DNA from: an uncultured Verrucomicrobiales bacterium
Lineage (GTDB): Bacteria > Verrucomicrobiota > Verrucomicrobiia > Verrucomicrobiales > DEV007
NCBI GenBank assembly: GCA_964556355.1
Contig: CAZKYJ010000001.1
Coordinates: 1 to 38,357, forward strand
Reading direction: 5' to 3'
DNA: 38,357 nucleotides
Shown here: positions 1-38,357 of the stretch, in pieces
Numbering within the stretch: the first letter of the stretch is position 1
Layout of the letters: each line of letters opens with the position of its first letter
Translations under genes and position numbers: made by a program
The notes under the pieces: model-generated
Databases searched by the model: none
What the model was told of the DNA's origin: nothing
Seen by the model: only the letters and a program-made list of their open reading frames with translations

Positions 1-454
1 AGGCGAGCGGCTCCACCCTCAGCCGGAAAAGCACCGCGATCCCGAATACGATCCCGCAGAGGTGGGCCGCGAGACAGTAAGGGCAGAACGCCCGCTCGAC
101 GACAAAGAGCAGCCCGAGGAACCACGCCGCGGCCAGCAGTGCCGCCAAGGCCGCCACCCGCAGCCCCACCGTGGCAACCGCCGGCTTCGCCCGGAACACC
201 GCCGGCAGCATGAGCACAAGGGCGCCCGCGTAAAGCGCCGCCGCCAGCGCCGTGACGGGCACCACGAACCATTGCGACCACCGCCCGCCTAGCACCTGCG
301 CGCAGCCTCCCGCTCCGCCACAGCCGACGATCGAAGAAATCTGGCCGGTCGCCTTTTGGTAGATGAGGAAAATCGAGATCCCAAGCGCGATCAGCGCGGC
401 CGCGCGGGCGGGCCAGAGGGGGGGGACGGTCGGTCGGTCGGCGGGGGTGCTCAT
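1..454 (-). CDS. Vitamin K epoxide reductase (VKOR)-family membrane protein; N-terminal ~151 aa only, the CDS runs off the window start
   Basis: It is absent from the ORF track because it has no stop inside the window. Hand translation from the ATG at 454..452 gives MSTPADRPTVPPLWPARAAALIALGISIFLIYQKATGQISSIVGCGGAGGCAQVLGGRWSQWFVVPV...VVERAFCPYCLAAHLCGIVFGIAVLF. It shows the VKOR signature: a loop Cys pair (C-x5-C), a following Ser/Trp region and a membrane-embedded CxxC (CPYC), within several hydrophobic helices. Confidence 0.65.
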   Translation of the reverse strand, partial: MSTPADRPTVPPLWPARAAALIALGISIFLIYQKATGQISSIVGCGGAGGCAQVLGGRWSQWFVVPVTALAAALYAGALVLMLPAVFRAKPAVATVGLRVAALAALLAAAWFLGLLFVVERAFCPYCLAAHLCGIVFGIAVLFRLRVEPLA

Positions 455-502
455 CACCCCACCGCTACCGCGATTCCCGGGAGACGGAAAGCGGGATTTC
501 AG

Positions 503-1996
503 TCAGACGACCAGCCAGGTCCACAGGATGCAGACCACCGGTGCGACCGCCGCCATGAGGAGCCCGCCCGGGAGGAAATCCCGCGTCGCCAACTGGCCGG
601 ACGAGAACGCGACCGCGTTCGGCGGCGTCGATACCGGGAGGAGGAGCGCGGCCGAGCACGAAAGGGCGACCGGGGCGAGCAAGGCGAGGGAGTCGCCGCC
701 GTCGGACAAGCCTACGGCGATGGGCAACAGGATGCTCGCCGTGGCCGTGTTGCTTACGAAATTGGACATCAGTACGGCGACGTAGCAGAAGGCCACCGTG
801 ACCGCCCAAGTCGGCCACGTCGTCGGGATGAGGCTGGAGAGCCACTCGGAGAGCCCGGTTGACTCCACGCCATAGCCCAGCGCCAGCCCGCCCGTCAGCA
901 GCAGGAGGACGTCCCACGGCAGCCGCCGGATCTCGTTGAACGTCATCACCCCGGTCACCGATAGCAACGCGGTCGCAAAAAAGGCGACTTCCGGCGGAGT
1001 GATCCCATGCCATGCCTCGGTCATCCACAGCGCGATGACGGCGGCGCCGGTGGCGCCCACCAGGAACCGTTGCCGCGTTCGCTCGGGCGTCCCCGGCCCG
1101 CCGGATCCCTTGAGATCGAGTCCCGCGAGGAGGTCGTCGGACGCCGGAAACCGCCTGACCAGCGAGATCCATGCGATGCCCCCGAGCGCCAGGGCGGGTG
1201 GGATGCCGATCCCCATCCAGCGGAGGAACGACACGCCGTCCCCGTCCGGGAGCGCCCCGGCGGCGATGGCGTTGGGTGGTGTCCCGATGAGCGTGCCCAT
1301 CCCGCCGATGCTCGCCGCCATGGCCACTCCCAGCGGGAGTGCGCGGGCGAACGGGGTCCCGCTGGGGAGTCCCGTGACCACTGGGGAGAGGATGGCCAGC
1401 ATCATGGCGGCGGTCGCGGTGTTGGAGAGCACCATGCTGAGAAAAAACGTCGCTGCCATGACCCCGAGCAGCAACCAGCGCGGGCGTTTGCCGAAGGCGC
1501 CTACCACCCGGCGGGCCAGCGACCGGTCGAGCCCGGTGGCCACCGCCGCCTGCGCCAGGACGAAGCCCCCCAAGAAGAGCCAGATGAGCGGCGACGACCA
1601 CGGCGCGAGGTAGTCCAGCCAGGCCTTCTCCTCCTGCCCCTCCGCATGGCCGAGCAGCGCCATCTCCAACGCGATGACGAGCAGCCCGACGGAGAACGCG
1701 GGGAGCGCTTCGGTCATCCAAAGCGCCGCCGCGAGGACGAGGATCCCCAACATGCGGACGGCGAGCGGGTCGAGATCGTCGTACCAACCCCATCCCGCGA
1801 TGCCCGGGATCACGGCCGCCGCAAGCGCGAGCGCCGCACAAGCGATCGTCTTGGTCAGGGCGAGCGGTACCGAGAACCGGTGCCTTCCGAGCAGTCGCTT
1901 GCCCTGGGCACGCGTTTCGCCACCCCGGAAGTCCGGGTTGGGATCCCGGCTCCCCTCGTCGGGCCGGGGCGCCTCTTGGAATGGGTCTTCGGGCAT
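503..1996 (-). CDS. DASS/SLC13-family anion:sodium symporter (di/tricarboxylate or sulfate type)
   Basis: The 497-aa ORF is polytopic and hydrophobic. It carries the duplicated hairpin-tip motifs GTPPNAIAAG and VSTPPNAVAFSSG typical of DASS transporters. It starts 8 nt after the glpD stop. Confidence 0.85.
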   Translation of the reverse strand: MPEDPFQEAPRPDEGSRDPNPDFRGGETRAQGKRLLGRHRFSVPLALTKTIACAALALAAAVIPGIAGWGWYDDLDPLAVRMLGILVLAAALWMTEALPAFSVGLLVIALEMALLGHAEGQEEKAWLDYLAPWSSPLIWLFLGGFVLAQAAVATGLDRSLARRVVGAFGKRPRWLLLGVMAATFFLSMVLSNTATAAMMLAILSPVVTGLPSGTPFARALPLGVAMAASIGGMGTLIGTPPNAIAAGALPDGDGVSFLRWMGIGIPPALALGGIAWISLVRRFPASDDLLAGLDLKGSGGPGTPERTRQRFLVGATGAAVIALWMTEAWHGITPPEVAFFATALLSVTGVMTFNEIRRLPWDVLLLLTGGLALGYGVESTGLSEWLSSLIPTTWPTWAVTVAFCYVAVLMSNFVSNTATASILLPIAVGLSDGGDSLALLAPVALSCSAALLLPVSTPPNAVAFSSGQLATRDFLPGGLLMAAVAPVVCILWTWLVV

Positions 1997-2004
1997 CGGT
2001 CCGC

Positions 2005-3462
2005 TCAGGCGACGTAGCGCCGGGCCAGCACCCGAAATCCCTCGACCTGAGCTCGTTCCCAGGCGGGGTCGCGGGCGAGTTCCTGCGCCATGATTCTGGC
2101 AACCTGGGGAGCACGTTCCATGCTCGCCCGGGCATCAAGAATCAGCGCTCGGCTCCGCCGGGTTAGAACATCTTCTACCGTGCGGGCATATTCGTGACGC
2201 ACCGCGTGAACGATCTGCGCGTCGGAGAGGTCGGTGGGGGCGGCGACCGCCCGGATGGGAAGGCTGGCTGTCGGACACTCGCGCGGTGGTAGACCGCCAA
2301 CCACCACCGCCTGATCAACCACGTCCTCCGCCATGTGCCGGTAGGTCGTCCACTTGCCGCCGGCGATGGTCACGAGTCCCGAGCCCGCCGTGACGATCGT
2401 GTGGTCGCGGGAAATGGCGGACGTTCGGCCGCCCGACCCGGGCGGGCTGACCAAGGGGCGAAGCCCGGCGAAGACCGAAAGAATGTCCCCGCGCCCCGGC
2501 ACGGCACGCAGGTAGGGTGCCGCCGTCTCCAAGATGTAGCCGATCTCCGCGTCCGTCGGGCGGGGGTCGAGTTCGGGTGCGTCGGCGGCCACGTCGGTCG
2601 TGCCCAGCAGCACGCGCCCGTGCCATGGTACCGCGAACAGAATCCGGCCGTCGGGGGTCGAGGGCACCATGATCGCCGAGCGCCCGCCGATGAACCGCTC
2701 GGGAAGCACGAGGTGAGATCCCCGGCTCACCGACAGCATGGGCTCCGCCGCCGGGTCGTCGAGCCGTCGGAGCCGGTCGGTGAAGATCCCCGTCGCGTTG
2801 ATGACCACTTTTGCCCGACACTCGAACGTGTTGCCGGATTCCCTATCCTCCGCCGCAAGCCCCGCGATCCGCCCGGCGGAATTCTTCAGCAACTTCGTGA
2901 CCCGGACGTGGTTCAGTACCGTCGCCCCGTGGTCGGCTGCGGTGAGCGCGAGGCCGACCGCCAGCCGCGCGTCGTCAAACTGCCCGTCCGCGTAGGCAAC
3001 CCCGCCGCGAAGGCCATCGGGGTTGGCGTTGGGGAGCCGCGCTAGGGTCTCATCCTTGTCCAGCAGACGCGCCGGCGTCAGCCCGAGATCCCGCGCCAAG
3101 GCATCGTAAAGTTTGAGGCCTGTAAAGTAGTAGGGTTTCTCCCACCACCGGTAGGCCGGGATGACGAACTCCAGTTCGTGGCAGACGTGGGGCGCATTGC
3201 GCAGCAGCCGCCCCCGCTCGCGAAGGGCGTCCAGCACGAGCGGCACGTCACCCTGCCGCAGGTAGCGCACGCCCCCGTGGACCAGCTTCGTGCTCCGGCT
3301 CGAGGTCGCGTTCGCGAAATCGTTCGCCTCGAGCAGCAGCGTTCGGTAGCCGCGTGCGGCGGCGTCCACCGCTGCCCCCAGCCCGGTCGCACCACCCCCG
3401 ACCACCAAGATATCGAACGGGGTCTCGGCGGCGGCTGCGAGCGCCTGGTCGCGGGTGGTCAT
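2005..3462 (-). CDS. glpD: FAD-dependent glycerol-3-phosphate dehydrogenase/oxidase
   Basis: The 485-aa ORF has the N-terminal dinucleotide fold FDILVVGGGATGLGAAVDAAARGYRTLLLE, followed by the GlpD-type signature ATSSRSTKLVHGGVRYL. Length and C-terminal helical region are as in GlpD. Confidence 0.9.
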   Translation of the reverse strand: MTTRDQALAAAAETPFDILVVGGGATGLGAAVDAAARGYRTLLLEANDFANATSSRSTKLVHGGVRYLRQGDVPLVLDALRERGRLLRNAPHVCHELEFVIPAYRWWEKPYYFTGLKLYDALARDLGLTPARLLDKDETLARLPNANPDGLRGGVAYADGQFDDARLAVGLALTAADHGATVLNHVRVTKLLKNSAGRIAGLAAEDRESGNTFECRAKVVINATGIFTDRLRRLDDPAAEPMLSVSRGSHLVLPERFIGGRSAIMVPSTPDGRILFAVPWHGRVLLGTTDVAADAPELDPRPTDAEIGYILETAAPYLRAVPGRGDILSVFAGLRPLVSPPGSGGRTSAISRDHTIVTAGSGLVTIAGGKWTTYRHMAEDVVDQAVVVGGLPPRECPTASLPIRAVAAPTDLSDAQIVHAVRHEYARTVEDVLTRRSRALILDARASMERAPQVARIMAQELARDPAWERAQVEGFRVLARRYVA

Positions 3463-3559
3463 GGCGCGACTATGGCAGCGAATCGCCCGAAGTGGAACCG
3501 CTGCCCGCCGCCCGACCGCGCCGCAACGACCACTGCAGGCTGCTCAACTTGGACAGCGA

Positions 3560-5824
3560 TCACTCCTCCACCGAGAATATGGCGCGCGCTACGCTTTCCC
3601 CATCGCTGACTTCGAGGCGGTGCTCGCCGGGAACGAGGGGCCAGGCGGAAGCGGAAAGGGGAGTCCCGTTGACCGACCACGACAATGCTTCCCCTTGTCC
3701 TCCGACCGCCAAGAGGTCGATCTTCTGCCGGTCGCGGGCCAGGTGCGGGTCGATGAGGAAGCGCGAACCGTCGCGGGGCATGAGGATCTGTAGTTCGCCT
3801 TCGCCGTCGACGGTGGCGCCGAGGTAGTTATGGCTGCTGCCGCACCAGAGTGCGTAGTCGGGGGGGAGGACGAGCCTGTCTCCGTGGTAGAAATCATCGG
3901 CGCTGCCGACGGGGCCGGTGCCTTCGAGGAACCACTCGGAGACAGGGTGCGGGCTGGCAGCGGTCGGGACCGCTCCGGTCACCGCGCAGATCGGTAGGGA
4001 GGTCAGAGATCCCGACTCCTCCGGGGCAGGGACGTCCGGGTCCCCGCCGAGAATGCCGATGACGATGTCCCGCCAGAGGGGTGCGGGGCCGGTGACGGAG
4101 GCGAGCTCGCGCATGGGGGCACCCGAGAAATTGCCGACCCATACCCCCACGCAGTGGGTGCCGGTCGCGCCGATCGTCCAGGCGTCGCGGAAGCCCGAAC
4201 TCGTGCCGGTCTTGCACGGGATCCGGCGTGATTCGAAAGCCAGCGGCGTGAACGGGCCGAACGACTTCCGCCGCGCGTCGTTGTCGCTGAGGATGTCGGC
4301 CACGATGGCGGCGGCCTCGGGCGAGGCGATGACGCGGTGGGTGGGTGTGTCCGCCGGGGTGAAGCTGGGAAGCGTCAGGGTTCCCCCGCGGGCGAAGACG
4401 CCGAAGGCGGCGGTGACGTCGAGGAGGCGGACCTCGGCGTTGCCGAGGATGAGGCCCGCACCGTAGGCATCGAGCCCCCGGGGCGTCCGGATGCCGGCGG
4501 AGTCGAGGAAGGCGAGGGCGTTGCCGGCACCGAGCCGGGAGAGTGCGACGACGGCGGGGACATTGAGCGAGTTGGCCAGGGCCTCGCGCACGCGCACCGG
4601 GCCCCAGTAGCGCTGGTCGTAGTTTTTGGGATCGTAGTCCGGGTACTCCGCGCGGATGGCGTCGGGCGTGTCGGGAAGGAGGGTGGCGGCGGTGAGCAGG
4701 TGGCGGTCGATCGCGCTCAGGTAGACAAACGGCTTCAAGATCGAGCCGGACGAGCGCGTCAGAGTCACGCCGTCGATCTCGCCGTGCCGCCCTCCCCAGC
4801 CGCCGGAGCCGACCCAGGCGCGCACCGCCCCCGAGCCGTGATCGAGGATGACGGCGGCGGCGTCGTGCGCCCCGTGACGGGCGAGCCGCCGGAGGTGCAC
4901 GGCGACCGTCGATTCCAGCCTCGACTGGAGATCGAGGTCGAGGGTGGTCTGGATGGGGCCCCCGAGCCCGCCGGCTTGCTGGCGGAGGTGGGAAACGAAA
5001 TGGGGCGCTTTCCAAACTGCGGGTTTCCGGGGCAAGACGGTGGGTGTTTGGGTGACCCATTCTGCGAGCTGTTCGTCCGTCACAAGGCCGGCGGCGGCCA
5101 GCCTGTCCAAGGAATCGCGGTAGCGGGCGGCGGCGGCCGCCGGGCGGGACCACGGGTTGTAGCGGCTCGGTGCGCGGGGCAGGCCGGCGAGGAAGATCGC
5201 TTCCGGGGGGCTGAGGTTGGCGGCGGCTTTGCCGAAGTACTGGCGTGCGGCCGCTTCGACGCCACGGAACCGGTTGCCGTAGGAGATGTGATTGAGGTAG
5301 CGCGAGAGGATGGCGTCCTTCGACCACTCGCGCTCCAGGCGGAGGGCGGCGAGGGACTCGCCCAGCTTTGCCAAGAAGCTCCGGCGCCGGGGCGGCGCGG
5401 CGTTCTTGACGAGCTGTTGGGTGATGGTCGAGGCGCCGGAGACGATCTCGCCGTGGCGGAAGTTGGCGATCAGGGCACTGCCGATCGCAACGCCATCGAT
5501 CCCGCTGTGCTCCCAGAAGCGCTGGTCTTCCAGGCCGATGGTCGCGGTGATGAGCCACGGGGCTACCGAGTCCAAGCCGACGGGAAACTGGAGTCGTGCC
5601 CCCTCTCCCGGGAGCTCGGCGATGCGATCGCCGTGGCGGTCGAGCAGGATCGGTGTGCCGACGATACCGGCCTGCAGGGAAGCCGGCAGGCGAGCCGTCC
5701 GCACCGCGCTCTCGAAGGCGGCCGCGAGGAGGGCAAAACCGGCGGCGAGCGCGATGGACGCGCGCTTCCTCCGGATGAATCTACGGGACGGCGAGGATCT
5801 GGACATCGGCGGTGGTCGCGGCAA
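3560..5824 (-). CDS. pbpC: Penicillin-binding protein 1C (bifunctional GT51 glycosyltransferase / transpeptidase)
   Basis: GT51 motifs are present: EDQRFWEHSGID, GASTITQQLVKN and RLEREWSKDAILSRYLN. Transpeptidase motifs are SxxK (GSILKPF), SxN (NSLNVP) and KTGT (CKTGTSSG). The C-terminal beta-domain typical of PBP1C is present (LQILMPRDGSRFLIDP...). The start may be the internal Met at 5806. The CDS overlaps the end of the upstream A2M gene. Confidence 0.9.
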   Translation of the reverse strand: MPRPPPMSRSSPSRRFIRRKRASIALAAGFALLAAAFESAVRTARLPASLQAGIVGTPILLDRHGDRIAELPGEGARLQFPVGLDSVAPWLITATIGLEDQRFWEHSGIDGVAIGSALIANFRHGEIVSGASTITQQLVKNAAPPRRRSFLAKLGESLAALRLEREWSKDAILSRYLNHISYGNRFRGVEAAARQYFGKAAANLSPPEAIFLAGLPRAPSRYNPWSRPAAAAARYRDSLDRLAAAGLVTDEQLAEWVTQTPTVLPRKPAVWKAPHFVSHLRQQAGGLGGPIQTTLDLDLQSRLESTVAVHLRRLARHGAHDAAAVILDHGSGAVRAWVGSGGWGGRHGEIDGVTLTRSSGSILKPFVYLSAIDRHLLTAATLLPDTPDAIRAEYPDYDPKNYDQRYWGPVRVREALANSLNVPAVVALSRLGAGNALAFLDSAGIRTPRGLDAYGAGLILGNAEVRLLDVTAAFGVFARGGTLTLPSFTPADTPTHRVIASPEAAAIVADILSDNDARRKSFGPFTPLAFESRRIPCKTGTSSGFRDAWTIGATGTHCVGVWVGNFSGAPMRELASVTGPAPLWRDIVIGILGGDPDVPAPEESGSLTSLPICAVTGAVPTAASPHPVSEWFLEGTGPVGSADDFYHGDRLVLPPDYALWCGSSHNYLGATVDGEGELQILMPRDGSRFLIDPHLARDRQKIDLLAVGGQGEALSWSVNGTPLSASAWPLVPGEHRLEVSDGESVARAIFSVEE

Positions 5825-8800
5825 GGCGCTGGTCGTAGAGGAGGCTCGCCCGGGCGGCGGGCCAGGAAAACGTGCCCCCGGCCACGACTTGGGTGAGCAC
5901 GCTGTAGGTGCTCTCCCCGGCGGGGAGGGAGGCGAAGGTCAGCCGGATGCGCTGCGCGCCGTAGTCGGCGTGGCCGAGCTTGGCATCGGTCGGTTTGGCC
6001 GGGATCGCGAACGCTTTCTGCACCGCGGGCAGGTCGGGGTTGAGCGTCTCCAGCGCGGCGGGAAGCTGTTCCTCGAGAACCACGAAATCGCGCGGCCGGT
6101 CGGAGGTGATCCGGTAGTTGAGCATCACGTAGTCGCCGACCTTAAAGGGCGTGCCCGCCGAGCCATCGCGCCCCGGTTCGTTGTGCGAGTAGACCTCTCT
6201 CGTCATCGCGAGATCGGCACTGCCGACCGGTTCCGCGATCGCCGCGCGGTAGGTGGCACGAAGGAGCCAGTAGGCGGGGACGTTGGTTCGGAGCCCGGAA
6301 GAGAAATCGGCGTTCAGGTTGGCAGCCGGGTGCCGGAGCCAGCCCCGGGTGACGCCGTTGGGCGAGGCCACGTAGTCGTCGCGTCCGACCCCGGCGTCGG
6401 CGAGCCTCGCGGGATCCTCGAGCTGGAGGTAGGTGTCCGCCGCCAGGAGGCGCCAGATATTCTCTTGGGCGGTGAGCGGGCGGTCGTCGATGAGGAGGGC
6501 TTCGGCCAAGCGGTCGGAGCGGAGGCTTTCGGAGGCGCCGACTTCCTGCGCGTAGAGAGCCCCGAGCGTGAGCAGCCGGATGGCAGCGGCGCGTTGGGGG
6601 GTGCCGAGGGTCACGGGATCGAGCCCGTCCGGCAGCGGTGCACCTTCGATCTCTTGGGTGAGGGTTGCCCACTCGGCGTCGGCGAGCACCGGTCCGCGGG
6701 GGAGTTCCTCGCCGGCGTCGAGCGCATCAACCTGGGGGATCGCGAGCGCCAAAAAACAACGTCCCTCCAGCCCGAGACTTTCGTCACGGCGGGCGAAGAG
6801 CGCGCGGGCGGCGACGTGGAGGTCGCCATTGCTGGGCGAGTAGTAGTAGCGACCCGGCCGCCGTCCCGTGGCGGTGGCGAGCAGGGCGGCCGCCCGGACG
6901 AACGGAATCGCCTGGGGCAGATCCCCCGAGCGCGCGCCGATGGAGACGGGATCGTCTCGCCAGTAGGCGAGCTTGGTGAGGAGACGCTCGGACCACACTG
7001 ACGTGCGAACCGGCGGGCCGGTGTTTCCATCCTCGTCATATCCCATGTCGTCGTCCAAGGGCTCACCACTTTTCGCCAAACTGATCGCCCATGAGACCAA
7101 CGCGGTGGCCGGATCGTCCGGCTCGTCGCCCCCGGGGAACTGGGGGAGCCAACCGGCGGCTCCGGCCGGGATGATCGATTCTTCGACGAGGTCGGCGGCG
7201 ACCGCGGCATCCCTGGTCGCCTGGGCGAGTACCCATGAGGGAAGCCCATCGGGGGAACTGTCCCCCGTCGATGCCCACGGGAGGTAGGCGGCCAGGTGGG
7301 GTACCAAATACGGGGCGAGTGCCGACGAGGCGAGGTCCGCCATCGCGATCCCCTCGCCCGAGCCGGGGGAAAAGGTCGCGATCTGGGCGAGCCAGCGGGT
7401 GCCGGAAACCATGATATCGACCGAGCCGTCCGGTTGTGCGCTCCAGCGGGCGGGCGCGCTGGAGACGTCGTCCCAGGTCGCAGGGGGGGCGAGTTCGCCG
7501 GTGGCGATCTCGGTGCGCTCGGTGAAGCGGGGCAAGACGTCGAGTGTGACGGCGGCGCCATCCGAGAGGGCTGCTCCATCGGAGGCGATGGCTTGGAAGA
7601 CCAGCCGTAGCGTGGTGCCGACGCCCGCCTTACCCACCTTGATCCGTGCGGTTGCGACCTCCGATTCTCCCTGAGCCAGCGCCAGTGCCTGCGAACCGCC
7701 ATCGACTAGAGTGGCCGCGCCTTCGACCTCGACGGAGAAACGAACCGGCAAGTTCGGGGCCGCCTCCTGGGTGATCTGGCAGCGCAGGATGAGGTCGTCT
7801 CCCTCCCGGACGAACTGGGGGAGGAATGGTTCCACGCGCAGGGGATTGCTCACCGGCACCGACGTTTCGCCGGCGCCGATTTGGGTCGATGTCGTGTGGG
7901 CGAGCGCGGCGACCCGATAGCTGGTCAGGGAGTCGGGCGCCTCGAACGAGAACGGCGCACGGCCTTGGGCGTCGGTCTGAACCGAGGTGAGCCAGAGCGG
8001 TCGGGGGTTCTCGTTCTCCCGGATGATGACGGTGGGGATCAGGGTTTTCTCCCGCCCCGAGCCGAGGATATAGCCCTTTTCGAACTGCGAGAGCACATCC
8101 GCCTCGGCGGCGGTCCACTGCTTGCCCAAAGCCGCGTTGGTGATGACCCGGTGGTAGCGCTCGGGGTAGAACGGCTTCGTCGTGTCCGGCAGTTCCCAGT
8201 TCCCCAACGAGAGCACCGCATCGTCGATGGCGAAGACGACAACTTCCGCTCCGGCGACCGGCTGCCCTTCCGCCTCCACCAAGACATGCCCGGTCACCGG
8301 CTCGCGCACCCGGGATTGCGGGGAGTCGAGCACCGGCGTGACGGCGAGCTCGATGGCGGGATCCCGCACCGCGAGCGGGACGACGGCGAAGCGTTCGGCG
8401 GGCGCGCCGCCCGCGCCCGGAGCTCCCATGAGGTGGAGGCGGAGGAAGGCGTTCGGGAAGTAGTCTTTGCGCACCGGCACCTCGATCCGGCCCGAGGTGC
8501 CCGGCAGCTGAACGAGCGGGAGGGTTTCCAAGAGATCATCGGTCTCCACCGTGACGCGGATGGCACCGGCGAACGGGGTGCCCACCGCGATCACCGCCGT
8601 ATCGCCGACCGCCACCCGGTCGTCGACGAGCTCGGCCTCGAAGGAAAAGTCGTTGAGCACCACCATATCCGAGCGCTGGAGCACGCCGGGGAAGGCGGCG
8701 CTGACCGGTTGGGCGTGCGGGCTCTCGACAGGTACCGCCACGACCACGTAGTCGCCGGGCGCGCCGCTGGGAAGGACGCCTTCGAAGGGCAGTTCCAGCC

Positions 8801-11771
8801 GCTCTTTCCATACGCTTTCAAACTCCGGCGCATTCCGGTAGCGCACGACGTTCTCGGAAAGGCGCTCCTGAACCGTGTTGATCGTGCGGCGCACCACTTC
8901 GACGTCCGCCTCCGCCCCGGGTGCACCCACTTTGTCCTCGGCGGTGATGGTGGTCAGGCGCACGGGCAGGCCGGTCTCACCGACCGCGCGAGTCTTCGCC
9001 TCGAGGGCGAGCGCTCTCTCGGGGAACTGCACCCGCTGCTGGGCGGCGGCGCGCCGGGTCTGACCGGCGACCGTGGTGAGGTCGACCGTCCAAAAGACCT
9101 GCGCCCGGTGCGAGCGCCCGAGGTTCGGAAACGGGCATTCACTCCGCAGCGTCACCGTGCCGTCTTCTCCGACGACCGCTTCCCCCCGGTCGGGGTGGGA
9201 GGACGGGATGGCGAGCCCCTGGGCCAAGTTTTGTGCCAGGCGTCCGCCGGAGAGGATCTTCATGCTCGCCAGCACACCCTCCATGCCCTGCTTGCTCGCC
9301 GGCTCGGAATAGCGGTCGTCAAAGGCGAACTTTCCCCAGTCGATCCACGATCCGCCGAAGTCGCCGATCTCGAACGGGTCGTCCGCGGGCGTGTGGTGCC
9401 GGAATCCGCTCTCTTCCGAATGGTATCCATCGCCTCCACCGAGTGAATAGTCGGGGACGAAGGCGGGCAGCCAGTCCTGCATGACCCATTCGGCGGTGTA
9501 CTTCAGTGTCGCATCGCGGTTGGCGCTGCCGTGAAAGAAAAACGAAGTCACCGTGGCTTCCGCCACCGTGCCGGTGGTCGTCGCGGCTGCCAGATCCATC
9601 GAAAACGTCGGGGGACGGAACTCGGCCACGTCCACCGTGAGGGTATGCAACCAACCCCCTTCGCCGTCGGTCAGCGCGAACGAGATCCGGCTCGGAACAA
9701 GATTGGCCGGGATCGGCCAGACGAGGCTTCCGCTCCCGGAGGCGTCGATGCCAATCGGCTGCTCTTCCGCGTATTCTTCCCCGACCTCGATCGAGATTCC
9801 AAATTCAGTTCCTTCCGCAGGGATGGTGAGCTGATCGCCGATACGTCTGCGCACAACAGCATAAATATGGACATCTTCGCCGGGTTCGTAGAGATCGCCG
9901 TTGGTCATGAGGAGTGCATCGTAGCCGTCCCTCTCTCCGATCCCTCCCCAGCGGATGCTGGAAGCGGGGTAGTCGCCCTCTTGGAGACACCGTCCCAGCG
10001 CATTCCCCGCGAGGAGAAAGGCCGGTTCTTCACCCTCCCGCCGCAGGACGCCGAACCGCGCCAGCCCCTCGTTATCGGTGGTGGCCTCGTCGAGGAGGCG
10101 GCCATCCTCCGCGTAGGCCTGCACCGAAACATCCGCCGCCGCCGTGCCGTCGGCGAGCTGGGAAAGTCGGACGCCTGCTCCCGATTCCTCCCCGGTCGCA
10201 ATGAAGTTCATGAACCAGTCCGAGAGCGAGATGAGCGAGCGGTTCCCGCAAGGGCGACCATCGACCCCCCGTCCGACCACCTCGAGTAGATAGAGCCCGG
10301 CCACCTGACCGCCCGCGTCAGGCTTCCATCGGACGCGCCGGGTCGACTCGTCGTTGCCGGGGGCTGCCGGGAACGAATCGCTGGCCACCGCCCGGAGGCC
10401 GAGCGCCGGGATGAGCTCGTCGGTCGCCGCGAACTGTAGGGTGCCGTCGCGCGGGTCGAGCAGGTGGCCGCCCGCATCGCTCAACGCCGGCTCCGCAAAC
10501 TCCCGGAGACGGACTTTGACCTCCGACACCGACCCGGCGGGCACCTCGGCCAGCGTCCAGGTCAGGGCGCCGGTCCGGCTGTGCGAAACGGCGACGTCGA
10601 CCCCGGAGGCAAACGGTTGGGCGATGAAATCGGCCGGCATGATGACGCTGGCCCGGCGCTCCGGAATGCTCAGCGGCCATGACTGCGGTCCCGTGGTCGC
10701 GATCCCTCCGAGCGACCGGATCCCGTCGTCGACGTTGAGGATGTATTCGGTTCCCTCTTCGAACTCTCCCTCCAGGACGGCGATGCTGTGGTCGGCACGC
10801 ACCGTCAGCCCGCCGACCGGGGGGGTGATCGTAAAACTCGCCGCGTCGAGTGCCCGGGGGTCGAGGCGGGCATTAAAGAACGCGCGGGCGAAGATCCCGG
10901 TTCGGGGTTGGTTGTAGGCACGGGCGAAGACGTTCTCGAACGGGGCACAGTAGCCCGCCGGATAGACGCGCAGGAAGTCCGTATCGTAGTCGCCGGTGGC
11001 GGCTCCCAGGCGCTCGACGACCAGCCAGTAGTGGCGTCCGGTCGGTAGGGGCGCCACCGGTTGTACAAAGACGAGACCCTGCGGTTTGCCGGTCTGCCAT
11101 TCGTCCAAACAGGCGACGACCGGATGGCGCTCGCGCGATTCGGTATCGACGAAGGCGACGCGGCCGGCAATCTCCGAGGGAAACACGTCGCGGCTGAACT
11201 GCAGCCGGGCGCGGGGCTGAACGGGAAGGTGCTGGTCGATCGTCAGTACCTGCGTGTCTCGCCGGTCGGCGTTGAAGAGTTTCACCCCGACGATCCCAAA
11301 ATCCTCGGAGGCGAACTCGGCGCCCCAACCGTCCGGGTTCACGAGATCGCCCGCCCGGTCGACGAGCCCGTCCCGCAGGGTCAGGCGGTAGGCGATCTCT
11401 GGGAAGGCGTGCTCGAAGTAGATCATCCCGCGCCGGGGCGAGATCCAGCGGAACTTGAACCCCGGATCCGGTTCCAGGACCACCGGGGGAACAGCGGCCG
11501 CCGCTTCCTCGTCCCAGCGGTCGTCCGAGCCGACCATAGCGGGATCGACCATGTCGGTGGGGAAGGTGATGAACCGGTCTTCCCACCACGGGCCGAGCGT
11601 CCCGCGGGTCTGCGAGAGCTTGATGTCCGATCCCTCGGACGAAAGTGGGGCGTGGGGGGTTGGATCGACGGATCCGCCACCGGAGTCGGCGGTGTCGGGT
11701 GCCCGTTCGCAGCCCGCGGGAGCGAGTGCGATGAGCAGGGCCAGCAGGTGGAGAACGGAGGGCGATTTCAT
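5781..11771 (-). CDS. Bacterial alpha-2-macroglobulin family lipoprotein (1996 aa), apparently without a thioester
   Basis: A lipoprotein signal with lipobox is present (LLALLIALAPAGC). A2M/MG-domain signatures include AEFRPPTF, PRPLWLTSVQTDAQGRAPFSFEAPDSLTSYRVAALA, NPLRVEPFLPQFVREGDDLIL and the C-terminal DFVVLEEQLPAALETLNP. Its position immediately upstream of pbpC matches yfhM-pbpC. None of its 8 Cys residues lies in a CxEQ context. Confidence 0.9.
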   Translation of the reverse strand: MKSPSVLHLLALLIALAPAGCERAPDTADSGGGSVDPTPHAPLSSEGSDIKLSQTRGTLGPWWEDRFITFPTDMVDPAMVGSDDRWDEEAAAAVPPVVLEPDPGFKFRWISPRRGMIYFEHAFPEIAYRLTLRDGLVDRAGDLVNPDGWGAEFASEDFGIVGVKLFNADRRDTQVLTIDQHLPVQPRARLQFSRDVFPSEIAGRVAFVDTESRERHPVVACLDEWQTGKPQGLVFVQPVAPLPTGRHYWLVVERLGAATGDYDTDFLRVYPAGYCAPFENVFARAYNQPRTGIFARAFFNARLDPRALDAASFTITPPVGGLTVRADHSIAVLEGEFEEGTEYILNVDDGIRSLGGIATTGPQSWPLSIPERRASVIMPADFIAQPFASGVDVAVSHSRTGALTWTLAEVPAGSVSEVKVRLREFAEPALSDAGGHLLDPRDGTLQFAATDELIPALGLRAVASDSFPAAPGNDESTRRVRWKPDAGGQVAGLYLLEVVGRGVDGRPCGNRSLISLSDWFMNFIATGEESGAGVRLSQLADGTAAADVSVQAYAEDGRLLDEATTDNEGLARFGVLRREGEEPAFLLAGNALGRCLQEGDYPASSIRWGGIGERDGYDALLMTNGDLYEPGEDVHIYAVVRRRIGDQLTIPAEGTEFGISIEVGEEYAEEQPIGIDASGSGSLVWPIPANLVPSRISFALTDGEGGWLHTLTVDVAEFRPPTFSMDLAAATTTGTVAEATVTSFFFHGSANRDATLKYTAEWVMQDWLPAFVPDYSLGGGDGYHSEESGFRHHTPADDPFEIGDFGGSWIDWGKFAFDDRYSEPASKQGMEGVLASMKILSGGRLAQNLAQGLAIPSSHPDRGEAVVGEDGTVTLRSECPFPNLGRSHRAQVFWTVDLTTVAGQTRRAAAQQRVQFPERALALEAKTRAVGETGLPVRLTTITAEDKVGAPGAEADVEVVRRTINTVQERLSENVVRYRNAPEFESVWKERLELPFEGVLPSGAPGDYVVVAVPVESPHAQPVSAAFPGVLQRSDMVVLNDFSFEAELVDDRVAVGDTAVIAVGTPFAGAIRVTVETDDLLETLPLVQLPGTSGRIEVPVRKDYFPNAFLRLHLMGAPGAGGAPAERFAVVPLAVRDPAIELAVTPVLDSPQSRVREPVTGHVLVEAEGQPVAGAEVVVFAIDDAVLSLGNWELPDTTKPFYPERYHRVITNAALGKQWTAAEADVLSQFEKGYILGSGREKTLIPTVIIRENENPRPLWLTSVQTDAQGRAPFSFEAPDSLTSYRVAALAHTTSTQIGAGETSVPVSNPLRVEPFLPQFVREGDDLILRCQITQEAAPNLPVRFSVEVEGAATLVDGGSQALALAQGESEVATARIKVGKAGVGTTLRLVFQAIASDGAALSDGAAVTLDVLPRFTERTEIATGELAPPATWDDVSSAPARWSAQPDGSVDIMVSGTRWLAQIATFSPGSGEGIAMADLASSALAPYLVPHLAAYLPWASTGDSSPDGLPSWVLAQATRDAAVAADLVEESIIPAGAAGWLPQFPGGDEPDDPATALVSWAISLAKSGEPLDDDMGYDEDGNTGPPVRTSVWSERLLTKLAYWRDDPVSIGARSGDLPQAIPFVRAAALLATATGRRPGRYYYSPSNGDLHVAARALFARRDESLGLEGRCFLALAIPQVDALDAGEELPRGPVLADAEWATLTQEIEGAPLPDGLDPVTLGTPQRAAAIRLLTLGALYAQEVGASESLRSDRLAEALLIDDRPLTAQENIWRLLAADTYLQLEDPARLADAGVGRDDYVASPNGVTRGWLRHPAANLNADFSSGLRTNVPAYWLLRATYRAAIAEPVGSADLAMTREVYSHNEPGRDGSAGTPFKVGDYVMLNYRITSDRPRDFVVLEEQLPAALETLNPDLPAVQKAFAIPAKPTDAKLGHADYGAQRIRLTFASLPAGESTYSVLTQVVAGGTFSWPAARASLLYDQRLAATTADVQILAVP

Positions 11772-11792
11772 GGGCGGCTCGGCTAAATCTGG

Positions 11793-14700
11793 TCATCCCC
11801 GGTCGCGGAGGCGTCGCGCCGTCTGCTCATCCGTCTCGGCCTCGTTCGTCCGGCCGAGCTTCCGGAGGAATTTGGCGCGAAGCTCGTGGTAGTAGGCGTT
11901 CTGCACGGCGGAGATGGCCTGACTGATGGCATTGACCGCGGCCTCGGAATTCCCCAGCCCGAACTCTGCCTGCGCCCGGATCTCAAAATGCTCGATCCAG
12001 TTCGGGTTCAGCCCGAACAGCGTCTGCGAGATCTCCAGCGCCTCGGAGAATCTCTCCTGCCCCAGCAGGTGGGTTCCGCGCCAGTAATTCGCCGCGTAGT
12101 CGCTCGGGGCGATGGCGAGCGCCGCCTCAGCGTCGGCGAGACCGAAGTTCCACTGGATGAAGTAGTACCAATTCCGGGAGCGATCGACGAGCGTGGCGAC
12201 CGAGTTCGGGGTGATTTGCGCCACCTTGTCGAGCGTGAGCAACTCCATCAACACGTTCCAATCGCGGTTCACCCATTCTTCGAAGCCGGCATCGGCATAG
12301 CTGAACGCGAGGAGGCTCACGACCCGGTTGCCCTCGGGGGCGGGCATGTTCGCCCGCTGGCGGGCGATCGCCCGGAAGAACTCGACGACCGTCGATTTTC
12401 CGTTCATGATTTTTCCTGCCTTTTCGATGTCGGCGAGGGCTTGCTCCGGTCGTCCGACCACGAGGAGGACGCGGGCGCGCTCCATCCACGGCTCGGGCGA
12501 AGATTTGGCGGATTCTTCGGCCAGTGCCGCCGTCGCGGATTCCAGCTCCCCACGGTGGGCGAGCAGCCGCTGGAGCGGGGGGCCGAGATCGATGACTTCG
12601 TCGAGATCCGGGTCGGCATCCCGCGCCTCTTGGTAGTCCTTTTCTGCGAGGTCGAGTTTCAGCAACTCCATGCGTGCCCGCGCCCGGCGGATTTTGGCCA
12701 CGGCGTTGTCTTCCCAGGACCAGCTGTTATTGACCAGTCGCTCCAGCTCCGCCCATTTTTCGTTCTCCAAATAGTGGCCGGAGACGCGTTGCAGGAGGCC
12801 GCGTCGCGTCGTGTCATCGAGATCCGGGGTGAGCAGGTATTTCGTCCACGAGGCAATGGCCTCTTCAGCGTTTCCCTTCTTCCATTGGATCTGCGCCTCC
12901 AGGTTGAGCAGCTCGTTCCTCGGAAGCCCGCGCCGCTTCCACTGCGTGAAATAGTCGGCGATCGCGGCCGCGTGCTCCTCCGCGCTGCGCGGGCTGCTCT
13001 CGTCGTGCACCGACGCGATCACGAGGGCGCGGAAGGCCTCGGCGTTCTCCGGATCCAGCGCGAGGATTCGCCGGGCGATCTCCGCCACCGCCAGCGCCGG
13101 GAACGTGTCCGGCTGCCGCCCTGCCGGACGCTCTTCCCACACGCTCGTCGCGAGTGCGGTCAGGGCTGGGGCAAGCTGTTCCTCCAGGTCGTTGAGTTCG
13201 GCATCGCGTGTCACGATGGATTCGACCGCCTCCTCGACCTCCTTCTCCCGCTGCGCATTCCAGACCAACGCGCCCACCACCGCCGCGACCGCCGCCCCGG
13301 CCACCACCGACCGCGTCTTGCCCCGCGTCCCTGCCGTGCGGATCGATGTCCTGACAAACTCGCGCTCCAGCTCATCGAGATCATCCGCCTCGGCCGCCAG
13401 GGAGCGTGCATCTTTCAACCGTTCGCCGCGGTCCCAGAGGAAGGCCGCCGCCCGCCCCCGTTCCTGCCAATCGGTCGCGCTCGTGGCCGCCGCCGCCCGC
13501 AGCGTGAGGAATGCGCGGTTCGCCTCGATCGCTTCGGCCAGCGCCGTCCACTTCCGCAGTAGCGCTTCGTGGGTCACGTAAACGACCCCGCCGTTCCCGT
13601 CGCCCGCCGTCCTGGTCAAGAGCCGACCGTCCACCAGCGCATCGACCAGCTTGCCGAGCCCGTCCTTGTCCGCCTGGAATAACGCCAGCGGGGCCGACCG
13701 CCGCAGCGCTGGGCTTTCCTTGCCCCGCCCCAGCGTCACCAGCGCCCGCGCCAGCTGTGCCAGCGGGTCGCGCACCGACGGGTTCGCCTCCACGAACATT
13801 TGGTAGATCGCCTCCGCACGCTCTTTGACCGCGCCCTCCAGACCGCCCAGCGCGTCGAGCTGCGCGTGCGTCATCACCTGCACCCCATCGACGGACTCGC
13901 GGCGGGCGTAGAGTTCCTGCAGGACGAAGCTCAACAAGGGCAACCCGTCAGGAGAGGAGCGCGCGTCCCGCAGGAGCCGCGCTTCCAGCCGGTCGCCCGT
14001 CGCCGGATCCTCTTCAAAATAGACCCCCGCCGCCCGTGCCGGCATCCGGATCATCAGGTCGAGATCCGTCTCGGTTGGCGGGAGTAGCGCCACCTGCCCG
14101 CCCTGCGCCAGCTCGGCCAGCTCCGGGAGGTCCTCGGTGAAAGTCGCGAGCTGGTCGCTGCGGATCGTCGCCACGATCCAGATGACCCCCGAGCGCGCCA
14201 GCAGCGCGAGCACGGCGGCGAACGCTTTGCGCTGATCGTGCGGGAACCGGCGGTCGTCCGAGAAAACCTGCTCCAGCTGGTCGACCAGCAGCACCAGCTT
14301 CGTCGGCGGCGGCTGCGGGAGCGCCTCGTGTTCCGCCACCTCTTGCGCCGCCATCCCCAAGGCCTCCGCCATCGGCGCGATGGCACCTTCCGGGTTTTCC
14401 AACCACCGTTTGACCAATCTGTCCGCGTCCAGGCCCAGCCGCCGCAGCCCCGGTAAGGCCCCCTCCGCCGTCAGGCTCGCGGCCAGCGCCGGCACCAGGT
14501 CGTCGCCCGTGGCTCCCGGCGTCATCGTCGCCACCCGCCAGCATCCCACCCCCTCGATCGCGCAGCTGGTGTGCGTCATCATCGGGATCACCCCCGCCCG
14601 CAGCAGCGACGACTTTCCGCTCCCACTGGCGCCGTGCACCAGCGTGAACGTCCGCCCCGCATCCGCCTGCTGGCGCATCGCGGTCAGCACGTCCTCGATC

Positions 14701-15452
14701 GCCTGCGAACGCCCGAAAAAAATGTCCGCATCGGCGAAGTCGTAGGCCGCCAGCCCCCGGAACGGGTTCTCGCCATGGTAGGTCACCGGCAGCGCCCCCG
14801 CCGGCGCCGCCACCCCCGCGCTCTCGATATGCTGGACGATCAGCTTGCGCAGCGGGCGCTCGAGCTTCGTCTCAAACTGCCCCAGCGCGCTGTATTCGTT
14901 GATCGCCGCCTTGAAGGTCGAGTCCTCATCGTAGAACCACTTTTGGATAAATGCATTGAGCGCCGCCAGTTGCTCCGCGCGCCGGGCCGCCTCCGCCGGG
15001 TCGTTCACCGGCATCGGTACCGCCTGCGTCCGCCGGTAGACCATGATGTCAGGCGCCTTCCGCGCCAGGTACGACTCCACGGCAGTCTCGATCTCGTAAG
15101 CCGTGCCCGACGGGTAGGGCTCGCCGTTCCGCCGCTTGAACCGCCGGCTCAGCATCGTCCCCAGCCGCGCCCACAGGATGCACACCACGATATCGAACTC
15201 CGCCGTCGGCGGGATATTCTCGGGATCCGCGAAGCTCGCCGTCGCCCGCATCGGCTCGTGCTCCCAAAAGAACGCATCCAGCTTCGCCCGCCCCGCATAC
15301 TCGAGCCGCAATCGTTCGATGATCCGCTCCGCGCAGATCCTCTCCATCGCCACGTCCCCCGGCGACGAAACAAATATGCGAATTTTCACCATGATATGCC
15401 CCGCCAGCCTACCCGGATCGCCCTGCGCCTGTAAACCGAAAACGCCGAACAA
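11793..15452 (-). CDS. Membrane-spanning STAND (nSTAND-type) P-loop NTPase with a TIR-like/DUF4062-like N-terminal domain and a C-terminal TPR array
   Basis: The ORF is 1219 aa, and the likelier start is the Met at 15392 (MVKIRIFVSSPGDVAMER...). The N-terminal ~170 aa show IFVSSPGDVxxER ... DIVVCILWARLGT ... PSGTAYEIETA ... DIMVYRR, a TIR-like/DUF4062-like pattern. This is followed by NPFRGLAAYDFADADIFFGR, Walker A LVHGASGSGKSSLLRAGVIP, Walker B KLVLLVDQLEQVF and the nSTAND hallmark VTHEALLRKWTAL. Next come a single hydrophobic helix SVVAGAAVAAVVGALVW and about 490 aa of helical TPR-like repeats. Confidence 0.8.
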   Translation of the reverse strand: MFGVFGLQAQGDPGRLAGHIMVKIRIFVSSPGDVAMERICAERIIERLRLEYAGRAKLDAFFWEHEPMRATASFADPENIPPTAEFDIVVCILWARLGTMLSRRFKRRNGEPYPSGTAYEIETAVESYLARKAPDIMVYRRTQAVPMPVNDPAEAARRAEQLAALNAFIQKWFYDEDSTFKAAINEYSALGQFETKLERPLRKLIVQHIESAGVAAPAGALPVTYHGENPFRGLAAYDFADADIFFGRSQAIEDVLTAMRQQADAGRTFTLVHGASGSGKSSLLRAGVIPMMTHTSCAIEGVGCWRVATMTPGATGDDLVPALAASLTAEGALPGLRRLGLDADRLVKRWLENPEGAIAPMAEALGMAAQEVAEHEALPQPPPTKLVLLVDQLEQVFSDDRRFPHDQRKAFAAVLALLARSGVIWIVATIRSDQLATFTEDLPELAELAQGGQVALLPPTETDLDLMIRMPARAAGVYFEEDPATGDRLEARLLRDARSSPDGLPLLSFVLQELYARRESVDGVQVMTHAQLDALGGLEGAVKERAEAIYQMFVEANPSVRDPLAQLARALVTLGRGKESPALRRSAPLALFQADKDGLGKLVDALVDGRLLTRTAGDGNGGVVYVTHEALLRKWTALAEAIEANRAFLTLRAAAATSATDWQERGRAAAFLWDRGERLKDARSLAAEADDLDELEREFVRTSIRTAGTRGKTRSVVAGAAVAAVVGALVWNAQREKEVEEAVESIVTRDAELNDLEEQLAPALTALATSVWEERPAGRQPDTFPALAVAEIARRILALDPENAEAFRALVIASVHDESSPRSAEEHAAAIADYFTQWKRRGLPRNELLNLEAQIQWKKGNAEEAIASWTKYLLTPDLDDTTRRGLLQRVSGHYLENEKWAELERLVNNSWSWEDNAVAKIRRARARMELLKLDLAEKDYQEARDADPDLDEVIDLGPPLQRLLAHRGELESATAALAEESAKSSPEPWMERARVLLVVGRPEQALADIEKAGKIMNGKSTVVEFFRAIARQRANMPAPEGNRVVSLLAFSYADAGFEEWVNRDWNVLMELLTLDKVAQITPNSVATLVDRSRNWYYFIQWNFGLADAEAALAIAPSDYAANYWRGTHLLGQERFSEALEISQTLFGLNPNWIEHFEIRAQAEFGLGNSEAAVNAISQAISAVQNAYYHELRAKFLRKLGRTNEAETDEQTARRLRDRG
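13260..13310 (-). other. Predicted single transmembrane helix of the STAND protein (SVVAGAAVAAVVGALVW)
   Basis: A 17-residue uncharged stretch is flanked by RTAGTRGKTR on the N-side and NAQREKEVEE on the C-side. By the positive-inside rule this places the NTPase in the cytoplasm and the TPR array outside. Confidence 0.6.
14607..14633 (-). other. Walker A / P-loop coding segment (GASGSGKSS) of the STAND NTPase
   Basis: The reverse complement reads ggc gcc agt ggg agc gga aag tcg tcg. Confidence 0.9.
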
Positions 15453-15630
15453 TCTCGCGTCCCCGCGGCGTGCCGGGGCCGAGCACGCAGGGGTCGCCGT
15501 TCTCGGCCCGATGGTAACAGGTGAACCGGGGGAGGGAAGGGATCATCCCTCGCGGCAACCCCGGGAGCGGCGGCCCGGCAGGCGTTCGCGAGTTGCGGGA
15601 GCGGTGCCGTCGATCCGCCCGTTCGAGCAG

Positions 15631-16476
15631 CTACGGATCGCCCGTTTCTTCGCATCCCATCACCATTGGGCGCGGGAGCGAGTCCAGCCCCATGACCCGC
15701 GCCAGGACGAGGGCGGTGAAGTAGCAAATACCCGCCGACCAGAGGACGTCGCTAGCGAAGTGCCCGCCCTGAGCGATCCGGGTGATCCCCAGAGCGATCC
15801 CGAGCGTGAGCGCGAGCGCCAGCGCCCACCATGCCCAGGGTTTGCCCAATGCGCGTCCGATGAAAAATAGGGCGAATAGGCAAAACCCCATCGACGCATG
15901 CCCGCTGGGGAACGACTTGCCGGGACTGGCCGGATCAAAGTGCCAAACCCGTTCGAAGCGCTCTTTCCCCCCGAAATCGGCGACGTCGCGGGGCCGGGGG
16001 CGTCCCCAGTGATCTTTGAATACGGCGTTGACGAGTAGGCCGGGGGCAATCGCGACTACGAGGACGAAGTAGGCCGCAATCTTTCGCCAGCGCCTCGCGG
16101 CTACCCACCACGGGCTCGCCAGCAGCACGCCGACGCCTGCCCAGGCGAGCGCTGCAGCCAGGAGTGTGCCGCGGTGGTAGACGAAGGAAAAGAACGGGGT
16201 GTCTGCCCAAGTCCCGCCGGCGACACCCGCACCCGGCAGGTAGAACCAACCCGAGAGCGCAAGATCCGCCCCCGTCATCGCGAAGACGATGGTCCCGATC
16301 GCTAGCAGGCACGCGGGAACCTTCACGAGCCAAAAGGCCCCTCCCCAGCGCCCCCGCGCGCCCCCGTCCACGTGCTGGTTCGCCTCGTCCGTCATCAATC
16401 GATCGAGCCAAAGAAGGAGCTGGCAGGCCGTCTTTGCAATCCGAGACCGAGAGCGGAGAGGCAGGCGCGATACCAC
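15631..16476 (-). CDS. PAP2-family membrane phosphatase (lipid/undecaprenyl-pyrophosphate phosphatase-like)
   Basis: The three acid-phosphatase motifs are present: KDHWGRPRPRD, FPSGHAS and RIAQGGHFASDVLWS. The protein has multiple TM segments. The start could be the internal Met at about 16395. Confidence 0.85.
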   Translation of the reverse strand: MVSRLPLRSRSRIAKTACQLLLWLDRLMTDEANQHVDGGARGRWGGAFWLVKVPACLLAIGTIVFAMTGADLALSGWFYLPGAGVAGGTWADTPFFSFVYHRGTLLAAALAWAGVGVLLASPWWVAARRWRKIAAYFVLVVAIAPGLLVNAVFKDHWGRPRPRDVADFGGKERFERVWHFDPASPGKSFPSGHASMGFCLFALFFIGRALGKPWAWWALALALTLGIALGITRIAQGGHFASDVLWSAGICYFTALVLARVMGLDSLPRPMVMGCEETGDP

Positions 16477-16752
16477 TCCGGTCGAAGGGTCCGAGCGAAT
16501 GGGGGAGGAGACCGCGATGACTCACCGCGCATGAGAACGATCGATTCGGGTATCCGGCAACCGAGGCTTGCGCGGTGCGCCGATTCCCGCCCCACCGGAA
16601 GCCTCACGGGGCTGGGCGGCGCTTGGGTACAACGCGATGTGGGCGCGTTGCCGAGGGTTGCAGCCGCGCTGATCGGACGCAGATTCTTCTCCTCGGGCCC
16701 GCCGAGTCCCCAGCCATCGATCGTGGGCCGGCGCGACGCGCGCACCGCGGAT

Positions 16753-17280
16753 ATGGATCGCATCGTGATAGTTGGAAATTCGGGATCGGGGAAGACTTCG
16801 CTGGCCAGGCAGCTTTCGCAGGTCGTGTCGCTAGCGCATCTCGATCTGGACGAGATTGCATGGAAAGAGGCGGATCCGCCGGTTCGGGAGAGCTTGGCCG
16901 AGAGCGCTGCGCAGATCGATGCTTTCACCGCCCGGAACCCACGGTGGATCGTTGAAGGGTGCTATGCATCGCTCGTCGAGTACGCCGCGAGGATGGCGAC
17001 GCACATGGTTTTCCTGAACCTCGGGGTGGAGGAATGCGTGCGGAACTGCCGATCTCGGCCGTGGGAACCCGGCAAGTATCCCAGCAAAGAGGCACAGGAT
17101 GGGAACCTCGAGATGCTTGTCGACTGGGTGAGGTCGTACGATTCCAGGGATGATGAGTTTTCGCTGAAGGATCACCGGAGGGTTTTCGCTAGCTTCAGCG
17201 GCGCGAAGGTCGAGATCACCACGAACGGCGAAACAGATCGCTACCTCGCGTCCTGCGCGGATCGTCTACCGCCCGGCTAG
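16753..17280 (+). CDS. Small P-loop kinase-like ATPase (adenylate-kinase / topology-modulation FlaR-like)
   Basis: MDRIVIVGNSGSGKTSLARQL is a Walker A at the extreme N-terminus, and the protein is about 175 aa. The longer track ORF from 16372 adds an Arg/Gly-rich non-protein-like leader, so I prefer the ATG at 16753. Confidence 0.7.
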   Translation: MDRIVIVGNSGSGKTSLARQLSQVVSLAHLDLDEIAWKEADPPVRESLAESAAQIDAFTARNPRWIVEGCYASLVEYAARMATHMVFLNLGVEECVRNCRSRPWEPGKYPSKEAQDGNLEMLVDWVRSYDSRDDEFSLKDHRRVFASFSGAKVEITTNGETDRYLASCADRLPPG

Positions 17281-17317
17281 CAGACACAAACTAGGGGTCA
17301 GGGTGCAAATTCTGACA
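17271..17317. repeat. Left inverted repeat (REP-like) flanking the RAYT gene
   Basis: The sequence is gcccggctagcagacacaaactaGGGGTCAGGGTGCAAattctgaca. The 15-nt core 17294..17308 is a perfect reverse complement of 18436..18450, and the extended arm matches with a few mismatches or indels. Confidence 0.75.
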
Positions 17318-17336
17318 GCTGCGCGCCCGTGCACGG

Positions 17337-18398
17337 TCACCCTCCCCGCGCCTGCTGGTGCTCGATGAAAGTCCGCAGCCGGCGCGGGATCAGTTCGTGC
17401 AGTGTCCCTTCTTCCGATCTGCGGAGCTGTTGGCTGACGTTGGCCGCGCTACGCATGAACAGATTGTTCGCGATCCAGCCCTGGGTGACCGTGGTTTGTT
17501 TCCAGAGGAGCCTGGCGAGTGCGAGCTTTCGAGGGTCTGAGCCGTAGAGCCCTTCCAGGTCGTCGATCGCCAGGCCGGCGGCGGCGAGGCCGTCACGCAG
17601 AAGCCGCTCGGCCGCGTCGATGCCATGGGAGAGGGCAATGGCATTGCGGCGGTAGCCGCGAGAGCGTTTGGGCTTCGCCGCCGCAGCCTTCTCGCCGAGT
17701 TTCCGCATCCTCTTTCCGAAGGCTTCGCTGCCCCAGAACCATCCCCGGCGCAGGTGGCTTCGCCGAGCATCGGTCTCCGCGGGGAGTTCGGGCACACCGC
17801 AGGCGCGGGAAGATTCTTCAGCGGCGCGGCCGTCGAGCCGGGCGACCATCTTCCTCCGTCCGGCGGAGGTGTCCCTGATCTGGAAGACGGAGAGGCCATC
17901 GCTCGCCGCCAGCCAGTGTGGCCGCCGAGTAGGAGGCAGCAGGTAGCCGCCGGCCAGACTGCTCCACGGATAATCGGCCACACTCTGGCCGGCGGCCGGT
18001 CGGACGAAGCCTGCGCGCACCGGGTTGAGGTGGATGTAGTCGACGACGCTGCGGTAGTGGAAGCCATCGTCCCCCTCGACGAGCACCGCTTTGTAGCGGT
18101 CGCCGAAGACCCGTCCCCACTGGCCGTGGCGGATATTGAACCTCCGGGTGAAGGTGTTTTGGAGCCAGCACATCCCCGCCACGAGATTCGGTTCCGGCGT
18201 TTGAATAAACAGGTGGTAGTGGTTGCCCATGAGCACCCAGGCATGCACCCGCCATCCGGTCATCCCGCAGGCTTCCGCCAAGGTGGCCAAGAAGAACCGG
18301 TGGTCGTCGTCATCGAGAAAGATGTCCTCGCGCCGGTTTCCGCGGGCCATCACGTGGTAGTAGGCTCCCGCGAACTCGATCCGTATGCTCCGCGCCAT
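17337..18398 (-). CDS. REP-associated tyrosine transposase (RAYT) / IS200-like Y1 HUH transposase with a C-terminal helical (HTH-like) extension
   Basis: N-terminal YHVMARGNRREDIF, the HUH motif in LMGNHYHLFIQ, and the catalytic-Tyr motif VDYIHLNPVRAGFV are all present. The C-terminal ~100 aa (…LALARLLWKQTTVTQGWIANNLFMRSAANVSQQL) looks like a DnaA-C-like HTH. The gene is flanked by inverted repeats. Confidence 0.85.
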   Translation of the reverse strand: MARSIRIEFAGAYYHVMARGNRREDIFLDDDDHRFFLATLAEACGMTGWRVHAWVLMGNHYHLFIQTPEPNLVAGMCWLQNTFTRRFNIRHGQWGRVFGDRYKAVLVEGDDGFHYRSVVDYIHLNPVRAGFVRPAAGQSVADYPWSSLAGGYLLPPTRRPHWLAASDGLSVFQIRDTSAGRRKMVARLDGRAAEESSRACGVPELPAETDARRSHLRRGWFWGSEAFGKRMRKLGEKAAAAKPKRSRGYRRNAIALSHGIDAAERLLRDGLAAAGLAIDDLEGLYGSDPRKLALARLLWKQTTVTQGWIANNLFMRSAANVSQQLRRSEEGTLHELIPRRLRTFIEHQQARGG

Positions 18399-18426
18399 CC
18401 CCGAAGCTCACATGGGGCGGAGAAGG

Positions 18427-18480
18427 TGTCAAGAATTGCACCCTGACCCCAGTTTAATCGTGGCCGCTAGTCCGTGGGGC
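18427..18480. repeat. Right inverted repeat (REP-like) flanking the RAYT gene
   Basis: The sequence is tgtcaagaaTTGCACCCTGACCCCagtttaatcgtggccgctagtccgtggggc. Its reverse complement aligns to 17271..17317, including the aaact, cac, ctagc and cgg blocks. Confidence 0.75.
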
Positions 18481-21190
18481 GGGTGCGGTAGTATTGGTGC
18501 GGGGTCTGGGGGAGGGGGAGGATGCGGGTGGCGTCGCTGCCGGGGATGGTCGCCATGGGGGACCAGGTGGAGAGCTCGGACGAGTGTTCCAGCGTGGCGC
18601 TTTCGCCGGGGGGGACGGTGGCGCGCAGCTCGAGCCGGTCGCCGGAGGGGGCGATCCGCAGGACGGTGCCGGCGGGGGCCGCGGACGGGAGCACGCGGAG
18701 GCCGACGGTAACGGTCATGTGGTCGCCGGTGCTGTCGGTGACGGTGATGCTGACGGAGGCGAGCCCCGCGAATCCGCGATCGGGGGTGATGCGGGCGCTG
18801 GAAGTGCCGGGTAACGTGACGGCGCTACAGCGGGTTGCTGCCGTGAAGGCATAGGCGGGAGACTGGGTGAAGCCCCGGAAGAGTGCGGCCAGATCGATAT
18901 CGACAAAGCCGTCTTCCCGGCAATGGAAATGAGGTGCGGCGAGCCAGTGGAGGTAGTCTTCCAGCGAGGTGTAACCGTCCCCGTCGGGATCGGCATGGGT
19001 GTCGCTGAGGTCGCCGGCGGGCGAGTTTGGATCGCTGCCCTGAAGCGCTTCCCACCAGGCGGGTAGGCCATCGCCGTCGGTGTCCCAGCCGGCGGTGCGG
19101 ACGGTGACGGGATAGTCTTCCCAACCGCCCACGTCGTCCTGGGAATCGGGGAGCCCCGGGGCCAACGAGGTGCTCCCCTGGTAGGTCGTCGTGCCGGCGA
19201 GGGTTTCTCCGATGACCCGGAGGTCGTGGTCATCGAGTAGCGGCTGCGAGCAGCCGACCGCCGAAAGGACGCGCTTGTAGGCGGCGGTGGCCGATTGCGT
19301 CTCCACGGCGGAATCGAAGAACGGGGTGCTGACAAAGTTCTCGTAGGTGGGCAAGCTGCCACCGTTCGAGGCCGTTTCCGTCCGTCCGGCGACCTGGTTG
19401 GACTCGTCGAAGTGGCCGGGCATGACGTTGCCAGCGAAGTAGTAGCGCTGGGTGCCGGGGAAATTGTCGTACTGGGCGTTGAGCGCGAAGAAGTATTCGG
19501 TGGCGGGGCCCGGCTGGTAGTAGTTGTTGACGAAATTCACCTCCATGGCACCCCCGTCGGTGGTCCGGCGCCCCCAGTTGTAGACCACGTTATTGGTGAT
19601 ATCGAGGCGCCCGGCGAAGAAGCCATCGCCGTCGAGCCCCCCCGCCAGGCTCCAGTTTCGACCGTAGCAGTGGGCGAGGAGGTTGTGGTGGAACGAGCCG
19701 ATGTCGCCGCCGATGCTCGCCGCGAAGCCGTGGGAGGCTCCGGGGGGGTAGTTCTGGTGCCCGGCCACGTTGAGCGCCTCCGAGATGAGGGTGCGCTGGA
19801 GGGTGATATTGCGGGCGGAGCGCGAGCTGAAGGCCTCGTCGATCGTCCAGCTGATCGAGCACTGGTCGATGATGGAGTGGTCGCAGCCTTGCAGTCCCAT
19901 TCCGTCGATGGTGGCGCCGCTGATGTTTCCGGGGCGGACGCGGAGATGGCGGACGATGGCGTCGCCGGCACCGCTCAGGCCCAGCGTCCAGCCACGGACG
20001 CAGATCCCCTTCCCGGGCGCCGTCTGCCCGGCGATCGTCACGAAATCGTCGCTGAGGGTCAGCCGGGCGCCAAGGGTGATGAGCCCGCCGATGTGGAAAA
20101 CAATCGTCCTCGGTCCGGATTCGACTTCGATGGCATGGCGGAGGGTGCCGGGCAGCGGGTCGCCCGGGTGGTCCTCCAGGGAATCGACGGCCACGACCCG
20201 CCCGCGGCGTCCCCCGATGGCGAATCGCCCGTGTCCCTCCGCCCCGGGAAAGGCGAGGTGGCGGGGGCGGAACTGCCACACATTTCCGCGGGTCGTGTTG
20301 CCGAGCGCATCGACGCCATCCACGCGCCAGTAGTAGGATTGCCGCGAGTCGAGCCCGCTGGCGGTGTAGCTCAGGGCCGACTGGTTTCCCGCGAACTGCG
20401 GTGCCGCCGGTCCGGCGAGATCGACGGCAATCGGGTCGGTGCCGAAATAGATGTCGTAGGACACGCTGGCGCCCGAGGCCGCCGCCTCCCAGGTGAGGGT
20501 GGCCGAACCGTCGTCGGCATCGACATGGAAGTCGCCGTCGGCCGGGGATGGTGCGCGGGTCTGCCGGCTGGCATTCGGGGTATCGATCTCGAAGCCGTTG
20601 AGCACGACGTTCTGCACGAGGTCGGCGGGATTGGAGGTGTCGGCAGCGAAGACGAGAACCGTGTCGCTGCCAGCGGTCGCGTCGAAGGTCAGGTAGGCGA
20701 CGGGCGCGCGGGAGTTGTCGTCCACCCGGTTCGATGGCTGTAGGCCTTCCACGACGCGTGTGCCATCGAGTTCGATATGGATGGGGCTGAACGGACCGAC
20801 GGTAGGGTTGTCGCAGGTGTTGTGGTAGGTGAGCAGGGTGTGGGTGCCAGGCGCGAGTCCTGCGATGCGCATCTCGATGGCGGCGCCCGTCGTCGTCTCA
20901 TCGACCGTGAGCCCGTCGCTGATCATGCGGGCGTTGAGATCGGCGTTCTCGGCGAAAGTTTTGTACCAGGTGCTCTTCAGCCCGCTGCCATTGGAGCCGG
21001 TGTGGGTGAACGTCACCGTCACGCCGGCGAATGTCCGGCTAAACGAACGGCCCCCTTCGACGTCCCAGCGTTCGAATGCGGGATCGGCGGCGTTCGGCCG
21101 GCCGGGTTGGTTGAGGTCGACCTTCAGCGGAGCTGCGGCGACAGGGGTCGCAAGCATGAAGAGGAGGATGGGGGCGGAACGCATCGGCAC
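18467..21190 (-). CDS. Secreted pectate lyase (PL1-like right-handed beta-helix) with N-terminal Ig/Fn3-like modules and C-terminal Ca-binding Asp-rich repeats
   Basis: A signal peptide is present (MPMRSAPILLFMLATPVAAAP). The PL1-type core reads AFPGAEGHGRFAIGGRRGRVVAVDSLED...GTLRHAIEVESGPRTIVFHIGGLITL...VTIAGQTAPGKGICVRG...IVRHLRVRPG...DHSIIDQCSISWTIDEAF. Thrombospondin-3-like repeats are DTDGDGLPAWWE and DPDGDGYTSLEDYLHW. Confidence 0.8.
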   Translation of the reverse strand: MPMRSAPILLFMLATPVAAAPLKVDLNQPGRPNAADPAFERWDVEGGRSFSRTFAGVTVTFTHTGSNGSGLKSTWYKTFAENADLNARMISDGLTVDETTTGAAIEMRIAGLAPGTHTLLTYHNTCDNPTVGPFSPIHIELDGTRVVEGLQPSNRVDDNSRAPVAYLTFDATAGSDTVLVFAADTSNPADLVQNVVLNGFEIDTPNASRQTRAPSPADGDFHVDADDGSATLTWEAAASGASVSYDIYFGTDPIAVDLAGPAAPQFAGNQSALSYTASGLDSRQSYYWRVDGVDALGNTTRGNVWQFRPRHLAFPGAEGHGRFAIGGRRGRVVAVDSLEDHPGDPLPGTLRHAIEVESGPRTIVFHIGGLITLGARLTLSDDFVTIAGQTAPGKGICVRGWTLGLSGAGDAIVRHLRVRPGNISGATIDGMGLQGCDHSIIDQCSISWTIDEAFSSRSARNITLQRTLISEALNVAGHQNYPPGASHGFAASIGGDIGSFHHNLLAHCYGRNWSLAGGLDGDGFFAGRLDITNNVVYNWGRRTTDGGAMEVNFVNNYYQPGPATEYFFALNAQYDNFPGTQRYYFAGNVMPGHFDESNQVAGRTETASNGGSLPTYENFVSTPFFDSAVETQSATAAYKRVLSAVGCSQPLLDDHDLRVIGETLAGTTTYQGSTSLAPGLPDSQDDVGGWEDYPVTVRTAGWDTDGDGLPAWWEALQGSDPNSPAGDLSDTHADPDGDGYTSLEDYLHWLAAPHFHCREDGFVDIDLAALFRGFTQSPAYAFTAATRCSAVTLPGTSSARITPDRGFAGLASVSITVTDSTGDHMTVTVGLRVLPSAAPAGTVLRIAPSGDRLELRATVPPGESATLEHSSELSTWSPMATIPGSDATRILPLPQTPHQYYRTRPTD

Positions 21191-21592
21191 GGAAAACTAC
21201 GGTAGGGGTCGGCCGGGTCCCGTGCAAGATTTCAGAATGCGCCGCCGAGCGCCGGGTCATCCCGACTTCGGGGTCGTCGAAACCTACATCGCCCTCCACG
21301 GGCGGAGCTACGTCAGTGATGCGGCCTCGTGTCGCCGGGGGTGGGGAGAACCCTTCGCGGCCGGTGCCCGGGTGGAGGTTTTCTATGGCGCTTTCCCGCA
21401 GCGATCGGGCCGGATTCCCGAGGTCGCTCTCCTGGCACTCGAGGGGCGGTTCGCGGGTGCATCGCGGTAGGGAGAGCCCGGGGAAGCCCGGGGTAGGCGC
21501 TGGGCGGATGTCCCCGTGCTGCCTCCTTGCTGGGGATTGACGGTGGTGCCTAGGCCGCTAGCTTCTCCTGCGGCAACCGAGACGAAAGCGCC

Positions 21593-22078
21593 ATGCCATC
21601 CATCACCGTCCACCAGCACATGCCATGTCCGTCGGCGGATGTTTTCGGGCTTCTGCACGACTACTCCCGCCGCCTCGAATGGGATACCCTGCTGCGCGAG
21701 GCGCGGTTGACGCGGGGGCACCGGCGGGCCGCCCGAGGAGCGACGTCTCTCTGTGTGGGTAAACCCCTCTTCGGGATCATCGGTGTCGAAACCCGCTACG
21801 TCACGTTTTCGACAGGTTCGCTCGCCGCCGTCGAGATGATCAACCGGCCGCTCTTTTTCGCCGCGTTCGCTGCGAGCATCCGCCACGAGGACGTGGCAGA
21901 CGGATCGATGGCGACCTACAGACTGCGCTTCACCGCGAAGCCATCGCTATTTCGCTGGCTGCTCGAACCTCTGATGTTGGGCGTGCTCCGCTACGAGACC
22001 CGGAAGCGTCTGGGTGCCCTCGCGCGCTTTTTGCGGGCGGAGCGGGACCGGCGGCGGGTGGGAGGGCAGGTCCAATGA
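21593..22078 (+). CDS. SRPBCC (START/polyketide-cyclase-like) superfamily protein
   Basis: The ORF is 161 aa. Its N-terminus, SITVHQHMPCPSADVFGLLHDYSRRLEWDTLL, resembles SRPBCC ligand-binding proteins. Its stop overlaps the next start (ATGA), implying translational coupling. Confidence 0.5.
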   Translation: MPSITVHQHMPCPSADVFGLLHDYSRRLEWDTLLREARLTRGHRRAARGATSLCVGKPLFGIIGVETRYVTFSTGSLAAVEMINRPLFFAAFAASIRHEDVADGSMATYRLRFTAKPSLFRWLLEPLMLGVLRYETRKRLGALARFLRAERDRRRVGGQVQ

Positions 22079-23514
22079 AGACGGCCGCCCCGGGTGCCAG
22101 CACGCGCCGCCGCTTCCTAGCCCTCGGGGGGGGGGCAGCGGCGACGATCCTGAACCCGTGGGTGCGGCAAGGATTCGCGGGTCCGATGCCGGCGATCGAC
22201 CCGGGCGAGCGCCCGGCGCGGGCGGCAGAGGTGGCCGTGCTCAATCCCTACGGCCGCGTGCCGGTCTCGTTCATCATCGATGACTCGACCTGTCTCGTCA
22301 ATATGGGCTACTACTGCCTCCCGCAGTTCCAAGAGGCCTACGGGCGCGCGCGGTACGATCTCCCGTGGCAATCGTGGCCGCGCGAGATACCCGATTCGTT
22401 CGTTCGCGAGTTCGGGGAATTCTGCCGCGAGCAGGGGGTGAAAGGCAAGTATTCGGTCGTCCCGTATCCGGCGTGTGTCGGGTGGCTCGACCGCGACCTG
22501 CCGGGCTGGAACCGCAGCGACTTGCGCGCGAGTCTTGCGCTGGTGCGCGATCGCATGACTCCTGATTGGGATATCCACCCGGAGATGGTGTCGCACACCC
22601 GGGTGGTCGATATCCGCACCGGTCGGCCACTGCCCCAGAAGGGTGACGGAACCTACTGGATGGAGAACGGTGGCTGGGACGACGGCCGGAGTTTGGATGA
22701 GCTCGCGAGCTACATCGCCTACGCGTTGCAATTAGTAAAAAACCTCGACTTGCCCTGTGAGGGGTTGACCACGCCGGGCGGGTTCGGCAACGGGGGCAAA
22801 GCGAATCTGTCCCGGGCGGCGATGGAGGCGGTGGCCGATGTGTTCGGCGCGGAGATCCCGCACTATTTCAAATACGTGGTGACGGACAGCGCCGGGAGCA
22901 CGGCGCCCCAGGTGGAGAACGTTCGCGGCCTCGCTTCCGGGAGCCCGCGTTGCGTGGTGAACATCCCGAGCTGCACCGGCGACTATCTCGGGAGTTGGGA
23001 TGGGTCGGCCCCGAACCCGACCGGGGAAACGGTCGAGGCGGCGGTCTCCGCCGACTTCCGGAGCGGGCGATTGGTCGAGGTGATCAACAAGGGGGAGCCC
23101 TGCTGTTTTCTCACCCACTGGCCGGGGATGTACGCCAATGGTACGGGGATCGCCTTCCGCACGTTCCAGCGAACGGTCGAACGCCTGAACGCCGGCTTCC
23201 GCGATCGGATCCGCTGGATGAAGCTCAGCGAAATCGCCCGCTACTGGGCGGCCAAGGAGCTGACCGAAATCTCGGTTTCCGCCGGCGAAGTCGGGCTCGG
23301 GGCCCCGTTTGCCGCGCCGGGATTCACCGTCGAATTCCCGGTCGCGGGCAACGCCCCGTTGGTCCGGCACGGCGGGCGATCGGTCGCCCTGCGCGAGGTC
23401 GAGACCCGGCGCGAGCTGGTGGCGGGCACGTGGATGAAGGCCGGTGCGTCCGGCCGTGCCATCGCGTGTTTCGACCTGGCGAAAGGTGGCTCGACCCTCG
23501 CGACGTCCGCCTAG
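22075..23514 (+). CDS. Tat-exported protein of unknown function (possibly deacetylase/glycosidase-like barrel)
   Basis: The twin-arginine signal is STRRRFLALGGGAAATIL. The ORF is 479 aa and I recognise no confident family motif. Codon usage is consistent with its neighbours. Confidence 0.6.
   Translation: MKTAAPGASTRRRFLALGGGAAATILNPWVRQGFAGPMPAIDPGERPARAAEVAVLNPYGRVPVSFIIDDSTCLVNMGYYCLPQFQEAYGRARYDLPWQSWPREIPDSFVREFGEFCREQGVKGKYSVVPYPACVGWLDRDLPGWNRSDLRASLALVRDRMTPDWDIHPEMVSHTRVVDIRTGRPLPQKGDGTYWMENGGWDDGRSLDELASYIAYALQLVKNLDLPCEGLTTPGGFGNGGKANLSRAAMEAVADVFGAEIPHYFKYVVTDSAGSTAPQVENVRGLASGSPRCVVNIPSCTGDYLGSWDGSAPNPTGETVEAAVSADFRSGRLVEVINKGEPCCFLTHWPGMYANGTGIAFRTFQRTVERLNAGFRDRIRWMKLSEIARYWAAKELTEISVSAGEVGLGAPFAAPGFTVEFPVAGNAPLVRHGGRSVALREVETRRELVAGTWMKAGASGRAIACFDLAKGGSTLATSA
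22126..22135 (+). repeat. G10 homopolymer inside the Tat-signal coding region
   Basis: The sequence ctc ggg ggg ggg gca encodes LGGGA. It is the longest mononucleotide run I found in the window. Confidence 0.9.
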
Positions 23515-25889
23515 CCCGCCGGCATCATCCGACGGTGGGGCGTGAGCTCGACATTGCCCGAGTCATCGGTGGCCGTGGCCTCGAGCATTCCGTCGGCCGG
23601 CCGCGCGATGCGGAGTCGCCAATCGACCACCCCGGCCTGCGAGGCCACGAAGTCGGCGGGGTGGCCGTTGACGGCGACCGCCTCGATGGTGCCGTTGTCG
23701 TGGGAGATCCCACGGATCTCGACCTGGTCGCCGACGGCCAGGGCGGAGAGGATGATGCTGGCCGGGGGCTCGTCATCGACCATGGGGAGCAGGTCGGGCC
23801 AGGTCACGTCTCGCACGCGGGCGGCGCGCGCCTCGTCGCCGGTCAGCCCGGGGATTTCCTCGTAGGACGAACCATCGCCCATCAGGTCTTCGGCCGCCAC
23901 GCTGGCGACCTTCACATGCTGGCCTGCTCCGAAATAGTCGTGGAGGAAGACGGGGACGCCATTGGTGACCGGCGGCACGCGGGGGCCGACCCCCCGGTTG
24001 AAGAGCGGCCAGCGGTCCGCGAATTTTTCCGGTCGGATGACCTCGACATTGCGGAAGTGGGTCTCGGCGCTGCCGCTCAAATTCACATCGCTGATCTGGA
24101 CGAGAGGGGTCGAGTGGTTACCGTAGCCGTGCTCGAAGGTGAGCCCGTCCACGGTAATTGACCCCTGCTGGGCGCTCGCGTCGTCCATCCCGCGGTTGAA
24201 CGGTTCGGCAGCCATCTGGGAGATGTGGAGATTGCGGTAGACGTGGTTCTCAAAGGCCGGCCGGTAGATCCCGTAGGCGGCGCCGTGGAGCCGGACGTTT
24301 TCCATGAGCATGTTCGGGCTGTGCGGGCGGAAGGCGTAGTGGGCGTTCCAGATCGAGAGGTTCCGGATGACGTGGGGGTGCGCGGGGTCGGGGCCGGTCC
24401 AGTCGAGATTCCGGATGCGCTCGAGGCCTTTCGCGTCGTGGATCGGGCTGTCGGGCTGGCTGTTTCCGTTGGCTGCCACCACCAGGCCGTAAAACCCTTC
24501 GGTGTGCGCCTCGTTGTCCTCGAACCGCCAGATGGGAATCGTGCGGACGTCCACCTTCTTCGCGGTGCCATCGGGCTGGCGTACCGGGAGCGTGCAGTCG
24601 AAGCGGCCGGTCATCTGGCAGTCGTAGCGGTAGCCGTACTCCTCGTTCTCGGTGGCCACATTTCGGGTGATGGTGTTCTTGCCGTTCGACCACCAAAATC
24701 CGGCACCGTCGTTGGGATCGAAGGGGAGTGCCTGGTCCTTGATCCTCGGACCGGCCACGGCTCCGATGGCGAGGTTGCGGTCGAGGAGGTTGTAGACCTC
24801 CGTGGCATCCTCGAGGAAATAGCCGTGGCCGACCGAGCGGTAGCCGACGCAGTCCCGCACCACGAGGTATTGGGTTCCGTGGACAGTGACCCAGCGGTTG
24901 TCCGAATCCACGATGGCCGCGCCGATCACGCTGCTGCCACGCATGCTGTCTTCGACCAGGTGGAAGTGGATCGGGTAGCGCCCGAGCACCCCCTCTTTGC
25001 CCAGCGAGGCGAAGCGCGCGTAGGAGATCGAGCCTCCGCTGCCCCAGTGGTACATCGTGTGGCCGCGGACGCCCTCGGGGGTTGCGCTCTCCACCATCAC
25101 GTTGCGGGAGAGGTTGGCGATCTCGCTGCGGAACTCGCCGCCTCCCCAGTGGGCGAGTGCCACGGGCCGGTCCAGGGTGATCGCGGTGCCGTCGAGGGAG
25201 GCGATGGTGCGTTCTTCCGAGGCGGCCTCGCCGGTGCGCGGGCCGCCGGTGAGGACGACCTGGTCGCCGACCTTCCACCCGGTGACGGGTTCCGCGAGCG
25301 TGGCGATGGACGCCCCGGGCTCGATATCCGCGCCCAGCTTCACCCAGGTCCGGCTCAGCGGCGCGCCGTGGAGATCCATGCGCCCGCCGGGACGGCAGAT
25401 GATGGCCGGTTCCGCGGCGGGATCCATCCCCTCAAAATAGTGGAGCCGGATGGTCGCCGACACGCCGGGGCCGATCGGTTCCCCGGGAGCGCCGACCTCG
25501 AGCGCCGCCTCCGGGAACGTCGCGGGTGCACCGCCCTTCTGGTGCCCGTGGCCGTGGACATCGGCGACACCGGAAGCGGGGGATTCTCCCGGCTGGATGA
25601 CGAGGTTGCCCACGTTCAGCTCGGTCGTGCGCCCGGGGGCAAAGACGAGCTCCCCGGCCACCCGGATCGAACGGATGACGGCCGCGCTGGCCGCACCGTA
25701 CTCGACCCGATGACCCGGCCGGATCGTCACGCTATCACCTTCGCCCGGCACCTGTCCCGAATCCCAGGTGGCCGTGTCCGACCACGGGCCGGAGCCTCGG
25801 GAATGGACGGTCGCGGCAGTGGCGGGAGCGGCGAGGGAAGCTCCCAGCATTGCTGCCAGGAGTCGGGCGGGAAGGTGTGGGGTTTCCAT
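23511..25889 (-). CDS. Secreted G8-domain / right-handed parallel beta-helix (PbH1) protein
   Basis: A signal peptide is followed by the typical G8 entry SGPWSDTATWDSGQVPGEGDSVTIRPGHRVEY...LVF. The long middle region has periodic beta-helix-like segments (GHGYFLED..., FWWSNGKNTITRNVATENE..., NLSIWNAHYAF). Its 3' end overlaps the convergent upstream gene by 4 nt. Confidence 0.7.
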   Translation of the reverse strand: METPHLPARLLAAMLGASLAAPATAATVHSRGSGPWSDTATWDSGQVPGEGDSVTIRPGHRVEYGAASAAVIRSIRVAGELVFAPGRTTELNVGNLVIQPGESPASGVADVHGHGHQKGGAPATFPEAALEVGAPGEPIGPGVSATIRLHYFEGMDPAAEPAIICRPGGRMDLHGAPLSRTWVKLGADIEPGASIATLAEPVTGWKVGDQVVLTGGPRTGEAASEERTIASLDGTAITLDRPVALAHWGGGEFRSEIANLSRNVMVESATPEGVRGHTMYHWGSGGSISYARFASLGKEGVLGRYPIHFHLVEDSMRGSSVIGAAIVDSDNRWVTVHGTQYLVVRDCVGYRSVGHGYFLEDATEVYNLLDRNLAIGAVAGPRIKDQALPFDPNDGAGFWWSNGKNTITRNVATENEEYGYRYDCQMTGRFDCTLPVRQPDGTAKKVDVRTIPIWRFEDNEAHTEGFYGLVVAANGNSQPDSPIHDAKGLERIRNLDWTGPDPAHPHVIRNLSIWNAHYAFRPHSPNMLMENVRLHGAAYGIYRPAFENHVYRNLHISQMAAEPFNRGMDDASAQQGSITVDGLTFEHGYGNHSTPLVQISDVNLSGSAETHFRNVEVIRPEKFADRWPLFNRGVGPRVPPVTNGVPVFLHDYFGAGQHVKVASVAAEDLMGDGSSYEEIPGLTGDEARAARVRDVTWPDLLPMVDDEPPASIILSALAVGDQVEIRGISHDNGTIEAVAVNGHPADFVASQAGVVDWRLRIARPADGMLEATATDDSGNVELTPHRRMMPAG

Positions 25890-27102
25890 GGCGGCGTTGG
25901 TGGCGGTCGGGCCTCCCCACGATACGAATTCCGGCGCGGCGCTCTATCCGGGAGGGATTCTCGAAGGTCATCTTGTGATTGGAACACCCCGAGTGGAAGT
26001 TTGGCATTGCGGTATCACGCCGTCTGGAGTCTAGCATGAGACCACCAAACCGGCCCCCCGGCCGCAACCTCAGCCAAACCCTCGCAAACTATGAAATCCC
26101 CCGGTTCTCTCCTGGCACCGCTGTCGCTTGCCATCGGCCTCGTGCTTCCTGCTTCGGGGCACGCGCAAGGCGACCCCATCCGGATCCTGCCGATGGGGGA
26201 TTCGATCACCTTTGGAACCGGCGGGACAGCCGGACTGGGAGGCTACCGAGGACCGCTCTACGACCTGCTCGTCAACGCGGGCTACGAGGTCGACTACGTG
26301 GGCACCTCGACCGGCAATAGTGAAGGCCTGGTGGAGAAAGAACACGAGGGACATGGAGGGTGGCGGATCGACCAGCTCGATGCGAACGTCGCGGGCTGGT
26401 TCAACGCGATCGAGGATCCTGACATCATTCTCCTCCACATCGGGACGAACGATTTCGGCCAGGGGAACGATACGGTCAACGCGATCAACCGGATCGACGC
26501 CCTCATCACCAAGATGGCGGGTCTCCGCCCGAACGCCCACATCGTCGTCACGAATATCATGGAGCGCGGCGAGCCGCAGAACTCCCAGATCCAGGCACAG
26601 TTCAACCCGTTTATCGAAGGGGTGGTGGAAGACCAGATGGACGCCGGCAACCTCGTGTCCTTCCTCGACATGCGCTCGGCGGTCCCGCTTTCCGACATGC
26701 CGGACAACCTCCACCCGAACCAGACGGGCTACGGGAAGATGGCGGCGGCGTGGTTCGGGGCCATCGAGGGGATCGTCGAACCGGACGACGACGTTCCACC
26801 GGCCATCGTCCGCGCGCGTGGGACCGTCGGCCGCGACTCGGTCATCGTCACCTTCAACCGCGACCTCGAGCCGACCTCGGCGGAGACCGTGGGCAACTAC
26901 GCGATCAGCGGTGGCATCGACGTCCTCACGGCGGCGCTTTCCGCCAACGGCCGAACGGTCACTTTGGGCACCACCCTGCAAAGTCTCGGGACGTCCTACA
27001 CGCTCACCGTCAACAATGTTCAGGATCTCGTCGAGCCGACCCCCAATACCATCGCCCAAGACTCGACAGTGGACTTCTTCCCCGCCACGCCGCGCGGCTA
27101 TG

Positions 27103-27706
27103 CCAACAACGTCCCCGAGTCCGAGTGCTATACCTTGGTCTATTCGCTCGAGATCCCGGATTCCCCAGACTACCAGAGTCTCCCCGTCAGCTACGACATC
27201 GATCACCAGAACCGTGTGGGCAGTTTCGACCGCATCGCCTACTACCTCGAGCTGCAGACTCCGGGAGGGGACGGGCATCCGTCGATGCGTTCACGGCGGA
27301 CATCACGCAGATCGGGGTTCCGACACTGGCTTCCGGGGCGGTCTTCCAAGAGCCCGTCGGCAATCTCAACGTCGTCTCCAACGTCCCCGGCCTCACCACC
27401 GGCGAGGGCCTCGTCGGCAACCTCGAGTTCTGGCCGGCGAACTACCAGCCAGCCAACTCAACGGGCGTCCCCGGCGCGAGCGACGCGCTTTTCGACTTCG
27501 GCGACAACCAATCGCCCGGCAACTACGGATCGATGCAGCTGCACCACACGACGGAGGGGGAAACGGTTTTCGCTTTCAACCGCTGGGGAGGTGCGGGCGG
27601 CGCGGCCGATCTCGGGGCCGGCAGCCGTCCGACCGGCGAGCCCGATTGGACGTTCGCCCAGAACGCCGCCGGCTATGCGGTCAAGACCCTGCAGGTGCTC
27701 GTGCAG
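27103..27706 (+). repeat. Module 1 of 4 of the unassigned ~200-aa repeat (contains the frameshift)
   Basis: The shared pattern is Y.LVYSL.IP ... FDR(I/V)AYY.E ... DAF ... IG(V/I)P ... GN(L/I)EFW..NY ... G(V/I)PGAS...FDFGD ... GSMQ(V/L)H ... DWTF ... L.VLV. Confidence 0.8.
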
Positions 27707-28027
27707 ACCGTCGGTGATCTGACGCCGCCGATGCTCGCCTCGGCCGAGGCCAGTTTCTCGCGCACGAATATCACCGTGCGCTTTACCGAACCGGTGCGCG
27801 TCGCCTCGTTGCGCTCGTCGGATTTCTCCCTGGATGGAGGGGTCGACATCTTGAGGTTGAGCTTCGGCGACGACCACCACGAGGTCGTCTTGGATACGAC
27901 GTTCCATCCGGACGACACGCCGCTCACCCTGACCGTGAACGGGGCGCGTGACACCTCGCCCAACGCGAACCCCATCGCCCCCGATTCGACCATCGCGGTG
28001 GCCGAGGCAACCATCCCCGCGCTCCCC

Positions 28028-28657
28028 ACCGAGGTCGCCACGAACGTCGGTGTCGCCTCGGACGGTTACGAGCTCGTCTACTCGCTCAATATCCCGACCA
28101 CCGGCAACTTCAACGCGGGCAACCCCTACGCCGTCGACCTCAGCGATGCTCCCGGACCCTTCTCCCGCATCGCCTACTACGTCGAGACCGAGCGGTCGGG
28201 TCAGGCTCCCGAATTCGTCTGGGTGGCCATGGACGCATTCGCGACGAGCAAAGGCGCCATCGGCATCCCGACGGCAGCGTCCGGGGCGGTCTTCCAGCAG
28301 CCCGTCGCGAACATGGAGGTCATCTCCAACGTCGCCGGCGTGGAGACCGGCAGCGGGCTGACGGGCGGTAACCTCGAGTTCTGGCCGACGAACTACACCC
28401 AGCCGAACGGTGCTGGCGTCCCTGGTGCCAGCGATGCCACCTACGATTTCGGAGATACCCGTACGGCTTCGGGCACCCACGGGTCCATGCAGGTCCACAA
28501 TGCCGCGGAGGCGCAGACCATCTTCGCCATGAACAACTGGGGTGCCGACGGAAACCCCATCGCCCTCGGGCTGGGGAACCAACCGAGCGGGAACCCCGAC
28601 TGGACCTTCGCCAATAACGCGGGTACCTACACCCGTCGCGTCCTCCACGTGATGGTT
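28028..28657 (+). repeat. Module 2 of 4
   Basis: It shows the same motif series. The 18-nt string aacctcgagttctggccg is identical in modules 1-3 (it begins at 27419, 28370 and 29033). Confidence 0.8.
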
Positions 28658-28686
28658 CTCCCGGAGGCGGCGCCGCCGGTTCCCGC

Positions 28687-29335
28687 CGAGGTGCTCGCCA
28701 ACGTTCCCGAGGCGGGCGGCTACGAGCTCGTCTACACCCTGGATATCCCCGCCGCCGGGAACCTTTCGGGCGGCTCGGGCTTCACGCCCTACACCGTCGA
28801 TCTCAGCAACGGGGTCACCCCATTCGACCGGGTCGCCTACTACCTCGAGCTCCAGCGCACGGGGGAGCCCGGGCCGACCTACCTCTGGGTGTCGATGGAT
28901 GCCTTCACCGGCGACCGCGGCGACATCGGGGTTCCGAACCTCGCCTCCGGTGCGGTGTTCCAGCAAGAGGTCACCAACATGAACGTCGTATCCAACTCGC
29001 CCAACGTCACGGCGGGCACCGGCCTGACCGGCAACCTCGAGTTCTGGCCGACGAATTACGACCGGGTGAACTCGGCCGGAGTCCCCGGTGCCAGCGGCTC
29101 CACCTTCGATTTCGGGGACCGTCCCACCGCGGGCAACTACGGGTCGATGCAGGTCCACCATGCGGCGGCGGCCCAGACGCTCTTTGCGCTCAACCGCTGG
29201 GGTGCCACGGGAGAAACGACAATCCCGCTCTGCCTCGGGATCGGCAACCGCCCGGGCGTGGCGGATACCGACTGGACATTCGCAGACAATGCCGCCGAGT
29301 ACGACGTCCTCCGCCGCCTCCACGTCCTCGTCCAG
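28687..29335 (+). repeat. Module 3 of 4
   Basis: It shows the same motif series and directly abuts module 2. Confidence 0.8.
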
Positions 29336-29650
29336 CCGGGCAACCCGGCTCTGGACGGGCCGGAGATCGTGAAGGCGCTGGGATCCACCAGTCTCGACAA
29401 GCTCGTGGTCACCTTCGATCGCGCGCTCGCCGACTCGGCCGCCTCCGCGGGGAATTTCACCCTCGACGGGGGGGTCACCGTCACCGACGCGCGCCTCCTC
29501 CCGGGTGGCCGGGCCGTCGCTCTCTCCACCACTCTGCAGACCGCCGGGACGCTCTACACCGTCGCGGTTACCGGCGTTCGGGAGAATTCGGCTACGGCCG
29601 GTGAGATCGCGCCCGGGGCCAGCGTCCAGTTCACGGCCGCGACACCGCCC

Positions 29651-30283
29651 GCCGTCTTGGCGAACGTGCCCGAGGCGGCCGACTACGACCTGATCTACCA
29701 CCTGGCCATCCCGGTCACCAAGCCGCAGTGGAACCTCAACCCCATCACCTACAGCATCGATGAGGCGCAGTACGGCGAGCGCCTCTTCGACCGCGTCGCC
29801 TATCTCATGGAGCTGGACGGGAACTGGGTCTACGCCTCGTTCGACGCGTTCGGAAACCAGATCGGCCAGATCGGCGTCCCCGCCCTGACGGTGAGCAGTA
29901 CGCCGGTCCAGCGGATCGTCACCGACATGAACGTGGCGTCCAACGTCGGGACGATCGTGACCGGCGAGGGGATCTCGACCGGCAACATCGAGTTCTGGGG
30001 GGGCAATTACGCCGCCGCCAACGGGATTGGCATCCCCGGTGCCAGCGATTCCCTCTTCGATTTCGGCGACACGATGAGCGTGGGGGGGCACGGGTCGATG
30101 CAGGTCCACAACCACGGTGCTGGGCAGACCCTGTTCGGTTACAACAACTGGGGGAGCAATGCGGGCGGCGAGAGCGAGCTTGGCATCGGGAACGACCCCG
30201 CACCGGTCAACGGCGGCGTCGACTGGACCTTCCACGCCAACACCTCGACCTACACGACGCGTAACCTCTACGTCCTGGCCCGC
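29651..30283 (+). repeat. Module 4 of 4 (most divergent)
   Basis: Its motifs include YDLIYHLAIP, FDRVAYLMEL, GNIEFWGGNY, GIPGASDSLFDFGD, GSMQVHNH and DWTFHAN. Confidence 0.8.
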
Positions 30284-31093
30284 GCCGGAGGCGTGCCGTC
30301 CGGTGCCCCGCCGGTCATCCTGACCCAACCCTGCGACCGGCAGGTGGATCCCGGCGCCGACGTGACGCTGGCCGTGACCGTCGCCGGCGACGGTCCCGTC
30401 ACCTACCAGTGGCGCTTCAACGGCATGGAGCTCCCCGGCGAGACCCGGCCTTGGCTCGAGCTCTTCGCGGTCGATGGAACCGACGCCGGCAGCTACGATG
30501 TCGTGGTGACGGGGGCAAACCTGGTCGCCACCACGTCGTCGATCGCATCGCTCACCGTGATCGGCACCAACCAGCCGCCCACATTCGGTGGGTTCGCCTT
30601 TGCCGTGCCGATGGATGGCAGTGCGATCATCCCCATCAGCGCGATCCTGGCCAAAGCCAACGACCTCAACGGGGATCCGCTGACCCTCGATGCCGTCGGG
30701 AACCCCAGTACGGAAAATGGCTCGGTCACCGCCGATGCCACCTCCGTCATCTACCAGCCCGCCGCCGGCTTCACGGGGACGGATACCTTCACCGTTACCA
30801 TCTCCGACGACCAGACGGGCGTGGTGATGGGAACCGTCACCGCGACGGTCACCCACCAGGAGATCACCCCAGGTATCGAGGGTGCGATCGCCCTGCTCGC
30901 CGGTGGGCAAGTCGAGACCGTCTTCGCCGGGATGCCGGGTCAGGAGTACGGGTTCCAGCGGAGCACCGGACTCGGTGGATGGGTCACTATCCAGACCGCG
31001 TTCGCCGGCGACGACGGCGTGCTCGTCTTCACCGATCCCTCGCCGCCGGCGGGAGGCAGGGTGTTCTACCGGACGATCGCACCCGCTCCCTAA

Positions 31094-31140
31094 ATGCTGT
31101 CGGCCAACAATTATTTTCAAGATCTTGTTAAGATTTTGAT
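31094..31140. promoter_or_regulatory. AT-rich intergenic patch with a small palindrome, a possible promoter/operator for the PEP-CTERM gene
   Basis: The sequence aatgctgtcggccaacaattattttcaagatcttgttaagattttgattgg stands out against the GC-rich background. It contains aagatctt (self-complementary) and atctt-gtt-aagat. Confidence 0.3.
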
Positions 31141-31230
31141 TGGGGAGGGGCGTCCTCAGTAGAACCCCCTGACCCCCGCGTGCCGATCGGATCGGCAGGT
31201 GCGAGGCGGGGGGGTGTCCCCAACACCGCC

Positions 31231-31917
31231 ATGAATCCCACCGACAGCCCCCTGCTCCTCGCTTTCGTGATCTCCGCGTCCTTCGGCGGAACGGCCAGCG
31301 CCGCCACGGCCCTGATCGATTTCGGAACGAACAACACGCCCGCCTACAACTCGGTGGTCGCGAATGCGGTCGCCGTCCCGCTTACCGACACGATGTCGCT
31401 CCCCACCACCTGGATGGTTTCCGTCACCAACATCGGATCCGGCGGCATGGGCAACGCGGGGGCCGGGGCCAACGTCTCCTCGTTTCCTGCCGCGGTCGCG
31501 GGTTTCGAGACGACGGCGCTTCAGGATAGCATCTTCGCGAACCAGGGAACCGGCACCAACCCCGCGATGCGCCTGACCATCGAGGGCCTGTCCCCGGCGT
31601 TCACCTACGACCTTCTCCTCTACGGGTCCCGTGCCAACGCCCAAGGGGTCGACCAGCGCTGGAGCATCACCCAGGGCAGCGGCCCCGCCGATGTCGACCA
31701 CTTCTCCGAACTGAACGACACCGTCGTCGTCGATTGGCCCGGCGTCAGCCCGAATGCCATGGGCGTCATCGAGATCACCATCAATTCGCCCGGACCGGAC
31801 AATCTCGGCGCCCTCGCTCTCAACTTCGGCTCGATCACCGAAGTGGTGCCGGAGCCGTCGGCCGCGCTGCTCGCCGGAATGGCGGGGCTCGCGCTCGTCG
31901 CCCGCCGGCGCCGGTAG
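31231..31917 (+). CDS. PEP-CTERM sorting-domain secreted protein
   Basis: The signal peptide is MNPTDSPLLLAFVISASFGGTASAATA. The C-terminus, VVPEPSAALLAGMAGLALVARRRR, combines a PEP motif, a TM helix and a basic tail. I prefer the internal ATG at 31231 over the track start at 31180. Confidence 0.85.
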   Translation: MNPTDSPLLLAFVISASFGGTASAATALIDFGTNNTPAYNSVVANAVAVPLTDTMSLPTTWMVSVTNIGSGGMGNAGAGANVSSFPAAVAGFETTALQDSIFANQGTGTNPAMRLTIEGLSPAFTYDLLLYGSRANAQGVDQRWSITQGSGPADVDHFSELNDTVVVDWPGVSPNAMGVIEITINSPGPDNLGALALNFGSITEVVPEPSAALLAGMAGLALVARRRR

Positions 31918-32123
31918 CCGTGCCATCTCGTCTTGTTCCCGCTGTCCCGCGCCCGGCTTCGCCGGTCTCGAGGTGATCGGCGACACGACGCCGAGCGGGC
32001 TCTCGGGGGATCTGGCTCGGAGGGTGGAAGTGCCCCCGCGGGTTCCGGCGCGCCCGCCCACCGCCGGATCCGGAATGACGGCGCCCGCTCTTGCGGAGTG
32101 GCCGGTTCGCTATCTACTGCCCT

Positions 32124-35100
32124 ATGACCAAGCCCCTCGTTCTCCTCGGGTTCCTGCCCGCCTTCGTTTCCGCCGAATCGGTCTGGGTCGAGGGCGAGAG
32201 CCCGACCCGCTCAAACACCGAGCGCCACGGCTGGTATGACTCGGTCAAAAAGGAAGTGCTCTCCGACAACAACTGGCTCTCCCACTACGGCTCCGCGCCG
32301 GGCGAGGCGAGCTACGCCATCGAGGCGCCCGAGGATGGGAGCTACACGTTCTGGGCGCGGCTCAACCCGGTGGGTTCGAAACCGTCATGGCGGATCGACG
32401 GCGGCGGGTGGACCCCGGTCGCCCTCGACGATGTGCGCGGCCAGCAGAATATCGCCAGCGACAACAAGCCGGACCACCGGTTCATCGCCTGGGTGAAGGT
32501 CGGTCAGGTTGCCCTCGCCGCGGGGGAGCACACCGTCGCTTTCCGCTGGGAAGGGGGTGCATCCCATTCCGGAGGGCTCGACTGCTTCGTCCTCACCACC
32601 GATGCCTTCGTCCCCCAAGGGGCCATGAAGCCCGGGGCGACGACCGCCGGCCGGGGTGCCGACACCGTGGCGGGGCCGGGGGAGGCCATCTGGATCGAGG
32701 GCGAAAGCGCCGACACGAGCACGATGAACCGGCACCCCTGGTGGTACGATCAGGTGAAGAAGGACGTGCTGTCCGGTGGGGATTGGATCTCTAATTTTTC
32801 CACGGACAAAGTCGGCGAGGCGTCCTACCGGTTCGAAATTCGCTCGGCCGACCGCTACGCATTTTGGATCCGTGCCAACACCAGCGCGAACGCCCGGCTC
32901 GAGTGGCAGCTGGACGGTGATGACTGGACGCCGGTCGATTTCGCCGACGCCCGCGGCAACCAGAACATCGCTGCCGACAACAAGCCGGACATGCGCTTCA
33001 TCGCCTGGACCAAGGCGGGCGATCTCCCGCTGGCGGAGGGTGCCCACACCATCAAGTTCCGCATGAACAGCGGAGAGGCGGCGAGCAACCACGGCGGGCT
33101 CGACTGTTTCGTTTTCACCCGGGTTCCCTTCGTGCCGGCGGGATCGGCCAAACCGATGGTGGCCGCCGCGTCGGGCGGCCCGGCCGAGTGGTTCCCGCTC
33201 CTTGCCGACAACGACACTTTCGATCCGGCCAGCGTCATCGACATGTCGGCGCTCGTCCCGGCTCCCGCCGGTGCCTTCGGCCCTCTCCAGGCGGATGGAG
33301 ATGACCTGCGCTTCGCCAACTCCGACACGCCGGTGAAACTTTGGGGCGTCGGTGCCAACGTCGAGCCCGGCCGCCACACGCGGGAGCAGATGGCACAGCG
33401 TGCGAAGTATCTCCGGAAGTTCGGGATCAATGTGGTTCGCCAGCACGCGGTGTTCGACGAGCTGAGCTCGGGGGCGGCGATCGATCCGGAGAAGCTCGAC
33501 GCCTACGACTGGTGGTTCGCCGAACTGAAAAAGAACGGGATCTACAGCGACTGGTCGGTCTTCTACCACTGGAAGATCGCGCGCGACTCCGGCTACCCGC
33601 TCTTCGACGACCTCGAAGGGAGCGGGGACGTCCGCGACACCTACGGCGTCATCACCGCCGCCCCCGAGCTTTGGAAGCTCCGCAACGAGGTGCTCACCGA
33701 GCTGCTGAACCATACCAACCCCTACACCGGCCTGCGCTACGCCGACGACCCAGCCCTCGCCATCGTCGAGATGCAGAACGAGGATTCCATCTTCTTTTGG
33801 AACCCGCTGGGCGACCTCGCCGCCCCGGATCCCCAACGGTGGCCGGCGCACGCCAAGCAGCTGCGCCAGAGGTTCGCCACCTGGGTCAAGGAACGCTACG
33901 CCGACGATGCCGCACTGAAGGCCGCCTGGGGCGGGCTGAAACGCGGGGACTCGGTCGGCGCCGACGAACTCGCCATCATGTCGCCCTGGGAGCTGGAGGG
34001 GAGCGGCCCGCGCGGTGCCTTCGCCGGGCAGGCCGGGCGGGCGGCTGACTGCATCCGCTTCCTCGCCGAACTCCAGCGCGGCGAGTTCGAGGACTGCGAA
34101 AAGGCGATCCGCGCCACCGGCTTCCGCGGTGTGACGATGACGACCGCATGGCAGGTCGGTGGCGCGGCGACCGAGGCCGCCAACATCTGGACGGACACCG
34201 TCGGAGGGATGATCGACCGGCACAACTACTTCGGCGGCGGTGCCGGCGGCCACGGCATCACCGAGGGTGCGGTGAAGAACGGATCGCACCTCTCTCAGCC
34301 CGGTGGCGGGATCTTTTCTATCGGCATGAAACAGGTGGAAGCGAAACCGTTCTGCGTGACCGAGTGGACCCAGTCCGCGCCCAACCAGTGGAAATCCGAG
34401 GCGGCGCCCCTCATGGCCTTCTACGGGCTCGGCCTGCAGGGCTGGGACGCCAGCTTCCATTTTATCCAGAGCGGCACCCGGCTCGGCGACGGCTGGGCGC
34501 GCATGTCGAGCTACGCCACCGACACGCCGGCCTATATCGGGCAGTTCCCCGCCTTGGCCATGGCTCTCTACCGCGGGGACCTCCAGGAAGCCCCCATCGT
34601 CGCCGCCCGCCGCCTTGGCGATGCCGAGATATTCTCCGGGTCCGACGCTTTGAAGCAAGATGCGACGAAAGGGGGCTATGACGCCAAAACGATGATCGTC
34701 GACGGTGGCACCCCGCTCGAGGCCTTCGCCATCGGGCGGGTGACGGTGGCCTTCGATGGCGGCGAGACCGAGCAGGCCGACTTCTCGCGATTCTGGGATG
34801 CGGGCGACAAGACCATCCGCAGCGCCACCGGGGAATTGACCTGGGATTACGGGCAGGAACTGGTCACTGTGCAATCCCCGATGACGCAGGCCGTCATCGG
34901 GCGGCCGGGGACGGGCAAGATCGAACTCCCGTCGGTGACAGCAACCTTTGCGACGCCTTTCGTCAGCACGATTTTTACCGCGCTCGACGACGTTCCTCTG
35001 GCGGAGTCGCGCCACATCCTCATCACCGCCCTCGCCCAGGACAAGCAGGCCGGTAGCCGCTACTCCGCTGACGGGACGGAGCTCGTGGCCATCGGCACCG

Positions 35101-35282
35101 CCCCGCTCCTGCTCGAACCGGTGCAGGCGCGTATCGCCCTCGCGGGCGCCAAGCCCACCCGAGTATCCCCCTGTGATCATTACGGGGTGCCGATGGATGG
35201 GAAGGACGTCCCCGTCGCCGCTGACGGTACCTTCACCATCGACGGCACCTATCGTGCCTACTACTACGAAGTGGAACGCTAG
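32124..35282 (+). CDS. Secreted glycoside hydrolase (clan GH-A TIM-barrel, GH5/GH2-like) with two tandem N-terminal CBM-like modules
   Basis: The signal is MTKPLVLLGFLPAFVSAES. Two ~150-aa repeats follow, then a barrel region: KLWGVGANVEP...KFGINVVRQHAVFD...NPYTGLRYADDPALAIVEMQNEDSIFFW (NE acid/base motif) ... FCVTEWTQSAPN (candidate nucleophile Glu). Confidence 0.8.
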   Translation: MTKPLVLLGFLPAFVSAESVWVEGESPTRSNTERHGWYDSVKKEVLSDNNWLSHYGSAPGEASYAIEAPEDGSYTFWARLNPVGSKPSWRIDGGGWTPVALDDVRGQQNIASDNKPDHRFIAWVKVGQVALAAGEHTVAFRWEGGASHSGGLDCFVLTTDAFVPQGAMKPGATTAGRGADTVAGPGEAIWIEGESADTSTMNRHPWWYDQVKKDVLSGGDWISNFSTDKVGEASYRFEIRSADRYAFWIRANTSANARLEWQLDGDDWTPVDFADARGNQNIAADNKPDMRFIAWTKAGDLPLAEGAHTIKFRMNSGEAASNHGGLDCFVFTRVPFVPAGSAKPMVAAASGGPAEWFPLLADNDTFDPASVIDMSALVPAPAGAFGPLQADGDDLRFANSDTPVKLWGVGANVEPGRHTREQMAQRAKYLRKFGINVVRQHAVFDELSSGAAIDPEKLDAYDWWFAELKKNGIYSDWSVFYHWKIARDSGYPLFDDLEGSGDVRDTYGVITAAPELWKLRNEVLTELLNHTNPYTGLRYADDPALAIVEMQNEDSIFFWNPLGDLAAPDPQRWPAHAKQLRQRFATWVKERYADDAALKAAWGGLKRGDSVGADELAIMSPWELEGSGPRGAFAGQAGRAADCIRFLAELQRGEFEDCEKAIRATGFRGVTMTTAWQVGGAATEAANIWTDTVGGMIDRHNYFGGGAGGHGITEGAVKNGSHLSQPGGGIFSIGMKQVEAKPFCVTEWTQSAPNQWKSEAAPLMAFYGLGLQGWDASFHFIQSGTRLGDGWARMSSYATDTPAYIGQFPALAMALYRGDLQEAPIVAARRLGDAEIFSGSDALKQDATKGGYDAKTMIVDGGTPLEAFAIGRVTVAFDGGETEQADFSRFWDAGDKTIRSATGELTWDYGQELVTVQSPMTQAVIGRPGTGKIELPSVTATFATPFVSTIFTALDDVPLAESRHILITALAQDKQAGSRYSADGTELVAIGTAPLLLEPVQARIALAGAKPTRVSPCDHYGVPMDGKDVPVAADGTFTIDGTYRAYYYEVER
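32181..32620 (+). repeat. CBM-like module A
   Basis: The module reads VWVEGESPTRSNTERHGWYDSVKKEVLSDNNWLSHY...GEASY...YTFWARLNP...WRIDGGGWTPV...RGQQNIASDNKPDHRFIAWVKVG...GGLDCFVLTTDAFVPQG. Confidence 0.8.
32688..33140 (+). repeat. CBM-like module B (507 nt downstream of A)
   Basis: The module reads IWIEGESADTSTMNRHPWWYDQVKKDVLSGGDWISNF...GEASY...YAFWIRANT...WQLDGDDWTPV...RGNQNIAADNKPDMRFIAWTKAG...GGLDCFVFTRVPFVPAG. Confidence 0.8.
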
Positions 35283-35685
35283 CGCCGTCACCGACGCGTG
35301 CGGGCAGCCGCTGACGGTCGAACGGCCTGCGGCGACGATCGCGGGCTGGTTTTCAATGGGATCTTCACCTACTCCGAGACGGCGCTTCACGGTCCGCCGT
35401 TCCTCTATCGCCACCCCGGAGGGAAACGGGACTCCGGTTCGGCCGGGTGCCGATGCCTACCCGAGATGCCTACGGGGGAGCAAAGTGATTGATCCGAGGG
35501 GCGGTCGCGGCTCAGAGTACGATCACAGGAAAGTCACGCGGTGCCGGACGGCCGCGTTACCCCAGCACATCGACATGATCACCGCCACCGCCCAACCGAA
35601 CCTGTTGTCGAAGCGTCGCTCCTGCGACGCCGTGACAGACGGGCGACCCCGCCACAGATTTCGACCGCCGTATCGGCCCGGTCGG

Positions 35686-37725
35686 ATGCGACTGTTGTCG
35701 GATCGCCTGGCTCGGCTCGTGGTCCTCGCGACCGCGTTGACGGCGATCATCGCTCCGAGCGCGACCGCCCAGGACGAAGCGGATGTGATTGTTTACGGCT
35801 CCACGCCGGGCGGGTTTTGTGCCGCCATCGCCGCCGCCCGGGAAGGCGCTTCGGTGATTCTGCTGGAACCCACCGAGCATGTCGGTGCGATGAGCACCGG
35901 CGGGCTGAGCCACTGCGACTCCAACCAAATGGTGCGTAGCACCGTGATGGGGCTCTTCGACGAGTGGCACACCCGGGTGGTCAAGGACTACACGGACCGG
36001 GGTCTCGCGGCGCCCTACCATCCAGAGGTGAAAGACCAATCGCGATGGACTTTCGAACCCCATGTCGCGATGCGGGTGACGATGCAGATGCTGGACGAGG
36101 CCGGGGTCACCGTGCTGACCGGACGTTACCTGGTATCGGTTGCGCAAGACGGTTCGCGGATCACGGGGTTGGTCACGACGGGAGGTACCTTTACCGGCCG
36201 GGTCTTTGTCGACGGCACCTACGAGGGCGATCTCATGGCGGCCGCGGGGGTGGATTGGACGATCGGCCGCGAGGGGCGCGAGGCATACGGCGAGTCGTTG
36301 GCCGGCAAGCAATACCCCAAACGGAAGATGGACATCGATGGCTTCGACGACGAGGGCGGGCTGCTGCCGCTGGTCACCACGGCCGATGCCGGACCCGAGG
36401 AGGCGGGTGACACCAACGTCATGACTTACAGTTTTCGTCTCTGCCTCACCAGGGAGCCAGAGAACCGCGTGCCGATGCCCGAGCCGAGCAGCTACGACCC
36501 TGCGCGCTTCGAGGTCGTCCGCCGGGCGCTGGAAGCGGGCGTGCGTGTCGGGTTCGATCTCTACCCGCTGCCCGGCGGCAAGCTCGACGGCAACAACTCC
36601 ATCGGCGGACAGTTCTCGCTGGGGCTCGTGGGCGGCGGGAACGACTGGCATTCGGCCGACAAAGCGGGACGGAAAGCGATCTGGGAAGCGCACAAGGAGT
36701 ACACGCTGGAGTTTTATCACTTCCTGACGACCGATCCGGCCGTGCCAGAGGACATCCGCAACACCTATGCCACGCTAGGATTGTGTAGAGACGAGTTCGT
36801 GGGCTACGAGCATTTTTCGCCCGCGCTCTACGTCCGCGAGTCCCGGCGCATGAAGGGCATGTATGTGATCAGCCAGAAGGACATCCTCGACTCACCGAGC
36901 AAGCACGACCCGATCGCGATCTCGTCGTTTCCGATCGACTCACACGACTGCCAGCGCATCGCCTTCCAAGGCGGCGGGGTGAGCAACGAGGGGACGATTT
37001 TTCCCGTGAGACGGGAGGGACTCCCACGGGGCTATGCCTACCAGGTCCCCTACCGGTCGATCGTGCCTCCTCTCGAGCAGTGCGACAACTTGCTGGTACC
37101 GGTCGCGCTGTCGTGCACGCACGTGGGAATCTCGTCGTTGCGCATCGAAGGGACCTGGATGGTCATCGGCCAAAGCGCTGGCATCGCCGCAGCCTTGGCG
37201 GCCGGTGGCGACATGGCCGTGCAGACGTTGCCCTACGTCGAACTTCGCGCGCGCCTACGCGCTCAAGGACAGGTCCTCGACCTCCCCGCCGAGGCGAAGG
37301 ATTCGGCGACCCTGACCGGCGTCCTCGACGAGACGGGGGCGGAGCTAGAGGGAACCTGGAAGGGTTCCACCAATTTCCGGCCCCATGTCGGTAGCGGGTA
37401 CGTCCACGACGACCGGGCGGGCGACGGGCAATCGCGAGCGGTCTTCCGCTTCGAGGCGCCCGAGACGGGCGACTACGAAGTGCAAATGGCCTACTCGCCT
37501 CACGAAACCCGTGCGACGAATGTGCCCGTGGTTGTCGTCAGCGGTTCCCACGAAAGGCGGATCGAGGTGGATCAAACGATTCCATTGCCCGGTGGTCAAC
37601 TCTTTAGGGCGGTCGGCACTGTCCGGTTGCTGGGGGGGATCGAGTCGGTCATCACGATCGAGAACCGGAAAACGGATGGCTTTGTCATCGTGGACGCGCT
37701 GCGTCTGGTCCCGAAGGGGCAGTAG
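35686..37725 (+). CDS. Secreted FAD-dependent oxidoreductase (PF12831-like) with a C-terminal beta-sandwich (golvesin-C/xanthan-lyase-annotated type) domain
   Basis: The signal is MRLLSDRLARLVVLATALTAIIAPSATAQ. The FAD fold is ADVIVYGSTPGGFCAAIAAAREGASVILLEPTEHVGAMSTGGL. The C-terminal region is GTWKGSTNFRPHVGSGYVHDD...YEVQMAYSPHETRATNVPVVV...GFVIVDALRLVP. The track ORF start at 34948 overlaps the GH gene and is rejected. Confidence 0.85.
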   Translation: MRLLSDRLARLVVLATALTAIIAPSATAQDEADVIVYGSTPGGFCAAIAAAREGASVILLEPTEHVGAMSTGGLSHCDSNQMVRSTVMGLFDEWHTRVVKDYTDRGLAAPYHPEVKDQSRWTFEPHVAMRVTMQMLDEAGVTVLTGRYLVSVAQDGSRITGLVTTGGTFTGRVFVDGTYEGDLMAAAGVDWTIGREGREAYGESLAGKQYPKRKMDIDGFDDEGGLLPLVTTADAGPEEAGDTNVMTYSFRLCLTREPENRVPMPEPSSYDPARFEVVRRALEAGVRVGFDLYPLPGGKLDGNNSIGGQFSLGLVGGGNDWHSADKAGRKAIWEAHKEYTLEFYHFLTTDPAVPEDIRNTYATLGLCRDEFVGYEHFSPALYVRESRRMKGMYVISQKDILDSPSKHDPIAISSFPIDSHDCQRIAFQGGGVSNEGTIFPVRREGLPRGYAYQVPYRSIVPPLEQCDNLLVPVALSCTHVGISSLRIEGTWMVIGQSAGIAAALAAGGDMAVQTLPYVELRARLRAQGQVLDLPAEAKDSATLTGVLDETGAELEGTWKGSTNFRPHVGSGYVHDDRAGDGQSRAVFRFEAPETGDYEVQMAYSPHETRATNVPVVVVSGSHERRIEVDQTIPLPGGQLFRAVGTVRLLGGIESVITIENRKTDGFVIVDALRLVPKGQ

Positions 37726-37889
37726 GCGAACGCACGCGGGCGGGGCAGTCGCCTCAGTTCTTTCTCGTTCCGGCGAATCATGCCGACACGCTGGGAGTGG
37801 GAGCAACCAGGCCAGAAGGAGAATCAACCGGATCGTTTTCTCGCGCGAGATCTTATGGCTGATGAGGGCCGCCCTGCGGCGGGCTCTTG

Positions 37890-37918
37890 AAAAAGGCGGT
37901 GTTGCCGCCACCCCTTTT
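37890..37918. terminator. Weak bidirectional hairpin with an A-tract and a T-tract
   Basis: The sequence is aaaaa-GGCGG-tgttg-CCGCC-acccc-tttt. The stem is only 5 bp, it lies 165 nt after the FAD gene stop, and it could equally belong to the IS110 left end. Confidence 0.25.
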
Positions 37919-38034
37919 CTCGCGGGCTATCCGGGTCTCCCCGGGCAGAGCCGCATGGTTAGCGCAGTCGCCGGGCACGAGGCCGGGCGCTGCATGGATT
38001 AAACCACAGGACAGCGACAACACCATGAAGACAA

Positions 38035-38357
38035 CATACTACGTAGGACTCGACGTGCACAAGGACTCAATCGCCATCGCCCACGCGGCCTCCGGGTCGC
38101 GGGGCGAGCCGGCCTACCACGGCGGGTGCGGCGGCAGCATCCTCGCCGCCGAGCGCGCGCTCCGGAAGCTCGCGGCCAAGCTCGGCGTCGGGCTCACCGA
38201 CCTCAAGGTCTGCTACGAGGCCGGGCCGACCGGCTTGATCCCGCTGCGCGGGCTCTGCGGCGAGGCTTCGCATTGGCGGTGCCGCTCGCGCGGCCAAGCA
38301 GTGTGCTGGCGCGGAGGCTCGAGAAGCTCGGGGTCGAGTGCACGGTCATGTCGCCCT
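38035..38357 (+). mobile_element. IS110-family transposase, N-terminal (DEDD/RuvC-like) part; frame-disrupted and truncated by the window end
   Basis: MKTTYYVGLDVHKDSIAIAHA...LKVCYEAGPTG is the IS110 N-terminal signature. The expected continuation VLARRLEKLGVECTVMSP is present from 38303 but in a different frame. It is separated by about 68 nt (38235..38302) of non-homologous sequence. Confidence 0.7.

Follow-up and report, generated by a model that had tools for sequence, protein, structure and literature searches.

A predicted transmembrane STAND protein linked to a thioester-less alpha-2-macroglobulin and PBP1C suggests an envelope alarm in Verrucomicrobiota

The window analysed here, a stretch of 38,357 nucleotides from an uncultured Verrucomicrobiales bacterium (assembly GCA_964556355.1, contig CAZKYJ010000001.1), carries a gene for a STAND NTPase immediately upstream of genes for a lipoprotein alpha-2-macroglobulin (A2M) and for PBP1C (Table 1). 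An earlier note, made from the DNA letters alone, had described these three genes and a PAP2 gene as a co-directional cluster on the minus strand, with 21 nt between STAND and A2M and an overlap of A2M with pbpC. Open reading frames and Pfam matches bear out the four genes and their strand. The STAND stop codon (TGA, 11793-11795) and the A2M ATG at 11771 leave a spacer of exactly 21 nt, as had been counted, and a scan of that spacer found neither terminator-like nor promoter-like sites. The A2M stop (5781-5783) lies inside the 5' end of pbpC, and the overlap amounts to 26 nt from the most likely pbpC start, ATG 5806, or to 44 nt if TTG 5824 is used. The membership of PAP2 did not survive comparison: it is co-directional and lies 238 nt from STAND (counted from STAND ATG 15392), but it is missing from every related locus compared, and we exclude it from the module because it is not conserved there. 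The operon is thus one of three genes, STAND, A2M and pbpC, flanked in the window by PAP2 and a GlpD-like oxidoreductase gene.

Table 1. Genes and features of the STAND-A2M-pbpC locus, in coordinates of the window
Feature	Coordinates	Strand	Basis or detail
PBP1C gene, pbpC	3560..5806 (ORF to 5824)	minus	Pfam Transgly, Transpeptidase, BiPBP_C
Lipoprotein alpha-2-macroglobulin (A2M) gene, 1996 aa, without thioester	5781..11771	minus	Pfam bMG3, A2M_BRD, A2M, bMG10
Eroded thioester site in A2M, GIAMADLAS	7326..7352	minus	aligned to ECAM GCLEQTAS
STAND-A2M spacer, 21 nt	11772..11792	minus	
Transmembrane STAND gene, 1199 aa	11793..15392 (longest ORF from TTG 15452)	minus	nSTAND1, orthologue alignment
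Predicted periplasmic all-alpha TPR sensor domain, residues ~715-1199	11796..13250	minus	Pfam TPR families, homology
Predicted single TM helix, residues 693-711	13260..13316	minus	hydropathy scan
nSTAND1 NTPase module	13449..14765	minus	Walker A GASGSGKS (residues 254-261), Walker B VLLVDQ (residues 367-372)
N-terminal domain, residues 1 to ~195	14808..15392	minus	divergent DUF4062/NIR TIR-like fold, predicted
PAP2 gene	15631-16476	minus	Pfam E=1.2e-22

The STAND start is most probably the ATG at 15392 (MVKIRIFVSSPGDV...), which we prefer because the N-terminal motif conserved in all orthologues begins there (alignment A1). Pfam and AF2 give the order of domains as a DUF4062-like domain, an nSTAND1 NTPase, a TM helix and TPR repeats, an arrangement that follows the three-part STAND plan of N-terminal effector-type domain, NTPase and C-terminal repeats; the AF2 model of the full-length protein has a pLDDT of 89.7. 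The nSTAND1 model PF20703 matches residues 230-668 of the TTG-start ORF with 278 bits (E=1.9e-82; cutoff 27.1), nSTAND1 being a clade of STAND NTPases described by Kaur et al. 2021 (PMC8195603). Both Walker motifs are intact and invariant in alignments A1 and A4, and 60 family sequences show no variation at residues G254, S256, G257, G259, K260, S261, S262, D371, Q372 and E374.

Between the NTPase and the repeats, a hydropathy scan predicts a single membrane helix (TRSVVAGAAVAAVVGALVW) with four K/R residues on its N-terminal side and five D/E residues on its C-terminal side, and at the threshold used such a segment was detected in 20 of 21 orthologues. Low AF2 confidence in STAND is confined to residues 698-718; the TPR domain is modelled with a pLDDT above 90, and its Foldseek matches are TPR superhelices. 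From these features STAND is predicted to be a single-pass protein, with the N-terminal domain and NTPase in the cytoplasm and the TPR domain in the periplasm. We know of no experimental precedent for STAND signalling across a membrane.

The relatives of the TPR domain bear directly on this topology. In a tblastn search with STAND, the C-terminal domain alone was matched, directly ahead of the A2M gene, at most of 69 metagenomic A2M loci. There it forms a standalone ORF, typically of ~430-530 aa, with an N-terminal signal peptide and commonly with a 4-nt overlap with the A2M start. Standalone TPR-A2M-PbpC triads of this kind, with a TPR protein of ~460 aa, occur in other Verrucomicrobiota, including Candidatus Udaeobacter and relatives, and we found no description of them in the literature searched. 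BLASTP of the STAND C-domain against one such protein (L058) is collinear across the whole domain (28-448 versus 44-447, E=3e-16), 23 of 29 conserved positions are common to the STAND TPR and the standalone proteins, and the membrane helix of STAND occupies the position of their signal peptide. NCBIfam fragment matches of the C-domain to PrsT, MamA and SctY all fell below cutoffs. The homology of the array to TPR proteins that carry a signal peptide and precede A2M-PbpC speaks strongly for a place in the periplasm and, together with the charged flanks of the membrane helix, upholds the earlier proposal of a periplasmic repeat array. Because the STAND TPR is homologous to the free periplasmic partner of A2M, we infer that STAND captured that partner; judged by homology, its sensor domain is a captured periplasmic TPR partner of A2M.

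STAND, A2M and PbpC are directly adjacent and on the same strand at all ten independent loci with a matching STAND C-domain (the window, L001/L010, L003, L004, L006, L008, L009, L011, L013 and L055). The gaps span -4 to +21 nt overall, and -4 to +16 nt at the STAND-A2M junction of the nine loci besides the window. For paralogues, defined by the same N-domain and NTPase with another C-terminus, A2M or PBP1C was found within at least 8 kb at none of 27 loci. Fisher's exact test of the triad against C-domain type gave p=5e-6 to 3e-9, a value without correction for phylogeny. The adjacency therefore recurs as the earlier note had proposed, although its recurrence in unrelated genomes holds only in part, as every taxonomically named triad instance belongs to one phylum, Verrucomicrobiota. 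The restriction to one phylum, and the chance that the STAND-linked set stems from a single fusion event, would suit a reading in which the gene order was inherited by phylogenetic inertia and the genes are not functionally coupled, or in which the 21 nt between STAND and A2M arose by coincidence. This we regard as very improbable: the triad is retained while the flanking genes differ at every locus and STAND identity lies between 61% and 32%, neighbouring genes of the triad still overlap at stop and start or lie no more than 21 nt apart, the association tracks C-domain type exactly, and the free form of the TPR domain also adjoins A2M in dozens of further loci. STAND, A2M and PbpC thus very probably form one functional module. 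As the earlier note had also stated, no such system seems to be described; we found none in the literature searched. That note made no mention of an NADase-type N-terminal domain, of a standalone TPR ancestor of the sensor or of thioester loss in A2M.

The A2M of the window begins with MKSPSVLHLLALLIALAPAGC and has the lipobox LIALAPAG/C, which points to a lipoprotein signal peptide, and its profile matches to E. coli YfhM/ECAM and Salmonella A2M reach E~1e-45 (PDB YfhM, 1.6e-45). Alpha-2-macroglobulin is a periplasmic protease trap. Where ECAM reads GCLEQ, the aligned residues in the window are IAMADL, and a search for C.EQ across the whole 1996-aa protein found no instance. The CxEQ thioester is missing in 10/10 STAND-linked A2Ms, and its Cys and Gln are kept in 25/25 complete A2Ms linked to standalone TPR proteins, which read YPHGCFEQ at the site. 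One branch of the A2M tree divides the STAND-linked from the standalone set, so that fusion and thioester loss may each be one event, which gives their correlation an effective n=1.

On the N-terminal domain of the window STAND, Pfam DUF4062 (PF13271) scores 12.0 bits (E=0.26), below its cutoff of 24.7, with model positions 1-79 of 82 aligned; the homologous domains of two paralogues, 41-48% identical to it in alignment A2, clear that cutoff, P0090 with 26.8 bits and P0080 with 27.3 bits. The AF2 model (pLDDT 91) comprises five beta-alpha units in a flavodoxin/TIR-like topology, and Foldseek against the PDB gave weak matches (TM-scores 0.3-0.43) to TIR, NDT and flavodoxin-like folds, among them the plant NLR RPP1 TIR (7dfv_B), nucleoside 2'-deoxyribosyltransferase (8qc0) and flavodoxin-like reductases. 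In PADLOC-DB, the domain weakly matches the candidate PDC-S60 (E=1e-6), mad3 and mad8 are matched at the level of the P-loop, and STAND has no match among the Avs models. DUF4062/NIR has been experimentally shown to be a TIR-like NADase, with catalytic Glu E97 in KpSwz, E98 in Vulcan, E103 in VstA and E108 in PsAvs2, and one Avs2 STAND uses it as its effector (bioRxiv 10.64898/2026.05.01.722283, 10.64898/2026.09.04.749371). The invariant residues of the window domain are E17, R18, W43, E44, P47, W74, R76, G78, T97 and E100. Of these, E100 sits in an SGTxFExE motif on helix 96-111, does not vary among 21 orthologues and 60 family members, and by its position number fits the Glu of the characterised enzymes. 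From sequence and model, the domain is predicted to be a divergent DUF4062/NIR TIR-like NADase-type domain with E100 as candidate catalytic residue.

The pbpC product, the peptidoglycan synthase PBP1C, scores 517.3 against NCBIfam TIGR02073 (cutoff 494.2), includes a BiPBP_C domain and has intact GT (EDQRFWEHSG, GASTITQQ) and TP (SILK, SLN, KTG) motifs. It is common for class A PBPs to depend on partners of their own (PBP1A-LpoA, PBP1B-LpoB/CpoB), and to our knowledge no activator of PBP1C has been reported. With its catalytic motifs intact, PBP1C might be the client of a signal running from the inside outward, whereby the nucleotide state of the cytoplasmic NTPase would control the TPR domain as an activator or scaffold of PBP1C and/or A2M, and the N-terminal domain would be regulatory rather than a killing effector. 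In this role the TPR domain would be like LpoA and CpoB, TPR-containing regulators of other class A PBPs, although Pfam and NCBIfam gave no LpoA or CpoB family match for the C-domain, only generic TPR. The ancestral free TPR protein serves A2M-PbpC without a STAND module, so the primary TPR job would be periplasmic, and we found no recognisable defence island around the locus in the window. Such a regulator would, however, leave the thioester loss in every STAND-linked A2M unexplained, and an invariant candidate catalytic Glu together with ~15 invariant N-domain residues in 60 sequences is the pattern expected of an enzyme. Characterised STANDs, moreover, take input at the C-terminal repeats and give output at the N-terminus, with a DUF4062-STAND-TPR example among them (bioRxiv 10.64898/2026.09.04.749371). 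We consider control from the inside outward improbable.

Alternatively, the TPR domain might detect some other envelope cue, such as a protein from a phage or a predator, or fragments of peptidoglycan, with A2M-PbpC co-expressed for protection and repair and A2M not the ligand. Among the paralogues, 67 of 72 have a membrane helix at ~680-720 followed by WD40, TPR, FGE or other domains, from which the family as a whole would sense varied extracytoplasmic cues; A2M is absent from the neighbourhood of every one that was checked. STAND sensors that face the periplasm have also been suggested among DGR-diversified proteins (bioRxiv 10.1101/2023.09.22.558884). The C-domain type of the window STAND, free or fused, was nevertheless seen only beside A2M in the loci surveyed, and the free and fused forms keep identical conserved positions, which points to a conserved endogenous partner and not to a variable foreign ligand. 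We therefore give a sensor independent of A2M a low probability.

The reading we prefer is that the three-gene operon encodes a STAND with a captured TPR sensor and an NADase triggered through A2M; it is the best explanation overall, and we rate its chance of being correct at about even. The TPR domain would contact A2M and/or PBP1C. A protease entering the periplasm would cut the A2M bait region and change the conformation of A2M, and this change would free or reshape the TPR domain. The signal would then pass through the membrane helix to NTP-dependent oligomerisation of STAND, gathering the NADase domains for a presumptive hydrolysis of NAD+, with growth arrest, cell death or an ADP-ribose-derived signal as the outcome while PBP1C repairs the wall. 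We put forward this route from the state of A2M to an NADase alarm tentatively, somewhat below an even chance, and its TPR-A2M contact, direction of signalling, NADase activity and physiological trigger are all putative. The locus suggests an undescribed alarm that tells the cell interior of attack on the envelope. We speculate further on a guard/decoy arrangement across the inner membrane, which we hold to be doubtful: an A2M without a trapping role would be a cleavable periplasmic bait, and the TPR ectodomain of the NLR-like STAND would read the change in its conformation, upon which STAND would oligomerise in the cytoplasm and switch on the TIR-like NADase. If this is true, proteolytic attack, whether by a host, a predator or a competitor or by the lysis machinery of a phage, would lead to NAD+ depletion and to dormancy or altruistic death, and the first transmembrane STAND signalling mechanism would be at hand.

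Among known systems, PsAvs2 (bioRxiv 10.64898/2026.09.04.749371) joins a DUF4062-type domain with a conserved Glu to a STAND NTPase and C-terminal TPR-type repeats, as the window protein is predicted to do, and ligand-induced oligomerisation activating NAD+ hydrolysis would be expected of both. Unlike PsAvs2, the window protein has an NTPase of the nSTAND1 clade without a PADLOC Avs match and a membrane helix between NTPase and repeats that puts its predicted sensor in the periplasm. Its gene also shares an operon with A2M-pbpC instead of standing alone in a defence island, and its sensor goes back to a periplasmic partner protein of a housekeeping-like kind.

The window A2M resembles type I A2Ms (E. 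coli YfhM/ECAM-PbpC, Salmonella A2M) as a large lipoprotein with MG, bait-region, A2M and MG10 domains whose gene lies directly upstream of, and overlaps, pbpC, but its type-defining CxEQ thioester is fully eroded, it is ~350 aa longer and a third gene, STAND-TPR, is strictly linked upstream. Linkage to pbpC is a hallmark of type I A2Ms and not of type II. The type II A2M of Pseudomonas aeruginosa, MagD (magABCDEF; PMC3735191, PMC5764988), is also thioester-less and acts in a multi-protein, inner-membrane-associated complex from one operon, as is predicted for the window A2M. The partners in the window, however, are STAND-TPR and PBP1C and not MagA, B, C, E and F, and we rejected membership of type II (the mag operon) for the window A2M, whose neighbours are not a six-gene set of the magABCDEF type. 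The Candidatus Udaeobacter-type TPR-A2M-PbpC triad has the same gene order, a collinear TPR domain with shared conserved residues and a similarly tight coupling to A2M and PbpC, but its TPR protein is free, secreted by a signal peptide and lacks both NTPase and NADase, and the thioester is retained in its A2M.

By analogy, the pairing of an NLR-like STAND bearing a TIR-like NADase with a protease bait of the A2M/TEP/complement family may recall plant and animal guard/decoy NLRs and thioester-containing proteins. The bacterial version would differ from NLR immunity in acting across the inner membrane, and the likeness is a conceptual analogy and not membership. If the guard/decoy reading is true, one prokaryotic operon would combine the two pillars on which innate immunity rests in metazoans and plants, a bait of the TEP/A2M family and a receptor of the NLR-TIR type.

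The four consecutive minus-strand genes described in the earlier note, encoding PAP2, a STAND NTPase, alpha-2-macroglobulin (A2M) and the pbpC product PBP1C, were recovered with domain matches that agree with that description (Table; G+C of the window ~68%). The spacing of 21 nt between STAND and A2M proved exact (STAND stop codon 11793-11795, A2M ATG 11771), and the overlap noted between A2M and pbpC amounts to 26 nt at the A2M 3' end when counted from the likeliest pbpC start, ATG 5806. A motif common to all STAND orthologues begins at ATG 15392, which is therefore the most likely STAND start, and counted from there the gap to PAP2 is 238 nt. A terminator and promoter scan of 3000-17500 found no such site in the STAND-A2M spacer or elsewhere in or near the junctions, its match counts equalling those of shuffled sequence so that it is informative only on obvious terminators.

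Positions of the module genes and their neighbours in the window, and of the example locus with a free TPR gene
Feature	Position	Strand	Matches and remarks
PBP1C	3560-5824	minus	Transgly, Transpeptidase, BiPBP_C; NCBIfam PBP_1c 517 bits vs cutoff 494
A2M, 1996 aa	5781-11771	minus	bMG3, A2M_BRD, A2M, bMG10; lipobox LIALAPAG/C
STAND NTPase	11793-15452	minus	Pfam nSTAND1 E=1.9e-82; C-terminal TPRs
PAP2	15631-16476	minus	E=1.2e-22
Kinase ORF	16372-17280	plus	AAA_18/zeta-toxin-like
Transposase-domain ORF	17337-18398	minus	IS200-like, Y1_Tnp E=1.5e-8
Large predicted surface/secreted protein	23511-25889	minus	
Large predicted surface/secreted protein	26750-31093	plus	
L058 (metagenomic locus), free TPR	8430-9809		
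L058, A2M	9806-15379		
L058, PbpC	15379-17574		

Searching for homologues of the STAND protein gave a tight full-length set of ~1200 aa (39-61% identity), a looser set (32-38% identity, query coverage 83-100%) and more than 1000 further proteins that match only the first 57-60% of the query, i.e., the N-domain and NTPase, and that carry WD40, other TPR, FGE or RHS-type C-termini. In all five neighbourhoods inspected, those of P0011, P0004, P0077, P0027 and P0017 (respectively 40%, 57%, 32%, 34% and 39% identical to the window STAND), STAND, A2M and PBP1C follow one another in that order and share a strand, the junctions measuring -4 to +17 nt, and the genes flanking these five loci are wholly different. 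Genomes, one for each GTDB species, were then scanned with two N-domain peptide motifs, an approach that misses fused genes with divergent motifs such as that of P0077, and 46 loci were obtained. By tblastn with the window proteins, A2M and PBP1C lie downstream in 5/5 of the scanned loci whose STAND matches the window C-terminal region (one Verrucomicrobia MAG, one Luteolibacter sp., two Akkermansiaceae and one Chthoniobacterales) and in none of the 27 paralogue loci having at least 8 kb of downstream sequence (Fisher's exact p=5e-6, ignoring phylogeny). With metagenomic loci added, the adjacency whose recurrence the earlier note had proposed to survey stands at 10/10 C-domain-matched loci vs 0/27 paralogue loci (p=3e-9, likewise ignoring phylogeny), and we consider it very unlikely that the triad is explained by pure phylogenetic inertia. 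PAP2, which the earlier note had counted as a member of the cluster, has no tblastn match in any related locus, and given also its distance from the STAND start we reject it as part of the module. The split by C-domain and the absence of PAP2 elsewhere therefore define the unit as STAND-A2M-PbpC, kept by selection, with PAP2 a chance neighbour.

Every named instance of the triad belongs to the Verrucomicrobiota. Of the fused loci L004 is the most divergent. No relative of its PBP1C exceeds 55% identity, and the nearest named ones are from Chthoniobacterales and Udaeobacter; a placement of this locus outside the Verrucomicrobiota is therefore neither shown nor excluded. A few kb upstream, L004 (2540-7546 and 1-18) additionally encodes a second paralogue, of nSTAND1-WD40 type and 1668 aa long, and a Ser/Thr kinase. 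At L012 (10001-17600), from one Akkermansiaceae MAG, the STAND ORF is broken and the A2M is matched over its last ~600 residues only, with pbpC intact, a pattern that a decaying module or a faulty assembly could produce.

The window is no obvious defence island: PADLOC matched neither Avs nor any other known defence system in it, and the neighbours of the module are metabolic or of unknown function. For PAP2 the top-scoring NCBIfam model, LpxF lipid A 4'-phosphatase, stays under its cutoff (96 vs 400 bits), and the true PAP2 start is probably further downstream, since the 5' end of the longest ORF overlaps the plus-strand kinase ORF. The ORF with the Y1 transposase domain lies ~2 kb upstream of the module. 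One of the two large predicted surface or secreted proteins has G8 and CEMIP beta-helix domains, the other (1447 aa) Ig-like and cadherin-like domains, and several more ORFs in 18467-35414, each 900-1200 aa long, are without a Pfam match.

STAND and NLR-type receptors are known as cytosolic sensors, and the topology predicted for this family is of a different kind. An alignment of 21 orthologues and a hydropathy scan identified one hydrophobic helix at STAND residues 693-711, with an N-terminal basic and a C-terminal acidic flank. This transmembrane (TM) helix was found in 20/21 orthologues, and 67 of 72 paralogues have one at the equivalent position. Members of the subfamily in general thus appear to cross the membrane once and to expose their repeats beyond the cytoplasm, and the paralogues too may be transmembrane STANDs with extracytoplasmic sensors. 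Among the paralogues P0018-P0100 the predicted helix (residues ~680-720) precedes WD40, TPR, FGE or RHS-type C-terminal regions. The AF2 model of the full-length protein has a pLDDT of 89.7, low confidence being confined to the linker 198-203 and the TM region 698-718; its C-terminal 480 residues form an all-helical solenoid (pLDDT >90) whose Foldseek matches are TPR superhelices. TPR proteins also dominate the Foldseek matches of the full-length model, which returned nothing on the NTPase. The Walker A (GASGSGKS) and Walker B (VLLVDQ) motifs are intact and invariant.

The N-terminal 200 residues form a five-unit beta-alpha domain (pLDDT 91, AF2), which matches Pfam DUF4062 below threshold (E=0.26) in an alignment spanning nearly the whole model. 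Foldseek gave weak and mixed Rossmann-like matches, including a plant NLR TIR domain and a nucleoside deoxyribosyltransferase, and phmmer against the PDB gave chance matches only; the assignment to DUF4062 rests instead on the homologous N-domains of the paralogues P0090 and P0080, which exceed the Pfam cutoff, and on a conserved motif. This motif, SGTxFExE, places Glu100 on the helix 96-111, and this candidate catalytic residue is invariant in 60 family members, as are E17, R18, W43, E44, P47, W74, R76, G78 and T97. DUF4062, renamed NIR, has been shown in two 2026 preprints to be a TIR-like NADase (bioRxiv 10.64898/2026.05.01.722283, 10.64898/2026.09.04.749371), and an Avs2 STAND-TPR protein carries it as N-terminal effector (bioRxiv 10.64898/2026.09.04.749371). 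Based on the paralogue matches, this precedent and the invariant Glu100, we read the N-domain as a putative NADase-type effector, and the layout of the protein as this effector followed by an nSTAND1 NTPase, a TM helix and a predicted periplasmic TPR domain.

The origin of the TPR domain is illuminated by metagenomes. A scan with a profile of STAND-linked A2Ms and one A2M peptide pattern specific to this clade recovered 69 loci with A2Ms 26-34% identical to that of the window. A full STAND lies upstream of A2M in only one of these (L055); most of the others have a tblastn match to the STAND C-domain alone directly upstream of A2M, and four loci lacking such a match still have an ORF of the same type (436-468 aa) at the same place, so that a TPR gene stands beside nearly all A2Ms of this clade, a statement that covers this clade only and not bacterial A2Ms generally. 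The free TPR proteins are typically ~430-530 aa, with an N-terminal signal peptide and the TPR region directly after it, and many of their genes overlap the A2M start codon by 4 nt. The window C-domain and the L058 protein are collinear (28-448 against 44-447, 24% identity, E=3e-16), and at 23 of the 29 positions that are at least 85% conserved among fused TPR domains the same residue occurs in at least 68% of the free proteins, among them W818, W849, R903, R972, A985, D988, D1055, R1071, Q1080 and D1087. With nothing but the C-domain as query, phmmer across the library gave only eight representatives below 1e-30, all of them fused forms; P0244 (497 aa, 45% identical to the C-domain), considered as a close free relative, was rejected as a contig-end fragment of a fused protein. 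The named free-TPR members are from Candidatus Udaeobacter, which is a verrucomicrobiotal genus. In dozens of soil metagenome contigs (L056-L123) the free TPR gene lies directly upstream of a thioester-bearing A2M-PbpC pair.

A broader triad of TPR protein, A2M and PbpC thus exists that had gone unnoticed, and the free TPR protein appears to be a third component of A2M-PbpC operons in this clade. Linkage to PbpC is frequent and non-universal in the free-TPR group, since no PBP1C match was found in the 5-10 kb downstream of free TPR and A2M at L067, L075/L076 and L120. The homology of the C-domain to signal-peptide proteins indicates that in one lineage a transmembrane STAND took over the TPR protein as its ectodomain, with the TM helix in place of the signal peptide. 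The same homology is the strongest evidence for the periplasmic location that the earlier note had predicted for the TPR array.

The two sets of A2M differ in their thioester. No CxEQ motif was found in any of the 10 STAND-linked A2Ms, the window sequence IAMADLAS standing opposite GCLEQTAS in a profile alignment to E. coli YfhM, and YPHGC[FL][ED]Q is kept in 25/25 complete free-TPR-linked A2Ms. Two of the latter (L064 787-6408 and L119 9980-15505) have CFDQ for CFEQ, with Cys and Gln retained. A neighbour-joining tree groups all free-TPR-linked A2Ms in one clade, divided from the STAND-linked set by one branch, and hence a single fusion and a single loss of the thioester may account for the pattern. 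The correlation between them is perfect and may go back to a single event; as the tree is compatible with this, we do not count the correlation as independent evidence.

How might the system work? Drawing on the conserved, translationally coupled operon, the TPR partner shared with the free forms and the logic of related STAND proteins, in which repeats are established as the input and the N-domain as the output, we suggest that the TPR ectodomain probably watches A2M and/or PBP1C. The natural trigger would be a protease-induced conformational change of A2M, a change that is well documented structurally for bacterial A2Ms (PMC3328433, PMC4498604), upon which the STAND would oligomerise and hydrolyse NAD+ in the cytoplasm. 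The same operon would also accommodate regulation from the inside out, with STAND controlling PBP1C or A2M, a direction of signalling that we think less probable; that STAND senses another periplasmic cue, A2M-PbpC being merely co-expressed, is in our view about as likely as this. Surveillance of A2M and/or PBP1C is the reading we favour, and thioester loss is consistent with an A2M that has turned from a covalent trap into a bait. That the thioester was lost exactly where STAND was fused suggests that A2M gave up inhibition and came to serve as a signalling bait.

For 20 years, and on little genetic evidence, A2M and PbpC of bacteria have been understood as a module of passive trapping and repair. 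The third component described here is strictly linked to them. Many Verrucomicrobiota encode it as a free TPR protein and others as a fusion of TPR, STAND and predicted NADase, and it offers the field a concrete partner with a predicted read-out, the loss of NAD+. In this STAND family and ~90% of its close paralogues the sensor is predicted beyond the cytoplasmic membrane, which, if true, would bring the periplasm under NLR-like surveillance and poses the problem of how a STAND can be activated through a single TM helix. As an A2M/TEP-family protein would here be combined with an NLR bearing a TIR-like NADase, the system, if true, would either have converged strikingly with eukaryotic immunity or represent its precursor.

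The earlier note knew of no described STAND-A2M-PbpC system, and our full-text literature searches likewise found none: no link of STAND, nSTAND1 or DUF4062 with A2M or pbpC came up in them, nor did a TPR protein as the third gene of an A2M-pbpC operon or a DUF4062-STAND that spans the membrane. The triad is nonetheless built from known parts, since nSTAND1 is already a named clade of predicted conflict systems (PMC8195603) and, for DGR targets, STAND sensors that face the periplasm have been proposed before (bioRxiv 10.1101/2023.09.22.558884). For the window A2M, phmmer with the single sequence found no match in the PDB, and ECAM (E. coli YfhM) and SaA2M (Salmonella A2M) were reached only with a 9-sequence profile. 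This A2M lies outside both published classes (PMC5764988), being pbpC-linked like a type I A2M but without the type I thioester, and thioester-less like the type II MagD but outside any mag operon.

Follow-up and report, generated by a model that had tools for sequence, protein, structure and literature searches.

A predicted membrane-spanning STAND protein with a TPR ectodomain is encoded in an alpha-2-macroglobulin–PBP1C operon of an uncultured Verrucomicrobiales bacterium

Domain architecture of the STAND protein

The window analyzed here is a 38,357-nt stretch of contig CAZKYJ010000001.1 (assembly GCA_964556355.1) from an uncultured Verrucomicrobiales bacterium. Genes for a STAND protein, a bacterial alpha-2-macroglobulin (A2M), and penicillin-binding protein 1C (PbpC, PBP1C) follow one another in this order on its minus strand, with the STAND gene first. 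The longest open reading frame of the STAND gene spans positions 11793–15452 on the minus strand and has a TTG at its upper end (15452); the plus-strand frame across the same interval is riddled with stops. A first-pass annotation had reported this open reading frame, which is real, without naming its strand, and the start codon is revised here. The 17 full-length STAND orthologues that we aligned begin, with M..IRIFVSSPGD, at the position matching the ATG at 15392, residue 21 of the earlier translation, and this ATG is most likely the real start. Because of these orthologue starts, the gene is placed at 11793–15392 (minus strand) and its product at 1199 aa plus a stop codon. All motifs quoted earlier (IFVSSPGDVAMER, DIVVCILWARLGT, PSGTAYEIETA, DIMVYRR, NPFRGLAAYDFADADIFFGR, LVHGASGSGKSSLLRAGVIP, LLVDQLEQ, and THEALLRKW) were recovered from the minus-strand translation. 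The four-part architecture proposed with them, a DUF4062/TIR-like head, an nSTAND1 module, one transmembrane (TM) helix, and a TPR array, is borne out by Pfam searches, hydropathy, and AF2 models.

The head (aa 1–195; 14808–15392, minus strand) is classed as a DUF4062/NIR-type TIR-like domain. The window protein itself scored 12.1 bits (E = 0.23) against Pfam PF13271 (DUF4062), below the cut-off of 24.7, and the domain is assigned to the DUF4062 family through its close homologues, 17 of 20 of which matched PF13271 (best E = 5.2e-6). The AF2 model of the head (pLDDT 90) had a flavodoxin-like fold of repeating beta-alpha units, also in keeping with the earlier assignment. Its best match in the viral library BFVD was a deoxyribosyltransferase (E = 5e-6, TM 0.54), with further NDT matches lower down. 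In the PDB, Foldseek found nothing beyond weak, generic flavodoxin-like matches, with TIR-STING at rank 29 (TM 0.42). DUF4062 is no longer a family of unknown function: three 2026 preprints identify it as an NADase, and every characterized DUF4062 domain in them is an NAD+-depleting effector with a catalytic Glu at E97–E108 and a W-E motif. Residues W43 and E44 (FFWEHEPM) and E100 (SGTAYEIETA) were unchanged across 45 sequences, and we infer, by motif and position, that W43-E44 corresponds to the W-E motif and E100 to the catalytic Glu. The head is thus predicted to be a cytoplasmic NADase.

The nSTAND1 P-loop NTPase module (aa 210–648; 13449–14765, minus strand), already noted as an nSTAND block, matched PF20703 over nearly its full length (profile positions 1–377 of 379; E = 1.8e-82; 278.4 bits, cut-off 27.1), and the AAA_16 profile of Pfam scored 35.5 bits. 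Both Walker motifs are intact (Walker A, GASGSGKSS, with K260; Walker B, LLVDQLEQ, with D371 and E374) and are followed by THEALLRKW. K260, D371, and E374 were invariant in 18 orthologues.

A single predicted TM helix, SVVAGAAVAAVVGALVWNA (aa 695–713; 13254–13310, minus strand), follows the NTPase. This segment of ~19 residues has a mean Kyte-Doolittle value of 1.87 and no charged residue; five K/R occur within the preceding 15 residues and two on its C-terminal side, ahead of an acidic stretch. Its position, rather than its variable sequence, is conserved among orthologues. Of the 120 closest homologues, 110 had a hydrophobic helix irrespective of the ectodomain that follows. Judged by these homologues, nearly every member of this nSTAND1 clade has the helix, and it is nothing peculiar to the window protein. 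Many unrelated ectodomains are carried by the same chassis of N-terminal domain, nSTAND1, and TM helix, among them the PQQ/FG-GAP and WD40 propellers of paralogues. The positively charged N-terminal side of the helix indicates an N-in/C-out orientation, and we predict a single-pass inner-membrane protein with the head and nSTAND1 module in the cytoplasm and the TPR domain in the periplasm. This topology, put forward earlier from the charge pattern, gains independent backing from free-standing TPR relatives, which carry signal peptides, and from the periplasmic partners encoded in the operon. The TM helix of the fusion occupies the site of the signal peptide in the free-standing TPR homologues.

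In the C-terminal ectodomain (486 aa; aa 714–1199; 11796–13253, minus strand), predicted to be periplasmic, a long stalk helix and a short acidic linker precede a TPR superhelix. The C-terminal part of the protein matched TPR_2 (40.8 bits, cut-off 27), the AF2 model of aa 715–1199 (pLDDT 94) contained ~26 helices, and Foldseek retrieved TPR superhelices (OGT, APC/C, and designed consensus-TPR) at E~1e-8, in agreement with the TPR array first noted. A profile HMM of the ectodomain matched, over HMM positions 52–486, the stand-alone secreted TPR protein of locus L047 (E = 2e-35). Such stand-alone relatives are secreted TPR proteins of ~470 aa with a signal peptide. Among 51 metagenomic loci that were collected through this A2M clade and had upstream DNA, 50 carried an ectodomain-homologous gene directly upstream of A2M, stand-alone in 49 and STAND-fused in one. 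By homology and gene order, the ectodomain is a fused version of the secreted TPR protein that accompanies a clade of A2M-PBP1C operons, and this type of TPR domain is specific to A2M-PbpC operons.

A conserved operon with A2M and PBP1C

The A2M gene (5781–11771, minus strand; 1996 aa; Pfam bMG3, A2M_BRD, A2M, and bMG10) has its start codon 21 nt past the STAND stop codon. The predicted signal of its product, MKSPSVLHLLALLIALAPAGC (…LAPAGC), is of the lipoprotein type, with an atypical residue (P) at position -3 of the lipobox. The A2M family profile matched E. coli YfhM (5a42, 4ziq) at 2e-46 and also Salmonella A2M (4u48), and the window A2M keeps the bait-region domain (A2M_BRD). The pbpC gene (3560–5806, minus strand) has start candidates at 5824 and 5806, and the A2M gene ends inside it. 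Its product reached 517 bits against NCBIfam TIGR02073 (PBP_1c; cut-off 494) and contains the Pfam transglycosylase, transpeptidase, and BiPBP_C domains.

The arrangement is strictly conserved. At all seven loci reached from STAND orthologues (32–61% identity), the STAND, A2M, and PbpC genes were co-oriented and spaced by -4 to +27 nt, and the flanking genes varied. With a genome scan included, A2M was the next gene in 13/13 loci where the match reached the TPR domain. The figure is 14/14 for distinct loci besides the window that either have a STAND gene with the TPR domain or were reached from A2M. Paralogue loci, counted only with at least 6 kb of downstream DNA, had A2M downstream in none of 23 cases. 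The cultured Prosthecobacter dejongeii also carries the STAND-A2M-PbpC operon. PbpC followed A2M in 37 of 42 metagenomic loci; some loci, L061, L069, L070, and L114 among them, had no detectable PbpC although over 1.5 kb of DNA was available downstream. At one further locus (L012), A2M has shrunk to its C-terminal third, and STAND and PbpC are still there.

These results bear on the reading of the STAND gene as an NLR-like conflict gene. Its NLR-like build stands; its presumed status as a free-standing defense-island gene does not, since it heads a strictly conserved A2M-PBP1C operon. In a search for defense systems with PADLOC, no known system, Avs included, was matched in the window, the head weakly matched the candidate PDC-S60, and the neighborhood consists of ordinary chromosomal genes. 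The first-pass annotation had held that homologues sitting uniformly in conserved core-metabolic operons, with no phenotype in conflict or stress assays, would speak against its reading. What we found comes close to this, in that the operon is conserved, but its partners belong to envelope defense and repair and not to core metabolism.

The CxEQ thioester motif was absent from the window A2M and from 10 orthologues, i.e., from 11/11 STAND-fused operons. The window A2M reads GEGIAMAD where sister operons align YPHGCFEQ, a sequence kept in 11 of 13 aligned A2Ms of stand-alone operons; CxEQ was present in 38/41 full-length A2Ms of the metagenome set. STAND-fused A2Ms formed one clade in 100/100 neighbor-joining (NJ) bootstraps and have diverged to 28–36% identity with the arrangement retained. 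Fusion and thioester loss both map to this single clade, and their co-occurrence therefore counts as one evolutionary event, not as a replicated correlation. The window A2M clusters with thioester-bearing, PbpC-linked A2Ms. Because the thioester-less MagD still traps proteases (PMC5764988), loss of the thioester is by itself insufficient to assign a decoy role.

Relation to known systems

One of the closest characterized counterparts in build is PsAvs2, an Avs/NLR-like antiphage STAND protein with a DUF4062 (NIR) effector (bioRxiv 10.64898/2026.09.04.749371). In both proteins, a STAND NTPase lies between a DUF4062-type TIR-like domain with a conserved Glu at the N-terminus and TPRs at the C-terminus, and by analogy the same logic would be expected, with ligand binding leading to oligomerization and NADase activation. 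Unlike PsAvs2 and other Avs proteins, the window protein has an NTPase of the nSTAND1 clade, carries a TM helix between the NTPase and the repeats, which would place the sensor in the periplasm, and is encoded in a fixed A2M-PBP1C operon instead of defense islands. We rejected membership in Avs, since PADLOC gave no Avs match and a sensor outside the cytoplasm is indicated both by the TM helix and by the signal peptides of homologues. The protein resembles nSTAND1 conflict NTPases (Kaur et al. 2021, eLife e70394; PF20703) in its full-length module and in the variable N-terminal effectors and C-terminal repeats of the family, but the near-universal TM helix and the A2M-PbpC link are absent from the literature that we found on this clade. 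From Dore et al. 2024 there is only a mention of predicted periplasmic CLec domains in some NACHT-type DGR targets.

The operon follows the type I plan of E. coli yfhM-pbpC and Salmonella Sa-A2M, in which pbpC lies downstream of an A2M lipoprotein gene and in the same orientation, and the window A2M shares the multi-MG architecture and bait-region domain of type I proteins. It differs in lacking the CxEQ thioester, the defining feature of type I, and in a third, upstream member, the TPR protein, here fused to a STAND-NADase. The A2M literature that we found does not mention an upstream TPR or STAND partner, and our search located no paper joining STAND proteins, or this architecture, to A2M-PbpC, in line with the earlier view of this gene as the best candidate for an undescribed system. 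Type II MagD (magABCDEF, Pseudomonas aeruginosa), a thioester-less periplasmic A2M, acts in a complex with other proteins of its operon, and one of these partners is membrane-anchored (PMC5764988); the thioester-less window A2M is presumed to be likewise periplasmic and partnered. Unlike MagD, it groups with thioester-bearing, PbpC-linked A2Ms. Assignment to type II, with its six-gene mag/yfa-type operon, was rejected, as no mag genes are present and the operon holds no partner of A2M other than the STAND/TPR gene and pbpC.

The predicted topology has parallels among receptors. Examples are ToxR-like regulators and PknD-type Ser/Thr kinases, whose ectodomain is a beta-propeller; such single-pass receptors couple an enzymatic or signaling domain in the cytoplasm to an extracytoplasmic repeat sensor. 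The window protein would share their N-in/C-out single pass, large cytoplasmic N-terminal module, and external sensor; its output, unlike theirs, would be a STAND oligomerization switch with a predicted NADase and not a kinase or DNA-binding domain.

Proposed function and alternatives

We consider it probable that this is a membrane-spanning STAND protein whose periplasmic TPR domain works with A2M and PBP1C. That the three proteins form one envelope-surveillance module, in which the ectodomain monitors A2M/PBP1C and triggers NAD+ depletion, has in our estimate about an even chance. A specific chain of events, in which cleavage of the bait ends in NAD+ depletion, is more tentative, and we put it somewhat below even. 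It would build on the predicted topology and NADase activity and on a putative contact between the TPR domain and A2M. The TPR ectodomain would bind or monitor the inner-membrane-anchored A2M, and possibly also PBP1C. A foreign protease that has passed the outer membrane would cut the A2M bait; bacterial A2Ms are known for a large conformational change, and this change would be sensed by the TPR domain. The stalk and TM helices might then relay the signal and lift STAND autoinhibition, ATP-dependent oligomerization would cluster the N-terminal NADase domains, and NAD+ hydrolysis would lead to growth arrest or cell death. The thioester-less A2M may accordingly serve as a bait or decoy instead of trapping covalently, by analogy with the guard model of plant NLRs.

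Signaling might also run from the inside out. The TPR protein would ancestrally help A2M and/or PBP1C to assemble, reach their place, or become active, much as Lpo-type cofactors with TPRs control class A PBPs. In the fused lineage, the cytoplasmic STAND-NADase part would gate this periplasmic function by ATP/NAD+ status, with no killing. The far commoner stand-alone TPR-A2M-PbpC form (49/51 loci with upstream DNA) indicates that the TPR protein has a STAND-independent function; PbpC is nearly always there, and the surroundings of the window are not a defense island. We nevertheless regard such a regulator or scaffold as unlikely: the characterized DUF4062 domains are all NAD+-depleting effectors, the catalytic Glu, W-E motif, and Walker A/B residues are invariant over deep divergence, unrelated ectodomains on one chassis resemble sensor swapping on a fixed effector, and the loss of the thioester would be left without a reason.

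A surveillance role could hold with a different ligand. The ectodomain might sense peptidoglycan fragments, PBP1C activity, or a foreign periplasmic protein, with A2M and PBP1C as co-regulated damage limiters and not as bait. TPR superhelices bind peptides and proteins generically, linkage alone does not reveal whether the ligand is an operon partner at all, or which one, and the locus with the truncated A2M retains STAND and PbpC. Against this, the TPR gene always directly adjoins A2M and PbpC is undetected at some loci, in a set that was collected through A2M, and that precisely the fused clade has lost the thioester suggests that the role of A2M has changed; we think this account improbable as well. 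The protein could lastly be an ordinary cytoplasmic Avs-like antiphage STAND with a buried linker helix, TPRs that sense a phage protein, and an incidental A2M-PbpC neighbor, given that PsAvs2-type NIR/DUF4062-STAND-TPR proteins are proven cytoplasmic antiphage sensors and that the head weakly resembles PDC-S60. This is very hard to reconcile with the signal peptides of free-standing TPR homologues, the operon linkage (13/13 versus 0/23, and 50/51 in the reverse test), an uncharged helix with strong positive-inside bias whose hydrophobicity is kept in 110/120 homologues, and the lack of an Avs match in PADLOC, and we judge it highly improbable.

We thus favor a membrane-spanning STAND protein that works with A2M and PBP1C, and its operon linkage suggests a new bacterial way to sense envelope attack.

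Domain architecture of the STAND protein

The longest ORF of the region, 11793-15452, lies on the minus strand, the corresponding plus-strand frame being interrupted by stops. The first-pass annotation had proposed a membrane-spanning STAND NTPase here. All of the motifs that it quoted were found in the minus-strand translation, and its overall observation was borne out by the ORF, the Pfam nSTAND1 and TPR matches, the hydrophobic segment, and the folds modeled by AlphaFold2. Since orthologues start with M..IRIFVSSPGD, the start codon is probably the ATG at 15392, giving a product of 1,199 aa; residues are numbered from this ATG. Pfam placed nSTAND1 (PF20703) at aa 210-648 (E = 1.8e-82), together with AAA_16 and several TPR families, and since its profile score exceeds the curated cut-off, the protein is an nSTAND1 member. 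Its nearest relative (61% identity) is encoded by a Verrucomicrobia MAG. The window itself probably comes from a member of the Verrucomicrobiota. A tblastn search of plasmids returned no full-length relative, the matches being confined to the nSTAND1 module and coming from Streptomyces, cyanobacteria, and similar organisms.

Residues 1-205 were modeled as a flavodoxin-like alpha/beta domain (pLDDT 90). The N-terminal domain of the window protein alone scored under the gathering threshold of Pfam DUF4062 (E = 0.23) and had no match in NCBIfam. Among 20 close homologues examined for this domain, 17 matched DUF4062 (best E = 5.2e-6), and on this family-level evidence the STAND protein probably belongs to the DUF4062/NIR family. 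According to three 2026 preprints, DUF4062, which they rename NIR, is a TIR-like NADase whose distant relatives are the TIR and NDT domains; it has a W-E motif, and its catalytic Glu falls around position 97-108. These preprints name it as the effector in Avs2 variants, Swarozyc, Evangelion, Vulcan, Vesta, and human TEP1. W43, E44, and E100 (SGTAYE100IETA) were invariant in 45 homologues; because of this invariance and the preprint descriptions, we read the window domain as a probably active NADase. The head had been called TIR-like in the first-pass annotation. Foldseek comparison of the model with the PDB left that label unconfirmed because the matches were weak and flavodoxin-like, with TIR-STING at rank 29; the viral library provided a link to NDT enzymes, its top match being a deoxyribosyltransferase (E = 5e-6, TM 0.54), with several nucleoside 2-deoxyribosyltransferases ranked next. 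A profile of the domain searched against PDB sequences returned one chance MsrA match and nothing else. Residues 4-128 of the N-terminal domain, which is encoded at 14808-15392 on the minus strand, also matched the first ~120 residues of the PADLOC phage-defence candidate PDC-S60 (E = 1e-6), which probably has a DUF4062-type head itself.

Outside the NTPase core, a single stretch is both strongly hydrophobic and uncharged, namely aa 695-713 (SVVAGAAVAAVVGALVWNA; Kyte-Doolittle mean, 1.87). Five K/R residues occur in the preceding 15 positions and two after the stretch, followed by an acidic region. The remainder, aa 715-1199, was modeled as a superhelix of ~26 helices (pLDDT 94) resembling TPR superhelices such as those of OGT and APC/C subunits (Foldseek). 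We rejected the idea that the TM helix is peculiar to the window protein, as it is a family trait. The best 120 database homologues all shared the N-terminal domain (32-100% identity), and 110 of them had an uncharged hydrophobic window 85-100 residues past the HEAL..W motif, irrespective of what follows, with five to eight K/R residues on its N-side. Among nine paralogues recovered by the genome scan, what follows the helix ranges from WD40 propellers and a PQQ/FG-GAP propeller to TPR arrays of other kinds and domains lacking annotation. Because the helix is constant and the regions beyond it vary, the proteins can be described as a constant chassis (NIR domain, nSTAND1, and TM helix) with exchangeable ectodomains. 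No account of such a chassis was found in the literature naming nSTAND1; Dore et al. noted only that some DGR targets have CLec domains predicted to be periplasmic.

A conserved operon with A2M and PBP1C

The STAND gene is followed on the minus strand by a gene for a 1,996-aa alpha-2-macroglobulin (A2M; 11771..5781), which starts 21 nt past the STAND stop codon, and by a PBP1C gene (pbpC; about 5806..3560) overlapping the end of the A2M gene. The order STAND, A2M, PbpC was the same in all seven loci compared (L001-L008, the paralogue of L007 not being counted separately), which represent six orthologues at 32-58% identity; intergenic gaps ranged from -4 to +27 nt, with unrelated genes on either side of the operon. 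A genome scan for the N-terminal domain yielded 37 loci, nearly all in Verrucomicrobiota. By tblastn, A2M lay directly downstream in 13/13 loci whose match reaches the TPR domain, and PbpC then followed in 12 of these, the contig of the remaining one (L003) stopping within the A2M gene. Among paralogue loci with at least 6 kb of downstream DNA, neither A2M (0/23) nor PbpC (0/23) was detected by tblastn. Starting from A2M, we also reached the cultured Prosthecobacter dejongeii, which encodes nSTAND1 (1,221 aa), A2M, and PbpC; including this species, the fused operon, in which the TPR region is joined to STAND, was found at 14 distinct loci besides the window. A promoter and terminator scan of 3300-16000 gave counts at chance level with none at gene junctions, which in this high-GC organism is uninformative on operon boundaries.

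Several loci showed additional features. In P. dejongeii (L046, JACHIF010000003.1, locus 3273-6017), the operon is preceded by a phage-type integrase and by fragments of HTH_33/DDE_3 transposases and is followed by a SLATT-domain gene; such surroundings may point to mobility or to the border of an island. In the Akkermansiaceae MAG FRAM18_bin328 (L012:13655-15382), the A2M between STAND and pbpC is cut to about its C-terminal third (query residues 1381-1992) and the STAND match ends at residue 968, so that the module here could be decaying or have been remodelled. The L007 contig encodes, 2.5 kb upstream of its A2M-linked STAND gene, a second nSTAND1 protein (1,668 aa, with WD40 propellers; L007:2540-7546), and A2M-linked copies occur together with paralogues in several genomes, e.g., Luteolibacter L010 and L018.

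The operon's surroundings in the window consist of ordinary chromosomal genes and are no defence island. A PAP2 phosphatase ORF (15631-16476, minus strand) and a P-loop ORF (AAA_18/zeta-toxin-like; 16372-17280, plus strand) lie a short way upstream of STAND; with their candidate starts, they overlap head-to-head by ~100 nt. About 2 kb upstream of the operon, the first 123 residues of a 353-aa ORF (17337-18398, minus strand) match an IS200-like Y1 transposase domain (E = 1.5e-8); the ORF exceeds the typical length of IS200 transposases. Large predicted surface or secreted proteins are encoded at 18467-21190 (minus), 23511-25889 (minus), and 26750-31093 (plus), with Big_9/cadherin-like Ig domains, G8 and CEMIP beta-helix domains, and TSP3 repeats. 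The large ORFs 22075-23514, 31156-32061, and 32091-35282 had no Pfam match.

Stand-alone TPR partners and loss of the A2M thioester

At one A2M locus (L047), the gene preceding A2M is not STAND; it encodes a TPR protein of 469 aa that bears a signal sequence at its N terminus. An HMM built from the window ectodomain family matched it at E = 2e-35, and since HMM positions 52-486 are covered, the alignment is full-length and collinear. TPR arrays of nSTAND1 paralogues scored far lower against the same HMM or not at all. An alignment of the C-terminal domain used as a profile was dominated by generic TPR proteins and did not recover the true family. Directly upstream of the L047 TPR gene, at 6659-8235, are genes of NAD-salvage type for a PnuC-like NMN transporter and an AAA_28 protein, which may be there by chance, yet are notable beside the NADase of the fused form.

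A metagenome scan seeded with an A2M alignment gave 69 loci, which were analyzed together with L047 and L048. Upstream DNA was available for 51 loci, and in 50 of them an ectodomain homologue lay directly upstream of A2M; 49 of these homologues were stand-alone ORFs of ~450-530 aa, most with signal-peptide-like N-termini, and one was a STAND fusion. PbpC followed A2M in 37/42 loci with downstream DNA. The sole locus lacking an upstream TPR gene, L048, has a distant thioester-bearing A2M and no PbpC. Three-gene operons in which a secreted TPR protein of ~470 aa accompanies PBP1C and an A2M with a thioester are widespread in soil and other metagenomes (49/51 loci with upstream DNA; L047-L117, e.g., L047:8378-9787 and L054:4379-5731). 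From these sequence comparisons, the ectodomain emerges as a partner dedicated to the A2M-PBP1C pair. In the fusion, the TM helix occupies exactly the position of the signal peptide in the stand-alone proteins, which independently supports a periplasmic location for aa 714-1199. Chance adjacency of STAND to A2M-PbpC was rejected on the 13/13 versus 0/23 comparison and this reverse test (50/51). No mention of a TPR or STAND partner was found in the bacterial A2M literature.

The thioester motif CxEQ was not found in the window A2M or in eight orthologues. In an alignment of 11 fused-operon and 13 stand-alone-operon A2Ms, the thioester position read YPHGCFEQ in 11 of the 13 stand-alone sequences and GCFDQ in the other two (L058 and L113); unrelated residues, e.g., GEGIAMAD, were present in all 11 fused-operon sequences. 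CxEQ was present in 38/41 full-length A2Ms of the metagenome set. Fused A2Ms formed one clade nested among the stand-alone ones (100/100 NJ bootstraps), and fusion and thioester loss therefore probably trace to a single ancestral event; repeated independent STAND-TPR fusions were rejected on the same ground. The combination has been kept despite divergence of A2M to 28-36% identity. The bait-region domain is still present in the window A2M (Pfam), whose nearest relative, from Prosthecobacter, is 55% identical. A seven-sequence family profile matched E. coli YfhM and Salmonella A2M in the PDB; the single sequence and its TED region, which would carry the thioester, had no PDB match with phmmer. 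Unlike type I A2Ms, the window protein has no thioester, and unlike type II A2Ms it is not accompanied by a mag operon, so it fits neither type.

A possible guard system of the cell envelope

A2M undergoes a large conformational change once a protease cuts its bait, and STAND proteins pass from an autoinhibited monomer to an oligomer upon ligand binding. Oligomerization activates DUF4062/TIR-type NADases (2026 preprints). One tentative reading is thus a cross-membrane prokaryotic guard receptor. The TPR ectodomain would read the state of the thioester-less A2M, and possibly that of PBP1C too, through a predicted contact; with the predicted topology, bait cleavage would be signalled across the membrane as oligomerization of the cytoplasmic STAND, and the predicted NADase activity would then deplete NAD+ and lead to growth arrest or death. 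Such an arrangement would be of the guard/decoy kind, with the thioester-less A2M as a periplasmic protease decoy. Held equally tentatively, and jointly with it, is the broader form, in which the N-domain-nSTAND1-TM chassis, with WD40, PQQ/FG-GAP, TPR, and FGE ectodomains, would constitute a large unrecognized transmembrane NLR-like family surveying the periplasm, not the cytoplasm.

Signalling might instead run inside-out, the STAND protein acting as a regulator or scaffold of A2M/PBP1C, which we consider unlikely; it is similarly improbable that the ectodomain senses a different cue in the periplasm. That the protein is a cytoplasmic antiphage factor of the Avs kind, linked to the operon only incidentally, is very unlikely: PADLOC did not recognize the STAND protein as Avs, and it differs from Avs both in this respect and in predicted sensor location.

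We file the module as an NLR-like STAND with an NADase effector of predicted activity. Relative to known systems, the new elements of the module are the predicted periplasmic sensor, the obligatory A2M-PBP1C coupling, the decoy-like A2M, and the TPR partner present in nearly all examined operons of this A2M clade. To our knowledge, the functionally characterized bacterial NLR-like STAND proteins (Avs, bNACHT) all sense their ligands in the cytoplasm. The long-puzzling A2M-PBP1C "periplasmic defence" operon gains a third conserved partner, the TPR protein, in 50/51 loci of the clade with upstream DNA. The predicted NAD+ depletion would offer it a testable read-out, and P. dejongeii is a cultured organism with the full module. 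The guard model, if true, would provide a bacterial case of indirect (guard/decoy) recognition, and a periplasmic-sensor STAND tied to a protease bait and a peptidoglycan synthase would mean that NLR-type immunity also takes in envelope surveillance.
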